Source: Deltaproteobacteria bacterium
GTDB lineage: Bacteria > Bdellovibrionota > UBA1018 > UBA923
NCBI GenBank assembly: GCA_016194795.1
Contig: JACQAX010000029.1
Span: 1 to 39,179, forward strand
DNA length: 39,179 nucleotides
Reading direction: 5' to 3'
The position numbers and the translations under genes were made by a program. Positions 1-39,179 of the stretch are shown here, one piece after another. Below the pieces are notes generated by a model. That model had not been told where the DNA came from. It ran no database searches and saw only the letters and a program-made list of their open reading frames with translations. Positions within the stretch are counted from its first letter, which is position 1; each line of letters begins with the position of its first letter.

Positions 1-155
1 AGTGGAAAAATGTCTAAAATCTGCAAATGTTGCCAGCGCGAGCCGGCGACGATGGAATGCCAGGTCTGCAAGCGGTGGATCTGCCTGCAGTGCCAGCACT
101 CGCACAACTGCTATCCGCGGCGTTTCGTGCTGCCGCAGGCGCCGCGAACTCCGCA

Positions 156-1538
<1,383 letters not shown>

Positions 1539-1553
1539 CGCCTGGAAAGGAGC

Positions 1554-1826
1554 CTAGGCTTCTTTCGTATCTTCGTAACCCATGATGTCGACGTAGGTCG
1601 TGCCCTGGGCGATGCCCGAAGACGGCGTCGCCGGCTGCCCTTTGATGCGGATGCGCTTGGCCTTGAAGAGGTCTTTGAGCCCGTTGCGCGAGAGGATCTT
1701 CAGATCCAGGTTTCTCGACTGTTTGCGCAGCGCTTCGAGCAGCAGGGTGTCGAGCCGGGGAGAGGCCGAGGTCAGCTCGAGGACCACGCGAAACGAGTTT
1801 GGGGGCTTATCTTGGGGCTTGAACAT
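1554..1826 (-). CDS. small S4-like RNA-binding domain protein (hypothetical)
   Basis: 90-aa ORF. The pattern RLDTLLLEAL...LSRNGLKDLFKAKRIRIKGQPATPSSGIAQGTTYVDI resembles the S4 domain at the N-terminus of pseudouridine synthases and Hsp15. It is convergent with dbpA. An in-frame GTG (VVLELTS) is an alternative start. Confidence 0.5.
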   Translation of the reverse strand: MFKPQDKPPNSFRVVLELTSASPRLDTLLLEALRKQSRNLDLKILSRNGLKDLFKAKRIRIKGQPATPSSGIAQGTTYVDIMGYEDTKEA

Positions 1827-1847
1827 ATGGCCTTATAGCAGGATTCT

Positions 1848-2690
1848 ATGGGGATGAAAGCCAATCTCGACTTCAGCCCGGGGCTCGTTCCGAACGAGCA
1901 TCAGTTCAAGGACCCGTTCTTCCAGCGCTTCACGCTGCGAAACGCGCCGAAGCCGCTTCGGCTCTCGGAGACCGTCTCGAAGAACTACGTCTTTCCGACG
2001 ATGTATGCCGACGTGAGCTGCGCGATCGGCATCTTCAAGTGCAGCTTTGATGCCGCGCTGAAGCTGATGCCCGATCCGGCATTGAAGCCCGTGAGCATGC
2101 TCGGCGGCAAGTCGCTCGTGATCTTCTCGTGCTACGAGTACCGCACGGTCATGAACGTGGCGCCTTATAATGAGATCGCGATGACGATCCCGGTGCTCGC
2201 CGGCGGCTTGCGCCTTCCCGTGCTGCCGATGGTCCTGAGCGGCGCTTTCAGCAATTTCGGCTACTACGTCTTCTCGATGCCGGTGACGTCCAAAGAAAAC
2301 GAGCTGCGCGGACGCAACATCTGGGGCCTGCCCAAGGTCACGCAGGACATCGACATCACCGTGCGCGACGGCTACAGCACGACCGTCGCGCGCGACGAGC
2401 GCGGCGAGGCGTACTTCGAGCTGAACGTGCCGCTCAACGGCGGCTCGCAGAAGAGCTTCGACGTCACGGGCCGGCTCTACTCCAAGCTCGACGGCCGGCT
2501 CCTTCGCGCGCAGACGAACTTCAAGGGCGACTTCAACGTCGTCAAACGCGCCGAGCCCGGGCGCGAGTACCTCAAGATCGGAAACGGACCCGCCGCGGCG
2601 ACGCTTCGCTCGCTTGAGCTCGACAAGACGCCGTTCCAGCTTCGGCACACGCCGGGCATGAACGCGGCTTTTGACCTTCCAATAATGTAA
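1848..2690 (+). CDS. acetoacetate decarboxylase (ADC)-like family protein
   Basis: 280-aa ORF. Length and sequence pattern (YVFPTMYADVS...VIFSCYEYRTVMNVAPYNEIAMTIPV...) resemble the ADC beta-cone family. The call comes from recalled family features, not a search. Confidence 0.55.
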   Translation: MGMKANLDFSPGLVPNEHQFKDPFFQRFTLRNAPKPLRLSETVSKNYVFPTMYADVSCAIGIFKCSFDAALKLMPDPALKPVSMLGGKSLVIFSCYEYRTVMNVAPYNEIAMTIPVLAGGLRLPVLPMVLSGAFSNFGYYVFSMPVTSKENELRGRNIWGLPKVTQDIDITVRDGYSTTVARDERGEAYFELNVPLNGGSQKSFDVTGRLYSKLDGRLLRAQTNFKGDFNVVKRAEPGREYLKIGNGPAAATLRSLELDKTPFQLRHTPGMNAAFDLPIM

Positions 2691-2859
2691 CGATTTGTAA
2701 TCGCTTACATACTCCTGAAAATAAAAGACTAATTTCCAGCCACCGATTTTTACGACGGGCGGAAAAAGCCGCGTACAATCTTTTTTAACGCATCGAATCA
2801 AAACAGGCACACCGGCAGATTGGGGCCGGTCTTGTACGTCAGTACGGAGGGTGGCCGCC

Positions 2860-2958
2860 ATGATGCAGAATAGACTGAATCTCTTTAAAGCACTCCTGCG
2901 CGTGGTCGTTCCGGGTGCCATCGTTTTCCTGGCCGCGACGGCGGCCGAAGCGTTCGCG
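2860..2958 (+). other. Sec-type signal peptide of the giant RHS protein
   Basis: MMQNRLNLFKALLRVVVPGAIVFLAATAAEAFA|KD has a basic n-region, a hydrophobic core and an A-x-A (AFA) cleavage-type site. Confidence 0.7.
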
Positions 2959-5900
2959 AAAGATCGCTTCAACATCCAAATTTCTCCGTCGATCGCAAAC
3001 GGCGTCATCGAAGGCCAGAGCGAAACCTTCACGTTGAAGGAAGTTCTGGCGCGTGGCCCTTCGCCTAAGAACGAAGACGACGATAGCGACGACTCCGACG
3101 ACGACCGCCCGCCGAAAGGCCCTCGCTGGCTTGCCGAGTACGTTTGGAATGGCACGGTCGTCGGCACGCAGGGACCGCAGAGCCTCGCGGTGGGGCAGGG
3201 CTTTGATTTTACGTACTCGACGGCGCGCCTGCATCCGGCGAGCGCGGGCACGTCCAACACGTTTGTCGTCAACGTGTACAAGGTTCACGGAAAAAAGGAC
3301 AAGCGAAGCCTCAAGCAGACGAGCTCGTATACCGTCGCCGTCCAGCAAGACCAGGTTAAGCCGGTCTTCGCGTGCAGCTCGTTTCCGCTCTCGAACCCTT
3401 ACGTCCAGAGCGCTCCTCAGATTCAATGCACGCTCAGCGACTCGCTTGGTTATCTCGACACGATGGGCGCGGGCTCGATTCTCCTCGACGGCGTCGATGC
3501 CACTTCGAGATTTCAGATCACGCCGTCGGGTACCGGTGTCTGGGTATCGACCTATCTTATTACGGGTAACCTGAACCCCGTGCCTGAAGGCGCGCACGTC
3601 CTGACGCTGGCTCGTGGAGCCGACCTCGCCGGAAACCAGGCGGCGCCGATCTCTTTCGGTTTCACGATCGACCGTACCGCTCCGCTGCTCACGTTTGTCG
3701 GTGGAACGCACGATCACGTCCTGACGAACCAACGGAGCTTCGCCGTCAACGTCGCCGTGAATGACGCGAGCCCGACGATTACGACCATCCTGCTCAACGG
3801 CGCTTCGGTGTCGACGTCGCTGTCGGCGTTTCCCAGCGCGACCGTGACGCTCGCCGAGGGAGCCAACGTCGTCGAGGTTCAGAGCGTGGACAAGGCCGGC
3901 AATGCCGCCGCTCCGCTCCGCCTCACCGATCTGGTTCTGGATACACAGGCGCCGAGCCTGGCTTCGCTCGCGCCGACTTCGAATAGCGCGGTAACCGGTC
4001 CGACGTTTACGGTGTCGGGCACCGCGTCCGAGCCCCTGAGCTCGGCCATGCTGGGGACGTTCGCGCTCACCCTCAGCCCCGACAAGAAAAGTTTCTCGGG
4101 GCAGGTGACGGTTCCCGGCTCTGGCCCGTTTCAGGCGAGCCTGGCGCTGGTCGATCTCGCGGGCAACAGCTCGAGCTCGAGCGTCGCCTACAACGTCGTC
4201 GTCCCACCGCCGTTCGCGATTTCAGTCGATTCGCCGAAAAACGGCTCGACCTCGGGCACGCGCTCCATCGCGATCAGCGGTTCGGGCAATCGCCCACTTG
4301 CCGGAGCGACGGTGAACGGCCTGCCGCTTTCAATCGCCGGAAACTCTTTTTCGGGCACGTTCAATGCTCCGTCCGACGGGCCGTTGAGCCTGGCGATCGT
4401 CGCGAGCTCGTCCGACGGTGCGACGGCGAACGCGAACCTTTCGATTCAAGTCGTCTCGGCGTCTCCTTTGGCGCTGACGAACCTGTCGCCGGCCGACGGC
4501 GCGACGGTTCAGGGGCCCACCTTTCCCGTTTCAGGGCAGGCCAATCGCCGGCTCGCGTCGATCACGCTCAATGGCCAGCCGCTCACGATCGCGCCTGACG
4601 GCGTCTCGTTTAGCGGAAGTTTCACCGTCTCGACCGGCAGTACCGGTAGTACCGGTACGGACTCATGCCCGGTCAACTATTCGTGCGGCCCCTATGCCGG
4701 TGGTCCCGTATCCACGGGCTGCCAAGTGCTCAACGGTATCACGCTCGCTTGCCCGAACAACCCGAGTTGCGACCCGATCAGCGGAAAATGTTCCAACGCG
4801 AGCACCGGCACCTGCGATCCTTCGGTTCAGACCTGCGGGCCAACTTCGCTTGCCAACTGCACGGTCAACGCGAACTTCTACGTCTGCCCGATCGGAAACC
4901 CCGGCGTTCCGAGCAACCCAAGCCTGCTGCCGCTCACCTGCACGATGCAGGGCGCTTATGTTTATTGCGCGATTTCAGGTGGCCCGGTCGCGCCCTATCC
5001 CGGACCGGGCACGACCCTGGCTGATTGCAGCTTCGCGCCGAACTCGGTGCTTTGCACTCTCGACGCTTCAAGCGGCAGCGCAAGTGGCAGTGCAAGTGGG
5101 AGCGGCACCCCGACGCCGATCGTGCTCACCTGGTCCGCCGTCGACGTGAACGGTGGCTCGATCAACGTCGTCACGCACGCCAACGTCCTGCCCGCCGCCG
5201 GCGGGCCGACGTTCGATATCGCGGTCGACTCGCCACAGCCCAACGCAACGCTTACCTCGCTCACCATTCCGGTAAGTGGCCACGCGACGGCTCCGATCGG
5301 GACGATCAACCTCAACGGCCAGTCGCTCCAGCTCAGCGCCGACAAGATGAGCTTCAGCGGAACCTACACCGCTCCGGGCTTTGGCCCGCTGACCCTTTCA
5401 TTTTCGGCGACCGCGCTGGTCGGAGGCGCCGGCGCCGGCGTTGCGGTTCCGGTGACGATCAGTAATGGCGGCGGACCGGGAGGCCTCGCGATTTTCGTAA
5501 CCGCTCCTCAGCAGGGCGCGATCGTCAACAGTGGCCCGTTGACCGTGAGCGGTCACACCAATAACCCGGTCACCAAAGTGTTCGCCAACGGCGCGCCGAT
5601 GCAGCTCGACGGGACAGGAATGAGCTTCACGGGTTCGATCAACGTTCCGCCCACGTCAGGCCCGTTCAATATCCAGCTCCAGGCCACCGATGGCGTCAAC
5701 CAGGCGTTCGCCTCGATCACCGTTCAGGTCGGCTCGGGTGGCACGGGTGGTCCGCCGCTCAGCCTCGCCATTCTCAGCCCGTCGTCGGGCCAGCAGATTT
5801 CCGGCCTTGCCGTCACGATCAACGGGCAGGCAAACACCGTGCTTTCGAGCATCGCGGTCAACGGCCAGTCACTTACGATCGGCGCGGACGGGACGAGTTT

Positions 5901-8900
5901 CTCGGGCACCTACACGGCCCAGGCCCAAGGCAACCTCGCGCTGAACTTCCAGGGCCAGGCGACGAACGGGTCGTCGGCCCAGACGTCGGTCTCCGTGACC
6001 GTGGGCACCGGCATCGCCCTGATCGTCTCGGCGCCCACCGGCGGCGTGATCTCGACCCAGACTTTTCCGGTCAGCGGCACGACGAACGCGCCGATTTCCA
6101 GCATTACGGTGAACGGTCAGCCGATTCCGATCGGCGCCGACCGCGTAAGCTTCTCCGGAACGTACACGGCCGCAAGCAACGGCCCGCTGAGCTTGGATTT
6201 CGAGGCGCTGCTCACCAATGGCGTGTCGGCCTCCAAAACGGTTTCCGTCACCGTCGGCCCGCCGGTCGTACTCACCATCACGAGCCCGACGCCGAACCAG
6301 GCGTTCTCTTCGTTCAATGTCCCGGTGAGTGGTCGCTCAAGCGTGCCTCTTTCAATAATAACGGCCAACGGACTGCCGCTCACGCTGGGCCCGGATCAAA
6401 TGAGCTTTTCGGGGACGTATGTTGCTGGAGCCCCGGGCTCGCAGGGCATCCTCGTCAGTGCCATCTCCGTGGACGGAATCAAGGGGTCCGAGACCATACC
6501 GATCGTCATCAATGGGTCGGTCACGCCGTCGCTCGCGATCAAGATCACCGACCCGACGCCCGGTACGATCATTCGCCCGGGAACGACCTTCACGTTGGGC
6601 GGCACCACGACCGCTCCCGTCGTCAGCGTCACGGCCAATGGCCAGCCCCTTACGATTTCCGCCGATCAGCAGAGCTTCAGCGGACAACTCACCGCGCCTC
6701 TCACCGCCGGTGGCTTCCAGATCACCGTCGTCGCGCGGGACAGCTCGGGCCGTACCGCCACCACGCTCGCCAACCTCCAGGTCACGCAGCTGACGATTGC
6801 ATTCGCCGGGCCGAACGGCGGGCTTTCCGACGGCCTGGTGCTTTCGCCGGGCCCGCTGGCGATTCAAGGCAGCTCAAACTTTCCGCTCTCGCAGGCGACG
6901 GTCAACGGGCAGCCGCTTTCCGTCGGCGTCAACAACGTCGCGACGGCCTTCGCGGGCACGATCAACGTTCCTTCTTCGCCCATCACGTTTCCGCTCAACT
7001 TCAGCTTCACCGACACGTTCGGCGACACGCTGACGCAAACGCTTACGGTGTATGCCGTCTCGACGCCGGGGCCGACTCAAGACCTTCCGCTTCTGTCGCC
7101 CGCGGCTTCGACGAGCCACTCCGTGCAATCCTTCCTGGTGGCGGGACGAACAAACGTGGGCGTGACGGCGTTGTTGGTCGACGGCCAGCCTCTGAGCGTC
7201 GCTCGCGACGGGCAGAGCTTTCACGGGCTTTACACCACGTTCGCGCCGAACGGCGCGTTCACGGCGACGTTCGAGCTGATTCTCGGCTCCAACGCCTCCA
7301 TCCGAGTGCCCGTGAGCTACACGATGAGCGGGCTGGGGATCGCGTTGACGGGGCTTACGCCGCCGCCGGGAGCAAGCTTCCTGCCGCAGAGTTTCACGCT
7401 CTCGGGGCAGACGAACCAGGACGCAAAGACGGTTCAGGGCGATGCCTACGCGCTCGCGGTCTCGATTTCGGAATATCTCTCGCTTGTGGGTCCGGCTCCG
7501 GAGTCGCTGCTCCAGCCGCTCGTCTACCGGCGCGCCTTCAGCGGCTCCTACACGGCCCAGTCGGGGCAGATCACGACGAATATTCGGCTCACGGATTCCG
7601 ACGGCACGATCGTCACGGTGCCGATCAACTACTTCGTGGGCACGGGCCCGCTTAAGGCGAGCGGCGTCTCGTTCGCGTCACTTTATGACATCACCCCGAC
7701 GAATGGGTCGGCCGTGGCCAGCGGCCCGGTCATCATCCAGGGCAAGTCGACGGTTTCGCTAGCGTCGATTTCGGTGAACGGAATGCCGCTTTCGCTCGTC
7801 GGACACCAGGGTTTCTCCGGCGGAATCACGCTCACGTCCACGGTTGACGCGGGGACGAGCGTGTTCGCTCCCACAGGCGACCCGGCGGCTCAGGTGCTCG
7901 TCTTCCATGCGACGACCTCCAGTGGAGACAGCTTCGACCAGAGCGTCACCCTCGAGGTTCAAAATGCCCCGCCGCTCGCGTTCGCGAACCTTTTGCCGAA
8001 CGACCAGACTCCGATCGAGGATCTCGGCTCGCAGCCTATTTCGGGCTCGGCGAACATCCCGCTCGCGCGGCTGTCGGGCACGGTCGCCAACGGAGCAGGA
8101 ACCGGCGACTTGCCCCTCTTCCTGTCGCCCGATGGCCTCTTCTTCACGGGCAGCTTCGATCAGAACTCGGGCGCGGATGCGAACGTGTCGCTCTCGTTTG
8201 CCGCCACCGACATGTTCGGCCGCAATCTCCAGCGTTCCGTGACCGTCCCGCTCGACAAGACCCCGCCCGTGCTCGCGCTCCAACAGCCGGCGCCGGGTGC
8301 GTATCTCAACAGCCTCACGAACACGATCGCGGGCTCGTCGGATCGGCCGCTTGCCTCGGTGCTCGTCAACGGCACGGTGTTCCCGACGCTCGAGCAAAGG
8401 GCCTTCTCGCTTAGCTATGCGTCGGCGTCCGACGGACCGGTCTTGGTCGGGGCGACGAGCGTCACTGGCGGCGTACGGCCGCCCTCGTTGGCGTTCACCG
8501 TCGACACCACTCCGCCCGTGCTCGCCACGGTCACCCCGGGCGATGGCGCCTCGTTCGACGCCGTATTTCGAACCTTTCTCATCACCGGGCGCTTCGACGA
8601 GAACGTGGTCTCGGCGACCGTCAACGGCCTGGCGTGCTCGATCGGGGACGACGCGTTGTCGTTCAACGCGAACGCCACCGCGCTGACCGACGGGCCCCTC
8701 GATCTCCACTTCGTGTTCACCGATCGCGCGGGAAACGTCGCGCAAACCGACGTGAACGTCGTGGTCACGCAATCGGCCCTGAACGGAAATCTCGTGAGCG
8801 TGCAGCCGGTGCCGGGATCGACGAATCTGCGGATCGTCGGCGCTCCCGGCGCGGCCAAGGCCGGAAATACGGTGAACGCGAGCAGCGGAATCTTCACCTC

Positions 8901-11900
8901 CGGTTCGGCCGTCGCGGCCGATGACGGAAGCTTCGTGATCGCGCTTCCGCTATTTGCCCAGGCCGCGGTGTGGACGGTAAACCAGGTCTCGGGCCGAAAC
9001 GACTCGACGACGGTTTACTTCGGCGCGGGGGCCGGCACGAGACTGTCGGGTACCGTGAAGGACACGAGCGGCAACCCGCTCGCTGGCGTCACGGTGAGCC
9101 TTGCCGGTCGAAACGTGCAGGCGCTGACCGACTCGAATGGGGTCTTCAACTTCGTCGACCCGGCCACGGGAAACCAGACCCTGGTCGTCGACGGCGGCAC
9201 CGTGCCGCAGCCTTCGACGGGGCCCAATCGCGTTTTCTCGAAAACTTCGGTCGCGATCAACGTCGGCCTGGCGCAGGCCACCGTCATCAGCCGCCCGATC
9301 TTTCTCGCGCCGATCGTGATGGACGGCTCGCAGACGCCGGTCTCGGCGACGTCCGGCACCACGGTCACGAGCCCGGCCGCTCCTGACGTCTCGCTGACGA
9401 TTCCGGCGGGCGCGGCGACGTTCCCGAACGGCGCCACCTCGGGTGTCGTGTCGATGAGCACGATCTCGTCGCAGTTCTCGACGATCGAGCCCATGAAGTT
9501 CGCCGCCCCCAACAACGTGATCGCGCTCGAGCCTTCGGGCACGAAGTTCTCGGAAGACGTTCGCCTCACCGTGCCCAACGACAACCAGCTGCCGGAGGGA
9601 ACCGACGTCGTCATTCTCTCGATGAACTCGACCAAGGGCATCTGGGAAATCGGCGGCGCCGGCACCGTCGACAGCGGCGGCCGCACCATCACGACCAAGC
9701 CCAATATGGGCATTCGCCACTTCAGCGTGGTCTACGCGACGCCGATCGGCCCGAAGATCGGCCAGATCGGCGCGCAAGACCGCCCGGGAGCCGACACGTT
9801 CAATGGCGCTCTTACGACCGGCATCACGCTTCCGAGCTACAAGTCGCTCGGCCAGAGCATCGCGCCGTCGCTCGTCTACAAGAGCAGCTGGGCTCGCCCC
9901 ACGGCGATGTTCACCAACATGATCGACGTGCCGAGAAGCGACATCACGCTGGACTTCACGCAGGTGCTCGCTTCGCAGGAGCACGCCTATAACGTGACCG
10001 ACCACGAAACCGCGCATGGCTGGATCGAACCCGACTTCATCACGGCGCAGTTCCTGACTACCGGCCTGACGAGCGACGTGGCCACGATGACGGGTCTGCC
10101 CAATCAGGCGACGGTCAGCTACGCGCTCGAGCTCGCGCCGCCGGCCGGTTCCACGCCGGTGCCGGCCGCGGGCGGCTACCTCGCGAGCGACTCCTACCCG
10201 TATCTCTCGCACTGGGAGCTGCACCTCAAGCAGATGGTGCTGCGCACGAGAGAGGTCGTGCTCTGGCGCGCCGACACCGGCGCCCAAAGCATCATCCGGC
10301 AGGACAGCTGGGGCGAGACGCGCCAGCTCGAGAAAGTTTTCCCGTCCGACTTCCAGGGGCTGCTCTACGTCCAGAACCAGACGCAGTCGAGCGCGGGGCG
10401 CGGCTGGCGCGTGGGTGGCATGCAACGCATCGTCAACACCTCCAACGTGCGGGCGATGGTCGAGGAGGCCGATGGCTCGCTTACGGGCTATTCGCAGAAC
10501 AACACGATCACGACGCTCTTCAACGCCGACGGCACCGGCGTCGATCTGAACAGCGGCACCGACTTCACGGCTTATCCCTATGCCACCGTTGAAACCGGAG
10601 TGACCGTCGCGCAGACCGACCTCACCGCCGGGACCAACGCCATTTCGAGCATCGCCACGCTTGCCCGGCGCTTCAGCGCCCGCGTGCTGGGCTGGGCCTG
10701 CTTTGATTCGACCTTCAACGGCAACGTCCTGTGCTGGTCGGGCGGACACTCCTTCGACGTCGACCGCACGCTCTCGCACATGCTCAGGCTTCCGGACGGA
10801 CGGGTGTTCGCCGTCGACTCGCGCGGCAGCCAGGTCTTGCTGATCAACACCGACGGTACGCAGACGATTTTCGCCGGCACCGATCGCTTGCCGCACACGT
10901 ACTATTCCACGCCGAGCTCGCTTTGGGACAACAGCACCAACGTGACGCACACGAGCTGCGCCAACGCGGTCCAGGTTCCGTGGGTGAACTGGTCGGGCCA
11001 GCAGTTCGTCGTGCCCCCGACCTCGAACACGGTGGCCGCCGACACGTTCACCGACGCCGACAACCTCGCCGACCTTCGCCAAAAGATCGACCTGGGCACG
11101 TTCACTTTGGATAACCTTTCGGGCGCGCAGAGCAGACCCGACGGCTCGTATCCGGACTCGGGCTTTCAGGTCGGCCCGTCGAACACCGATTCGATGGGCG
11201 CGTATCGGCAGTGCTCGAGCGGTGTTCTTCCGGATCGCGGCTTCTCGGGCGACGGCGGCGCGCCCTCGCTCGCGCGCCTGAACAATCCGCTGAGCGTGGC
11301 GCCGGGGCTTGGCACCTCGATCCTGATCGTCGACACGGGCAATAACCGCGTGCGCCAGGCCGATCTCGTCAACAACGTGATCACGACCATCGCCGGTAAC
11401 GGCACGAGCTTCGACAACGGCGACGGCGGCCAAGCCCTCCAGGCCGGTCTTTTTCACCCACGCGCCGCGGCCTACGACGTTCAGGGCAACCTCTATATCT
11501 CGACCGAGAACGGCTACATCCGCAAGGTCGACCAGGCTGGCGTGATCTCGACCTTCGCCGGTCTGCCCCAGTCGCTCGGCGGAACGTTCGGCGAAGGTCT
11601 GCCGGCAACCCAGATCATCCTGCAGCGGCCCACGGGCCTTGCCGTCGACAACGTCAACGGCTACCTCTACGTCGCCGACACCGGCTCGGACGTCATCCGC
11701 CGCATCGACTTCCTGACGCAAAGAGCGGTGACAGTCGCCGGCAACTTCACGCCGGGCTACTCGGGCGACAACGGGGCGGCTCTCAACGCCTCGCTCTCGA
11801 GCCCGCTGTGGATCGGCCTTGATCCGAATCAGAACTTGCTCATCGCCGACACGGGCAACCAGCGCATCAGGAAAGTGACGTTCCAGACGCCGGGCGCTGG

Positions 11901-14900
11901 TGGGCAGGTGGTCTACGCCCCGAACGCGCCGACCGACCACAGCACTCTTGCGAGAAACGGCGATGGCTCGTGGGTGCGCACCTATCGAAACGGCACCACG
12001 GTGCTCTTCGACGTGAAGGGCCACCAGATCGGGTCGCAGGACCGCGTGGGTAGAGCCACGGCCTATCAGTACGACAGCGACGGCAACATGACTGCGTTCA
12101 CCGATCCGGTGGGGCGCACGACGACGTACTCGTATTCGGGTGGCTTGCTGGGGTCGATCACCGATCCGGCCGGAAGGACGACGCAGTTCACTTATGCGAA
12201 CGGGCTGCTGACTTCGGTCGTCTTCCCGGACGGGACACAACGCCAGTACGGTTATGACGGTAAAGCTTTGTTGAATGCCGAAACCGACGAGCGCGGTTTT
12301 ACGACGCATTATGTTTACAATGACTTCAACCGCCTGACGGCGGTTACGAAGGCTGACGGATCGACGGTGACTGTGAACGACTCGGCTTCGGCTACGGCCA
12401 TGAACTCGTTTGCGGTTGGGCCGAGTGGTGGGACGCTTAAGACCTTTGGCGTCGACAGCGGCCAAATCTACGACGGCATCAGGGACGCGAGAAGTTTTGA
12501 GACAAAATTCTTAAAAGACACTTCGGGCTACATCACAACGATCGTCGATGCAAACGGGCAGACGACGACGGTAGATCGAAATGCCAAAGGTCAGCCTACG
12601 TTGATCACTCGCCCTGACGGCACAACGGTGTCATTCACGTACGATCCCGCGACAGACGATCTTATTGCTCAGTCTGACTCGGCTTTGAACGTGTCGACGA
12701 GCCAGACTTACGATGCCTTTGGAAACATTCTTACCCAAACCGACGGGCGAGGTTTCACGTCCGCAACGACTTACGACCCTGCGACAGGCCTCGTCCTTTC
12801 CAAAAGCGATCCCCTGGGGCATGGGCCAAGCTATCAGTACAACCAACTTGGGCTTCCCACGATAATGAGCAACGCTCTCGGAAAGTCGACGACTACGCGC
12901 TACGACGCTTTCGGAAACGTGAGCTCGATCACTGACCCGCTAAATCATACAACGAGCTATGTACGAGATCTCGCTGGGTATACGATTTCGATGACTAATG
13001 CCAAGAATCAGACGACGCAGTATCAACACGATTCATTCAATCGTCTGAGTTCGGTCACGAATCCGAAAAACGAAACCACAAGCTACATCTATCTCGCAAG
13101 TGGTCAACTTTCGCAGATCAGCGACCCTCTCGGTGGAGTTACGAGTTTTCAGTACGACGTTCTTGGCCGGCTGAGCTCAAAAACAGATCCGCTTGGCATG
13201 ACTACGAGCAGGGGATACGACGCCAACGACAACGTGGTTCAGGAAAATGATCCTAACAGCAACGTGAAGACGTACGTCTACGATAACCTGAATCGACTCA
13301 TTCAGAAGACGCTTCCCGATAACGTAATCACGATGAGCTACGACATTCGCGGAAACATGCTCCAAGCCGCGAACCAGCAAGGCGCCATAGGCTTCGGCTA
13401 TGATGTCGGCGGAAGGTTGACCTCGACCACGACCTCGGGGTCGGGATTGCCGACTGCGACGTTGGCCTTCCAATACGATGCCAATGGCAATCGTCTCAGC
13501 ATGACCGACCCGGTTGGCGTGACGAGCTACAGCTACGATCAGGCCAGCCGCCTCACGAGCCTTACCAATCCTAAAAACGAGAACTTCATGTTCGGGTTTG
13601 ATGCGGCCAATCGACCGACTTTGATTATTAGGCCCGGAAGTAGTACGGCCCTCGCGTTTGACGATGCGAATTTCTTGACGTCGATCGTGCACTCGAATTC
13701 CAGTGGAACGCTTGCATCTTACGGCTATGTGATGGATGCGATCGGAAACCGGACTGCGGTGACGACGCAGGCTGGGACTCAGAACTTCGACTACGACAAT
13801 AACAGCCAGCTTACGAGTGCTAGTAACCCTGAAGCCGCCGCTTTGAATGCAAACGAGACGTTTACGTATGACTCGGTCGCTAATCGAAAAAGCGATCAGA
13901 ACGGCGCGTACAACTATGACGGGAAAAATCAGCGCCTGACCGAGGACTACGGCTATACGTATACCTACGACAATAATGGAAACCTGATCGCGAAGTCCCA
14001 AAAGGGGCTAAACGGTGGGACGACGAACTTTTATTATTCGTCTGAAAACCAGCTCCTGAGCTTCAAAGTCTACGACCCGACATTCAGCTCAAGCCAGCCG
14101 ATCAAGGAAGTGACTTACAGCTACGACGCAATCGGTAGGCGCGTTTCCAAGCAAGTCGTTGATCATTCTGCTGAGACTGACGTCACCAAGACCTTCGGGC
14201 GCCGCTACGTCTATGACGGCCAGGAGATTCTTCTTGAGTATGATGCGGGCAACAATCTGCTCGCGCGTTACACGCACTCGGGTCTTCAAAGCGACGACGT
14301 GCTTACCGTCGACGTGAGGTCCGCCGGTGTATCCGTGGGCCTTGCCCAAAATACACAGACGTACACCTACCTGAAAGATGCGCAGGGATCAGTGCGCGAC
14401 GTTGTCGATACATCCGGAAATAAAATTCAGCACTACATCTATACTGCGTTTGGCGTGCTCCTTGGAATCCAAGACGCAAATGCCGCAGATGTGACGACAA
14501 GTCCTCCGGTTCGGACGAGTTATACATTCACGGGACGGGAGCTCGATAGCGAGAGCGGAAATTACCACTATCGCGCGCGCGTGTATGATCCGCGTACTGG
14601 GCGCTTCATCCAAAAGGACCCTAGCCCTGGAGTTTTGAAACTCCCAATAACTTCGAGCAATACATACATTTATAGCGCCAATAGCCCGACGAACTTTAAG
14701 GACCCGTCGGGAAGAAATTTCATCGGTTCCGCTATCGGGAATATCTCGCATGCGCTTCTTGAAACAATTGCAGGGCCCTTAGGCGGAGTTTTCGGTGCGG
14801 CTGGCTGGCATGCTTTTCAGGGTGGCACAATTTGGAAGGACTTCCTCGCAGCTGCCGCCGTAACTCTGATTGGCATAGCCATCGCAGCGGCACTACCGGC

Positions 14901-15246
14901 GGAAGCAGTAGGAATTGGGACTTTCATCGCGGTTGGCGCTCTCGTAGGCGCCGTATCGGGAGCGCTTTCTGCGTGGATTACAGGGCAGAAACTTCCTGGC
15001 ATCTTGTTAGGCGCAGGGCTGGGTGCTTTGGCTGGGGCAATTGGCGCAGTGATTGGTCACCCGGAAAGTGGCCTTACGGTCGTTCAGAAAGTAATCGGGA
15101 ACGCCGCTGTCGGCGCCCTGCTCTCACCGCCCGATATCCTCCCGGAAAAGGAGCAGGAGGATCTCGATCGTTGTTTTCTGCCTGGACCAGCTCCCATGCA
15201 GGATCCAAATGACCATTTAGATTTCCCCGCTGCATCATACCTGTAA
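2860..15246 (+). CDS. giant secreted RHS/YD-repeat polymorphic toxin (Ig-like repeat stalk, Cys-rich insert, CarboxypepD_reg-like, NHL, YD shell, RHS core, Gly-zipper C-terminal toxin domain)
   Basis: Single uninterrupted ORF 2851..15246 (4131 codons in the track, which starts at GTG 2851). GGAGG at 2846-2850 lies 9 nt before ATG 2860, so 2860 is the preferred start. Domain motifs read directly from the translation are listed in the sub-features below. Confidence 0.95.
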   Translation: MMQNRLNLFKALLRVVVPGAIVFLAATAAEAFAKDRFNIQISPSIANGVIEGQSETFTLKEVLARGPSPKNEDDDSDDSDDDRPPKGPRWLAEYVWNGTVVGTQGPQSLAVGQGFDFTYSTARLHPASAGTSNTFVVNVYKVHGKKDKRSLKQTSSYTVAVQQDQVKPVFACSSFPLSNPYVQSAPQIQCTLSDSLGYLDTMGAGSILLDGVDATSRFQITPSGTGVWVSTYLITGNLNPVPEGAHVLTLARGADLAGNQAAPISFGFTIDRTAPLLTFVGGTHDHVLTNQRSFAVNVAVNDASPTITTILLNGASVSTSLSAFPSATVTLAEGANVVEVQSVDKAGNAAAPLRLTDLVLDTQAPSLASLAPTSNSAVTGPTFTVSGTASEPLSSAMLGTFALTLSPDKKSFSGQVTVPGSGPFQASLALVDLAGNSSSSSVAYNVVVPPPFAISVDSPKNGSTSGTRSIAISGSGNRPLAGATVNGLPLSIAGNSFSGTFNAPSDGPLSLAIVASSSDGATANANLSIQVVSASPLALTNLSPADGATVQGPTFPVSGQANRRLASITLNGQPLTIAPDGVSFSGSFTVSTGSTGSTGTDSCPVNYSCGPYAGGPVSTGCQVLNGITLACPNNPSCDPISGKCSNASTGTCDPSVQTCGPTSLANCTVNANFYVCPIGNPGVPSNPSLLPLTCTMQGAYVYCAISGGPVAPYPGPGTTLADCSFAPNSVLCTLDASSGSASGSASGSGTPTPIVLTWSAVDVNGGSINVVTHANVLPAAGGPTFDIAVDSPQPNATLTSLTIPVSGHATAPIGTINLNGQSLQLSADKMSFSGTYTAPGFGPLTLSFSATALVGGAGAGVAVPVTISNGGGPGGLAIFVTAPQQGAIVNSGPLTVSGHTNNPVTKVFANGAPMQLDGTGMSFTGSINVPPTSGPFNIQLQATDGVNQAFASITVQVGSGGTGGPPLSLAILSPSSGQQISGLAVTINGQANTVLSSIAVNGQSLTIGADGTSFSGTYTAQAQGNLALNFQGQATNGSSAQTSVSVTVGTGIALIVSAPTGGVISTQTFPVSGTTNAPISSITVNGQPIPIGADRVSFSGTYTAASNGPLSLDFEALLTNGVSASKTVSVTVGPPVVLTITSPTPNQAFSSFNVPVSGRSSVPLSIITANGLPLTLGPDQMSFSGTYVAGAPGSQGILVSAISVDGIKGSETIPIVINGSVTPSLAIKITDPTPGTIIRPGTTFTLGGTTTAPVVSVTANGQPLTISADQQSFSGQLTAPLTAGGFQITVVARDSSGRTATTLANLQVTQLTIAFAGPNGGLSDGLVLSPGPLAIQGSSNFPLSQATVNGQPLSVGVNNVATAFAGTINVPSSPITFPLNFSFTDTFGDTLTQTLTVYAVSTPGPTQDLPLLSPAASTSHSVQSFLVAGRTNVGVTALLVDGQPLSVARDGQSFHGLYTTFAPNGAFTATFELILGSNASIRVPVSYTMSGLGIALTGLTPPPGASFLPQSFTLSGQTNQDAKTVQGDAYALAVSISEYLSLVGPAPESLLQPLVYRRAFSGSYTAQSGQITTNIRLTDSDGTIVTVPINYFVGTGPLKASGVSFASLYDITPTNGSAVASGPVIIQGKSTVSLASISVNGMPLSLVGHQGFSGGITLTSTVDAGTSVFAPTGDPAAQVLVFHATTSSGDSFDQSVTLEVQNAPPLAFANLLPNDQTPIEDLGSQPISGSANIPLARLSGTVANGAGTGDLPLFLSPDGLFFTGSFDQNSGADANVSLSFAATDMFGRNLQRSVTVPLDKTPPVLALQQPAPGAYLNSLTNTIAGSSDRPLASVLVNGTVFPTLEQRAFSLSYASASDGPVLVGATSVTGGVRPPSLAFTVDTTPPVLATVTPGDGASFDAVFRTFLITGRFDENVVSATVNGLACSIGDDALSFNANATALTDGPLDLHFVFTDRAGNVAQTDVNVVVTQSALNGNLVSVQPVPGSTNLRIVGAPGAAKAGNTVNASSGIFTSGSAVAADDGSFVIALPLFAQAAVWTVNQVSGRNDSTTVYFGAGAGTRLSGTVKDTSGNPLAGVTVSLAGRNVQALTDSNGVFNFVDPATGNQTLVVDGGTVPQPSTGPNRVFSKTSVAINVGLAQATVISRPIFLAPIVMDGSQTPVSATSGTTVTSPAAPDVSLTIPAGAATFPNGATSGVVSMSTISSQFSTIEPMKFAAPNNVIALEPSGTKFSEDVRLTVPNDNQLPEGTDVVILSMNSTKGIWEIGGAGTVDSGGRTITTKPNMGIRHFSVVYATPIGPKIGQIGAQDRPGADTFNGALTTGITLPSYKSLGQSIAPSLVYKSSWARPTAMFTNMIDVPRSDITLDFTQVLASQEHAYNVTDHETAHGWIEPDFITAQFLTTGLTSDVATMTGLPNQATVSYALELAPPAGSTPVPAAGGYLASDSYPYLSHWELHLKQMVLRTREVVLWRADTGAQSIIRQDSWGETRQLEKVFPSDFQGLLYVQNQTQSSAGRGWRVGGMQRIVNTSNVRAMVEEADGSLTGYSQNNTITTLFNADGTGVDLNSGTDFTAYPYATVETGVTVAQTDLTAGTNAISSIATLARRFSARVLGWACFDSTFNGNVLCWSGGHSFDVDRTLSHMLRLPDGRVFAVDSRGSQVLLINTDGTQTIFAGTDRLPHTYYSTPSSLWDNSTNVTHTSCANAVQVPWVNWSGQQFVVPPTSNTVAADTFTDADNLADLRQKIDLGTFTLDNLSGAQSRPDGSYPDSGFQVGPSNTDSMGAYRQCSSGVLPDRGFSGDGGAPSLARLNNPLSVAPGLGTSILIVDTGNNRVRQADLVNNVITTIAGNGTSFDNGDGGQALQAGLFHPRAAAYDVQGNLYISTENGYIRKVDQAGVISTFAGLPQSLGGTFGEGLPATQIILQRPTGLAVDNVNGYLYVADTGSDVIRRIDFLTQRAVTVAGNFTPGYSGDNGAALNASLSSPLWIGLDPNQNLLIADTGNQRIRKVTFQTPGAGGQVVYAPNAPTDHSTLARNGDGSWVRTYRNGTTVLFDVKGHQIGSQDRVGRATAYQYDSDGNMTAFTDPVGRTTTYSYSGGLLGSITDPAGRTTQFTYANGLLTSVVFPDGTQRQYGYDGKALLNAETDERGFTTHYVYNDFNRLTAVTKADGSTVTVNDSASATAMNSFAVGPSGGTLKTFGVDSGQIYDGIRDARSFETKFLKDTSGYITTIVDANGQTTTVDRNAKGQPTLITRPDGTTVSFTYDPATDDLIAQSDSALNVSTSQTYDAFGNILTQTDGRGFTSATTYDPATGLVLSKSDPLGHGPSYQYNQLGLPTIMSNALGKSTTTRYDAFGNVSSITDPLNHTTSYVRDLAGYTISMTNAKNQTTQYQHDSFNRLSSVTNPKNETTSYIYLASGQLSQISDPLGGVTSFQYDVLGRLSSKTDPLGMTTSRGYDANDNVVQENDPNSNVKTYVYDNLNRLIQKTLPDNVITMSYDIRGNMLQAANQQGAIGFGYDVGGRLTSTTTSGSGLPTATLAFQYDANGNRLSMTDPVGVTSYSYDQASRLTSLTNPKNENFMFGFDAANRPTLIIRPGSSTALAFDDANFLTSIVHSNSSGTLASYGYVMDAIGNRTAVTTQAGTQNFDYDNNSQLTSASNPEAAALNANETFTYDSVANRKSDQNGAYNYDGKNQRLTEDYGYTYTYDNNGNLIAKSQKGLNGGTTNFYYSSENQLLSFKVYDPTFSSSQPIKEVTYSYDAIGRRVSKQVVDHSAETDVTKTFGRRYVYDGQEILLEYDAGNNLLARYTHSGLQSDDVLTVDVRSAGVSVGLAQNTQTYTYLKDAQGSVRDVVDTSGNKIQHYIYTAFGVLLGIQDANAADVTTSPPVRTSYTFTGRELDSESGNYHYRARVYDPRTGRFIQKDPSPGVLKLPITSSNTYIYSANSPTNFKDPSGRNFIGSAIGNISHALLETIAGPLGGVFGAAGWHAFQGGTIWKDFLAAAAVTLIGIAIAAALPAEAVGIGTFIAVGALVGAVSGALSAWITGQKLPGILLGAGLGALAGAIGAVIGHPESGLTVVQKVIGNAAVGALLSPPDILPEKEQEDLDRCFLPGPAPMQDPNDHLDFPAASYL
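3664..8950 (+). repeat. protein-level tandem array of about 16 Ig-like (bacterial Ig/cadherin-like) modules
   Basis: A ~90-100 aa unit recurs, ending in NG(Q/L)PL(T/S)I..D..SFSG(T/S)(Y/F)TA. Examples: KMSFSGTYTA, GTSFSGTYTA, RVSFSGTYTA, QMSFSGTYVA, QQSFSGQLTA, GVSFSGSFTV. Module boundaries look like DRTAPLLTF, DTQAPSLASL, DKTPPVLAL and DTTPPVLATV. The DNA copies are diverged, so this is not a nucleotide tandem repeat. Boundaries are approximate. Confidence 0.75.
4665..5055 (+). other. Cys-rich insert within the Ig array, followed by an SGSASGSASGSG linker
   Basis: 14 Cys in about 130 aa (SCPVNYSCGPY...GCQVLNGITLACPNNPSCDPISGKCSNASTGTCDPSVQTCGP...CTLD). The rest of the 4,100-aa protein contains only a handful of Cys. 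Confidence 0.8.
9034..9200 (+). other. carboxypeptidase-regulatory-like (transthyretin-like fold) domain
   Basis: RLSGTVKDTSGNPLAGVTVSLAGRNVQALTDSNGVFNFVDPATGNQTLVVDGG fits the CarboxypepD_reg pattern G.V.D..G.P..G..V.......TD..G.F. Confidence 0.75.
11268..11883 (+). repeat. NHL-type beta-propeller blades (at least 4 visible)
   Basis: Blade-like repeats: LNNPLSVAPGLGTSILIVDTGNNRVRQADL; LFHPRAAAYDVQGNLYISTENGYIRKVD; LQRPTGLAVDNVNGYLYVADTGSDVIRRIDF; LSSPLWIGLDPNQNLLIADTGNQRIRKVTF. Confidence 0.75.
12061..14100 (+). repeat. YD/RHS repeat shell (more than 25 YD motifs)
   Basis: Repeated xYxYDxxGNxxxxxD units, e.g. YQYDSDGNMTAFTD, QTYDAFGNILTQTD, TRYDAFGNVSSITD, FQYDVLGRLSSKTD, FQYDANGNRLSMTD, YSYDQASRLTSLTN. 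Confidence 0.9.
14107..14715 (+). other. RHS repeat-associated core ending in a cleavage-type motif
   Basis: RYVYDGQEILLEY...YTYLKDAQGSVRDVVD...YTFTGRELDSESGNYHYRARVYDPRTGRFIQKDP...YIYSANSPTNFKDPSGR. This matches the canonical RHS core end (YHYRARYYDPxxGRFxxxDP ... PxxxxDPxG(L)). The DPSGR motif is at 14701..14715. Confidence 0.85.
14716..15243 (+). other. variable C-terminal toxin domain: Gly/Ala-zipper hydrophobic, predicted membrane-inserting
   Basis: 176 aa follow DPSGR. They contain GPLGGVFGAAGW, LIGIAIAAALPAEAVGIGTFIAVGALVGAVSGALSAWITG, GILLGAGLGALAGAIGAVIG and VIGNAAVGALL, which are stacked GxxxG/AxxxG zippers, followed by an acidic/Pro tail. I saw no nuclease, deaminase or ADP-ribosyltransferase catalytic motif. 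Confidence 0.6.
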
Positions 15247-15268
15247 GATTTGATAGGATTGAGTTCAT

Positions 15269-15844
15269 ATGGAGATTCGAGACTTCAAAGTCGGCTTCGC
15301 GCGGGTCGTGTCATTACGAGGAAGTCTCGCCTATGTTGGTATCGTGTGGCTTAAGATTCAGCTGCTTTTCAACGGGATAATGCTTTTCGTTTTGGTCAAC
15401 AGTTTGGCGAATGACATGATCTCTATCCGAAGCCCACGCATTCCTATAGGTTTCGCTCTTTATGTCTTGGCTTTGACGCTGATTTTTTCGCCATTTCTTT
15501 ACAGGCGGATATACAGGTACGCGTTCTATTGGTTCCGGTTTGGGGAGAACGGTCTGGATCTTTATGAGGACAAAGACTGTAAGCGTCTTTGTCAAAATAT
15601 CCCTTACGACCGAATCAATTCATTCTATCACGTTAAGCCGAATTTCATTTGGAGCGATAGTCTGCTTCCGAAATCTACCCATGCAGACTGGGAGCAGACA
15701 TTTATACGCTACGATACGGCTGGAAATTTTAGTTCTGTCGCGAGTCTGGACCTTGGTCCGAAGACCCCTGCTGACGTTTCCAGCTTGGTAGCTCAGTTTC
15801 GAAGTCGATGTCCCAAGATAGCCATTCGACCGGGTAACGGCTAG
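15269..15844 (+). CDS. candidate cognate immunity protein (small membrane protein, 2 N-terminal TM helices plus soluble tail)
   Basis: 191-aa ORF starting 22 nt after the toxin stop, same strand. It shares the low G+C of the toxin 3' end. Hydrophobic segments: LAYVGIVWLKIQLLFNGIMLFVLVNSLA and IPIGFALYVLALTLIFSPFLY. I recognise no family. Confidence 0.6.
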   Translation: MEIRDFKVGFARVVSLRGSLAYVGIVWLKIQLLFNGIMLFVLVNSLANDMISIRSPRIPIGFALYVLALTLIFSPFLYRRIYRYAFYWFRFGENGLDLYEDKDCKRLCQNIPYDRINSFYHVKPNFIWSDSLLPKSTHADWEQTFIRYDTAGNFSSVASLDLGPKTPADVSSLVAQFRSRCPKIAIRPGNG

Positions 15845-15916
15845 AGCCGCCGCTCGGGCGTTGGAGCGGGAGCAAAGACACTCAAGTTCGCCCGCGGTAT
15901 AGTTTTGATTCGGTTT

Positions 15917-18895
15917 CTATTGGAGCAGCAACTCGAGGTCTTCCCGAGTAAGCTTCTTAATGAAGTCCTGATCCTCAGACAAGATCGACTCCGCAAGCTC
16001 CCGCTTGGTCTTCTGCAGATCGAGAATCTTCTCTTCAACGGTGCCCTTGGCGATCATGCGGTAAGCGAATACTTTTTGCTGCTGGCCGATGCGATGCGCG
16101 CGGCCGATGGCCTGGGCTTCGACGGCCGGGTTCCACCACGGGTCGAGGATGAAGACGTAGTCGGCGGCGGTGAGATTGAGACCGGTGCCGCCGGCCTTCA
16201 GGCTGATGAGGAATGCCTGGCATTTCGGATCGGTCTGGAAGCGCTCGACCGGGGCTTTGCGGTCGTCGGTCTGGCCGTCGAGATACTCGTACACGATGCC
16301 GGCCTGGTCGAACTGGTCTTTGACGAGCGCGAGCAGGCTGGTGAACTGCGAGAAGACGAGAGCCTTGTGGCCTTCCTGGATGACTTCCTGCACGTGGTTC
16401 GTCAAAAGGCTCAGCTTGGCGCTCGCCTCGGCCTTCATGTCGGGGTTGATGAGGCCGGGGTGGCAGGCGGCCTGGCGCAGGCGGAGCAGCGCTTCGAGCA
16501 CGTGGATCTTGGCTTTTCCGAGACCGCCCTTGTCGATCTCGCCGGCAAGGGACGCGCGATAGTGGTCGCGAAGCGCGTTGTAGAAGGTGCGCTCCTCGGT
16601 GCTCATCTCGCAGTACAAGACCTGCTCTGATTTTTCGGGGAGCTCGGTCAGGACCTTTTCCTTCGTGCGGCGAAGGACGAAGGGGCCAAGCATGCGCTGG
16701 AGCATCTGGCGCGCATCCGAGTTCACCTCGCGCGTTTTCGGGATGTTGAGAAGGCCTGGGCTCGTGAACTCGAGGATGGAGAACAGGTCGGAGAGCGAGT
16801 TCTCGATCGGCGTGCCGGTCAGCGCGAGCTTGTGGGCGGCGTTGAGCTGCTTGACGGCCATCGACGACTGGGCCTCGGGGTTCTTGATCGCCTGCGCCTC
16901 ATCGACGATCGCCACGTCGAAGTTGACGTCGCGAAGCTTCTCGATGTCGGTGCGCAGCGTGCCGTACGTCGTGACGACGAGATCGGCTTTCGAGAGATCT
17001 TTCAAAATCTTGGAGCGTCCGGGCCCGGAGTAGGCCACGACCTTGAGCTCGGGGACGAAGCGCTCGGCTTCGTCGAGCCAGTTGAACACGAGGCTCTTGG
17101 GCGCGATGACGAGCGCGGGGCCGTCGGTCTTCTTCTCGCGGCCCTTGAGGAAGGCGAGCACCTGAATCGTCTTGCCGAGACCCATGTCGTCGGCGAGGAT
17201 GCCGCCCATCTGGAACTCTTCGACGAACTCGAGCCAGGCCAGGCCCTCTTTCTGGTAATTTCTGAGCTTGCCCTTGAAGCCCTTGGGCGCCTTGCCTTCT
17301 TTGACGCCTTCGAACTTCTGGATGCGCTCGCGAAACGACGAGAAGCCCTTGTCGGCTTTCACGTTGGCGCTGGGACCAAGCGCGGCGTTGAGCATGAGGC
17401 CCTGCGACTTGTTGAAGCGCAGCGTGCCGTCCTTGCTCTTCTCGCCGAACTGGCCGATCGAGGCGAAGCGCGAGATCCACTCCTGGGGCAGCATGCCGAG
17501 CGAGCCGTCGGCCAGGCGCACGAAACCCTGCTTGGCTTCGAGGGCGGCGAGCAGCGCGTTCTGGCCGATGGCGGCGTTGCCGAAGCTGGCCTCCATCTTG
17601 AGGTCGAACCAGTCGGTGTCGGTGCTGACGTTCATGGCGAAGTCGCTCGCGGCGAGCAGCTTCTGGTTTTCCATGTAAACCGTCCAGCCCGCGGCGGTGA
17701 GCTCGCTGGCGACGCGATGGAGCTCGGGTGACGGGAAGGTGCCCGTGCCCTGGTCGTCGCGCAGGATCTTCAACGCATCGGTCAGAGTCTTCTCTTCGAA
17801 CGCCGGGTTGCGCGAGATCACGCGCTTCTGGTCGACGTCGATGAAAGTTTCGGCCGTGTCGTTCAACGTCATCTCGTGGCCGGCGTAGTCGAAGCTCACG
17901 GTGAGCGTCATGCGCTCGCCCGAGATCCCGAGCGGCCGGAAGACGCCCTTGGGCTTCGGGTCGATGACGATCTTCTGCCAGCCCATGTCGTCGGGCCAGG
18001 TGACTTTCGGCACGGCCGGGTCGGTGAGGATGCGGCGAAGGACGAGGTCGCCCTGGTCGCGCGGCACGAGAAACTCTTCGGTGCTTCTGAGCGCCGAGGC
18101 CCACGCGACCTGGCGCGGGTCGGAGAGCTTTCCCATGCGGTCGGCGAAAAGCAGGAAGCTCGAGCGGAAAATGCAGAGCGGCTCGTTCAGGCCGCGGGTT
18201 TCGTTGTCGCGCTTGAGCAGGCCGCCCAGACGGTAATGCTCGGGGGTCGCGGCTTCGATCTTGAGCTCGAGGTCCCAGGCCTTGCCGCGATCCATGCGGA
18301 TCGGACGATCGGCGTCGTCGGGCGAGCCGTTGGGCGAGCGCGAGAGAAAAAGTTTTCCGGCGCTCGTGAGCGACGGCAGAAGATGCGTCTCGAGAATCGG
18401 GTCGACGGTGAAGCGCGAGCACATATTGCCCGAGGCGCGCCCGAAGGGGGCGAACGTCTGCGGGTCGCAGGTTCGGGCGAGCACCGAGAGCACCTCGCGG
18501 TCGCGCACGTCGGTGAAGCGCGTGAGGTCGCCGCCGTTCGGCATGCGGTTGGGCTTCAGGGGCCCAAGGCCGCCGTTCGAGAGCCGGTCGCGCGTCCAGA
18601 GGTCGAGCACGAGCTTGCTGCTCGCGATCGTCTCGGCCGCGTTGACGACGAAGAAGGCAAGCCAGGTGCCCGCGAAGGTGTTGGCCGGTCTGCCGCCGCT
18701 TACGCCCTGGATCTGGTCGAGGCGCGCGCGCCAGCTCGAGACGGCCGGCATGGTGGGTGAGCTGACCGAGCGCGCCTGGGGACTTTGTTGAGGTCCGGGC
18801 TGTCCGCCGGTGGGTGCCGCTGACGGTGAGCGCGTAGGTGTTGTCGGTGCGCACGGGGTCGGAGACTCGTCCGCCTGTGAAGAATTCTTTACCAA
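15917..18895 (-). CDS. SNF2-family (RapA/HepA-like) DNA-dependent ATPase/helicase
   Basis: LRNYQKEGLAWL, ILADDMGLGKTIQ (I), VAIVDEAQAIKNP (II), LTGTPIENSL (III), FSQFTSLL (IV), LISLKAGGTGLNLTAAD (V), DPWWNPAVEAQAIGRAHRIGQ (VI). The track start (18895) is probably not the real N-terminus; see the next feature. Confidence 0.9.
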   Translation of the reverse strand: MVKNSSQADESPTPCAPTTPTRSPSAAPTGGQPGPQQSPQARSVSSPTMPAVSSWRARLDQIQGVSGGRPANTFAGTWLAFFVVNAAETIASSKLVLDLWTRDRLSNGGLGPLKPNRMPNGGDLTRFTDVRDREVLSVLARTCDPQTFAPFGRASGNMCSRFTVDPILETHLLPSLTSAGKLFLSRSPNGSPDDADRPIRMDRGKAWDLELKIEAATPEHYRLGGLLKRDNETRGLNEPLCIFRSSFLLFADRMGKLSDPRQVAWASALRSTEEFLVPRDQGDLVLRRILTDPAVPKVTWPDDMGWQKIVIDPKPKGVFRPLGISGERMTLTVSFDYAGHEMTLNDTAETFIDVDQKRVISRNPAFEEKTLTDALKILRDDQGTGTFPSPELHRVASELTAAGWTVYMENQKLLAASDFAMNVSTDTDWFDLKMEASFGNAAIGQNALLAALEAKQGFVRLADGSLGMLPQEWISRFASIGQFGEKSKDGTLRFNKSQGLMLNAALGPSANVKADKGFSSFRERIQKFEGVKEGKAPKGFKGKLRNYQKEGLAWLEFVEEFQMGGILADDMGLGKTIQVLAFLKGREKKTDGPALVIAPKSLVFNWLDEAERFVPELKVVAYSGPGRSKILKDLSKADLVVTTYGTLRTDIEKLRDVNFDVAIVDEAQAIKNPEAQSSMAVKQLNAAHKLALTGTPIENSLSDLFSILEFTSPGLLNIPKTREVNSDARQMLQRMLGPFVLRRTKEKVLTELPEKSEQVLYCEMSTEERTFYNALRDHYRASLAGEIDKGGLGKAKIHVLEALLRLRQAACHPGLINPDMKAEASAKLSLLTNHVQEVIQEGHKALVFSQFTSLLALVKDQFDQAGIVYEYLDGQTDDRKAPVERFQTDPKCQAFLISLKAGGTGLNLTAADYVFILDPWWNPAVEAQAIGRAHRIGQQQKVFAYRMIAKGTVEEKILDLQKTKRELAESILSEDQDFIKKLTREDLELLLQ

Positions 18896-19154
18896 GATCG
18901 CGCGCGCGCCGGGGAAAGTGGCGCTCGCAGCGCGCGGCGAACGTGCTCAGGTCGCGTGGCGGGTTCTGCTGCTGCTGCTGCGCCGGCTGCGCGTGGCCGT
19001 TTCCGCCTTCGGGCGAGGGCGTGACTCCGTCTGGAGCGGGTTGCCCAGGAATTTGTGCCTGATTTTGATTTGGCGTTCCACCGGGGGGGCGGGCTCTTCG
19101 GCCACCGCGCCGGCGTCTTTTGCGCCTTGGGTTTGGATTTGCGTTTGGGTCCAT
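18813..19154 (-). other. probable true N-terminal segment of the SNF2 gene, in a different reading frame (apparent frameshift)
   Basis: The first ~114 codons of ORF 16899..19154 read MDPNANPNPRRKRRRRGG...RDLGKEFFTGGRVSDPVRTDNTYALTVSG. This resembles the N-terminal G..YF..GRV....a.V.G segment found ahead of bacterial SNF2 helicases. After about 18813 this frame becomes Arg-rich nonsense, while the 15917..18895 frame becomes protein-like. Confidence 0.5.
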
Positions 19155-19230
19155 CTGTGGCCTAAAACGGTCTTAACTGATTTGTACCGATAGTGGAACG
19201 GTTTTGTCTTTTAAGCAACCCTAGAAAAAA

Positions 19231-19773
19231 ATGGCCAATCCTTCGACACTCTACCGCTTCCGAATCGCGCTTTCCGACGTCGACCGCGGCGTCTACGAGT
19301 CGCTCGACCTGCGCGTCCCCATGCACCCGTCGGAGTCCGTGCCCTATCTTCTCACGCGCGTGCTCGCCTATGCCCTGAACTACGAGGACGGCCTTGCGCT
19401 CTCCAAGGGCCTTTGCGATCCCGACGAGCCGGCGATGAGCCTGCCCGGCGTGAACGGCGGCATCGCCAAGTGGATCGACATCGGCAACCCCGCCGCGCGT
19501 CGCCTGCACAAGGCCTCGAAGGCCGCGCGACTGGTGCGCGTCTACACCTACAAGGATCCCGAGTCGATCAAGCGCGAGGCCGCCGGCGAGCAGATCCATC
19601 GGGCAGGCGAGATCGAGATCTTTTCGTTCGATGGGCCGTTCATGAAATCGCTTGAGGCGCAGCTCGAGCGCGACAACGAGTGGACCGTCTTGCATAACGA
19701 CGCGCAGCTCGTCGTCACGATCGGCGACGAAAACATCGCGAGCACCGTGCACGCCCACCGGCTTGAGGTATAA
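19231..19773 (+). CDS. yaeQ: YaeQ family protein (PD-(D/E)XK-like fold)
   Basis: The 180-aa ORF aligns by eye with E. coli YaeQ: TLYRFRIALSDVDRGVYESLDLRVPMHPSES...LLTRVLAYAL...LSKGLCDPDEPAM...WIDIGNP..RRLHKASKAA..V.VYTY. Confidence 0.85.
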   Translation: MANPSTLYRFRIALSDVDRGVYESLDLRVPMHPSESVPYLLTRVLAYALNYEDGLALSKGLCDPDEPAMSLPGVNGGIAKWIDIGNPAARRLHKASKAARLVRVYTYKDPESIKREAAGEQIHRAGEIEIFSFDGPFMKSLEAQLERDNEWTVLHNDAQLVVTIGDENIASTVHAHRLEV

Positions 19774-19780
19774 GGAAAGC

Positions 19781-20563
19781 ATGAAGCGCCAGCCCGTCAT
19801 CTTCATCGGCCACGGCAACCCCATGTATGCGATCGAGGACAACGCCTTCACGCGCTCGCTCTCGGAGCTCGGTGCCGCGGTCGGGAAGCCGCGCGCCGTC
19901 CTCTGCGTTTCGGCGCACTGGATGACCGAGGGCTCGTGGCTCACGCACATGAAGAGCCCGAAAACGATCCACGACTTCTACGGCTTTCCCAAAGAGCTCT
20001 TCGACGTGCGCTACCCCGCGCCCGGAAGCCCCGAGACGGCCGAGCTCGCGCGCGCGAGCGTCCCGAACCCCGCGCTTCAGCTCGACGACGAGCTCTGGGG
20101 CCTCGACCACGGCACGTGGGCCGTTCTTCGGCACATGTATCCCGAGGCCGACGTCCCGGTCGTGCAGCTCAGCATCTACCTGGCGCAGCCGGCGGAGTAC
20201 CATCTCGAGCTCGGCCGAAAGCTTCGCGCGCTTCGCGACCAGGGCGTGCTCATCGTGGGCAGCGGCAACATCGTCCACAACCTGCGCACGATGCGCTGGG
20301 AGGAGGGCGCCAAGCCCTACGACTGGGCCGTCGAGTTCGACGCCTGGGTGAAAGACAAGCTCGTGCGTCGCGACTACGAGGCGCTCGCGCGAGAGGCGAT
20401 GGCGTCCGAGGCGGGTAAGCTCAGCATCCCGACGCCCGACCACTGGTATCCGCTCTTTTACGCGCTCGGCGCCTCCGACGAGCGCGACGAGCTTCGCTTC
20501 ACGCACGAGTCGATTGACAACGGGTCGATTTCGATGCGTTGTCTGACCTTGGGAGAAAAATAA
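19781..20563 (+). CDS. ygiD: 4,5-DOPA dioxygenase extradiol (YgiD family)
   Basis: Strong by-eye match to E. coli YgiD: [84 protein letters not shown] 19781 is preceded by AAGGAAAG. The track ORF start at 19652 overlaps yaeQ and is rejected. Confidence 0.9.
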
Positions 20564-21150
20564 TGGCCACCCTGTCCAAAGACGCGCTCGACCAGCTCTT
20601 TTACAAGGCCCGCACGCACAGCGACTGGCTCGACAAGCCCGTATCCGACGAAACGCTGCGCGCGATCCACGATCTGATGAAGTGGCCGCCGACGAGCGCC
20701 AACTGCTCGCCGGCGCGCATCGTGTTCGTGAAGTCGAAGGCCGCCAAGGAAAAGCTTCTGGCGTGCGTCTCGCCGGGCAACCTCGAGAAGACGAAGAACG
20801 CGCCGGTCACCGCGATCATCGCCGAGGACATGAAGTTCTACGACAAGCTCCCGAAGCTCTTTCCGCACACCGATGCCCGGTCGTGGTTCGCCGGCAACGA
20901 GCCGCTCATCGAGAAGACGGCTTTCCGCAACGGCACGCTCCAAGGCGCGTATCTGATGTTGGCGGCCCGCGCGCTCGGGGTCGACTGCGGACCGATGTCG
21001 GGCTTCGACAACGCCAAGCTCGACGCGGCGTTTTTCGCCGGCACGAGCGTGCGTTCGAATTTCCTCTGCAACCTCGGTTACGGAAATCCCGAGAAGCTCT
21101 TCCCGCGCTCGCCGCGCCTGGACTTCGAAGAGGCCTGCAGCATCGCCTAG
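20563..21150 (+). CDS. rutE: nitroreductase-family malonic semialdehyde reductase RutE-like
   Basis: By-eye match to E. coli RutE: [98 protein letters not shown]. The TAATG overlap with the ygiD stop suggests translational coupling. No other rut genes are adjacent, so the specific function is uncertain. Confidence 0.8.
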
Positions 21151-21184
21151 GTGGCTGGTCCGGGCGTTGCATTGACCGGTAGCC

Positions 21185-21685
21185 ATGAAAACTCGTGTGC
21201 TGCTCGCGGGCCTTTGCGTGCTGACCGTGCTCTTTGCATCATGCGGCGACTCCGGTGGCGGGGGCGGCGCGCCGGGCACGGCGCCCTCGGCCGCAAGCGG
21301 CGCCTCGGCCTCCTCGCCGCTGCCGCCGGCCGGCGGCACCGTGGCGATGCCGCTCCAGCGCGGCGTCTGGGGCGGCGCTCGGAGCACGCTCGTCGTCAAC
21401 GACACCAACGCGCAATATCGCTACCAGTGCAACACCGGCCAGGTTCCCATGACGATCACAGCCGACGCCAACGGCTTCTTCGACGTCGACGGAAGCGTGA
21501 CCGAGGCCCACGGAGGGCCGCAGCGCCCGGGCGACACGCACCCGGCGCGCTTCACCGGAACGGTGAGCGGCTCGGTGCTCGATCTCACCGTGAATTTCAT
21601 CAACAGCCAGGGCAACTCGGTGAGCTACGTCGACCGGCTCGAGCTCGGCTTCGAGGGCCCCGCTCCCGGGATTTGTCCGCTCTAG
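21185..21685 (+). CDS. hypothetical lipoprotein
   Basis: MKTRVLLAGLCVLTVLFASCGDSGGGGG has a signal sequence, a lipobox-like FASC and a Gly/Ser/Ala linker. No family recognised. Confidence 0.65.
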   Translation: MKTRVLLAGLCVLTVLFASCGDSGGGGGAPGTAPSAASGASASSPLPPAGGTVAMPLQRGVWGGARSTLVVNDTNAQYRYQCNTGQVPMTITADANGFFDVDGSVTEAHGGPQRPGDTHPARFTGTVSGSVLDLTVNFINSQGNSVSYVDRLELGFEGPAPGICPL

Positions 21686-21727
21686 GCCTCACTCTATCGA
21701 AGCGCCCGGGATTCCGATAAGCGAGCG

Positions 21728-22318
21728 ATGGCCTCCGTTCTCGTGCTCCTCCTGGGAATTGTTTTCCCGCTACTGGCCGGCGTGGCGCAAGCCAACGACC
21801 GCGAGTCGCACTTTCTCGCCTCCGGTGAGCTCGGCGCGCGCTACCACACCGGCACCAAGGGAAAGAGCTGGGACAAGGCCGTCGGCCCGTACGCGTATTT
21901 CCAGTCGGAGGCGCGGCGCGGCGCGCTCTGCCCGAACATGGGTGTGGCGCTCGAGCTCATTACTGGGAACGCGACGCTCCCATCCGGCGGAGTCACGGGT
22001 ACCGCGCTGACCGGCGCGATCTATCCCGGGCTCGACGTCTTTTTCACGCGGGCGACAAAGCTCCAGCCTTTCGTGGACGTGCACGGCATCGCGAGCTGGA
22101 ACTACGTTTCTCTTTCGCCGGTCGTGCCGGCGACGGCCGAGAAGTCGCTCGCTCTTGGCTTTGGGTTCGAAGCGGGGATCGGCCTTCATTATTACTACCA
22201 TGGCGGCTCGCGCGCCTATCGGGTGCACGCCAGTTATATGAGCTACACGGCGAAGGTTTCTGAACAAACCGGATTTCAGTTTACAGGATACGGCCTCTCG
22301 CTCGGCCTGGCCTTCTAG
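21728..22318 (+). CDS. small outer-membrane beta-barrel protein (hypothetical)
   Basis: Signal peptide ...LLAGVAQA|NDRE, alternating hydrophobic strands, and a C-terminal GYGLSLGLAF ending in Phe, as is typical of OMPs. Confidence 0.6.
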   Translation: MASVLVLLLGIVFPLLAGVAQANDRESHFLASGELGARYHTGTKGKSWDKAVGPYAYFQSEARRGALCPNMGVALELITGNATLPSGGVTGTALTGAIYPGLDVFFTRATKLQPFVDVHGIASWNYVSLSPVVPATAEKSLALGFGFEAGIGLHYYYHGGSRAYRVHASYMSYTAKVSEQTGFQFTGYGLSLGLAF

Positions 22319-22335
22319 TAGACTCGTCCTCAGGG

Positions 22336-22566
22336 GTGGCATCCCCACTGCATCCTTATTACGACATGCCGATACCCACCCCCAAGAAGCCAACCGAGAA
22401 CGACGCACCCAAGCCTTATAAAGATGAGAGCCAGGTTCAGCGAGAGCTGCTGATCGAGGGACAGATCGACCGGGTTTACTCCCCGGAGGAGCTCCACGAG
22501 TCCAATGAGAGCGAGTACGAGGAGCTCGAAAAGGCGCTTAAAAACCAGCAGAAGAAGGCCGGGTAG
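22336..22566 (+). CDS. small acidic hypothetical protein
   Basis: 76-aa ORF rich in E, K and P (ELHESNESEYEELEKALKNQQKKAG). Start is uncertain: the track start or the internal MPIPTPKK. No homology recognised. Confidence 0.35.
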   Translation: MASPLHPYYDMPIPTPKKPTENDAPKPYKDESQVQRELLIEGQIDRVYSPEELHESNESEYEELEKALKNQQKKAG

Positions 22567-22610
22567 TCAAAAAAGTAGACAACATCATGTAATTATTACC
22601 GTATTAATAG

Positions 22611-22639
22611 TTGACTATAACTATCAACAATACTAGAAT
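22611..22639 (+). promoter_or_regulatory. sigma70-type promoter for the lipoprotein-OmpA operon
   Basis: TTGACT (22611-22616), a 17-nt spacer, then TAGAAT (22634-22639), in an AT-rich intergenic island. It is followed by AGGAG (22657-22661) and ATG 22668. Confidence 0.6.
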
Positions 22640-22667
22640 AGTGCTTAGTTTTAAGCAGGAGCCCAAT

Positions 22668-23738
22668 ATGCGCTGTTCCAAGTTGATGGTTGCTCTCTCG
22701 TTCTCGGTCGTGCTCACGACAGGCTGTGGTCAGGGACCCGCCCTCACCAAAGAAGCCGGACAGGCTGCGGCAACAAGCCAGTCGCCCGCTCAGGCCAGCA
22801 AGGGCGCGGGCCCCGGGCTCGAAAAGTCGGACGCGAAGGATACGAAGCTCGAAAACAACGATCCCAAGCCTACCGATCCCAAGCCCACCGATCCCAAACC
22901 CGCCGAAGTGAAGCCAGCCGAAACGGCTCCGAAGGTCGTCGAAACCAAGCCCCAGCCGCCGGTTGCCCCGGTCGTCGTGGTCGTCGCCGCCGAGAAGGGC
23001 GCCAACGGCACCAACGGCATCGACGGCGCCAACGGCATCAGCGGCTGCAAGACGAACTCGGCCGAGTCGCAGACCTTCCCGGCCGAGCGCATGGTTTCCA
23101 AGGATCGCAAGAAGTGGGCGGCCCCGCTTCGCGACACGAAGGTTCGCGCGATCCCGCGCCTGAGCCTGGGCGATACCTCCAAGCCCAATGTCCAGTACGT
23201 GCTCGACTCGATGGTCTTCTTCGGCTTCCACGTGAAGCTGCCGGCGCTGAAGTACGTGCGCGTGAAGAAGGCGCTGCTCACGCTCGAGCTCACGAAGATC
23301 ATGGCCGACTGTTATCCCTGGACGGAGTGGATCTCGCTCCTCGACGAGAAGATCTCGTCGGGCGTGCGCTACGAGGCGTCCAACTATCTCGCCAACAACA
23401 ACCCGAAGTATCCTGAGATGTCGAACGACGCCTTCTCCGAGATCATCCGCGACATCGTCGCCCCGGAGTCGCGCCACGACGACAAGACCAAGCCGTGGTG
23501 CAAGCCCAAGACGCATGACGTCTACCCGGCGACCGTGACCATCACGCTCGACGACATCCTGCGCGGAAGCAAGTACGGCACCGCGCACGAATACCTCTAT
23601 CGCAAAGCCGCGCAGAGCGAGCCCCTGGAGCTTGCGATCCCGATCGCCGTCGGTGACGACTCCCGCGTCACAACGGCCAGCCTGACGATCGAATGGGAAG
23701 AAGACACGTGTGCAAGCGGTAAAGGAGCACAAAAATGA
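22668..23738 (+). CDS. hypothetical lipoprotein with Pro-rich PTDPK tandem and GANGTNGIDGANGISG segment
   Basis: MRCSKLMVALSFSVVLTTGCGQGP has a signal sequence plus lipobox. AGGAG lies 6 nt upstream of ATG 22668. The track start at 22611 sits inside the promoter and is rejected. The stop overlaps the next ATG (ATGA). Confidence 0.75.
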   Translation: MRCSKLMVALSFSVVLTTGCGQGPALTKEAGQAAATSQSPAQASKGAGPGLEKSDAKDTKLENNDPKPTDPKPTDPKPAEVKPAETAPKVVETKPQPPVAPVVVVVAAEKGANGTNGIDGANGISGCKTNSAESQTFPAERMVSKDRKKWAAPLRDTKVRAIPRLSLGDTSKPNVQYVLDSMVFFGFHVKLPALKYVRVKKALLTLELTKIMADCYPWTEWISLLDEKISSGVRYEASNYLANNNPKYPEMSNDAFSEIIRDIVAPESRHDDKTKPWCKPKTHDVYPATVTITLDDILRGSKYGTAHEYLYRKAAQSEPLELAIPIAVGDDSRVTTASLTIEWEEDTCASGKGAQK

Positions 23739-25063
23739 AGAAATCCATTCTCAGCGTCGCGGCGGTCGCCGCGATGACGTCGGCCACGGCGAATGCCGCC
23801 CTGAACGTCCAGCTCATGAACGTCTCGATGAGCTCGTCCTACACGATGACCGAGGACGCGATGAGCGACAAGCTCTCCGAGGCGCTGCAGTTCGGCGCGA
23901 TGTACAACTACGTCAATCGCCCGCTCGTCGAGGTGACGCCGGATCGCAAGACGCGTACCGCGGATGTCATCAGCGCGATCAACACCGTCGACATCACCGG
24001 CGGCTACTACTTCAACGACCGTTTCTTCGTCGGCGCCGACATGCCGATCAATATGGTGACGATGCCGGGCAAGGCCCAGCAGTTCTCGCTGGCCGACTCG
24101 CGCCTGCTCGCCAAGGTCCGCTTGACCGAAGACAAGGCCCCGGTGAGCTTCGCGCTCATCCCCGAGCTCTACATCCCGACGGGCGACCGCTCGCTCTATC
24201 TTTCGGACGGCGCGTTCGGCGGCGGCATCAAGGCCGCGCTCGAGCACGAGTTCGGCAAGATGCGCGTCTCGGGCAACCTGGGCTTCCGCCACAACGAAGG
24301 CTCGAGCCTCCAAGACATCAACTACCACAACCGCCTGACCGGCGGGCTCGGCAGCAAGATCTACCTGGGCCCGAAGTGGTCGCTCAACGTCGAGGTCTCG
24401 GGCGCGATGCTGCTTCCGCAGCGCACCGACCAGAACATGGGTGAGGCCTACCTCGGCGCGCGCTACCTCCTGCGCCAGGACATGGCCGTCACGCTCGGCG
24501 GCGCCGTCGGCGCGTTCAACAACGTCGGCAGCTCCGACTACCGCATCGTCGCCGGCCTGCAGATCTTCGCCGTCCCGACCAAAAGCGAGCCGACCTACTA
24601 CGCTCCGGCGCCCCAGCCGAGAGTCTCGGCCGTCGCCAAGCCCGTGATCGCCGCGGCCTCCGCGCGCGTGTTCTACGAGCACAAGCAGATCCGCGTGACC
24701 GAAGAAGTGAAGTTCAAGCATGACAGCTCCGAGCTCGTCGCCTCGGGCATGAGCCTGCTCGACGAGGTCGCCCAGGTCATCAAGAAGAACCAGCCCTACA
24801 TCAAGACCATCACCATCGAGGGCCACACCAACGAGATCGGCTCGCACCAGTACAACATGAACCTCTCGCGCGAACGCGCCGCCTCGGTGAAGGAATACCT
24901 CACCTCGCGCGGCGTGCCCGAGAGCATGCTCGCCACGGTCGGTTACGGCAAGACGCGCCCCAAGGTCATGCCGGGCCTGGCCAAGCAGGCTCGCCTCAAC
25001 GCCAACCGCCGCGTCGAGTTCAAGGTGCAGGAGCAGCCGGCCAAGCGGCTCGTGCAGAAATAA
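23735..25063 (+). CDS. OmpA-family outer membrane protein (N-terminal barrel-like region plus C-terminal OmpA/MotB peptidoglycan-binding domain)
   Basis: Signal MKKSILSVAAVAAMTSATANA. C-terminus ITIEGHTNEIGSHQYNMNLSRERAASVKEYLTSRGVPESMLATVGYGKTRP...NRRVEFKV is the canonical OmpA_C pattern. Confidence 0.9.
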   Translation: MKKSILSVAAVAAMTSATANAALNVQLMNVSMSSSYTMTEDAMSDKLSEALQFGAMYNYVNRPLVEVTPDRKTRTADVISAINTVDITGGYYFNDRFFVGADMPINMVTMPGKAQQFSLADSRLLAKVRLTEDKAPVSFALIPELYIPTGDRSLYLSDGAFGGGIKAALEHEFGKMRVSGNLGFRHNEGSSLQDINYHNRLTGGLGSKIYLGPKWSLNVEVSGAMLLPQRTDQNMGEAYLGARYLLRQDMAVTLGGAVGAFNNVGSSDYRIVAGLQIFAVPTKSEPTYYAPAPQPRVSAVAKPVIAAASARVFYEHKQIRVTEEVKFKHDSSELVASGMSLLDEVAQVIKKNQPYIKTITIEGHTNEIGSHQYNMNLSRERAASVKEYLTSRGVPESMLATVGYGKTRPKVMPGLAKQARLNANRRVEFKVQEQPAKRLVQK

Positions 25064-25069
25064 GCGCTC

Positions 25070-25660
25070 CTACTTCGACGACGACGAACGCGACATGAAG
25101 TGCGTGAGCACGATGCCGACGAACAGAAACGACGTCAGGATCTGCACGACCACGAGAAGCTGGCCCGCGCCGCCGAGGTTCCAGTAAAGCGTCGCGAACG
25201 CCACGATGATCTCGACGAGGTTGATCTGCAGCAGCAGCATCGAGCGCGTTTTCGAGGCCGGTCCCGAGTAGATGTGCTCGAGAAAGACCAGGCCGAGCAG
25301 ATAGCTCACGAGGTCGAAGAGAAACAGCGTCGCCAGCCCCGCCGAGAGCCGGGACGTGCGCCCCGCGCTCGCGTCGAGCCAAAGCAGCGCGAACAGGACG
25401 GCCGGAACCGCGAGAGCGTAGAGCTCGACGCTGATCTTGCGGCCTTTGGCGCCGATCATCCCACCGAGCCAACGCACGAACATCACCGGCATGAAGAGCT
25501 TGAAGACGAGCAGCGCGAGCAGGGCCCAGCGCTCCAGGCCGAAGGGCTCGATTCTCGCGCTCGAGTGCGCCGACTTCGTCCAGATCTTCCGGATGTACTG
25601 CAGCTGCTTTTTGTAAGCGCCGATCGGCTTCGGCATGTGCTCGATGTGCAGGTGGGGCAT
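25070..25660 (-). CDS. hypothetical polytopic membrane protein
   Basis: 196-aa ORF with 4-5 hydrophobic helices (WALLALLVFKLFMPVMFV, LYALAVPAVLFALLWL, LATLFLFDLVSYLLGLVFL, LLLLQINLVEIIVAFATLYW, LLVVVQILTSFLFVGIVL). No family recognised. It is third in a tightly coupled minus-strand set. Confidence 0.65.
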   Translation of the reverse strand: MPHLHIEHMPKPIGAYKKQLQYIRKIWTKSAHSSARIEPFGLERWALLALLVFKLFMPVMFVRWLGGMIGAKGRKISVELYALAVPAVLFALLWLDASAGRTSRLSAGLATLFLFDLVSYLLGLVFLEHIYSGPASKTRSMLLLQINLVEIIVAFATLYWNLGGAGQLLVVVQILTSFLFVGIVLTHFMSRSSSSK

Positions 25661-25664
25661 GCCC

Positions 25665-25766
25665 TCAGTGTAACATGAGAACGGCGCCCGCGGGCGAGGC
25701 GATCAGCAGCGCGAGCACGACGCAGGCGGCGGCGAAAACTACTTGCAGGTCGAAACGGTCGATCAT
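25665..25766 (-). CDS. 33-aa hydrophobic micropeptide (not in the ORF track)
   Basis: My own translation of the minus strand gives MIDRFDLQVVFAAACVVLALLIASPAGAVLMLH*. Its ATG overlaps the stop of the upstream 23-aa ORF (ATGA), and its stop lies 4 nt before ATG 25660 of the membrane protein. Confidence 0.45.
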   Translation of the reverse strand: MIDRFDLQVVFAAACVVLALLIASPAGAVLMLH

Positions 25767-25834
25767 TTTAATACTCCAATCGCATAAGTCGAAATCAGGG
25801 TCGCGGCCATCATGATGAAGATCAGAAATTTCAT
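25763..25834 (-). CDS. 23-aa hydrophobic micropeptide (not in the ORF track)
   Basis: My own translation of the minus strand gives MKFLIFIMMAATLISTYAIGVLK*. It is preceded by a purine-rich RBS (GGAGAGAGAGGG, 5 nt upstream of the ATG). It forms a single TM helix. Confidence 0.45.
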   Translation of the reverse strand: MKFLIFIMMAATLISTYAIGVLK

Positions 25835-25929
25835 GGAACCCTCTCTCTCCTGGCCGACTCCTTTTGCAGCCGTTGTGCCAGGGCAGCGGGGGGGCGCGAG
25901 AGCGCGTATAGCGCGGGAAACGGGCGAGG

Positions 25930-25988
25930 CTGCCGGCGTTCCGGCAGCCGGGGCGGCCGGAAAGCCGCTTCTGCCGGGTTCCCGGCAG
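25930..25988. promoter_or_regulatory. two copies of the palindrome CTGCCGG-N-CCGGCAG in the divergent intergenic region
   Basis: 25930-25947 is CTGCCGG cgtt CCGGCAG. 25971-25988 is CTGCCGGG tt CCCGGCAG. The centres are 41 bp apart, and the second copy ends 3 nt before the -35 box of the arsR-family promoter. Confidence 0.4.
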
Positions 25989-25991
25989 GGC

Positions 25992-26028
25992 TTGACAAAT
26001 ATATTAGTAAATCATAATATACTAATAT
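25992..26028 (+). promoter_or_regulatory. promoter plus ArsR-type operator; probably a leaderless transcript
   Basis: TTGACA (25992-25997), a 17-nt spacer, then TAATAT (26015-26020). The ATG at 26027 is only 6 nt after the -10 box and has no SD sequence. The 9-bp inverted repeat ATATTAGTA (26001-26009) / TACTAATAT (26020-26028) spans the -10 box and the start codon. Confidence 0.6.
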
Positions 26029-26326
26029 GGGTACCGGAACACCGACGCTGATCGAGGAGTGCGAAAATGCCGCGAAGATGCTGCGGGCACTGGCGCATCC
26101 GCAGCGTCTCCAGATTCTTTGCCACCTGTCCGAGGACGAGCTTGCGGTTTCGGAGCTCGAGCGGCGCTGCGGCGCCTCCCAGTCGGCGGTGTCGCAGTTT
26201 CTCGCCAGGATGAAGGCTGAAGGCCTTGTCGCGTCGAGAAGGGACGGGAACTTCGTCTACTACCGGATTCAGGACTCGAAGGTGCGGAAGCTGATCCGCG
26301 CGATGCACGGAATATTCTGTCCGTAA
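26027..26326 (+). CDS. ArsR/SmtB-family transcriptional regulator (YgaV-like)
   Basis: LRALAHPQRLQILCHLSEDELAVSELERRCGASQSAVSQFLARMKAEGLVASRRDGNFVYYRI is the canonical winged-HTH ArsR pattern. Confidence 0.9.
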   Translation: MGTGTPTLIEECENAAKMLRALAHPQRLQILCHLSEDELAVSELERRCGASQSAVSQFLARMKAEGLVASRRDGNFVYYRIQDSKVRKLIRAMHGIFCP

Positions 26327-26342
26327 CGAAAGGACGCCATCC

Positions 26343-26855
26343 ATGAAGCAGGTTATCATCGACGTGAGGGAGAAAGACGAGTTCAAGGCCGACCGGGTCG
26401 CCGGCTCGATCAACGTTCCGCTCTCGGAGCTCGGGCACCAGGCACCGGGTATCTTGAAAAATCTCGACGGCTGCTCGTTCGTGCTCATGTGCCGAAGCGG
26501 CAAGCGCGCCGGGCTTGCCAAGCAACAGCTCGAGCAGCTTGGCCTCGGCTGCGACCTTCAAGTTTACGAAGGCGGCATCCTCGAGTGGAAGCGCCAAGGT
26601 AAGCCCACGGAATGCGCCGGACCGGTCGCGTTTCCGATCATGCGCCAGGTCCAGCTCGTCGCCGGCACCTTGGTGCTTGCGGGAGCGGCGCTCACCTGGT
26701 GGGTCGACCCACGCTGGCTTGCGCTCCCGGCCTTCGTCGGCCTTGGCCTCACGGTCGCCGGAAGCACCGGCTTCTGCGGGATGGCCGAGCTGCTGGCTCG
26801 AATGCCCTGGAACAAGGCCGCACCGAAGGGAGGCGCTTGTGGAAACGCGTGTTAA
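26343..26855 (+). CDS. rhodanese domain protein with C-terminal DUF2892-type membrane anchor (YgaP-like thiosulfate sulfurtransferase)
   Basis: The rhodanese active-site loop is CRSGKRAG, with IIDVREKDEF...GSINVPL. The C-terminal IMRQVQLVAGTLVLAGAALTWW...GLGLTVAGSTGFCGMAELLARMPWN matches the YgaP/DUF2892 two-helix tail. Confidence 0.85.
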   Translation: MKQVIIDVREKDEFKADRVAGSINVPLSELGHQAPGILKNLDGCSFVLMCRSGKRAGLAKQQLEQLGLGCDLQVYEGGILEWKRQGKPTECAGPVAFPIMRQVQLVAGTLVLAGAALTWWVDPRWLALPAFVGLGLTVAGSTGFCGMAELLARMPWNKAAPKGGACGNAC

Positions 26856-27570
26856 GAGGCTCGAAGAGGCGCTCGATCGCGGAGAGGCGTCGCCGCCCAA
26901 GGAATGGCAGCTTCGAATCGTGCAGAGCGAGGAGTGCCAGTCGTATGTCGCCTGGAACGAGACGACGCGCGAGGCGCTGGTCGTTGATCCCAAGCGCGAG
27001 GACTGGAGCGCCTATCTCGCCGTCGCGTCCGAGCTGAGCGGGTATCTCTGGCTTGGCGTCGTCGACACCCACACGCACGCCGACCACGTGTCGGCGGCTC
27101 CGCGGCTGGCCGAGGAGCTGAAGGCGCCTTTGATCATGCACGAGAAAGCGCCGAGCCGAAGGGTGAGCCTGCGCGTCGGTACCGACACGACGCTTGCCTC
27201 GAAGGCGGCTCCGGTCGAGCTTCTTCTCACGCCGGGGCATACGCCGGACTCGTTGAGCGTTCTCTGGGGGCCGTTTCTGTTCAGCGGCGACACGTTGCTT
27301 TACGGCGACGTCGGGCGCGACGACCTGCCCGGCGGCGACCCCGCGGCGCATTTCGAGAGCGTGAGAAAGCTCGAGGCGCGCGCCAGGCCCGACGCGATCG
27401 TTCTGGCGGGCCACGACGGCAAGGGCGGGAGAGCCTCGTCGTGGAAAACCCAGCTCGCGCTCAACGCATCCCTCAGGCAGGGACGAGACGAGTTCGTGCG
27501 CGACGCCGCGGCTTTTGACGCTCCGGCGCCGAAGCTGCTCAAGGAATCACTGAGGGAGAACTTCAAATGA
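26839..27570 (+). CDS. MBL-fold metallo-hydrolase, ETHE1/persulfide-dioxygenase-like
   Basis: VVDTHTHADHVS (HxHxDH), TPGHTPDS, FSGDTLLYGDVGR, LAGHDG. GTG 26839 is preceded by GGGAGG with a 5-nt spacing. The track start at 26515 lies inside the rhodanese gene and is rejected. Confidence 0.8.
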   Translation: METRVKRLEEALDRGEASPPKEWQLRIVQSEECQSYVAWNETTREALVVDPKREDWSAYLAVASELSGYLWLGVVDTHTHADHVSAAPRLAEELKAPLIMHEKAPSRRVSLRVGTDTTLASKAAPVELLLTPGHTPDSLSVLWGPFLFSGDTLLYGDVGRDDLPGGDPAAHFESVRKLEARARPDAIVLAGHDGKGGRASSWKTQLALNASLRQGRDEFVRDAAAFDAPAPKLLKESLRENFK

Positions 27571-28010
27571 AGCTCAATTGCGTTTGGAAAGACAAGATGA
27601 CGTTCACGGCCGAGTCCGGCGGTCATCAGATCCATATGGACACCAAGCCGCCCATCGGGACCGATACGGCGATGACGCCGAAGCAGCTCGTGCTCGCCGG
27701 AATTTCCGGCTGTACGTCCATGGACGTCGTGGCTCTCTTGAAGAAGTACAAGCAGCCGCTCGAGGCGCTCGTCGTCGAGGTCGATGCAAGCCAGACGGAA
27801 GGCGGCTACCCCCAGGTATTCAAGGAGGTGAAACTTGTTTTCCGTTTCAAGGGCGCGCTCGACGAGGCGAAAGTGCTGGAGGCGGTGAGGCTTTCGCAGA
27901 CGAAGTACTGCGGAGTCAGCGCGATGCTCGCCAAGGCGGTTCCGATCACCTACACGGTCGACCTCAACGGGAAGAACGTCGGAAGCGGCCGCGCCGACTT
28001 CAGCGCCTGA
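27567..28010 (+). CDS. OsmC/Ohr-family peroxiredoxin-like protein
   Basis: PKQLVLAGISGCTSMDVV and SQTKYCGVSAML give the two conserved Cys of OsmC. ATGA overlap with the MBL gene stop. Confidence 0.85.
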   Translation: MKLNCVWKDKMTFTAESGGHQIHMDTKPPIGTDTAMTPKQLVLAGISGCTSMDVVALLKKYKQPLEALVVEVDASQTEGGYPQVFKEVKLVFRFKGALDEAKVLEAVRLSQTKYCGVSAMLAKAVPITYTVDLNGKNVGSGRADFSA

Positions 28011-28446
28011 GCTCTTCGCCGTGGCGGACGAGCCCGCCGAGGTGCGCGGCGCGCGCCAGCAGGCCGCAGGCGACGGCGGCCACGACGAGGCAGGCGATCG
28101 CCAGCAGCCTGGCTTTGGCGTGCGCGCGCTTGAGTAGCAGCAGGCAGCCCGCGCCGAGCGCGCCGGCGACAAGAAGAGCGATGAAGGCGGCCTCGGCCGC
28201 CTCCTCGTGCTCGTGGATCGCGTCTTTCGGGGCGCCGAGCTTTTCGATAAGATCTCCGGCAGGATCACCCGACAGGAACGTCGGCACGCCGGAAACCGCG
28301 GCAAGCACGACAAGCACGAGGCCCGCGCGCAACGTCGTCTCCGACTTCCTGAGCACGCCCCAAGCCAGAAAAAGCAGGCTCGCTCCGGCGAGGACGACCG
28401 GTACGTGGTTCAGGGCCAGATGGATTTGAGCGGGGTTGATCGTCAT
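28000..28446 (-). CDS. hypothetical membrane protein (4 TM; DUF2231-like)
   Basis: 148-aa ORF with helices HVPVVLAGASLLFLAWGVL, LVLVVLAAVSGVPTFL, AAFIALLVAGALGAGCLLLL and LLAIACLVVAAVACGLL. Its 3' end overlaps osmC convergently by 11 nt. Confidence 0.55.
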   Translation of the reverse strand: MTINPAQIHLALNHVPVVLAGASLLFLAWGVLRKSETTLRAGLVLVVLAAVSGVPTFLSGDPAGDLIEKLGAPKDAIHEHEEAAEAAFIALLVAGALGAGCLLLLKRAHAKARLLAIACLVVAAVACGLLARAAHLGGLVRHGEELRR

Positions 28447-28611
28447 TGTGGTGGTCTCCTCATGCAGGAAAAGAATAGCAACATCGGGGCCAGCTCTGTT
28501 TCACGCTGGGATCGCCGACGGCGTGGGACAAAGTGACCGGCTTGGGCGCAACTTGTCCCGCGGAACCTCGACAAAAAACGGTATCCAGGCGTCGGAACGC
28601 TGGAACGGCGG

Positions 28612-29337
28612 TTGCAACCATGTTCCGACGTGCTGGAACGTATTTTAGACGAGGCCGCCGAGCTCGTCAGGCATTATTTCAGGATCAGCGTCGAGGGGCT
28701 CGAGCACGTGCCCGTGTCCGGTGCCGCGCTGATCGTTCCGAACCACTCGGGCTTCGGAGCGGCTGACGCGCTCATGATCGCGCATCTCGTTCGTCGCGAG
28801 AAGGGGCGCGTGCCGCGCATCCTCGCGCACCGCGCTTTCTTCGAGCTCTTCGAGCCGTTGCGCCGGGCCTCGGTTGCCTTCGGCCTGGACCGGGTATCCG
28901 TCGCGCGTGGAGTCGAGCTGCTGACCGATGAGCAGCTGCTTTTGCTGTTTCCGGAAGGTGAGTCGGGGAACTTCAAGCCGAGCACGAGGCGTTACCACCT
29001 CCAGCCGTTCCACACGGGCTTTGTCCGGATGGCTCTGCTGAGCGGCGCTCCGATCGTCCCGTGCGTCGTGATCGGCGCCGAGGAGGCCCAGCTCAACCTG
29101 GGAAGCGTCGATGCGTCCCGGCTTCTGGAGGGACTGCGCCTGCCGGTGCCGCTGAACCTCTTTCCGCTGCCGTCGAAGTGGCGGATCCGCTTTCTCGAGC
29201 CGATCCGGCTCGACCATTACCCGCCTGGCAGCGCCAGCGACCGGGCGCTCACGCACGAGCTCAGCGTCGAGATCCAGATCGCGATGCAGAGGGCAATCAA
29301 CGGCGAGCTCGGGCAGCGCAAGAGCGTCTATTTTTAA
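28612..29337 (+). CDS. lysophospholipid/1-acyl-sn-glycerol-3-phosphate acyltransferase family (PlsC-like)
   Basis: ALIVPNHSGFGAADALMI (NH...D block), FPEGESG (FPEG block), IVPCVVIG. The H-to-D spacing is longer than the canonical HX4D. Confidence 0.7.
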   Translation: MQPCSDVLERILDEAAELVRHYFRISVEGLEHVPVSGAALIVPNHSGFGAADALMIAHLVRREKGRVPRILAHRAFFELFEPLRRASVAFGLDRVSVARGVELLTDEQLLLLFPEGESGNFKPSTRRYHLQPFHTGFVRMALLSGAPIVPCVVIGAEEAQLNLGSVDASRLLEGLRLPVPLNLFPLPSKWRIRFLEPIRLDHYPPGSASDRALTHELSVEIQIAMQRAINGELGQRKSVYF

Positions 29338-29401
29338 CAGGCCCGGGCGGGCTCCGGCGATTGGCATCTCGCTTGCCTTTATCTCGTTCCAAAGGAGCCT
29401 T

Positions 29402-30043
29402 ATGGCCGTCTTTCGCGACAGGATCGATGCAGGCAAACAGCTGGCAGGCAAGCTCAGCGCGTATCGCGGGCGCAATCCGCTCGTGCTCGCGATTCCTCGC
29501 GGCGCCATTCCGCTCGGCGACGTCGTCGCCCGCGAGCTGAAAGGCCAGCTCGACCTCGTGCTCGTCCACAAGATCGGCGCGCCGGGAAACCCCGAGTTCG
29601 CCATCGGCGCGGTGGCCGAGGACGGAAAAGTCGTTCTCGGAGGCGAGGCCGATTTTTTCTCGGTTTCGGAGGAGTACGTGAAGCGCGCGGCGGCCGAGGA
29701 AGTGGCCGCTCTCCAGGCCAAGCGCCAGCTCTACAGCCCCTACACGCACGCGATCCCGCGTCGTGACCGGGTCGTCATTCTCGTCGATGACGGCATCGCG
29801 ACCGGCCAAACGATGCTTGCCGCGGTCCGGGCGGTGCGAGAGGATGGTCCTGCCGAGATCGTCGTCGCCGCGCCCGTCGCCTCCACCGACGCGTACGAGG
29901 CGCTCGAGAAGGTGGCTGACCGCCTGGCGGTCGTCGCGGTGGAAGAGCGGTTCGGGTCGGTCAGCAGATTCTACGAAACTTTCGCGCAGGTGTCCGACGC
30001 CGAAGTCGTCGAGATCCTCGCGCGCATGAGGAGCGCTTCCTGA
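29402..30043 (+). CDS. phosphoribosyltransferase family protein (standalone type I PRTase-like)
   Basis: AAGGAG RBS. FRDRIDAGKQLA...LVLAIPRGAIPLG and the PRPP-binding loop VVILVDDGIATGQTM. Confidence 0.8.
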   Translation: MAVFRDRIDAGKQLAGKLSAYRGRNPLVLAIPRGAIPLGDVVARELKGQLDLVLVHKIGAPGNPEFAIGAVAEDGKVVLGGEADFFSVSEEYVKRAAAEEVAALQAKRQLYSPYTHAIPRRDRVVILVDDGIATGQTMLAAVRAVREDGPAEIVVAAPVASTDAYEALEKVADRLAVVAVEERFGSVSRFYETFAQVSDAEVVEILARMRSAS

Positions 30044-31225
30044 ATGAACGGAACTCTGGGTCTCGTATTGACCAGCGGCGGTGCCCGGGGCGCGTACCAG
30101 GCGGGCGCGCTGCGCGCGCTTGCCGAGATCACCCGCGCCTCTCGCCTGCCGTTTCAGGTGCTGTCGGGCGTATCGGCCGGAAGCATCAATTCAACCTACC
30201 TCGCCTGCCAGGCGGGTGATTTTCAGGGAGCAACCGAGAGGCTCGCCCGTCTCTGGTCCACGCTCAGGCCCCGCGACATCTTTCTCACCGACGGGCTCAC
30301 GCTGACCCGTACCGGGATGGCATGGATTTCCGATCTCGGCTTCGGAGCCTGGATCGGAAGCGGCCGAGGCAAGTCGTTGCTTGTCACGAGCCCGCTCCAG
30401 CGCCTGCTCGGCGAGAAGCTCGACTTCGGCGCGCTGCGGGCCAACATCGCCACGGGCCTCGTGCGCGGCGTGGCGCTCACCGCGACCAATTATTCTTCCG
30501 GCACCTCGGTCACCTTCTACGACGGCACGTCCGACATCGAGCCCTGGACGAGGACGACGCGCATGGCGGTGCGCGAGCAGTTCTCGCTCGAGCACGTGAT
30601 GGCCTCGTCGGCGATCCCGGTATTTTTTCCGGCCGTCCGCGTCGGCGGGGCTTATTACGGCGACGGCTGCATCAGGATGAGCACGCCTCTGAGCCCGGCG
30701 ATCCATCTCGGCGCCGACAAGGTGCTGGCCATCGGCGTCCGCCACGAGCGGTCGGTGCAGAGAGTCGCCGACCTCAACGGCGCGCGCGCGGAGCGCTACC
30801 CGTTGCTTGCCGACGTCGGCGGCGTGCTGCTCAACGCGATGTTCCTGGACGCGCTCGAAAGCGACGTCGAGCGCATGGAGCGCATCAACCAGACGCTCTC
30901 GCTGATCCCGGAGAGCGCGCGTCGCTCGCACCCCTCGAAGCTGCGCCAGGTGCCCGTGATGGTTCTCAAGCCGACGCGCGATCTCGGCGAGCTCGTGGCC
31001 GAGGTGATGAAGGATTTTCCGTTCGCCGTGCGCCACTTTCTCAAGGGCCTCGGCACCTCGAGCGACAGCGGTTATGACCTCATGAGCTACCTCGCGTTCG
31101 ACTCAGCGTACACCGCGCGGCTCGAGGAGCTCGGGTATCGAGACACCATGGCCGCCAAAGACGCGGTCACGCGATTTTTGGAGCTACCCGTCAGCTCGAC
31201 TGGCGCTGATCCTTCGGGAGCCTGA
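30044..31225 (+). CDS. patatin-like phospholipase
   Basis: Oxyanion GGARGAYQAG, nucleophile elbow GVSAGS (GxSxG), catalytic Asp context YYGDGCIR. The ATG immediately follows the TGA of the PRTase gene (0-nt gap). Confidence 0.9.
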   Translation: MNGTLGLVLTSGGARGAYQAGALRALAEITRASRLPFQVLSGVSAGSINSTYLACQAGDFQGATERLARLWSTLRPRDIFLTDGLTLTRTGMAWISDLGFGAWIGSGRGKSLLVTSPLQRLLGEKLDFGALRANIATGLVRGVALTATNYSSGTSVTFYDGTSDIEPWTRTTRMAVREQFSLEHVMASSAIPVFFPAVRVGGAYYGDGCIRMSTPLSPAIHLGADKVLAIGVRHERSVQRVADLNGARAERYPLLADVGGVLLNAMFLDALESDVERMERINQTLSLIPESARRSHPSKLRQVPVMVLKPTRDLGELVAEVMKDFPFAVRHFLKGLGTSSDSGYDLMSYLAFDSAYTARLEELGYRDTMAAKDAVTRFLELPVSSTGADPSGA

Positions 31226-32333
31226 CGACGAAGCAGGTGTTGGGCGAGCGCTCGTCGATCGTGAGCTCGCCGCCGTGGTTCTCGACGATCGCCGTCGAGA
31301 CGCTCAGGCCGAGGCCCGAGCCCTTGCCCATCGGCTTCGTCGTGAAGAAGGGCTGCATGATCTTCTCTCGGAGCTCTTTCGGGATGCCTTTTCCGCTATC
31401 GGTGATGGTGATCTCGACGTCCGTGCCCCGGTCGGCCACGTCGATCCTGATCCAGCGCTCGTCGAGCGGCTTGATGGCGTCCTTGGCGTTGTTGATGAGG
31501 TTCACGAAAACCTGGCTGATCTGCGTCTCCTGGCACCAGACGGCCAGACGCCCGTCGATCGCGCCGAGATGCACCTTGATGCCGTGCTTTTGGAAGCTCT
31601 CGGTCGTGAAGCCGAGGACGTCGTTGAGCAGGTCGCCCAGCTGCGTTTTCTGGAACGGGTCGTTGCCGCCGTCGCGCGAAAGCGCCTTCATCCCGCGAAT
31701 GATCGACGCCATGCGGTCGCAGAGCTGCTCGACCGTGTCCGCGGTCTGAAGCACCGTTTCCGGGGGCGCGTTGCCGGCGCGAACCTGCATCTTGAGAAAC
31801 TCCATGCGCCCGCGGACGGTCGCGAGAGGGTTGCCGAGCTCGTGGGCGATGCCCGCGGCAAGCTCGCCGACGCTGGCCATCTTTTCGGAGTGGATGAGGG
31901 CGGCGCGCTGCGCTTCGATCTGCTCCTGGCTGGTTTTTTGATCGGTGATGTCGGTGCGGATGGCGACGTACTTGAAGGGCCGGCCCTTCGACGTGAGAAA
32001 CGGCACGATCGTCGTGAACACCCAGTAGTAGGTTCCGTCCTTGGCCTTGTTTTTGACCTCGCCCTTCCAGATCTTGCCGGAGGCGATGGTCTCCCAGAGG
32101 TCGACGAAGAAGGCCTTGGAGTGGTGGCCTGAGTTGATGATGCGGTGGTTCTGCCCGATCAGCTCCTCGCGGGAGTACTTCGAGATCTCGCAGAACTTGT
32201 CGTTGACGTAGGTGATCTTGCCGGCCGAGTCGGTGAGGGCGACGATCGACGACTGATCGAGGGCGCGACGAAGGTCGTCTACCTCTTTTTCGGTCCGCTC
32301 CAGCTGCTCTTCTACGGTCAAACGATCGCTCAT
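31191..32333 (-). CDS. soluble PAS-domain sensor histidine kinase
   Basis: MSDRLTVEEQLERTEKEVDDLRR (coiled coil). PAS: ITYVNDKFCEISKYSREELIGQNHRIINSG...DGTYYWVFTTIVPF. H-box GIAHELGNPL, N-box NLINNAKDA, G-boxes DSGKGI and GSGLGL. No TM segment. ATG 32333 has an AAGGCGGAG RBS. The track start at 32636 runs into the EEP gene and is rejected. Confidence 0.9.
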   Translation of the reverse strand: MSDRLTVEEQLERTEKEVDDLRRALDQSSIVALTDSAGKITYVNDKFCEISKYSREELIGQNHRIINSGHHSKAFFVDLWETIASGKIWKGEVKNKAKDGTYYWVFTTIVPFLTSKGRPFKYVAIRTDITDQKTSQEQIEAQRAALIHSEKMASVGELAAGIAHELGNPLATVRGRMEFLKMQVRAGNAPPETVLQTADTVEQLCDRMASIIRGMKALSRDGGNDPFQKTQLGDLLNDVLGFTTESFQKHGIKVHLGAIDGRLAVWCQETQISQVFVNLINNAKDAIKPLDERWIRIDVADRGTDVEITITDSGKGIPKELREKIMQPFFTTKPMGKGSGLGLSVSTAIVENHGGELTIDERSPNTCFVVRLPKDQRQSS

Positions 32334-32391
32334 CGGACGTGACACTCCGCCTTTGAGACTTTTTGGCACAATGGGGGCCGTAGCGCAATGG

Positions 32392-33138
32392 TCAGAGTCG
32401 AAAATCCGCCTCCACGGCGGCGTGGTCGGAAAGCCTGCTCCAGACGCCGTCGACGTGGATTTTCGCGGTGACGAACTCGAGCCAGCGAAAGTAGATCCTA
32501 TCGAGCCGAAGCACGGGCAGCCAGGCGGGAAAGGATTTGGCGTGGCGGCCGTCCTGCTTGAGAAAAGCTTCTTCCAACGTGAGCTTGCGCGCGAGAATCG
32601 GCGAGGCGATCTCCTGCCAGTCATTGAAGTCGCCACCGACGACGAGCGGCGCGTCGTGCGGGACGAGCCGCTCGATGCGGTCGCACAGCTTTCCCAGCTG
32701 GGCGCGACGGCCAGAGCTGAAGAGGCTGAGGTGCAGGCAGAAGACGTGGAGCTCGGCCGAGGCGCCGGGAATCTTGAGACGCGCGTGGAGCATCCCTCTC
32801 TGCTCGAGCGCGTTCGTCGAGACGTTGACGTTCTCCGAGAAGGTGATGGGGTACTTGCTCAGGATCGCGTTGCCGTGGTGGCCCTCGGTGTAGACGGCGT
32901 TCTTGCCGTAAGCGTGGTGCGGCCAGAGCTTGTCGGCCAGGTACTCGAACTGCGAGACGGTGGGCCAGTCCTTGTGCTTCTTTCCGTGGTGCTCGTGGTG
33001 GCCGACGACCTCCTGGAGCAGCACGAGGTCGGCGTGCACGAGCTCGATCGACTCCTTGATCCCCTTGAGCACGAGATCGAAGTTCGTGGCGTTGAAGCCT
33101 TTGTGGATGTTGTAGGACAGCACTCGCAGCTTGCGCAT
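32392..33138 (-). CDS. endonuclease/exonuclease/phosphatase (EEP) family protein
   Basis: MRKLRVLSYNIHKG...ADLVLLQEV...VVGGDFND...LSDHAAV is the EEP motif set. ATG 33138 lies 2 nt after the upstream gene's stop. Confidence 0.8.
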   Translation of the reverse strand: MRKLRVLSYNIHKGFNATNFDLVLKGIKESIELVHADLVLLQEVVGHHEHHGKKHKDWPTVSQFEYLADKLWPHHAYGKNAVYTEGHHGNAILSKYPITFSENVNVSTNALEQRGMLHARLKIPGASAELHVFCLHLSLFSSGRRAQLGKLCDRIERLVPHDAPLVVGGDFNDWQEIASPILARKLTLEEAFLKQDGRHAKSFPAWLPVLRLDRIYFRWLEFVTAKIHVDGVWSRLSDHAAVEADFRL

Positions 33139-33140
33139 CG

Positions 33141-33881
33141 TCACTCGTGGTGGTGGAACGGGCACGAAGCTCCCATGCCCTGGTCTAGAGCTTGAGGCGC
33201 GCCCGCTTTTCTTTCAAGCGAAGAAACGAGCGGCGTGGCGCGCACGGCGACGGTGAAAAGAGCCGCCACGATGAGCAACGCCCCCGAAAAGCGCGGCGCC
33301 AGGCGCCCGAGCGGACGGAGGAGCTTCGTCAGCAAGAGCGAAGCCGAGGCGAGCGCCGGAAGCGTGCCCGCCCAGAAGAGCGCAAGCGACACCGCTCCGA
33401 GGGCGGCACTTTGCGTGACCGCGGCCGCGAGCACGAAGCCGTACAGCCAGCCGCATGGAAGAAAAGCCGAGAGCAGGCCGACCGTCAGGCTGCTCCCCAC
33501 GCTGTCGCCCGGCCTTTTCGGCCACAGCGCGCGCACCACGCGCGTCAGCGCCGTGGGAAGCCTCAGATGCATCGAGCGCCCGCTCAAGCGGGCGACGCCC
33601 AGATAAAGAAGCGGAAGCGCGATCGCCGCGGTCGTGAGCCAGGGCAGGACGGCAAAGACGCGCGTGCCGAGCGCCGCCTGGCCCAGGGCGCCGGCCAGGG
33701 CGCCGAGGCCGGCGTACGAGAGGAGCCGTCCAAAGTGGTAGGCCGCGGCCGTGCGCCTCGTGCGCGCGAACATCAGCGTGAGCCCGCCGCACATGGCGAC
33801 GCAGTGGCCGCTACCGAGCAGGCTTGCCGCGAGGATCGCGAGCGGGACGATCGCATGAGAGTCAACGATAGGGGCCGACAA
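33141..33881 (-). CDS. TauE/SafE- or DsbD_2-type membrane protein associated with cbb3 biogenesis clusters
   Basis: LLGSGHCVAMCGG motif plus about 6 TM helices. TTG 33881 is preceded by GGAGG with a 6-nt spacing and lies inside the ccoG 3' end (20-nt overlap). The track start at 33947 is less likely. Confidence 0.7.
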   Translation of the reverse strand: MSAPIVDSHAIVPLAILAASLLGSGHCVAMCGGLTLMFARTRRTAAAYHFGRLLSYAGLGALAGALGQAALGTRVFAVLPWLTTAAIALPLLYLGVARLSGRSMHLRLPTALTRVVRALWPKRPGDSVGSSLTVGLLSAFLPCGWLYGFVLAAAVTQSAALGAVSLALFWAGTLPALASASLLLTKLLRPLGRLAPRFSGALLIVAALFTVAVRATPLVSSLERKAGAPQALDQGMGASCPFHHHE

Positions 33882-35226
33882 GCGTGACCTCCTCGGCGGT
33901 GAGCGTTTTTCCGGCGGGGTCGACCACCCGGATCGTGACCGTGGCATGCCCGCTCGCGAGCAGGCTCTTCGGAAACTTCACGAACGCCTCCTGGTTGAGC
34001 TTGCGTCCGCCCGCGACCTTGAATGAGCCCAGCGCCGTGACGACCTCGGCCGCGGTGCCGGGCTTGCCGGTGTCGACGGCGAGCTTGAGCTCGAGATCCT
34101 CGAAGCTCTGGTTGCTCAGATCGACCTTGAAGCGGTTGACGATCTCGGTGGCGCTGATCTCGGTGTAAGGCGTGTCGGCGGCGCGCACGAAGGTGGCCTC
34201 GACGGGGCGGCGCGTGGCGACGTTATAGATAAGGCCGACGGCCAGCAGCGCGACGAGCGCGCCATAGACGACGACGCGCGGGCGCAGCGCGGTCGTGGGC
34301 TTGCCGCTCAGGCCCGCGGCCGAGTCGTAGCGGATCAGGCCGAGCGGCCGGCGCAGACGCGCCATGACGTCGTCGCAGGCGTCGATGCATGCCGTGCAGC
34401 CGATGCACTCGAGCTGGGCGCCGTTTCGGATGTCGATGCCGGTCGGACAGACCTGAACGCAGCGGTTGCAGCTCACGCAGTCGCTGCGGTTCGTGTCGTA
34501 GGTGACGAGCAGCGACTGCTCGTCCATGAGAAGCGACTGGAAACGCCCGTAAGGGCAGACGACCGTGCAGAACTGCTCGCGAAACCAGCCGAAGTCGAAC
34601 AGGATCGCGCCGCTCAGCACGGCCATGAAGGTAAAGCTTGCGGGGTTTTTGGCGGGAGACGAGCGGATCATCGTCGCGAGCGCCTCGGTGCCAACGAAGT
34701 AGGCGAGAAAGCTGTGGGTCACGACGAGCGCGACGACGGTGAAGAGCCCCCACTTCATCGCCTTTTTGAAGGCCTTGTCGGCGTCCAACGGCGCGGCGTC
34801 GAGCTTGCGGCGCGCGAGGTGGTCGCCCTCGATCGCGCGCTCGATGCGGCGAAACAGGCTTTCGATGAAAACCGTCTGTGGGCAAGCCCAGCCGCACCAG
34901 ACGCGGCCCCAGAGCGCGGTGGCCAGGCCCAGCGTCAGCGCCGCGCCGCCGACGATGAAGACGAGCATCGGCGCATCATGGGCCCAGAACGTGATGCCGA
35001 AGATCGCGAAGCGCCGTCTCGCCACGTCGAGCAGGAGCGCCTGGCTGCCGTTGACGCGAACCCAGGGGAGCGCGAGAAAGACCCCGATCAGCACCGTGTG
35101 CGCGAGCGAGCGGAGCCGCTGGTAGCGGCCCTTGACCTCGGCCGGGTACACGTAGATGCGCCGACCGCGCTCGTCGGCGGTGGTCAGGCGGTCGGCGTGC
35201 GATTCCGGCTTCTTGAAAACGCTCAA
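33862..35226 (-). CDS. ccoG: cytochrome c oxidase accessory protein CcoG (4Fe-4S ferredoxin-type membrane protein)
   Basis: RRIYVYPAEVKGRYQRLR...FGITFWAHD..., cluster motifs CVSCNRCVQVCP and CIGCTACIDACD, and a C-terminal beta-rich domain. TTG start with an AGGAG RBS, 3 nt after the ccoP stop. Confidence 0.9.
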   Translation of the reverse strand: MSVFKKPESHADRLTTADERGRRIYVYPAEVKGRYQRLRSLAHTVLIGVFLALPWVRVNGSQALLLDVARRRFAIFGITFWAHDAPMLVFIVGGAALTLGLATALWGRVWCGWACPQTVFIESLFRRIERAIEGDHLARRKLDAAPLDADKAFKKAMKWGLFTVVALVVTHSFLAYFVGTEALATMIRSSPAKNPASFTFMAVLSGAILFDFGWFREQFCTVVCPYGRFQSLLMDEQSLLVTYDTNRSDCVSCNRCVQVCPTGIDIRNGAQLECIGCTACIDACDDVMARLRRPLGLIRYDSAAGLSGKPTTALRPRVVVYGALVALLAVGLIYNVATRRPVEATFVRAADTPYTEISATEIVNRFKVDLSNQSFEDLELKLAVDTGKPGTAAEVVTALGSFKVAGGRKLNQEAFVKFPKSLLASGHATVTIRVVDPAGKTLTAEEVTLVGPYR

Positions 35227-35229
35227 GCC

Positions 35230-35694
35230 TCACTCCTTGACGAGCTCGCCCTGCGCGGCTTTGGCGCCGGGCGGGTTCGTCCCCCGGAGAGACTTGACGT
35301 AGGCGGTTACCGAGTAGATCTCCTCGTCGGAGAGCAGCGTGTTCCAGGGCGGCATTCCTTTCGCCGAAACGCCGTCGTGGATCGTGTTGGCGATCGACTC
35401 CGGCTTGCCGTCGCCGTGGATCCAGTAGTCGTCGGTGAGGTTGGGGCCGATGATCCCCTGGCCATGGTCGCCGTGGCACGAGATGCATTTGCCCTGGAAG
35501 ACGATCTTTCCGGCGCCGATCCTCTCGCCGCTCTTCAGCGCGACGTTCAGATGCGTCATGTCCGGAAAGGTGAGCGCCGGCGCGGCCGCCTTGCGGCTGG
35601 CCTCCATCGCGGCCACCTCATGCTCGTATTCCTGCTGGATCGAGCTGCCGTTGCCGAGCTCGTAGTAGGCGTAATAGCCGGCGGCGAAGGCCAT
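35230..35694 (-). CDS. ccoP: cbb3 oxidase subunit III-like monoheme cytochrome c (CcoP/FixP-like); the true N-terminus probably lies upstream
   Basis: Single CISCH heme motif plus GMPPW. In the same frame upstream of ATG 35694 the sequence reads EENGNNDPKEKLTDHEYDGIRELDNDLPRWWLATFYLT, which is the FixP N-terminal motif and half of a TM helix. There is no ATG, GTG or TTG between that motif and the upstream stop. Confidence 0.75.
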   Translation of the reverse strand: MAFAAGYYAYYELGNGSSIQQEYEHEVAAMEASRKAAAPALTFPDMTHLNVALKSGERIGAGKIVFQGKCISCHGDHGQGIIGPNLTDDYWIHGDGKPESIANTIHDGVSAKGMPPWNTLLSDEEIYSVTAYVKSLRGTNPPGAKAAQGELVKE

Positions 35695-35804
35695 CGTGAG
35701 ATAGAAGGTCGCCAGCCACCAGCGGGGCAGGTCGTTGTCGAGCTCCCGGATGCCGTCGTACTCGTGGTCGGTGAGCTTTTCCTTCGGGTCGTTGTTGCCG
35801 TTCT

Positions 35805-35912
35805 CTTCAAGAACACCCGCAGAAACACCGCGAGAAACACGCCGAAGAACAGAAGGAGCGCGAGACTCGTGAGCCAGGTCTGGGGAAAATGGACGAGCGC
35901 CTGCGTTTTCAT
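35805..35912 (-). CDS. ccoQ: CcoQ-like single-TM segment (frame differs from ccoP; no nearby stop in its own frame)
   Basis: ATG 35912 overlaps the ccoNO stop (ATGA). [36 protein letters not shown] resembles CcoQ/FixQ. Beyond about 35805 this frame reads an R/S/T-rich string with no stop until 35556. Confidence 0.5.
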
Positions 35913-38080
35913 TTCGCGCCTCCCGCCGTTTTCACGGCGCCACTGTCCTCGACGGTGTGGCCCAGGCGCTGGAGATAGGCGATCAGCGCCACGATCTCCT
36001 TGTCGTCCATGCCCTTCGGCGCGCCCTGGCGTTCGAGCTCGGTGGCGATCGCCTTCGCGTCTTCGCGCGCGGCCGTCTCGGCACGCTCGATGTCGCGGTC
36101 CGAGTACGGCACGCCAACCGTGCGCATCACGGCGAGCTTCCTGGGCAGCACCGCGAAGTCGGTCTTGTCGCGGGCAAGCCACGAGTATTCCGGCATGATC
36201 GACTTCGGCGTCACCTCGCGCGGGTCGAGCATGTGGCGGAAGTGCCAGAGGTGCGGGTACTTGCCGCCCACGCGCGCCAGGTCGGGACCCGTGCGCTTCG
36301 AGCCCCACTGGAAGGGGTGGTCGTAGAGCGAGTCCTCGGCCGTCGAGGGCTTGCCGTAGCGCAGGAGCTCGTCGGCCATCGGCCGGATTTCCTGCGAGTG
36401 GCAGAGATAGCAGCCCTCGCGCACGTAGAGATCGCGGCCCGCGAGCTCGAGCGACGAGTACGGCCGCACCGTCACGTTGATCGGCACGTAGTTGTGCGCG
36501 GTCAAGGTGGGGAGCAGCTCGATCACCGTCCCGACGAGAATCGCGAGCACCGCGAGCGTCGAGAAGACCATCGGCAGGCCCTCGAGCGCCCGATGCGGCT
36601 TCTCCTCGGTGAGCATCTTCACGACGTCGGTCTTGAGCGCCGGCGCCTGCTGCGCCTCGGGCGCCACGGCCTTCGGGGCAAGCGCGATCGTCCGGGCGAG
36701 GTTGTAGGCCATGATGATGAAGCCCACGAGGTAGAGCGTGCCGCCGACGGCGCGTACCCAGTAGAGCGGCACGATCTTGATGACCGTTTCGATGAAGTCG
36801 GGGTAAACGAGCTTGCCGCTCGCGTCCATCGCCCGCCACATCATGCCCTGGGTGATGCCGGCCACCCACATCGATACGACGTAGAGGAGGATGCCGAGAA
36901 AGCCGGTCCAGAAGTGGGCGTTGGCCAGGCGCTCGCTATAGAGCTTCGTGCGCCAGAGCCGCGGCACGAGATAGTAGAGCATCGCGGCCGTGAGAAAGCC
37001 GTTCCAGCCGAGCGTGCCGCCGTGGACGTGGCCGATGATCCAGTCCGTATAATGGCCGATGGCGTTCACCGACTTGATCGAGAGCAGCGGGCCCTCGAAG
37101 GTCGCCATGCCGTAGAAGGTGAGCGAAGCGACGAAGAACTTGAGGATGGGTTCGGTGCGCACCCGGTCCCAGGCGCCGCGAAGCGTGAGCAGGCCGTTGA
37201 TCATGCCGCCCCAGCGCGGGGCCCAGAGGATGACGCTGAAGACCATGCCGAGCGTCTGCGCCCACTCGGGCAACGCCGTATAAAGAAGGTGGTGCGGGCC
37301 GGCCCAGATGTAGATGAACACGAGCGACCAGAAGTGGACGATCGAGAGCCGGTAGCTGTAGACGGGCCGGTTCACCGCTTTGGGAACGTAGTAGTACATG
37401 AGACCGAGAAACGGCGTCGTCAGGAAGAAGGCGACGGCGTTGTGGCCGTACCACCACTGCACGAGCGCGTCCTGCACGCCGGCATAGACCGGGTAGCTCT
37501 TGAAGAGCGTGACGGGGAGGTTGATCGAGTTCACGACGTGCAGCACGGCGACGGTCACGATCGTGGCGATGTAGAACCAGATGGCCACGTAAAGATGCTG
37601 CTCGCGCCGGCGCTGGAGGGTGCCGAAGAAGTTCACGGCGAAGGCCACCCACACGACGGTGATGGCGATCTTGATCGGCAGCTCGAGCTCGGCGTATTCC
37701 TTGCCGACGGTGATCCCGAGCGGCAGCGTCACGGCGGCGGCCACGATGATGAGCTGCCAGCCCCAGAAGTGAAAGTTGCTCAGGAAGTCGGAGTAGAGGC
37801 GGCTCTTGAGCAGCCGCTGCGTCGAGTGGTAGATGCCCGCGAAAATCGCGTTGCCGGCGAAGGCGAAGATTGCCGCGTTCGTGTGCAGAGGGCGCAGCCG
37901 GCCGAAGGTCGTCCAGGGGAGCCCCAGGTTGAGCTTCCAGTTGGCGAGCTGAAGCGCGGCCACGACGCCTACGAGCATCGCCACCACGCCCCACACGATG
38001 GTGGCGAGCGCGAACTTTTTGACGATCTCGTCGTCGTAGTAAAACGTTTCCATGACCTGCTTGTCGTTGTCGGTGCTCAT
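35909..38080 (-). CDS. ccoNO: fused cbb3-type cytochrome c oxidase subunits I and II (CcoN-CcoO)
   Basis: The 723-aa N-terminal ~470 aa is a heme-copper subunit I (12 TM; [27 protein letters not shown]). The C-terminal part is CcoO ([14 protein letters not shown]...[19 protein letters not shown]...W...H...P). Confidence 0.92.
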
Positions 38081-38232
38081 CTTGCTTTCCTTTCAGAGTC
38101 GTCGAGAAGAATTCGGTAGGCCGGCGTATCAAGGTCGTCGTACTGGCCGTGGCGGCCGGCCCAGACGAAGGCGGCCACGAACGAGGAGGCCAGCAGCAGC
38201 GCGATCGGCAGCAGGAGCAGCACGATGCTCAT
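38077..38232 (-). CDS. ccoS: cbb3 oxidase maturation protein CcoS/FixS
   Basis: [45 protein letters not shown] is the canonical CcoS. There are ATGA overlaps with both the ccoI stop and the ccoNO start. Confidence 0.85.
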
Positions 38233-39179
38233 GCGGCCTCCTGGAGCCGGGGGGCCGGCGCGGGCGCGGGCGCCTTCAGCGTCCGGCGGAGCTTTCTCGT
38301 CCCCCAAAGCGACGAGGCGAAAACCGTGAACGCGCTGAGTGGCATCAGCAGCGCGGCGAAGAGCGGCGAAACGTGCCCCGTGGCCGCGGCCAGGCCGCCG
38401 GCGACGTTATAAAGGAGAGAGAAGGCGAAGTTGCGATGGATCGTGGCCATCGTCTCTTTGGCGATTCGCACGAGATCGACGACCGGCGCGAGGCCGGGGC
38501 GGGTGACGTACACGTCGGCGGCGCGCAGGCTGACCTCGACGCTGCCGTGGACGGCGATGCCGACGTAGGCCGAAGCGAGCGCGAGCGCGTCGTTGGCGCC
38601 GTCACCGACCATGAGCGCGCGCGGCTCACTCTCGGCGAAGCGGCGCTTGTCCTCGGGCGTGGCGCCGGAGACGACACGGGCCGAGTCGATGTGGAGCGCG
38701 GCCGCGGCGGCGTGCACCGGCCGGTAGTTGTCGCCCGAGACGATGTACGGCACGAGCCCCATTTCGCGGAGCTTCGAGACGCAGCGGGCGGAGTCGGGCC
38801 GGATGCGGTCGCCGAAGTAGGCCTCGGCGACCAAGGTGTTTTCCCGGTAGACGGCGCAGGCGGAGCTCTCCGCCTCTCGAAGCGGACGGATCGAATATAG
38901 CTGTCCGCCGACGAGCGCGCCGACGCCCTGGCCCGGGCGCTCGTCAAAGGATTCGATGGCGGGAACGGCCTGGCGGAGCTTCGGCTTGAGGTACTCGACG
39001 AGCGCCTTGCCGATCGGGTGCGCCGATTTTTCCTCGATGGCGTAGACCGCCTCTTTCAAGCCGGGAGTCGAGCCGAGCTCGACCCAGTCGAGCACCTCGA
39101 ACGTGCCTTGGGTCAGCGTTCCGGTTTTGTCGAGCACGACGCTCTCCACGCCGCTGATCCGCTCGAGCGCCTCGGCGCC
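38229..39179 (-). CDS. ccoI: heavy-metal (Cu) P1B-type ATPase CcoI/FixI, 5'-truncated by the window edge
   Basis: The reading frame is open to the window end ([23 protein letters not shown]). It contains DKTGT phosphorylation, GDGANDA hinge and C-terminal TM helices. The track 'M' at 39149 is an internal GTG. Confidence 0.88.

Follow-up and report, generated by a model that had tools for sequence, protein, structure and literature searches.

A 4,128-residue ORF with the domain order of bacterial teneurin-like toxins on a deltaproteobacterial metagenome contig

Described teneurin-like proteins and family assignment

Animal teneurins are thought to derive from bacterial teneurin-like toxins. 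Bacterial teneurin-like proteins (TLPs) were described by Jackson et al. (2018; PMC5851990) as proteins in which Ig domains, a TTR domain, an unknown domain of ~180 aa and an FN-plug are joined to an NHL propeller, YD shell, RHS core and a C-terminus that varies. The prototype, Bacillus inaquosorum BiTLP (WP_088111228.1; PDB 9ifo, 9pt5), was solved by cryo-EM by Raoelijaona et al. (2026; PMC13018210), who also reported TLP autoproteolysis, toxic C-terminal domains (CTDs) and downstream immunity genes; another TLP is that of Methylosarcina fibrata (PMC13018210; PMC5851990). The survey of 2026 was isolate-based and lists six phyla, Bdellovibrionota not being among them (PMC13018210).

The window analysed here is the whole stretch of 39,179 nt, which comes from a metagenome-assembled genome (MAG) of a "Deltaproteobacteria bacterium". 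On its plus strand, one reading frame is open from 2851 (GTG) or 2860 (ATG) to 15246, comprising 4,131 codons or 4,128 aa counted from the ATG, in agreement with the single ORF of about 4,100 aa in the initial annotation, and GGAGGG is located 5′ of the start. This giant ORF consists, in order, of a signal peptide, an N-terminal region, 17 Ig-like modules (one with a Cys-rich insert), TTR and TIP domains, followed by FN-plug and NHL propeller, then YD shell and RHS core, and lastly a 176-aa orphan CTD. All features described below are on the plus strand. The named relatives of the ORF are MAGs of Bdellovibrionota, a phylum outside the six of the TLP paper.

Pfam and NCBIfam matches along the giant ORF fall in TLP order, and of the families proposed at the outset for HMM searches, CarboxypepD_reg, NHL, RHS_repeat and TIGR03696 were all matched. 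In a phmmer search of aa 2041-3960 against the PDB, the top entries were "Teneurin-like protein" 9ifo/9pt5 (E 1e-63), with T6SS Rhs structures at 1e-43 and teneurins at 1e-17, and the B. inaquosorum TLP was the closest solved structure by both sequence and fold. By exhaustive search of representative clusters, the TTR-TIP-FN-plug region was found in 120 clusters at E<1e-30, and in about 100 of these the full order TTR-TIP-FN-plug-NHL-YD-core was conserved together with a CTD. A word-based homologue search (aa 2050-3000; alignment A1) returned fragments and unrelated NHL proteins only, and no other contig encoding the full giant protein or the downstream immunity ORF is on record.

The giant ORF thus very probably encodes a bacterial TLP, i.e. 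a Sec-exported carrier of a polymorphic toxin. The initial annotation had proposed a new type of delivery device, which would have to be given up if the architecture belonged to a common and already characterised family. This is the case: because the same architecture was already described (Jackson 2018) and characterised (Raoelijaona 2026), and is kept in about 100 of the clusters counted above, the ORF is a further member of the TLP family and not a novel device.

With BiTLP the giant ORF shares Ig-type adhesion modules, TTR, TIP, FN-plug, NHL as well as YD shell in the same order, followed by an RHS core whose motif is of the DPxG type, a short polymorphic hydrophobic CTD and a small downstream gene. 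It differs from BiTLP in total length (4,128 vs 2,237 aa), in the length of the CTD (176 vs 92 aa) and in the number of residues before the TTR, which is ~2,050 in the giant ORF as against ~400 for BiTLP and ~700 for most members of the clade. Moreover, it has 17 modules of one Ig type and a unique Cys-rich insert, its TIP and FN-plug have diverged beyond sequence match, and the conserved Ser at the position of BiTLP S724 appears to be missing. There is no Cys between aa 1926 and 2614, and so no counterpart of the BiTLP C719-C2216 disulfide, which is a point against the TLP assignment.

Compared with the metazoan teneurins (chicken Ten2 6FB3, human Ten4 7BAM, fly Ten-m 8FIA), the ORF shares the TEN_NHL match and fold matches over 1,300-1,560 columns. 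Unlike these, it has no transmembrane (TM) or intracellular part, EGF repeats, ABD or Tox-GHH in the Pfam search, and starts with a predicted cleavable signal.

Signal peptide, Ig-like stalk and TIP domain

The Sec signal of the initial annotation was read by eye from the sequence at aa 1-33 (2860..2958; MMQNRLNLFKALLRVVVPGAIVFLAATAAEAFA↓KD, the arrow marking the cut). The predicted signal peptide is of signal-peptidase-I type, ending in AFA↓KD without a lipobox Cys. A similar hydrophobic N-terminus without lipobox was present in 50 of 79 full-length relatives, and 15 of the 79 had a lipobox. Neither a lipobox nor another recognisable anchor was found in the giant ORF, which is a point against its assignment as a surface-displayed TLP. 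The subsequent N-terminal region (aa 34-266; 2959..3657) was delimited by phmmer matches to relatives, and is common to family members of ordinary length (P0053, P0029, P0062 and others), matching their residues ~240-460 with E-values of 8e-20 to 1e-15. At aa 75-84 it contains the acidic stretch DDDSDDSDDD, and it matches Big_3_3 of Pfam weakly.

The stalk (aa 267-1971; 3658..8772) comprises 17 Ig-like modules of ~90 aa according to a self-built HMM, which upon iteration gave per-module E-values of 1e-10 to 1e-30, where about 16 modules had been counted before. Pfam names for the modules were Glucodextran_B (1.2e-29) and Big_13. Pairwise identity among the modules was 14-48%, and no DNA-level tandem repeat was detected in the array, which argues against both a recent amplification and an assembly artefact. 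Most relatives have 1-3 modules, vs 17-18 in the giant ORF, and long relatives of 3,522-5,576 aa are known. So long a stalk, which had been regarded as exceptional, is therefore uncommon but not unique. At about 4 nm per Ig domain, its length can be estimated at some 70-80 nm, and by this stalk the protein would be displayed on the surface of the producer cell.

Within Ig module 4, a Cys-rich insert with 14 Cys was identified from the sequence (aa 603-732; 4666..5055), followed by a SGSASGSASGSG linker encoded by a three-times repeated 12-bp unit at 5069-5104. Among the teneurin-like representatives the insert was restricted to the giant ORF, and, unlike the Cys-rich region of metazoan teneurins, it does not adjoin the TTR domain, which begins ~1,300 aa further downstream. 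Because of this distance and its absence from relatives, the insert is not a counterpart of the teneurin Cys-rich region, and the Cys-rich/TTR parallel with teneurins is coincidental. Of the teneurin-like arrangement suggested initially, the domain order was thus retained, but not the Cys-rich-to-TTR parallel.

A conserved beta module (aa 1972-2054; 8773..9021), with the family consensus LNxxLxSxxP...GAxGAxRPG...GFFN...DGSF in alignments A2-A4, directly precedes the TTR domain. The latter (aa 2055-2140; 9022..9279), annotated already at first sight as CarboxypepD_reg/TTR-like, was recovered with Pfam PF13620 CarboxypepD_reg (6.7e-9, aa 2062-2111) and PF13715 (3e-8), and by fold. Its AF2 model had a pLDDT of >90, and in Foldseek was superposed on the TTR domains of carboxypeptidases D/N with an rmsd of 1.9-2.5 Å, and matched teneurin entries with E-values of 7e-5 to 1e-3.

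About 650 aa following the TTR, for which the initial annotation had found no assignment, can now be divided into TIP, FN-plug and the first blades of the NHL propeller together with a loop insert. The TIP domain (aa 2141-2289; 9280..9726), which ends in GIRHFS, was assigned by position, model and ZU5 matches as a domain of ~150 aa between TTR and FN-plug, modelled at pLDDT >90. A TIP domain follows the TTR in 96% of TLPs (PMC13018210), whereas it is missing from most animal teneurins. Pfam ZU5 matched the domain at E 0.0016-0.0023 (18.6-19.1 bits, under the 21-bit cutoff), and matched 5 of 15 relatives, at best with 3.7e-5. When a TIP-only profile was compared with the PDB, seven of the nine matches (E 1.3e-3 to 1.8), including the top five, were ZU5 domains, i.e. 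those of ankyrin-2 (1.3e-3), ankyrin-3, ZO-1 and ankyrin-1. In Foldseek, TIP aligned with the ankyrin ZU5 domain 3kbu_C over 159 columns (TMt 0.55, E 9.6e-3).

The HFS motif at the end of TIP (aa 2287-2289; 9718..9726) is, on the basis of its conservation, a candidate HF↓S autoproteolysis site. It showed no variation in alignments comprising 15, 29 and 34 relatives, was found in 100 of ~106 representatives, and is present also in BiTLP (PITHFS) and in further TLPs of the alignment in the 2026 paper (PMC13018210). PIDD and Nup98 cleave themselves at an HFS motif located C-terminally in ZU5-like domains (PMC3210808), and Zhang et al. (2012) had already reported ZU5 autopeptidases placed N-terminally in propeller-containing RHS toxins. 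Like the ZU5 autoprocessing domains (PIDD, Nup98, UNC5CL, NLRP1/CARD8 FIIND), TIP appears to be a beta-sandwich of ~150 aa with a C-terminal HFS, and the core LEPSG-x-F-x-x-PV-x-L-x-PN is common to both, whereas TIP differs from these in scoring below the Pfam gathering threshold.

In BiTLP, the N-terminal cut was mapped at G723↓S724, in a loop of the FN-plug before a conserved Ser, and not at HFS (PMC13018210). This sole mapped N-terminal cut is 39 residues downstream of the HFS of BiTLP, and no TLP is reported to be cleaved at HF↓S. In an approximate by-eye alignment anchored on the motif GAL, Thr2313 takes the position of S724, a position that by the same motif alignment is variable within the clade. 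Since the BiTLP-type G↓S site is apparently not conserved there, HF↓S could be the operative N-terminal cleavage in the Bdellovibrionota-associated clade. According to this tentative and rather doubtful reading of the sequence, TIP would be a ZU5-type autoprotease cutting at Phe2288↓Ser2289, and the cocoon would be detachable.

Predicted plugged shell, RHS core, C-terminal domain and downstream gene

The FN-plug region was placed at aa ~2290-2570 (9727..10569; boundaries approximate) by AF2 modelling and Foldseek. The model of aa 2290-3489, which includes only part of the shell, had a pLDDT of 82.4 and a pTM of 0.74, with long beta hairpins in the FN-plug region and a propeller blade-like strand pattern at NHL, directly upstream of the YD shell. 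When these 1,200 aa were searched with Foldseek, BiTLP 9ifo_A was first (E 3e-52 over 1,226 columns), and 13 more teneurin entries (E 1e-43 to 2e-18, 1,300-1,560 columns) were interspersed with Rhs and Tc matches. Plug-less T6SS Rhs structures matched at ~1e-32 over 520-790 columns, covering the shell only, and TcB-TcC at ~1e-18. For this partial-shell model the TM-scores were low (0.40/0.35, rmsd 18 Å).

A clade profile of the TTR-TIP-FN-plug region gave no BiTLP match at E≤1 against the PDB, and in hhalign against BiTLP (a transcribed sequence with OCR errors) the TTR alone was aligned. Having no sequence match to BiTLP, the assignments of FN-plug and TIP rest on fold search, position and HFS, and an FN-plug upstream of NHL is predicted at the level of fold.

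The NHL beta-propeller (aa ~2571-3010; 10570..11889), identified by Pfam, phmmer and the model, scored 1.7e-16 with TEN_NHL PF25021 (60.6 bits vs the 27.1-bit cutoff) and 6.4e-8 with NHL. By phmmer it matched the BiTLP NHL with domain E-values of 2e-22 and 4.5e-41; a low-confidence loop insert is located at about aa 2689-2779. The YD (RHS-repeat) shell of ~850 aa (aa 3011-3860; 11890..14439) was delimited by Pfam, NCBIfam and PDB matches: RHS_repeat (3.7e-73, in 11 stretches), YD_repeat_2x (3.6e-49), RHS_core (3.5e-51), and PDB entries of TLP, T6SS Rhs and teneurins. The RHS-associated core (aa 3861-3952; 14440..14715) was recognised by TIGR03696 (8e-17, aa 3861-3951) and carries the motif PTNFKDPSGR↓N of the PxxxxDPxG type. 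Propeller blades, shell, and core with a cleavage-type motif were thus all recovered as initially annotated.

In the BiTLP core, R2103, D2116 and D2140 are catalytic, and the chain is cleaved after L2144 (PMC13018210). By-eye alignment placed Arg3907, Asp3920 (KDPSPG) and Asp3948 (PTNFKDPSGR) at these three positions, with a spacing of 28 residues between the two Asp in the giant ORF vs 24 in BiTLP. An aspartyl autoprotease cut is predicted after Arg3952. The cleavage residues of the RHS core are lost in metazoan teneurins (PMC13018210). Because the core motif is intact in the giant ORF, unlike in these teneurins, its CTD should be cleaved and kept inside, and not threaded outside. Judging from the published properties of the family, the FN-plugged YD shell would enclose the CTD, and the aspartyl protease of the core would cut after DPSGR, leaving a free 17-kDa CTD inside the shell.

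The polymorphic CTD (aa 3953-4128; 14716..15243) was examined by hydropathy and GxxxG counts. It has 176 aa, as does the median CTD of the clade, a mass of 17.4 kDa, and 34% Gly+Ala, with three hydrophobic, glycine-zipper-like Gly/Ala-rich 19-mers and 15 small-xxx-small-xxx-small motifs. No family or homologue was found in Pfam, NCBIfam, the PDB, the word-index search, or among other clade CTDs, as expected for the variable tip of the initial annotation; a short (~15 kDa) hypervariable CTD is a defining feature of TLPs (PMC13018210). At least one hydrophobic segment was present in 61 of 67 clade CTDs. With no detectable homologue, the activity is deduced from composition, by which the CTD is predicted to be a membrane toxin, a glycine-zipper multi-helix peptide. 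The BiTLP CTD is likewise hydrophobic and permeabilises Escherichia coli when targeted to the periplasm, and several TLP CTDs are toxic in E. coli (PMC13018210). Judged by composition, the CTD would insert into the membrane of the target cell and permeabilise or depolarise it, as do the CTDs of BiTLP and Tse5.

A candidate immunity gene of 191 aa (15269..15844), recognised by position and by a pair of TM-like stretches (aa ~23-46, ~56-78), starts on the same strand 22 nt past the toxin stop codon. No protein family was found for it, and a relative (L002) has a multi-TM ORF at the equivalent downstream position. The two-TM protein is a putative immunity protein, which would protect against the CTD.

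The GC content of third codon positions (GC3) shifts abruptly inside the giant ORF, close to where the YD shell begins; in the immunity candidate it is 0.52, similar to the CTD, and the low-GC3 segment is bordered on both sides by host-level GC3. The break suggests that shell, toxin and immunity gene may be exchangeable together as one cassette. As a test of recombination, nearest-neighbour comparison revealed no clear incongruence between an N-terminal part (aa 2055-3000) and a YD part (aa 3150-3950), and the best relative of both parts was the same (P0030; 44% and 62% identity, respectively). In scans of the gene's surroundings, no promoter or terminator signal rose above background.

The protein could alternatively be mainly an adhesin or a cell-cell recognition receptor, involved for instance in prey attachment or social behaviour, with the teneurin-like superfold acting as a platform for interactions as it does in animals, and its C-terminal peptide no toxin. 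Giant adhesins typically have a very long Ig stalk, the CTD is without homology to known toxins, and the authors of the 2026 study leave a role of TLPs in cell-cell communication open (PMC13018210). This is nevertheless unlikely, in view of the intact core cleavage residues, the toxicity of TLP CTDs in E. coli cited above, and the adjoining co-oriented gene for a small membrane protein, which shares the foreign GC3 of the CTD in the manner of a toxin-immunity cassette.

Other RHS and contact-dependent systems, and implications

T6SS Rhs effectors and TcC have a YD shell and RHS core homologous to those of the giant ORF, and the genome is viewed here through 39 kb only, which would leave room for a conventional T6SS Rhs effector, or for a Tc toxin's BC component whose TcA translocator is encoded elsewhere. 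Against this very improbable reading, the N-terminus is a Sec signal and not a PAAR or VgrG-binding region, no SpvB/TcB-type domain is present, and the genes flanking the giant ORF are housekeeping genes. TLP also ranks above T6SS Rhs and Tc by fold and sequence, the Rhs matches being confined to the shell.

A YD cocoon combined with an RHS-core aspartyl autoprotease is common to the giant ORF and the T6SS Rhs effectors, above all Tse5 of Pseudomonas aeruginosa (8cp6). Tse5 is an Rhs cocoon that encapsulates a pore-forming, membrane-depolarising CTD (PMC11630599), to which the CTD of the giant ORF is likened by composition. Differences include the Sec signal in place of a PAAR/VgrG-linked N-terminus, and the TTR, TIP, FN-plug and NHL domains where Rhs effectors carry their own N-terminal plug. 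TcB-TcC (TcdB2-TccC3 4O9X, YenB/YenC2 4IGL) similarly has a YD shell with an attached beta-propeller, enclosing a toxic C-terminus that is released autoproteolytically, whereas the giant ORF is a single chain without SpvB/TcdB match. A long stalk for surface display, a polymorphic C-terminal toxin and membrane immunity (here predicted) are features in common with CdiA proteins that have ionophore CTDs, but the cargo of the giant ORF would lie in a YD shell, and identity with CdiA was rejected, as no TPS domain, FHA repeats, VENN motif or CdiB partner were among the Pfam and NCBIfam results. No T6SS, TcA-like or CdiB-type genes were found within the 39-kb window. The initial view, which set the protein apart from T6SS-Rhs, CdiA and Tc toxins, therefore holds, with no PAAR, VgrG, DUF, SpvB or TPS matches in the ORF.

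An assembly artefact, either a chimeric contig or mis-assembled repeats inflating the stalk, might be suspected from the metagenomic assembly and the abrupt GC3 change within the gene, yet it is hardly credible, since the diverged modules contain no DNA-level repeat that could be mis-assembled, the frame stays open over every domain boundary, independent MAGs contain relatives of 4,277-5,576 aa, and a chimera would need two junctions, given host-level GC3 on both sides of the low-GC3 segment.

As a TLP, the giant ORF adds one more uncharacterised protein to the bacterial teneurin-like toxins, and its value is incremental. It widens the known range of TLPs, with at least 100 clusters, many of them from Bdellovibrionota-type MAGs, lying outside the isolate-based survey of 2026, and shows an expansion of the adhesion stalk to 17-18 modules, with relatives reaching 5,576 aa in length. 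Within the clade, a strong bias towards glycine-zipper membrane toxins with membrane immunity proteins is suggested. As regards release of cocoon and cargo, a ZU5/HFS autoprocessing step is suggested: if TIP does cut at HF↓S, a toxin-loaded cocoon of ~200 kDa would be held non-covalently on the Ig stalk, or be releasable from it. The 17 modules of the stalk would then set the reach of the device, and the cut would provide a step of release, which the 2026 paper calls missing for TLPs (PMC13018210).

Domain anatomy and family membership of the giant protein

The giant ORF lies on the forward strand and ends with a stop at 15246; its start is GTG at 2851 or ATG at 2860, and the ATG, which has GGAGGG upstream, gives a product of 4,128 aa. 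An identical protein is deposited at NCBI as MBI3541862.1, annotated as "carboxypeptidase-like regulatory domain-containing protein", and its source MAG is labelled "Deltaproteobacteria bacterium". Every component on the parts list of the initial annotation was recovered in this ORF by Pfam, NCBIfam, a repeat HMM derived from the protein itself, or reading of the sequence. The hydrophobic N-terminus was read as a signal peptide ending in AFA/KD, without a lipobox, and the first Cys of the protein is residue 172. Shortly after the signal peptide, in an N-terminal region common to shorter family members, there is an acidic run DDDSDDSDDD (3082-3111, aa 75-84), possibly serving in cation binding or anchoring.

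The C-terminal half begins with a transthyretin-like domain (TTR; Pfam CarboxypepD_reg 6.7e-9 at aa 2062-2111), followed by TIP (aa ~2141-2289, 9280-9726), the FN-plug (aa ~2290-2570), an NHL propeller (TEN_NHL 1.7e-16) with a low-confidence loop insert at aa ~2689-2779, a YD shell (RHS_repeat 3.7e-73, 11 stretches), and an RHS core (aa 3861-3951, Rhs_assc_core TIGR03696, 8e-17). The core carries the cleavage motif PTNFKDPSGR/N with a predicted cut after Arg3952, and in a by-eye alignment Arg3907, Asp3920 and Asp3948 match the catalytic R2103, D2116 and D2140 of the Bacillus inaquosorum protein BiTLP (PDB 9ifo/9pt5). The last 176 aa form the variable C-terminal domain (CTD). The ca. 650 aa initially left unassigned can now be attributed to TIP, the FN-plug and the first NHL blades.

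Jackson et al. 2018 (PMC5851990) found FN-plug-closed YD shells with an NHL domain to be widespread among bacteria. The B. subtilis protein that they described combines Ig domains, TTR and a ~180-aa unknown domain with the teneurin-like core, and its RHS core, which has a conserved cleavage site, is followed by a variable C-terminus. The name teneurin-like proteins (TLPs) was given by Raoelijaona et al. 2026 (PMC13018210), who reported them from 139 genomes in six phyla with the order adhesion modules, TTR, TIP, FN-plug, NHL, YD shell and CTD, and solved BiTLP at 2.1 Å, showing that it is cleaved in the RHS core and between G723 and S724. When aa 2041-3960 were searched against all PDB sequences, the top match was "Teneurin-like protein" 9ifo/9pt5 (E 1e-63), followed by T6SS Rhs effectors (1e-43 and below) and teneurins (~1e-17).

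An AlphaFold2 model covering aa 2290-3489, for which 28 relatives were used (pLDDT 82.4, pTM 0.74), likewise retrieved BiTLP 9ifo_A first in Foldseek (E 3e-52, 1,226 columns), with low global TM-scores of 0.40/0.35, and the next twelve matches were teneurin entries (1e-43 to 1e-35, 1,300-1,560 columns). In contrast, the match to T6SS Rhs cocoons (~1e-32) covered only 520-790 columns, i.e. the shell alone, and that to TcB-TcC (~1e-18) was far below BiTLP. The TTR fold was confirmed in a model of aa 2055-2330 (pLDDT 86.9), which matched carboxypeptidase D/N TTR domains at rmsd 1.9-2.5 Å and also teneurin entries. A sequence profile of the clade's TTR-TIP-FN-plug region did not reach BiTLP, and hhalign of this region against BiTLP aligned TTR as the sole part. 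As was first proposed, the giant protein is thus teneurin-like and differs from T6SS-Rhs, CdiA and Tc toxins; it is not a new class or device, however, but a member of the TLP family, known since 2018 and characterised in 2026.

The Ig stalk and the relatives

The stalk comprises 17 Ig-like modules of ~90 aa each (aa 267-1971), detected with the self-built HMM and named Glucodextran_B and Big_13 in Pfam. The array is old and diverged rather than an assembly artefact, because pairwise identity among modules is only 14-48% and Tandem Repeats Finder detected no long-period DNA repeat in the stalk. Module 4 is split by a Cys-rich insert of 130 aa with 14 Cys (aa 603-732; 4666-5104 including the linker), which was found in no other teneurin-like representative. 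The linker after the insert, SGSASGSASGSG, is encoded by a 12 bp x3 repeat (5069-5104), the sole tandem repeat within the stalk.

With aa 2055-2790 as query, 1.84 billion representatives were searched exhaustively by HMMER; this gave 120 clusters at E<1e-30, and mapping of seven query segments revealed the order TTR, TIP, FN-plug, NHL, YD shell, core in about 100 of them. A typical relative is 2,600-3,000 aa long with TTR near residue 700, and giants are represented by proteins of 3,522, 3,675, 3,920, 4,277 (Halobacteriovorax sp.), 4,424 (Bdellovibrio sp., locus L001), 4,892, 5,508 and 5,576 aa. Regarding the architecture held to be unusual in the initial annotation, the domain order is consequently common, whereas the long stalk is uncommon, with few giants known. 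The module type of the giant protein occurs one to three times in 109 of 117 relatives. Behind the 17-18 copies of the giant protein, the highest numbers are 12 and 8. Long stalks seem to have more than one origin, since the L001 stalk is built of other kinds of modules, by eye RCC1-like and PKD-like repeats and other Ig types. The named relatives are Bdellovibrionota MAGs, and no Bdellovibrionota taxa are included in Raoelijaona et al. 2026 (PMC13018210) or its supplements.

TIP and the HFS motif

TIP matched Pfam ZU5 below threshold (E ~0.002, 18.6-19.1 bits, cutoff 21), and five of 15 relatives matched ZU5 as well, at best with 3.7e-5. A TIP-only profile of 34 sequences returned nine PDB matches at E≤10, of which seven, including the five best, were ZU5 domains (ankyrin-2 at 1.3e-3, ankyrin-3, ZO-1, ankyrin-1), the matched region being the core LEPSG-x-F-x-x-PV-x-L-x-PN. 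The TTR-TIP model aligned with ankyrin ZU5 3kbu_C over 159 columns (Foldseek, TMt 0.55). TIP ends in HFS (aa 2287-2289, 9718-9726), a tripeptide that does not vary in alignments of 15, 29 and 34 relatives, is present in 100 of ~106 representatives, and is also found in BiTLP (PITHFS) and other TLPs of the 2026 alignment. PIDD and Nup98 have HFS as their autocleavage motif, and it is placed C-terminally in ZU5-like domains (PMC3210808); for RHS toxins with propellers, N-terminal ZU5 autopeptidases have been described (Zhang et al. 2012).

We hypothesise that TIP is a ZU5-type autoprocessing domain. Raoelijaona et al. 2026 (PMC13018210) mention neither ZU5 nor HFS, and mapped the N-terminal cut of BiTLP 39 residues downstream of HFS; in a tentative motif alignment, the Ser of this G723/S724 site is not conserved in the clade of the giant protein. 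The L001 relative (2813-16087 of Bdellovibrio sp. MAG JACPIU010000048) has HYS in place of HFS. Many shorter proteins of ~900-1,900 aa (clusters P0149-P0173) match TTR and the first part of TIP with E-values of ~1e-22 to 1e-26. If these are without NHL and YD shell, the pair of TTR and ZU5-like domain would also be present in other surface proteins, compare Zhang et al. 2012 on ZU5.

Cargo, candidate immunity ORF and gene neighbourhood

The CTD gave no match in family, PDB or homologue searches. Gly and Ala make up 34% of its residues, and it includes three hydrophobic 19-mers as well as 15 small-xxx-small-xxx-small motifs. Among the clade CTDs (P0029-P0132; median length 176 aa), 61 of 67 were Gly/Ala-rich with at least one such hydrophobic or TM-like segment, and 42 had two or more. 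No sequence similarity was detectable between the window's CTD and the other clade CTDs, and eight clade tails compared by reading looked unrelated to one another. The clade cargo thus seems to be of one physicochemical type, hypervariable in sequence, and from composition we infer that the CTD acts on membranes. Several ~15-kDa TLP CTDs are toxic, including the hydrophobic, membrane-permeabilising CTD of BiTLP (PMC13018210), which is a precedent here, as are the encapsulated pore-forming domain of the Rhs effector Tse5 and the CDI ionophores (PMC11630599).

An immunity gene is located directly 3′ of almost all TLP genes (PMC13018210), and the candidate immunity ORF (15269-15844, forward strand) occupies this position, starting 22 nt past the stop codon of the giant ORF and encoding 191 aa with two TM-like segments and no family match. 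The equivalent position holds a multi-TM ORF in L002, a Bacteriovoracaceae relative, and two small lipoprotein-like ORFs in L001 (16100-16447 and 16449-16778).

GC3 is 0.86-0.91 over aa 2100-3000, which equals the level of flanking host genes (0.86-0.88). It drops to 0.57-0.70 in the YD shell and further to 0.51 and 0.52 in the CTD and immunity ORF, respectively, and is back at 0.87 in the next gene. The low-GC3 stretch (~12000-15850) extends from aa ~3050 to the end of the immunity ORF, and the break at ~12.0-12.3 kb is near the NHL/YD junction, not the core/CTD junction. The pattern points to a joint arrival of shell, toxin and immunity gene as one cassette from a lower-GC donor, on compositional evidence only, because a coarse nearest-neighbour comparison gave no clear incongruence.

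The genes around the giant ORF are housekeeping (DbpA helicase, acetoacetate-decarboxylase-like protein, SNF2 helicase, YaeQ, LigB-type dioxygenase and nitroreductase). Farther away are an OmpA-family protein, patatin, PAS histidine kinase, FixG and cbb3 oxidase. No T6SS, Tc or two-partner-secretion genes were found in the 39-kb window. A single 723-aa ORF on the reverse strand (35909-38080) combines COX1 (CcoN-like, 1.7e-119) and FixO (CcoO, 6.9e-85), and is apparently an N-O subunit fusion of cbb3 oxidase; at 33862-35226 there is a FixG-like ferredoxin gene. On the forward strand, a 375-aa ORF with no family match (22611-23738) contains the proline-rich repeat PKPTDPKPTDPKP, and may form an envelope protein pair with the OmpA-family gene (23735-25063, forward strand), because the start of the latter overlaps its end.

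The giant ORF has the TLP domain anatomy and an intact core motif, ends in an orphan hydrophobic CTD, and is followed by an adjacent membrane-protein gene. By analogy with the published TLP family, its product would be Sec-exported and displayed on the surface with the CTD enclosed in the plugged YD shell, the RHS core protease would cut after Arg3952, and the immunity ORF would give immunity; judged by composition, the freed cargo would be a membrane-acting CTD. The novelty of the giant protein is a matter of degree and detail, i.e. the stalk length and the extension of the TLP family to a large Bdellovibrionota-associated clade, together with the ZU5/HFS reading of TIP, the glycine-zipper bias of the CTDs, and the GC3 break.

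Follow-up and report, generated by a model that had tools for sequence, protein, structure and literature searches.

Does the C-terminal end of a giant RHS-repeat protein, together with the small open reading frame behind it, form a membrane-acting toxin and its immunity protein? The question was raised by a locus in a 39,179-nucleotide stretch of a 'Deltaproteobacteria bacterium' MAG (contig JACQAX010000029.1, positions 1 to 39,179; hereafter the window), for which a preliminary description had proposed such a pair. The features on which our argument draws are listed below, with residues of the C-terminal tip numbered from its own start (CT).

2851..15246, + strand: giant teneurin-like RHS/YD-repeat protein, 4131 aa (Pfam, NCBIfam and PDB matches, translation)
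2851..2958, + strand: probable Sec (SPase I type) signal peptide (judged by eye from the translation)
11416..11706, + strand: teneurin-type NHL segment, best-matching stretch aa 2856-2952 (PF25021 TEN_NHL)
12049..14439, + strand: YD/RHS repeat shell, ~aa 3067-3863 (RHS_repeat, NF041261, TIGR01643)
14440..14715, + strand: Rhs-associated core with C-terminal plug and aspartyl autoprotease motif (TIGR03696)
14716..15243, + strand: C-terminal tip, 176 aa, predicted membrane-inserting glycine-zipper toxin (helix prediction, profile homology)
14827..15057, + strand: TM-grade helices H2-H4 of the tip, CT 38-59, 67-89 and 94-114 (Eisenberg <H> 0.62-0.76, hydropathy windows)
15124..15243, + strand: last segment of the tip, acidic and rich in proline, CT 137-176 (9 D+E, 2 K+R, 8 Pro)
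15269..15844, + strand: candidate immunity gene, 191 aa (2-TM hairpin; remote homologues after homologous tips)

Domain layout of the giant protein and its cleavage motif

The product of 2851..15246 was identical to MBI3541862.1 and comprised, in order, a signal peptide, a stalk of Ig-like repeats, a CarboxypepD_reg/TTR region, a teneurin-type NHL segment, the YD shell, the Rhs core and the tip. Its N-terminus, MAAMMQNRLNLFKALLRVVVPGAIVFLAATAAEAFA, reads as a signal peptide, probably for Sec and of SPase I type, and contains no lipobox Cys. The TTR region matched CarboxypepD_reg (TTR-like; E 7e-9) and, weakly, TTR_TEN1-4 (E 0.09). PF25021 TEN_NHL matched with E values of 1.5e-14 to 1.7e-16, PF01436 NHL matched as well, and the teneurin-like PDB entries 9pt5 (E 3e-16) and 9ifo (E 2e-15) matched directly after the NHL stretch. 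The shell was recognized by RHS_repeat (E 7e-85, 13-16 repeats), PF05593 (E 3.7e-73 over 16 stretches), TIGR01643 (E 7e-59) and NF041261, and PDB Rhs chains matched the protein with E as low as 9e-40. Long ORFs on the opposite strand within the giant gene (e.g. 8950..12465) were set aside as high-GC artefacts.

The boundary of the tip was sharply defined. YIYSANSPTNFKDPSGR was found in the translation of 2851..15246, with DPSGR at aa 3951-3955 (nt 14701-14715) closing the autoprotease motif DPSPG-x23-DPSGR. The NCBIfam model Rhs_assc_core TIGR03696 (E 1.8e-17) stopped at aa 3954, within DPSG, and exactly 176 aa follow DPSGR before the stop codon at 15244-15246, as the preliminary description had it. 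D3923 and D3951 are the putative catalytic Asp pair of the plug on sequence grounds, and the tip is predicted, by analogy with the L1168|I1169 cut in Tse5, to be released after R3955. Among 23 aligned relatives, D224 was present in at least 90%, D252, G255, P225 and G228 were invariant, and conservation ended right after DPxG. Relatives were 50-65% identical as far as this motif and unalignable or very divergent beyond it; hypervariable C-terminal tips thus sit on a conserved shell.

The tip and the open reading frame behind it

Alanine (18%), glycine (15%), leucine (12%) and isoleucine (9%) were prominent in the tip. It contained nine GxxxG motifs, a number equalled in 0.7% of 2000 composition-matched shuffles, and 15 small-xxx-small-xxx-small motifs, equalled in 2.4% of such shuffles. 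Since few shuffles reached these counts, the stacking of zippers exceeds an effect of composition, bearing out the GxxxG/AxxxG zippers that had first drawn attention to the tip. Kyte-Doolittle hydropathy was 1.8-2.3 in three or four 19-residue windows, and single-sequence AlphaFold (mean pLDDT 53) predicted five long helices, rich in small residues, at CT 2-33, 38-59, 67-89, 94-114 and 116-136. The three central helices, H2-H4, combined their high Eisenberg values with a low hydrophobic moment, and a GxxxGxxxGxxxG zipper lies in H4, where GILLGAGLGALAGAIGAVIG spans CT residues 95-114. The proline-rich tail that closes the tip also ends homologous tips.

Database searches assigned neither part to a named family, in line with the preliminary description. 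No enzyme motif or family was found for the tip in Pfam, NCBIfam, PADLOC, PHROGs or PDB sequences, and Pfam gave no match at E up to 1 for the tip or any of five family members. PDB searches with single sequences and family profiles returned no match for the tip or the downstream ORF. The Pfam and NCBIfam glycine-zipper families (Gly-zipper_Omp, _OmpA, _YMGG, Rick_17kDa_Anti and YiaD) did not match the tip either; a profile search of the residues after DPSGR, suggested earlier as a check, yielded neither an enzymatic toxin family nor a catalogued zipper. A phmmer search of 1.84 billion representatives, in which tips of non-representative cluster members are invisible, recovered only the protein itself, and a word-indexed search of 5.8 billion proteins recovered nothing for the tip or the downstream ORF. 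With tblastn, neither sequence found a match in plasmids, nor a second copy or orphan module in the window. Weak hits, such as NF053611 YiaD on the tip (E 0.37; 10.5 bits, where the cutoff is 175) and a ThsA match at E 0.007 among the tip and ORF searches, were rejected as sub-threshold noise of TM type.

The downstream ORF begins with an ATG at 15269, 22 nt past the stop of the giant gene and on the same strand, as reported before. Its earlier reading as a membrane protein with two TM segments also stood: hydropathy placed hydrophobic segments at ~aa 22-46 and 58-77, and single-sequence AlphaFold predicted a helical hairpin there with pLDDT 80-86 in a model with a mean pLDDT of 51. Both ends of the hairpin are probably cytoplasmic, as is, by prediction, the ~114-aa domain that follows it. 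That domain appeared PH-like in the low-confidence model (beta-beta...beta-beta-alpha), and PH_CERLI1 matched one homologue of the ORF only (E 0.094); we treat a PH-like nature as an unsupported hint.

Pfam, NCBIfam, PADLOC and PHROGs held no family for the 191-aa ORF. Nothing was recovered when this ORF and the giant protein were looked up on contigs by exact match, when genome and metagenome contigs were scanned for the ORF with tblastn confirmation, or when metagenomes were scanned with the alignment of two related immunity candidates (L013 and L014). The ORF was missing from the public protein collection and so has apparently never been called as a gene. No intrinsic terminator above chance expectation was found 3' of 15269..15844.

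Relatives of the tip and of its neighbour

The closest relatives of the shell (at least 43% identity) came nearly all from Bdellovibrionota MAGs. Tips with glycine zippers and TM-like segments were carried by 23 of these 35 proteins, against 3 of 39 more distant RHS proteins (Fisher p = 1.3e-7). Pairwise BLAST and phmmer comparisons of the window tip with ~130 related tips gave nothing significant. With direct searches empty, the case for homology is one of profile comparison throughout, using profiles built on small alignments (four tips; three downstream ORFs) of compositionally biased or membrane sequences. Against a family of four tips (L013, L014, P0005 and P0006), hhalign scored the window tip at 44.0 (probability 90.9%, P 1.1e-6) in an alignment of 89 columns with 37% identity that was colinear and included the proline-rich tail; 400 shuffles gave means of 13-15 and a maximum of 29.9, and the reversed sequence gave 17.6. 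The 191-aa ORF scored 45.0 (probability 90.2%, P 1.6e-6, 111 columns) against the profile of L013_imm, L014_imm and L003a, with 150 shuffles at or below 18.3 and 74 other downstream ORFs at or below 21.4. The same three sequences were its top phmmer matches among ~81 candidate downstream ORFs.

By these profile comparisons, the window tip is distantly homologous to L013_ct, L014_ct, P0005 and P0006, and the 191-aa ORF to the ORFs encoded behind such tips. Homologues of the ORF come after homologous tips in L013, L014 and L003; each partner thus has homologues at the matching position, and the two are co-conserved as a pair. Conservation of the downstream ORF beside homologous tips had been named in advance as one of the tests of the proposal. 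Like the two other points open to computation, the lack of any match to an enzymatic family or solved structure and the presence of remote tip homologues at the same position in other RHS proteins, it came out in favour of the proposed pair. One relative locus displayed an array of main gene, CT1, imm1, orphan fragment, CT2 and imm2, as is typical for polymorphic toxin loci. We therefore regard it as probable, though well short of certain, that the locus is a toxin-immunity module belonging to a polymorphic toxin of the RHS/teneurin-like type, and that it consists of a membrane-inserting glycine-zipper tip and a 2-TM immunity protein.

The comparison of tips also bears on a different division of labour, in which the glycine-zipper region would serve as a membrane-entry or translocation module and killing would be due to something else, such as a short C-terminal part or a partner protein. 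A weak GG[NDT][IF][WL][EK] motif, 21-49 residues past the cleavage site, recurred in about eleven tips with otherwise different downstream sequence and stood at residue 36 in the window tip. With an HMM of clade tip N-termini, the window tip outscored 1998 of 2000 shuffles, and four tips of the same RHS clade (P0002, P0009, P0018 and P0019) had a hydrophobic helix first and then an HExxH motif. A precedent is offered by Agrobacterium Tde1, where a glycine zipper is reported to be needed for translocation of a DNase and not for killing (PMC10240207). In the window tip, however, only the 40-residue acidic, proline-rich tail lies past the helices, leaving no room for an enzyme, and the four homologous tips likewise consist of helices and a proline-rich tail only. 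Comparable helices moreover suffice for toxicity in Tse5-CT, EsxX and the CDI ionophores, and we consider a pure entry role for the window tip unlikely.

Known depolarizing toxins and the proposed mechanism

A membrane-inserting tip with a 2-TM immunity protein finds its nearest architectural counterpart in Tse5 (RhsP1, PA2684) of Pseudomonas aeruginosa, in which an Rhs shell surrounds a ~150-aa non-enzymatic hydrophobic fragment of TM and amphipathic helices (PMC9637101, PMC10684867). A DPxG...DPxG aspartyl autoprotease frees Tse5-CT by a cut one residue past DPxG, and the fragment forms cation-preferring pores that depolarize cells. Its immunity protein Tsi5 resides in the inner membrane, has two predicted TM segments and is encoded by the adjoining gene. 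The window locus shares the shell-borne hydrophobic tip, the DPxG...DPxG motif and the adjoining 2-TM ORF, the last a likeness of architecture only. Tse5, an effector of the T6SS, has 1317 aa, a PAAR-like N-terminus and VgrG as its partner, whereas the window protein has 4131 aa, a Sec signal, an Ig stalk and teneurin-type TTR/NHL segments, and no PAAR, VgrG or other T6SS genes were found among the scanned ORFs of the window. The catalytic Asp residues are 28 residues apart in the window protein and 23 in Tse5, and, unlike Tsi5, the window immunity protein carries a further soluble domain of ~114 aa. No tip similarity to Tse5-CT was detected in a comparison that was indirect, via the 1.84 billion representatives, the Tse5 chain in the PDB being the 1121-aa shell only.

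In bacterial teneurin-like proteins (TLPs), NHL and YD shell form a superfold, autoproteolytic sites are followed by a polymorphic CTD of ~15 kDa, and Sec signal peptides and N-terminal adhesion modules are present (Nat Commun 2026, PMC13018210). Immunity is conferred by a diverse gene directly downstream, and such genes are near-universal (PMC13018210). The CTD of the Bacillus inaquosorum protein BiTLP is hydrophobic and membrane-associated with a predicted TM segment; it is toxic only if sent to the periplasm, whereupon cells become permeable to propidium iodide (PMC13018210). The window protein resembles this group in its matches to TEN_NHL and to teneurin-like PDB chains. The window tip and the family profile A5 gave no match at E up to 10 to the 2237-aa BiTLP chain 9pt5_A. 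BiTLP comes from a Gram-positive host, whereas the window belongs to a 'Deltaproteobacteria' MAG, presumed diderm, with its closest shell relatives in Bdellovibrionota, which is absent from the six phyla that the TLP survey lists (PMC13018210). SPII signals are predicted for Gram-negative TLPs, in contrast to the signal peptide without a lipobox found here.

Two further toxin groups were relevant to the helical design. The CDI ionophores (CdiA-CT EC93 family) are polymorphic C-terminal toxins that dissipate the membrane potential; they are predicted five-helix bundles with a glycine zipper in helix 4, and their CdiI proteins are hydrophobic, highly polymorphic membrane proteins. A low-confidence model (mean pLDDT 53) gives the window tip five long helices and places its cleanest zipper in the fourth, so that any resemblance to the CDI design depends on that model. 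CDI ionophores differ in their CdiB/CdiA two-partner secretion, VENN motif and N-terminal entry domain using a specific membrane protein, none of which is present in the window, and no sequence similarity to the window tip emerged from phmmer against the 1.84 billion representatives or from the word-indexed search. In Staphylococcus aureus EsxX, a T7SS LXG protein (as are TspA and TelE), a C-terminal glycine-zipper domain is the membrane-depolarizing toxin, and immunity (ExiAB/ExiCD) is provided by membrane proteins that neutralize from outside and a soluble protein that sequesters the zipper in the cytoplasm. The window immunity protein joins a membrane hairpin and a cytoplasmic domain in one chain, and a dual-compartment role is speculation. 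EsxX-type toxins are Gram-positive T7SS substrates with LXG and without an RHS shell or autoprotease, and no homology to the window tip was detected.

By analogy with Tse5-CT/Tsi5, the BiTLP CTD, the CDI ionophores and EsxX, we infer that the window tip acts by pore formation or depolarization. The giant protein would be exported via Sec, and its extended stalk of Ig-like repeats would display it; none of the scanned ORFs of the window was found to encode machinery for secretion or delivery. The YD shell would enclose the tip, and the plug with D3923 and D3951 would release it after the observed DPSGR motif. Once transferred, the tip would enter the cytoplasmic membrane of the target, where the TM-grade helices H2-H4, with a less hydrophobic helix on each side, may pack or oligomerize through their GxxxG/AxxxG faces into an assembly that conducts ions and dissipates the membrane potential. 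The producer would be shielded by the co-transcribed 191-aa inner-membrane protein, which may bind the toxin within the membrane or at its surface. Tip and ORF form a new, unnamed sequence family, yet the weapon is of a type already known from Tse5/Tsi5 and related systems; the novelty implied by the preliminary description was overstated in that respect, as Tse5/Tsi5 (PMC9637101, PMC10684867) and a hydrophobic teneurin-like CTD (PMC13018210) had been characterized before.

The display of the protein at the cell surface also invites a reading in which the tip is a membrane anchor or self-associating surface element and the 2-TM protein an assembly partner instead of an immunity protein. It could be an aggregating zipper protein like Caulobacter CdzC/CdzD, or a tail fixing the released fragment in the envelope of the producer. 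The Sec signal of the giant protein and its extended, adhesin-like stalk, the lack of a delivery system encoded nearby, and the role in cell-cell interaction proposed for teneurin-like proteins would all fit, and glycine-zipper proteins are reported to make surface-associated aggregates (PMC5380434). But the tip lies behind a conserved autoprotease motif within a presumed closed shell, and hypervariable tips, co-varying downstream genes and orphan modules together are the signature of toxin-immunity conflict and not what a structural anchor would show. The sole hydrophobic CTD of a teneurin-like protein to have been tested was toxic from the periplasm. We give the anchor or surface role the same small weight as the entry role.

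Membrane-depolarizing tips are a small, poorly catalogued minority of polymorphic toxins and, having no Pfam families, are overlooked by annotation pipelines. As a toxin-immunity pair, the window locus and its remote relatives define an unnamed family, and one RHS clade, mostly of predatory Bdellovibrionota, proves to be dominated by glycine-zipper tips. They supply a natural set of variants, with tips of 150-200 aa and immunity proteins made of a 2-TM hairpin and a soluble domain, that could serve to study how zipper helices get out of an RHS shell and into a bilayer and how they are neutralized there, and may help to ask how Sec-exported teneurin-like toxins of diderms reach their targets. 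The locus extends what is known of RHS toxins and leaves the general view of them intact. A bolder proposal, which we put forward only tentatively and consider unlikely, is that of a distinct Sec-exported teneurin-like RHS lineage, centred on predatory Bdellovibrionota, passed horizontally to a high-GC 'deltaproteobacterium' and specialized for glycine-zipper toxins. If so, the N-terminal helix and GG[ND][IF]W-type turn would be a generic membrane-insertion module able to carry an HExxH protease as well as a pore-forming bundle, and the immunity proteins would be a new class in which a small cytoplasmic domain, perhaps PH-like, is joined to a 2-TM hairpin, with one chain acting against the toxin in both compartments. 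Beyond kin competition, such a system may also serve predation.

Base composition was uneven across the locus. GC content fell from ~0.65 to 0.50-0.55 over nt ~12,200 to ~16,000, with 0.50-0.56 in the YD shell and 0.44-0.47 in the 191-aa ORF, against 0.62-0.68 in the remaining contig. This shift, the MAG source and the absence of the 191-aa ORF from public proteins might suggest an inactive relic or assembly artefact (a chimeric join or a decaying, horizontally acquired cassette, its ORF unexpressed), but such an origin is very improbable given a frame open through 4131 codons across the shift, host GC regained at gene boundaries on both flanks, and 191 codons open in AT-richer DNA with homologues at the same genomic position elsewhere. 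The Bacteriovoracaceae relative L010 was colinear with the giant protein at 56% identity over aa 2758-4039. This stretch takes in the point near aa 3150 at which GC changes, and the region of the gene around that point is thus a single homologous unit.

Anatomy of the carrier protein, its tip and the downstream ORF

The window is a contig of 39,179 bp from a MAG that carries the label 'Deltaproteobacteria bacterium'. Its largest ORF encodes a giant RHS protein of 4131 aa, identical to MBI3541862.1, and is followed on the same strand by a much shorter ORF. The features considered here are as follows.

2851-15246, + strand, giant RHS protein
14716-15243, + strand, C-terminal tip, exactly the 176 residues after DPSGR
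15244-15246, + strand, stop codon of the giant gene
15269-15844, + strand, downstream ORF of 191 codons, candidate immunity gene

The giant protein has a probable Sec signal peptide without a lipobox at its N-terminus, and contains approximately 2000 aa of Ig-like repeats (Glucodextran_B, Big_3_3 and Big_13 matches), a CarboxypepD_reg/TTR-like domain, an NHL domain of the teneurin type (PF25021, E 1.7e-16), 16 RHS repeats (E 3.7e-73) and, C-terminal to these repeats, an Rhs core. Its matches amongst PDB sequences included the T6SS Rhs shells 7q97 and 8qja and Tse5 (8cp6), as well as 9pt5 and 9ifo, bacterial 'teneurin-like proteins' whose structures were solved recently. Based on these domain and PDB matches, it is by sequence a bacterial teneurin-like RHS protein. 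The Rhs-associated core model TIGR03696 (NCBIfam, E 1.8e-17) stops at residue 3954, within the DPSG of the DPSGR motif at residues 3951-3955 (YIYSANSPTNFKDPSGR). The full plug motif is DPSPG-x23-DPSGR. In an alignment of 23 relatives the Asp of DPSG was invariant, the Asp of DPSPG was present in at least 90 %, and conservation ended directly after DPxG. The equivalent aspartates of Tse5 are D1141 and D1164, and that protein is cut one residue past DPxG, between L1168 and I1169; by analogy, the giant protein would be cut after R3955.

The tip is composed of 18 % Ala, 15 % Gly, 12 % Leu and 9 % Ile (residues 95-114, for example, read GILLGAGLGALAGAIGAVIG). It contains nine GxxxG motifs, a count reached by 0.7 % of 2000 composition-matched shuffles, and 15 small-xxx-small-xxx-small motifs, reached by 2.4 % of such shuffles. 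A single-sequence AlphaFold model was all-alpha, with a mean pLDDT of only 53, and predicted helices at tip residues 2-33, 38-59, 67-89, 94-114 and 116-136 (H1-H5) plus a short helix at 144-154. H2-H4 were of TM type (Eisenberg <H> 0.62-0.76, low hydrophobic moment), H1 and H5 displayed lower hydrophobicity and a higher moment, and the final 40 residues were acidic and Pro-rich (nine D+E, two K+R, eight Pro).

The downstream ORF starts after a gap of 22 nt and encodes two strongly hydrophobic segments, at approximately residues 22-46 and 58-77. The hairpin was modelled confidently by AlphaFold (pLDDT 80-86), with the remainder below 50. Four K+R residues precede TM1, two lie in the loop and four directly follow TM2, a distribution that favours an N-in, C-in topology; the 114-aa domain is therefore predicted to be cytoplasmic. 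The public protein collection contains the giant protein of this contig but lacks the ORF, which apparently went unannotated in the deposited record. The preliminary description had proposed a Gly/Ala-zipper tip directly after DPSGR and a 2-TM gene 22 nt downstream on the same strand. The former was confirmed by coordinates, composition and the GxxxG count relative to shuffles, and the latter by the ORF coordinates and the two hydrophobic segments.

Homologous pairs of tip and candidate immunity ORF

Both the tip and the ORF are orphans by direct sequence search. Neither matched Pfam, NCBIfam, PADLOC, PHROGs or PDB sequences, in line with the earlier remark that neither was recognised as a named family, and the tip failed all glycine-zipper Pfam models. 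A word-indexed search of 5.8 billion proteins returned nothing for either, the giant protein itself was the sole match when 1.84 billion cluster representatives were searched with the tip by full phmmer, and tblastn-confirmed scans of genome and metagenome contigs returned no close relative of the ORF.

When the ORF was compared by phmmer with approximately 81 downstream ORFs, the best three matches were those of relative loci L014 (L014_imm, E 8e-4), L013 (L013_imm, E 8e-3) and L003 (L003a, E 0.05). These are exactly the ORFs located 3' of one tip family, comprising the tips L013_ct and L014_ct and that of RHS fragment P0006, with P0005 as a fourth member. The window ORF and these three ORFs formed a colinear alignment, sharing an N-terminal [DE]FK[IV]G, two TM segments, an 'F/Y-x-R/W-F…G-L/I…I-P…I' block and a C-terminal 'P-x-I-x-V/I'. 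Identity was 26 % between the window ORF and L014_imm, and 25 % between L013_imm and L014_imm, which are neighbours in one array and have the N-terminus MIKKEFKIGP in common. Alignment of the window ORF to the three-ORF profile with hhalign scored 45.0 (probability 90.2 %, P 1.6e-6, 111 columns), against a mean of 14.2 (sd 0.95, maximum 18.3) for 150 shuffles of its C-terminal domain with the TM hairpin kept and at most 21.4 for 74 other downstream ORFs. The window tip scored 44.0 against the four cognate tips (probability 90.9 %, P 1.1e-6, 89 columns, 37 % identity), whilst its 400 shuffles averaged 13-15 and peaked at 29.9, and the reversed sequence scored 17.6. This alignment begins at the first helix and reaches the Pro-rich tail, with identities of 26-32 %. 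Neither the tip family nor the immunity-ORF family matched Pfam or PDB.

The profile matches of both partners indicate that, at the sequence level, tip and downstream ORF have been conserved together in no fewer than three further loci, which come from two other sources, namely the Oligoflexia MAG JADJXN010000002.1 (L013, 3858-5787) and a metagenome contig. Conservation of the ORF beside homologous tips, on which the preliminary description had staked the pairing in advance, was thus observed. The Oligoflexia array consists of the main teneurin-like gene, CT1, imm1, an orphan RHS fragment, CT2 and imm2, with imm1 overlapping the stop. At L003, the immunity-like frame (7561-8118) is open for 61 codons 5' of the first canonical start, a TTG at 7744, and this open stretch encodes the first TM helix, suggesting either that translation begins at a non-canonical codon or that a sequencing error is present.

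Glycine-zipper tips and downstream genes across the RHS clade

A search with the final 256 residues of the shell (nt 13948-14715) retrieved 128 proteins, every one of which was either an orphan module or a short RHS fragment from the C-terminal end. The closest relatives were 50-65 % identical up to DPxG, and nearly all of their tips open with a hydrophobic helix. Most of these tips are Gly/Ala zipper only, 130-200 aa long, often with a Pro-rich tail at the end; four instead carry a helix and then HExxH (P0002, P0009, P0018 and P0019, with the variants HEYGH, HEFGH, HETKH and HEIGH). The latter look like a membrane-associated zinc-metallopeptidase type by sequence. A similar HEFGH was seen in P0003 in the alignment of relatives. 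The motif G[GQ][NDT][IF][WL][EK] occurs at residues 36-41 of the window tip and, 21-49 residues past the cleavage site, in around eleven tips whose later sequence differs (P0006, P0008, P0009, P0011, P0015/P0024, L013, L014, L016, L025 and L042); this region may be a membrane-insertion module common to tips. An HMM built from the N-terminal parts of tips in the clade gave the window tip a higher score than 1998 of 2000 shuffles.

Scanning the shell-end alignment against one genome per species identified 588 relatives. The closest, approximately 36 at 43-65 % identity, were almost all from Bdellovibrionota MAGs (Bacteriovoracaceae, Bdellovibrio, Oligoflexia and Halobacteriovorax), and those at 41 % or below came mainly from Nitrospira, Acidobacteria, Omnitrophota and other non-Bdellovibrionota, together with two Bdellovibrio loci. 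Tips with at least five GxxxG motifs and one TM-grade 19-residue window were found in 23/35 of the near group (at least 43 % identity; median GxxxG 8) versus 3/39 of the far group (at most 41 %; median 1), a difference evident in both proportions (Fisher p 1.3e-7) and GxxxG counts (Mann-Whitney p 8e-9). The window tip is therefore typical of its own RHS clade and not an isolated oddity.

Several glycine-zipper tips are followed by an ORF built like that of the window, with an N-terminal 2-TM hairpin and a soluble part of 70-130 aa (L002 4320-4706 and 5535-6011; L003, a frame-0 ORF ending at 8118, and 8349-8909; L004 8421-9050; L008 2202-2705). Other loci carry a downstream 3-TM protein with a Peptidase_S26 domain, or signal-peptide/lipoprotein-type ORFs. 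The latter follow glycine-zipper or hydrophobic tips at L010, L017 and L022 (e.g. MFKKLVLNSIFALLFNMFGC, MKYILVMFTVFISTQCFA), and separate immunity types may act from the periplasmic side at some loci of the clade. Orphan modules comprising RHS core, glycine-zipper tip and immunity gene in Bacteriovoracaceae and metagenome contigs (L001 5028-7820; L002 157-2949; L005/L006; L004) adjoin either a trio of tandem tyrosine recombinases or IS66 TnpB/transposase genes, and appear to travel on mobile elements.

Candidate mode of action and genomic context

The best-supported reading, by analogy, is that a presumed diderm producer would export the giant protein by Sec and display it on the cell surface, and that the plug protease, its motif conserved, would release the encapsulated tip. 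The tip would enter the target's cytoplasmic membrane via H2-H4 and, by packing or oligomerising through its glycine-zipper faces, would build an assembly that conducts ions and collapses the membrane potential; the 2-TM protein would neutralise it in the producer's own membrane. The sequences show the anatomy, cleavage-motif conservation, tip polymorphism and pair co-conservation, whilst export, cleavage, insertion, conductance and protection are inferred from the precedents of Tse5-CT/Tsi5, the CTD of the teneurin-like protein BiTLP, CDI ionophores and the S. aureus toxin EsxX. The BiTLP CTD is hydrophobic, requires a signal peptide for toxicity and makes cells permeable to propidium iodide, and immunity genes downstream of teneurin-like proteins are near-universal (PMC13018210). 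CDI ionophores are predicted to form bundles of five helices, the fourth of which bears a zipper, and their CdiI proteins are hydrophobic.

In architecture, and by inference in function, the window pair is of the Tse5/Tsi5 and BiTLP kind. By sequence the tip is no demonstrable member of either family, the Tse5 chain compared being the shell only, and no similarity was found between the tip and the full-length BiTLP chain. Unlike Tse5, the window protein has a probable Sec signal and no PAAR or VgrG, a different delivery context, and unlike the CDI ionophores the locus lies outside a CdiA context. A zipper region serving only as an entry module would suit tips in which HExxH follows a helix, yet in the window tip the helices are followed only by an acidic, Pro-rich tail of 40 residues, and we consider this reading unlikely. 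An anchor or aggregating surface element, for which a Sec-exported, GxxxG-rich protein might be suited, is likewise improbable for a tip that lies behind a conserved autoprotease motif and belongs to a set of hypervariable tips with matched downstream genes. A relic or assembly artefact, to which the fall in GC and the uncalled ORF might point, is very unlikely given the intact frame and the homologues of the ORF at the same position elsewhere. Under the favoured reading of a membrane-depolarising toxin and its immunity protein, three elements are new: a family of tip and immunity sequences without a name, an excess of glycine-zipper tips within a clade of teneurin-like RHS proteins centred on Bdellovibrionota, and an immunity architecture of 2-TM hairpin and predicted cytoplasmic domain.

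Between nt ~12,200 and ~16,000, a stretch that takes in the tip, the ORF and the greater part of the YD shell, GC content drops from approximately 0.65 to 0.50-0.56 (0.44-0.47 for the ORF); at the convergent SNF2 gene it is back at approximately 0.63. The relatives closest in the shell are Bdellovibrionota of low GC, including the Bacteriovoracaceae protein of L010 (56 % identity over aa 2758-4039). Together these data suggest horizontal acquisition, or C-terminal displacement, of the tip, the ORF and most of the shell, involving whole C-terminal kilobases and not the tip alone. Chimeric assembly at the shift seems unlikely because the frame is intact and a colinear homologue spans it.

All other genes scanned in the window were housekeeping (DEAD-box and SNF2 helicases, LigB, an OmpA-family protein, patatin, a PAS histidine kinase, FixG and cbb3 oxidase), with no T6SS or other delivery genes amongst them. 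Very long antisense or alternative-frame ORFs inside 2851-15246 (e.g. 8950-12465, - strand, 1171 aa) were taken as artefacts of stop-poor, high-GC DNA, their products being Arg/Gly/Ala/Val-rich. One further ORF was of note.

35912-38080, - strand, single 723-aa ORF joining COX1 (CcoN-like) and FixO (CcoO) domains

Its domain content would make it a fused subunit of a cbb3-type oxidase, and FixG and DsbD_2 genes adjoin it.

Follow-up and report, generated by a model that had tools for sequence, protein, structure and literature searches.

An abrupt change of base composition inside the YD shell of a teneurin-like protein gene from Bdellovibrionota suggests replacement of its 3′ part

Introduction

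Breaks in base composition and replacement of the 3′ part have been known in Rhs genes for decades. The Rhs genes of E. coli combine a G+C-rich core with an A+T-rich core extension (Jackson et al. 2009, PMC2935791). In the C-terminal displacement described for the Rhs genes of Enterobacteriaceae, the incoming tips bring along core fragments of variable length and are integrated by homologous recombination in the core, for which the model assumes very high identity (PMC2935791). Another Rhs effector, Tse5 of Pseudomonas aeruginosa, carries a pore-forming toxin (PDB 8cp6; Gonzalez-Magana et al. 2023, cited in PMC13018210). Bacterial teneurin-like proteins (TLPs) are exemplified by BiTLP of Bacillus inaquosorum (PDB 9ifo/9pt5; Raoelijaona et al., Nat Commun 2026, PMC13018210). 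The TIP domain is present in 96% of the TLPs and an FN-plug seals the shell; the variation of TLPs is confined to the flanking N- and C-terminal regions, and the superfold is invariant (PMC13018210).

The gene described here lies on a DNA stretch of 39,179 nt, referred to as the window, which is a complete MAG contig of a member of the Bdellovibrionota with approximately 65% GC. This phylum is neither among the six listed in the recent TLP survey nor mentioned in it (PMC13018210), and TLPs are now placed in it. The encoded protein shares with BiTLP the Sec signal, the N-terminal bacterial Ig and TTR-like adhesin modules, the NHL propeller followed by the YD shell with DPxG-type motifs at the shell end, and a small polymorphic C-terminal domain (CTD) with a small gene directly downstream. 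With 4131 aa versus 2237 aa it is much longer than BiTLP because of its very long Ig array. Unlike in the published account of TLP variation, the composition break in this gene is located inside the superfold (PMC13018210).

Results and Discussion

The teneurin-like protein gene

The gene is a single open reading frame encoding 4131 aa (nt 2851..15246, + strand). As judged from the translation and its Pfam and PDB matches, the product is a bacterial TLP and not a generic or T6SS-type Rhs protein. The preliminary description had called it an RHS gene. This is correct for the YD/RHS shell, which was confirmed, and too general for the gene as a whole. The domain order is a Sec-type signal peptide, a long Ig-like stalk, a CarboxypepD_reg/TTR-like domain (nt 9043-9192), an NHL propeller (approximately nt 11218-11955), the YD/RHS shell and the CTD. 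The Sec signal was judged by eye from the hydrophobic h-region ending in ...AAEAFA. This N-terminus, a Sec-like signal followed by an Ig stalk, distinguishes the protein from the T6SS/PAAR-type Rhs proteins, and no PAAR, VgrG or T6SS domain was found in the protein or on the contig.

In the Pfam search the shell matches RHS_repeat in 18 stretches (E 9.9e-84 to 3.7e-73), the propeller matches TEN_NHL (E 3.4e-18 to 1.7e-16) as well as NHL, and the N-terminal part matches the Ig-like domains Glucodextran_B, Big_3_3 and Big_13 and CarboxypepD_reg. The NCBIfam models TIGR01643 and TIGR03696 match the shell. The best PDB sequence match is 9pt5/9ifo, annotated as 'Teneurin-like protein' (E ~1e-65), and 9ifo is also the best Foldseek match (E 1.6e-21). 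In the phmmer search the NHL region matches those of BiTLP and of teneurins, and the closest relatives of the protein bear a precomputed PF25023 TEN_YD-shell annotation. No sequence profile match to the FN-plug or to TIP was obtained in the protein. The AlphaFold prediction for aa 2115-3060 has a mean pLDDT of only 56 and is poor; the NHL propeller is modelled confidently (pLDDT 80-93). The Foldseek alignments with 9ifo and teneurins span 780-960 columns versus 200-300 for NHL-only proteins. These lengths suggest that the structural similarity extends upstream of the NHL propeller, at TM-scores of only 0.19-0.27 for this poor model.

The Rhs-associated core domain (TIGR03696) covers aa 3864-3954. 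The motifs DPRTG (3913), DPSPG (3923) and DPSG (3951) are found at the core end and form a bipartite DPxG motif, YDPRTGRFIQKDPSPG-(23 aa)-DPSGR, at aa 3912-3955. The two halves lie 23 residues apart and not ~18-20, and the first motif reads DPxxG. These DPxG-type motifs may mark a site of autoproteolysis.

Base composition of the gene

The mean G+C content is 0.524 within 12.2-16.0 kb and 0.647 in the rest of the contig. In 500-nt windows it amounts to 0.64-0.67 up to 12.0 kb, to 0.50-0.55 at 12.5-16.0 kb and to 0.62-0.70 thereafter. A GC3 change-point was fitted by maximum likelihood in the reading frame of nt 2851..15246. The fit places the left breakpoint at codon 3128 (nt 12235) with a lnL gain of 101.5; the 2-lnL support interval covers the 90 nt from nt 12163 to 12253 of the + strand. 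The large gain and the narrow interval indicate that the change is abrupt and not gradual. The drop inside the gene had been noticed before in the preliminary description, which placed it near 12.2-12.25 kb, just after the first YD repeats; both the abruptness and the position hold, and the four G+C counts made by hand on single 60-nt lines (44/60, 25/60, 25/60 and 39/60) were reproduced exactly.

The breakpoint lies ~62 residues, or three YD repeats, past the start of the YD repeats. It directly follows a conserved ...VVFPDG motif of the shell, whose FPDG columns show no variation across the family alignment. The switch in codons is visible in the raw sequence, and both the reading frame and the alignment to the relatives continue across it unbroken. 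The first three YD repeats (nt 12046-12234) retain the native codon usage. They belong to the part of the gene with native composition (nt 2851..12234), whose GC3 of 0.83 resembles that of the native genes flanking it on the contig (0.85-0.93). Within this part the first ~750 codons show a GC3 of 0.76 versus 0.85 further on (LR 16.4).

Across codon 3128, GC3 changes from 0.83 to 0.60, GC1 from 0.58 to 0.53 and GC2 from 0.53 to 0.47. In the comparison stratified by amino acid, GC-ending codons are rarer past the breakpoint in 17 of 18 amino acids (Cochran-Mantel-Haenszel z = -13.7, p = 7e-43). The shift in codon usage is not an amino-acid effect, which answers the check by sliding windows and codon usage that had been proposed for the drop. 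In 50-codon windows GC3 is 0.867 ± 0.082 for native sequence (n = 158) and 0.596 ± 0.075 for the island (n = 23), where it reaches a maximum of 0.74. GC1+2 of the shell is 0.474, compared with 0.505-0.508 in the homologues from genomes of 54-57% GC. The stalk shows the opposite trend, with 0.545 here and 0.514-0.524 in those homologues, and at the stalk end GC1+2 is as expected for a host of high GC. In a regression over the family, calibrated by only two relatives above 50% GC and extrapolated from them, GC1+2 of the shell implies evolution at a GC3 of ~0.55. By tetranucleotide signature, no part of the contig correlates less well than the island (r = 0.20); the test is confounded since the repetitive Ig stalk is also low (0.32-0.36), and the signature backs a foreign island weakly.

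The preliminary description had treated the region up to ~15.9 kb as a single island. Its extent was correct, and the island is two-tiered. The first tier comprises the bulk of the YD shell (nt 12235..14385, + strand, aa 3129-3845) with a GC3 of ~0.64 and shares 57-58% aa identity with the relatives L004 and P0001. A second step in GC3 is found at codons 3841-3852 (~nt 14385), with an LR of 8.8 versus a maximum of 7.6 in 300 permutations. This step coincides with the beginning of the Rhs-associated core domain and precedes the cleavage motif by ~110 codons. The second tier, with a GC3 of ~0.52, begins with the RHS core end (nt 14386..14715, + strand) and spans the CTD and the 191-aa gene downstream of it.

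The island thus continues past the end of the TLP gene and stops at a convergent native gene (nt 15917..18895, − strand). This gene lies outside the cassette and encodes an SNF2-family helicase (Pfam SNF2-rel_dom, E 1.3e-63, and Helicase_C). A crossover inside it, at the nucleotide change-point 16078, was considered and rejected: GC3 stays at the native level of ~0.75 right to the stop codon, and only GC2 drops, to 0.21. The low G+C content of its last ~160 nt is due to a tail rich in Lys, Glu, Leu, Ile and Asp. As this is an amino-acid effect, the right edge of the codon-usage island falls within the 72 nt that separate the convergent genes (nt 15845..15916). Since the SNF2 orthologues align up to residue 991-992, the 3′ end of the helicase gene is intact.

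Signatures of mobile elements are absent, as the preliminary description had stated for integrases, transposases, tRNA genes and orphan fragments. There is no tRNA gene on the contig and no integrase or transposase gene among the ORFs scanned across it. No flanking repeats of note and no exact repeats at either edge of the island were found. The rest of the window contains no orphan shell, CTD or immunity fragments, and tblastn of the NHL-shell-CTD region against it gave nothing better than E = 0.028. This absence is a direct observation, as are the composition steps, their positions and the architecture of the gene. Insertion by a site-specific recombinase or a transposon was rejected for want of repeats, a tRNA gene and mobile-element genes. 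An integrase-mediated genomic island was likewise rejected: integrase, tRNA target and direct repeats are missing, and the left edge is located inside an ORF.

C-terminal domain and downstream gene

The CTD (176 aa, nt 14716..15243, + strand) consists of 34% Gly and Ala and contains 9 GxxxG motifs and two long hydrophobic stretches. Judged by sequence and hydropathy, it is a putative membrane-inserting (pore-forming) toxin. It has no match in Pfam, NCBIfam, PADLOC or PDB and no similarity to the CTDs of the relatives. The RHS shell matches that of Tse5 with an E-value of 1.7e-27. Tse5 carries a C-terminal membrane-active toxin and is delivered by a T6SS. The combination of an RHS shell with a C-terminal hydrophobic, glycine-zipper-like domain resembles Tse5, the likeness of the two domains being one of composition; no sequence similarity was detectable between the two CTDs. 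Unlike Tse5, the TLP has no T6SS context around it.

A gene encoding 191 aa (nt 15269..15844, + strand) starts 22 nt past the TLP stop codon. Its position, composition and hydropathy make it the putative cognate immunity gene, whose product would protect against the CTD. The protein has two N-terminal transmembrane helices and a soluble domain, and its gene has a GC3 of 0.53. It is a near-orphan with 2 weak matches among 1.84 billion representatives (best identity 33%). Pfam, NCBIfam, PADLOC and PDB gave no function for the CTD or for the immunity protein; a PADLOC match of ThsA Macro (E = 0.0074), which falls on the transmembrane region, was regarded as noise.

Relatives of the protein

The TLP family is characteristic of Bdellovibrionota, and the relatives come mostly from genomes of 32-57% GC. 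CcoNO of the contig is 72-82% identical to proteins of Bdellovibrionota/Oligoflexia MAGs, so the host belongs to the phylum of the family members. Bdellovibrionota is a largely predatory phylum. The presence of TLPs in it fits the link that the survey draws between TLPs and predatory or social bacteria (PMC13018210). Lower-GC carriers of TLP genes within Bdellovibrionota are plausible donors.

According to the preliminary description, concordance of the 5′ and 3′ parts in phylogeny would refute a foreign cassette. At the available resolution the two parts are indeed concordant. In neighbour-joining trees with bootstrapped nearest neighbours, the stalk end, the NHL propeller and the shell each group with L004 and P0001. 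The boundary brings no step in the identity to P0001, which is 59.3% on its 5′ side and 57.9% on its 3′ side. A relative-rate test across the boundary was not significant (z = 1.4-1.7), and a regression of shell on NHL identity over the whole family did not mark this gene as significantly discordant. Among these sequences, the nearest of which are only ~58% identical, nothing in the phylogeny speaks positively for transfer; at this distance the concordance is compatible with an exchange within the clade of L004 and P0001.

None of the 14 relatives shows a GC3 step at this junction. In L009, the relative with the highest GC3 (0.70), GC3 is 0.73 in the shell versus 0.67 in the stalk. Because a relative with higher GC lacks the drop, the drop is not a property of YD-coding DNA.

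The search for a donor with the shell and CTD as query returned a best relative of 58% identity. The junction has no nucleotide similarity to this relative, and blastn of the window against all fetched relative loci gave only two stretches of ~185 nt at 70-71%. A genome scan for a syntenic locus, covering species other than the source species, gave a best match of 56%. In a metagenome scan with the SNF2 gene, orthologues were obtained at 60-72%, none of them adjoining a TLP or another gene of the window. These scans brought up no close relative of the host with a syntenic locus. Exact-sequence look-ups of the immunity and ADC proteins returned no record, which indicates that no identical or near-identical locus exists elsewhere.

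Two TLP paralogues can occur in one genome, as is the case for L009 and L015 and for L007 and L016. L015 has a GC3 step of its own from 0.75 to 0.49 at codon 567, which coincides with a change of the best-hit lineage. Its 5′ head resembles the paralogue of the same genome, and blastn showed no nucleotide similarity between L015 and this paralogue, L009. A simple parallel of native head and foreign body was accepted for L015 only in part: the head lies above and the body below the native GC3 of the MAG (0.52-0.67).

Origin of the 3′ part

We consider it reasonably probable that the 3′ 3.7 kb, from nt 12235 to the end of the immunity gene, originate from a lower-GC TLP locus and that the second tier was replaced later by a nested event. 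The preliminary description had proposed a foreign shell-toxin-immunity cassette on a native stalk. Such an origin is the best reading because of the codon-level step, GC1+2 of the shell and the lack of a drop in L009; on the other side stand the concordant phylogeny, a donor and a close syntenic relative that were not found, and the lack of any displaced tip, mobile-element gene, tRNA gene or flanking repeat as a direct mark of the event. It is the best explanation, though not a proven one. We infer the foreign origin, the replacement of the 3′ rather than the 5′ part and the mechanism of recombination. The donor would be a lineage of lower GC (~50%) with a homologous TLP locus. Recombination in the gene body would fuse the incoming block to the resident stalk and NHL propeller with the reading frame preserved. 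A second replacement, nested and more recent, would probably cover the core end, the CTD and the immunity gene from ~nt 14385 onwards, in the manner of classical Rhs C-terminal displacement. Homologous recombination between sequences with such unlike codon usage would call for an explanation, for instance short patches of conservation or an intermediate donor that is more closely related.

A replacement of reverse polarity is unlikely. According to this explanation, a TLP-immunity locus of ~50% GC is the foreign element, and its 5′ 9.4 kb, comprising stalk and NHL propeller, were overwritten by gene conversion from a resident paralogue of native composition. The gene would be a recombinant in this case, too, with the 5′ part as its newer portion. 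The single in-frame junction at nt 12235 is symmetrical and does not tell which side is newer. Genomes of this family can indeed hold two TLP paralogues, such as the two pairs named above, and in L015 the 5′ head is like the paralogue in its own genome. The 5′ part of the present gene is itself heterogeneous, given the lower GC3 of its first ~750 codons. However, a second paralogue would be required that is not seen in the data, which consist of one 39-kb contig. A foreign insertion of 13 kb should also leave a foreign 5′ end or foreign upstream intergenic DNA, and none was seen: the 5′ end abuts the native left gene, and the island stops exactly at the native right neighbour. The two-tier structure of the 3′ part more naturally fits repeated 3′ replacement.

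An assembly chimera, in which a high-GC genome was joined to the TLP 3′ segment of another population and then back, is very unlikely. The window is a complete MAG contig, and motifs conserved among TLP genes are present at the junction. However, two joins would be required. The left join is in frame with an unbroken alignment to the relatives, and a shared assembly k-mer is improbable there, since the family has ~59% aa identity at the junction and codon usage differs strongly. On the right, DNA without homology would have to be joined, with an orphan immunity gene on one side and an SNF2 gene with intact 3′ end on the other. Exact repeats are absent from both edges.

There is scarcely any probability that no transfer took place and that a local cause, such as selection for slower translation or for folding of shell and hydrophobic cargo during their synthesis, or a mutational or expression effect, lowers GC3 in the shell, the CTD and the immunity gene: the phylogeny is concordant across the boundary and the boundary lies near the structural transition from NHL to shell, but GC1+2 shifts along with GC3, the shift is stepped rather than domain-bound and crosses the gene boundary into the immunity gene, native usage is kept in the first three YD repeats, the step is absent from all 14 relatives including L009, and YD-coding DNA has no built-in low-GC bias, as the Rhs cores of E. 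coli have a higher G+C content than the E. coli genome.

Under the favoured explanation, a lower-GC origin of the 3′ block, the locus can be compared with the Rhs genes of Enterobacteriaceae. In both cases the 3′ part of a YD-core toxin gene and the gene behind it have another base composition than the remainder, and the start of the second tier ~110 codons upstream of the cleavage motif is in line with the displacement model. In contrast to Rhs displacement, the main breakpoint is located ~830 codons upstream of the core/CTD junction, so that nearly the whole shell would be replaced; only the weaker second step at codons 3841-3852 is near the core end. The preliminary description had also placed the breakpoint far upstream of the usual junction, which is borne out, with this second step now added. 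Displaced orphan tips or core fragments are absent downstream, where the immunity gene is separated from the SNF2 gene by 72 nt, and the inferred donor and the recipient differ by more than 10 G+C points, whereas very high core identity is assumed in the model. Since core fragments of variable length have already been described (PMC2935791), a breakpoint so far upstream represents the extreme end of a process already known, not a new process. The effect on current understanding is incremental: a known process of 3′ replacement with an unusually upstream breakpoint.

If true, this explanation would mean that the exchangeable unit of a YD-shell polymorphic toxin can be the whole shell with toxin and immunity gene, beyond the C-terminal tip, and that a shell of mixed native and foreign YD repeats can stay one intact reading frame. 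Such modularity of the cage bears on natural diversification and on the engineering of TLP, Rhs or Tc cages for new cargo.

A wider generalization is possible but doubtful, namely that TLP genes of Bdellovibrionota are routinely rebuilt by nested 3′ replacements with crossovers anywhere in the gene body, be it in the Ig stalk (L015), at the shell start (this gene) or at the core end (its second tier). In that case stalk, shell and toxin/immunity pair would be shuffled between species differing by more than 10-20 G+C points, the 5′-to-3′ GC3 gradient of 0.85, 0.64 and 0.52 would be a record of successive events, and the shell itself, beyond the toxin tip, would be an exchangeable weapon module.

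Mosaicism inside the gene is seen in other members of the family as well and speaks for the favoured explanation. Apart from the step in L015, two observations belong here. In the pair L016 and L008 the shell is more similar than the NHL propeller (z = 3.6). The P0001 locus has IS66 and integrase genes 1-4 kb downstream.

Identity of the giant gene

The low-G+C region lies in the 3′ quarter of a single ORF, 2851..15246 (+), coding for 4131 aa, and continues beyond it. The N-terminus of the encoded protein resembles a Sec signal. Ig-like domains (Glucodextran_B, Big_3_3 and Big_13), CarboxypepD_reg, teneurin NHL, many RHS/YD repeats and the Rhs-associated core were assigned by Pfam and NCBIfam. 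The core ends with the motif YDPRTGRFIQKDPSPG-(23 aa)-DPSGR (aa 3912-3955), which is the RHS autoproteolysis signature. The C-terminal domain (CTD) that follows comprises 176 aa with 34% Gly+Ala, nine GxxxG motifs and two long hydrophobic stretches. It is followed by an ORF (15269-15844) encoding 191 aa with two N-terminal transmembrane helices. Neither the CTD nor the 191-aa product has a match in Pfam, NCBIfam, PADLOC or PDB; composition and position suggest a putative pore-forming CTD and a putative protective function of the downstream ORF.

The top solved-structure matches of the giant protein are 9pt5 and 9ifo, both named 'Teneurin-like protein' (E about 1e-65), which are the teneurin-like protein (TLP) of Bacillus inaquosorum (PMC13018210). 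By the definition given there, a bacterial TLP combines N-terminal adhesin modules with the FN-plug/NHL/YD-shell superfold and a polymorphic toxin CTD of ~15 kDa, and an immunity gene lies downstream (PMC13018210). AlphaFold modelled aa 2115-3060 poorly as a whole (pLDDT 56) but the NHL propeller within it confidently; a Foldseek search with this poor model gave 9ifo as the best match (E 1.6e-21 over 783 columns), with metazoan teneurins next. On the basis of the domains and both kinds of structural match, the giant gene is therefore filed as a TLP gene, with the FN-plug unconfirmed. A Cys-rich insert (window 4660-5073), containing 14 of the protein's 22 cysteines within 138 aa, breaks up the otherwise Cys-free Ig-like array.

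Host and distribution of the family

Ordinary chromosome makes up the remainder of the contig. Genes for a T6SS, an integrase, a transposase or a tRNA were not found on it; the preliminary description, too, had seen none of the last three flanking the block. The CcoN-CcoO fusion protein has its relatives, with 72-82% identity, in MAGs of Bdellovibrionota and Oligoflexia. In the window these two cbb3 oxidase subunits form a single 727-aa ORF, 35912-38092 (-); both Pfam domains occur in all close homologues, and the fusion is typical of the group.

Scanning species-representative genomes with the NHL-to-YD junction as query returned 15 loci, 14 of which belong to Bdellovibrionota, spanning Bacteriovoracia, Oligoflexia, two Bdellovibrio isolates and Pseudobdellovibrionaceae. 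The loci share the Ig-stalk/NHL/shell architecture, encode 1950-3130 aa and have a G+C of 32-57%. TLPs of this build are widespread in Bdellovibrionota (L004-L018), including the cultured Bdellovibrio HCB274 and HCB-162. The six phyla listed in a 2026 survey of TLPs do not include Bdellovibrionota, which go unmentioned there (PMC13018210); the gene described here comes from a phylum absent from earlier TLP lists.

Composition and boundaries of the 3′ block

The abrupt G+C drop inside the RHS gene, which the preliminary description had based on four 60-nt hand counts, is real: all four counts were exactly reproduced, and windowed G+C and the codon-level step agree. In 500-nt windows the G+C is 0.64-0.67 up to 12.0 kb, 0.50-0.55 at 12.5-16.0 kb and 0.62-0.70 thereafter, the mean being 0.524 within 12.2-16.0 kb versus 0.647 elsewhere on the window. 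Across the giant gene GC3 shifts in frame from 0.83 to 0.60, GC1 from 0.58 to 0.53 and GC2 from 0.53 to 0.47. By maximum likelihood the GC3 change-point falls at codon 3128 (nt 12235), where the log-likelihood gain is 101.5. Its 2-lnL support interval, nt 12163-12253, shows an abrupt transition and not the gradual change that the preliminary description had named as an alternative. Amino-acid composition, also named there, was rejected as the cause of the step: GC-ending codons are less frequent downstream in 17 of 18 amino acids, and the Cochran-Mantel-Haenszel test stratified by amino acid gave z = -13.7 (p = 7e-43). In 50-codon windows GC3 is 0.867 +/- 0.082 in native parts of the contig (n = 158) versus 0.596 +/- 0.075 in the low-GC island (n = 23). 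The tetranucleotide signature also counts for a foreign island, whose correlation is the lowest on the contig (r = 0.20), although the repetitive Ig stalk scores low as well.

By eye, codon usage can be seen to switch directly after the conserved ...VVFPDG motif, about three YD repeats into the shell. Opposite the native high-GC portion of the TLP gene runs an antisense ORF of 1171 aa, 8950-12465 (-), which reaches ~230 nt past the G+C drop. This ORF is an artefact of the scarcity of stop codons at high G+C and as such an independent marker of the boundary.

At the right side, the nucleotide change-point (16078) is located ~160 nt within the minus-strand SNF2 helicase-family gene. In the tail of this gene GC3 holds at ~0.75, and the fall is confined to GC2, which drops to 0.21 owing to the many Lys, Glu, Leu, Ile and Asp residues encoded there; SNF2 orthologues align through the last residue. 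The codon-usage island therefore ends in the intergenic gap, and the codon-position profile places its right edge in the 72 nt between the convergent genes (15845-15916).

Two tiers can be distinguished within the island. GC3 is ~0.64 from nt 12235 to ~14385; the second tier, at ~0.52, takes in the core end, the CTD and the downstream ORF (likelihood ratio 8.8 versus a maximum of 7.6 in 300 permutations). The step between the tiers falls where the Rhs-associated core domain TIGR03696 (aa 3864-3954) begins.

Phylogeny and donor searches

The giant protein shares 59.3% identity with P0001, the TLP of the closest relative, before the boundary and 57.9% after it. L004 and P0001 are its nearest neighbours in every segment, and neighbour-joining trees of the stalk end, the NHL and the shell group it with them throughout. 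The trees differ in a single nuance of branching: L004 and P0001 are paired for the NHL (0.37) with the giant protein outside (0.41-0.42), and the three are equidistant for the shell (0.39-0.40). Relative-rate residuals for the giant protein are not significant (z = 1.4-1.7). Since identities, neighbours, trees and residuals are concordant, the phylogeny of the 5′ and 3′ parts formally agrees at this depth, an outcome that the preliminary description had regarded as speaking against a foreign cassette. The nearest relatives are ~58% identical, and an exchange within the L004/P0001 clade is invisible to this comparison.

No donor was found: the best match was 58% identical for the shell and 33% identical for the immunity protein among 1.84 billion representatives, and the loci of the relatives showed no nucleotide similarity beyond two stretches of ~185 nt at 70-71%. 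A search for a close syntenic relative found none. Likewise, no flanking repeats and no orphan fragments were found, the latter as first described for the CT/immunity module.

Evidence for exchange inside other family genes

The TLP gene L015:5804-13990, from the Bacteriovoracaceae MAG ERP119705_co22_393 (contig CAYIHX010000026.1), is mosaic. Its GC3 shifts from 0.75 to 0.49 at codon ~567 (about nt 7438; LR 62.6). The top match of its 545-aa head is a paralogue from the same MAG, L009 (348 bits; next best 175), and that of its body is the clade of L004, P0001 and the giant protein. Flanking native genes have a GC3 of 0.52-0.67, with the head above and the body below that range. The loci L016 and L008 share 63% identity in the shell versus 56% in the NHL, against the family trend (z = 3.6), a hint that shells may be exchanged elsewhere in the family too. 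On the contig encoding P0001 (42% G+C), genes for an IS66-family TnpB, DDE transposases and a phage-type integrase (L001:5105-9209) are situated 1-4 kb 3′ of the TLP gene and its putative immunity gene. Together, these three cases are evidence that intragenic exchange occurs in the TLP family.

Origin of the 3′ block

A foreign origin of the 3′ block, as proposed in the preliminary description, is partly supported: composition backs it strongly, and phylogeny, which revealed no discordance, is neutral. Most likely, the resident TLP gene recombined within the gene body with a homologous locus from a lower-GC lineage, which would have replaced the stretch from the fourth YD repeat through the end of the immunity gene. 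A smaller replacement starting ~110 codons before the cleavage motif probably took place later, or earlier inside the donor. The smaller event agrees with the published model of C-terminal displacement, where core fragments of variable length arrive on the incoming tips (PMC2935791). The larger one would be the same process, but with a crossover unusually far upstream and no retained orphan tip. With this history, the feature is an unusually large case of a known mode of polymorphic-toxin diversification.

The reverse polarity, in which a native paralogue overwrote the 5′ part, was also considered, as was an assembly chimera; the latter would require an in-frame join as well as a second join in non-homologous DNA. 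The step is sharp and codon-level, and the block that it opens extends across the gene boundary up to the native neighbour; both points count for a foreign origin. A non-historical local cause of low GC3 is contradicted by this spread into the next gene, by the accompanying shift in GC1+2 and by the relatives, which as controls lack the step at the NHL-shell junction of their TLP loci. In L009 (GC3 0.70) the shell has a GC3 of 0.73 versus 0.67 in the stalk. These junctions and L009 show that YD-coding DNA does not by nature carry such a step.

GC1+2 likewise counts for a foreign shell. At the stalk end, GC1+2 of the giant gene is 0.545 versus 0.514 and 0.524 in homologues from a MAG of 54-57% G+C, as expected for a host of 65% G+C. 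In the shell it is 0.474 versus 0.508 and 0.505, which by family regression implies that the shell evolved at a GC3 of about 0.55. The observed GC3 of 0.64 exceeds this value and might, speculatively, reflect partial amelioration.

The 5′ part of the gene is not fully uniform either. The first ~750 codons (window 2851-5100) have a GC3 of 0.76 versus 0.85 in the remainder (LR 16.4), which could represent an older exchange that has since ameliorated, or mere local variation. The NHL segment (window 11350-12234, aa 2834-3128) has a native GC3 (0.85) but a GC1+2 of 0.547, ~2.7 residual SD below the 0.601 expected for its GC3 from the family regression. This might point to an older, fully GC3-ameliorated acquisition or to non-linearity of the regression.
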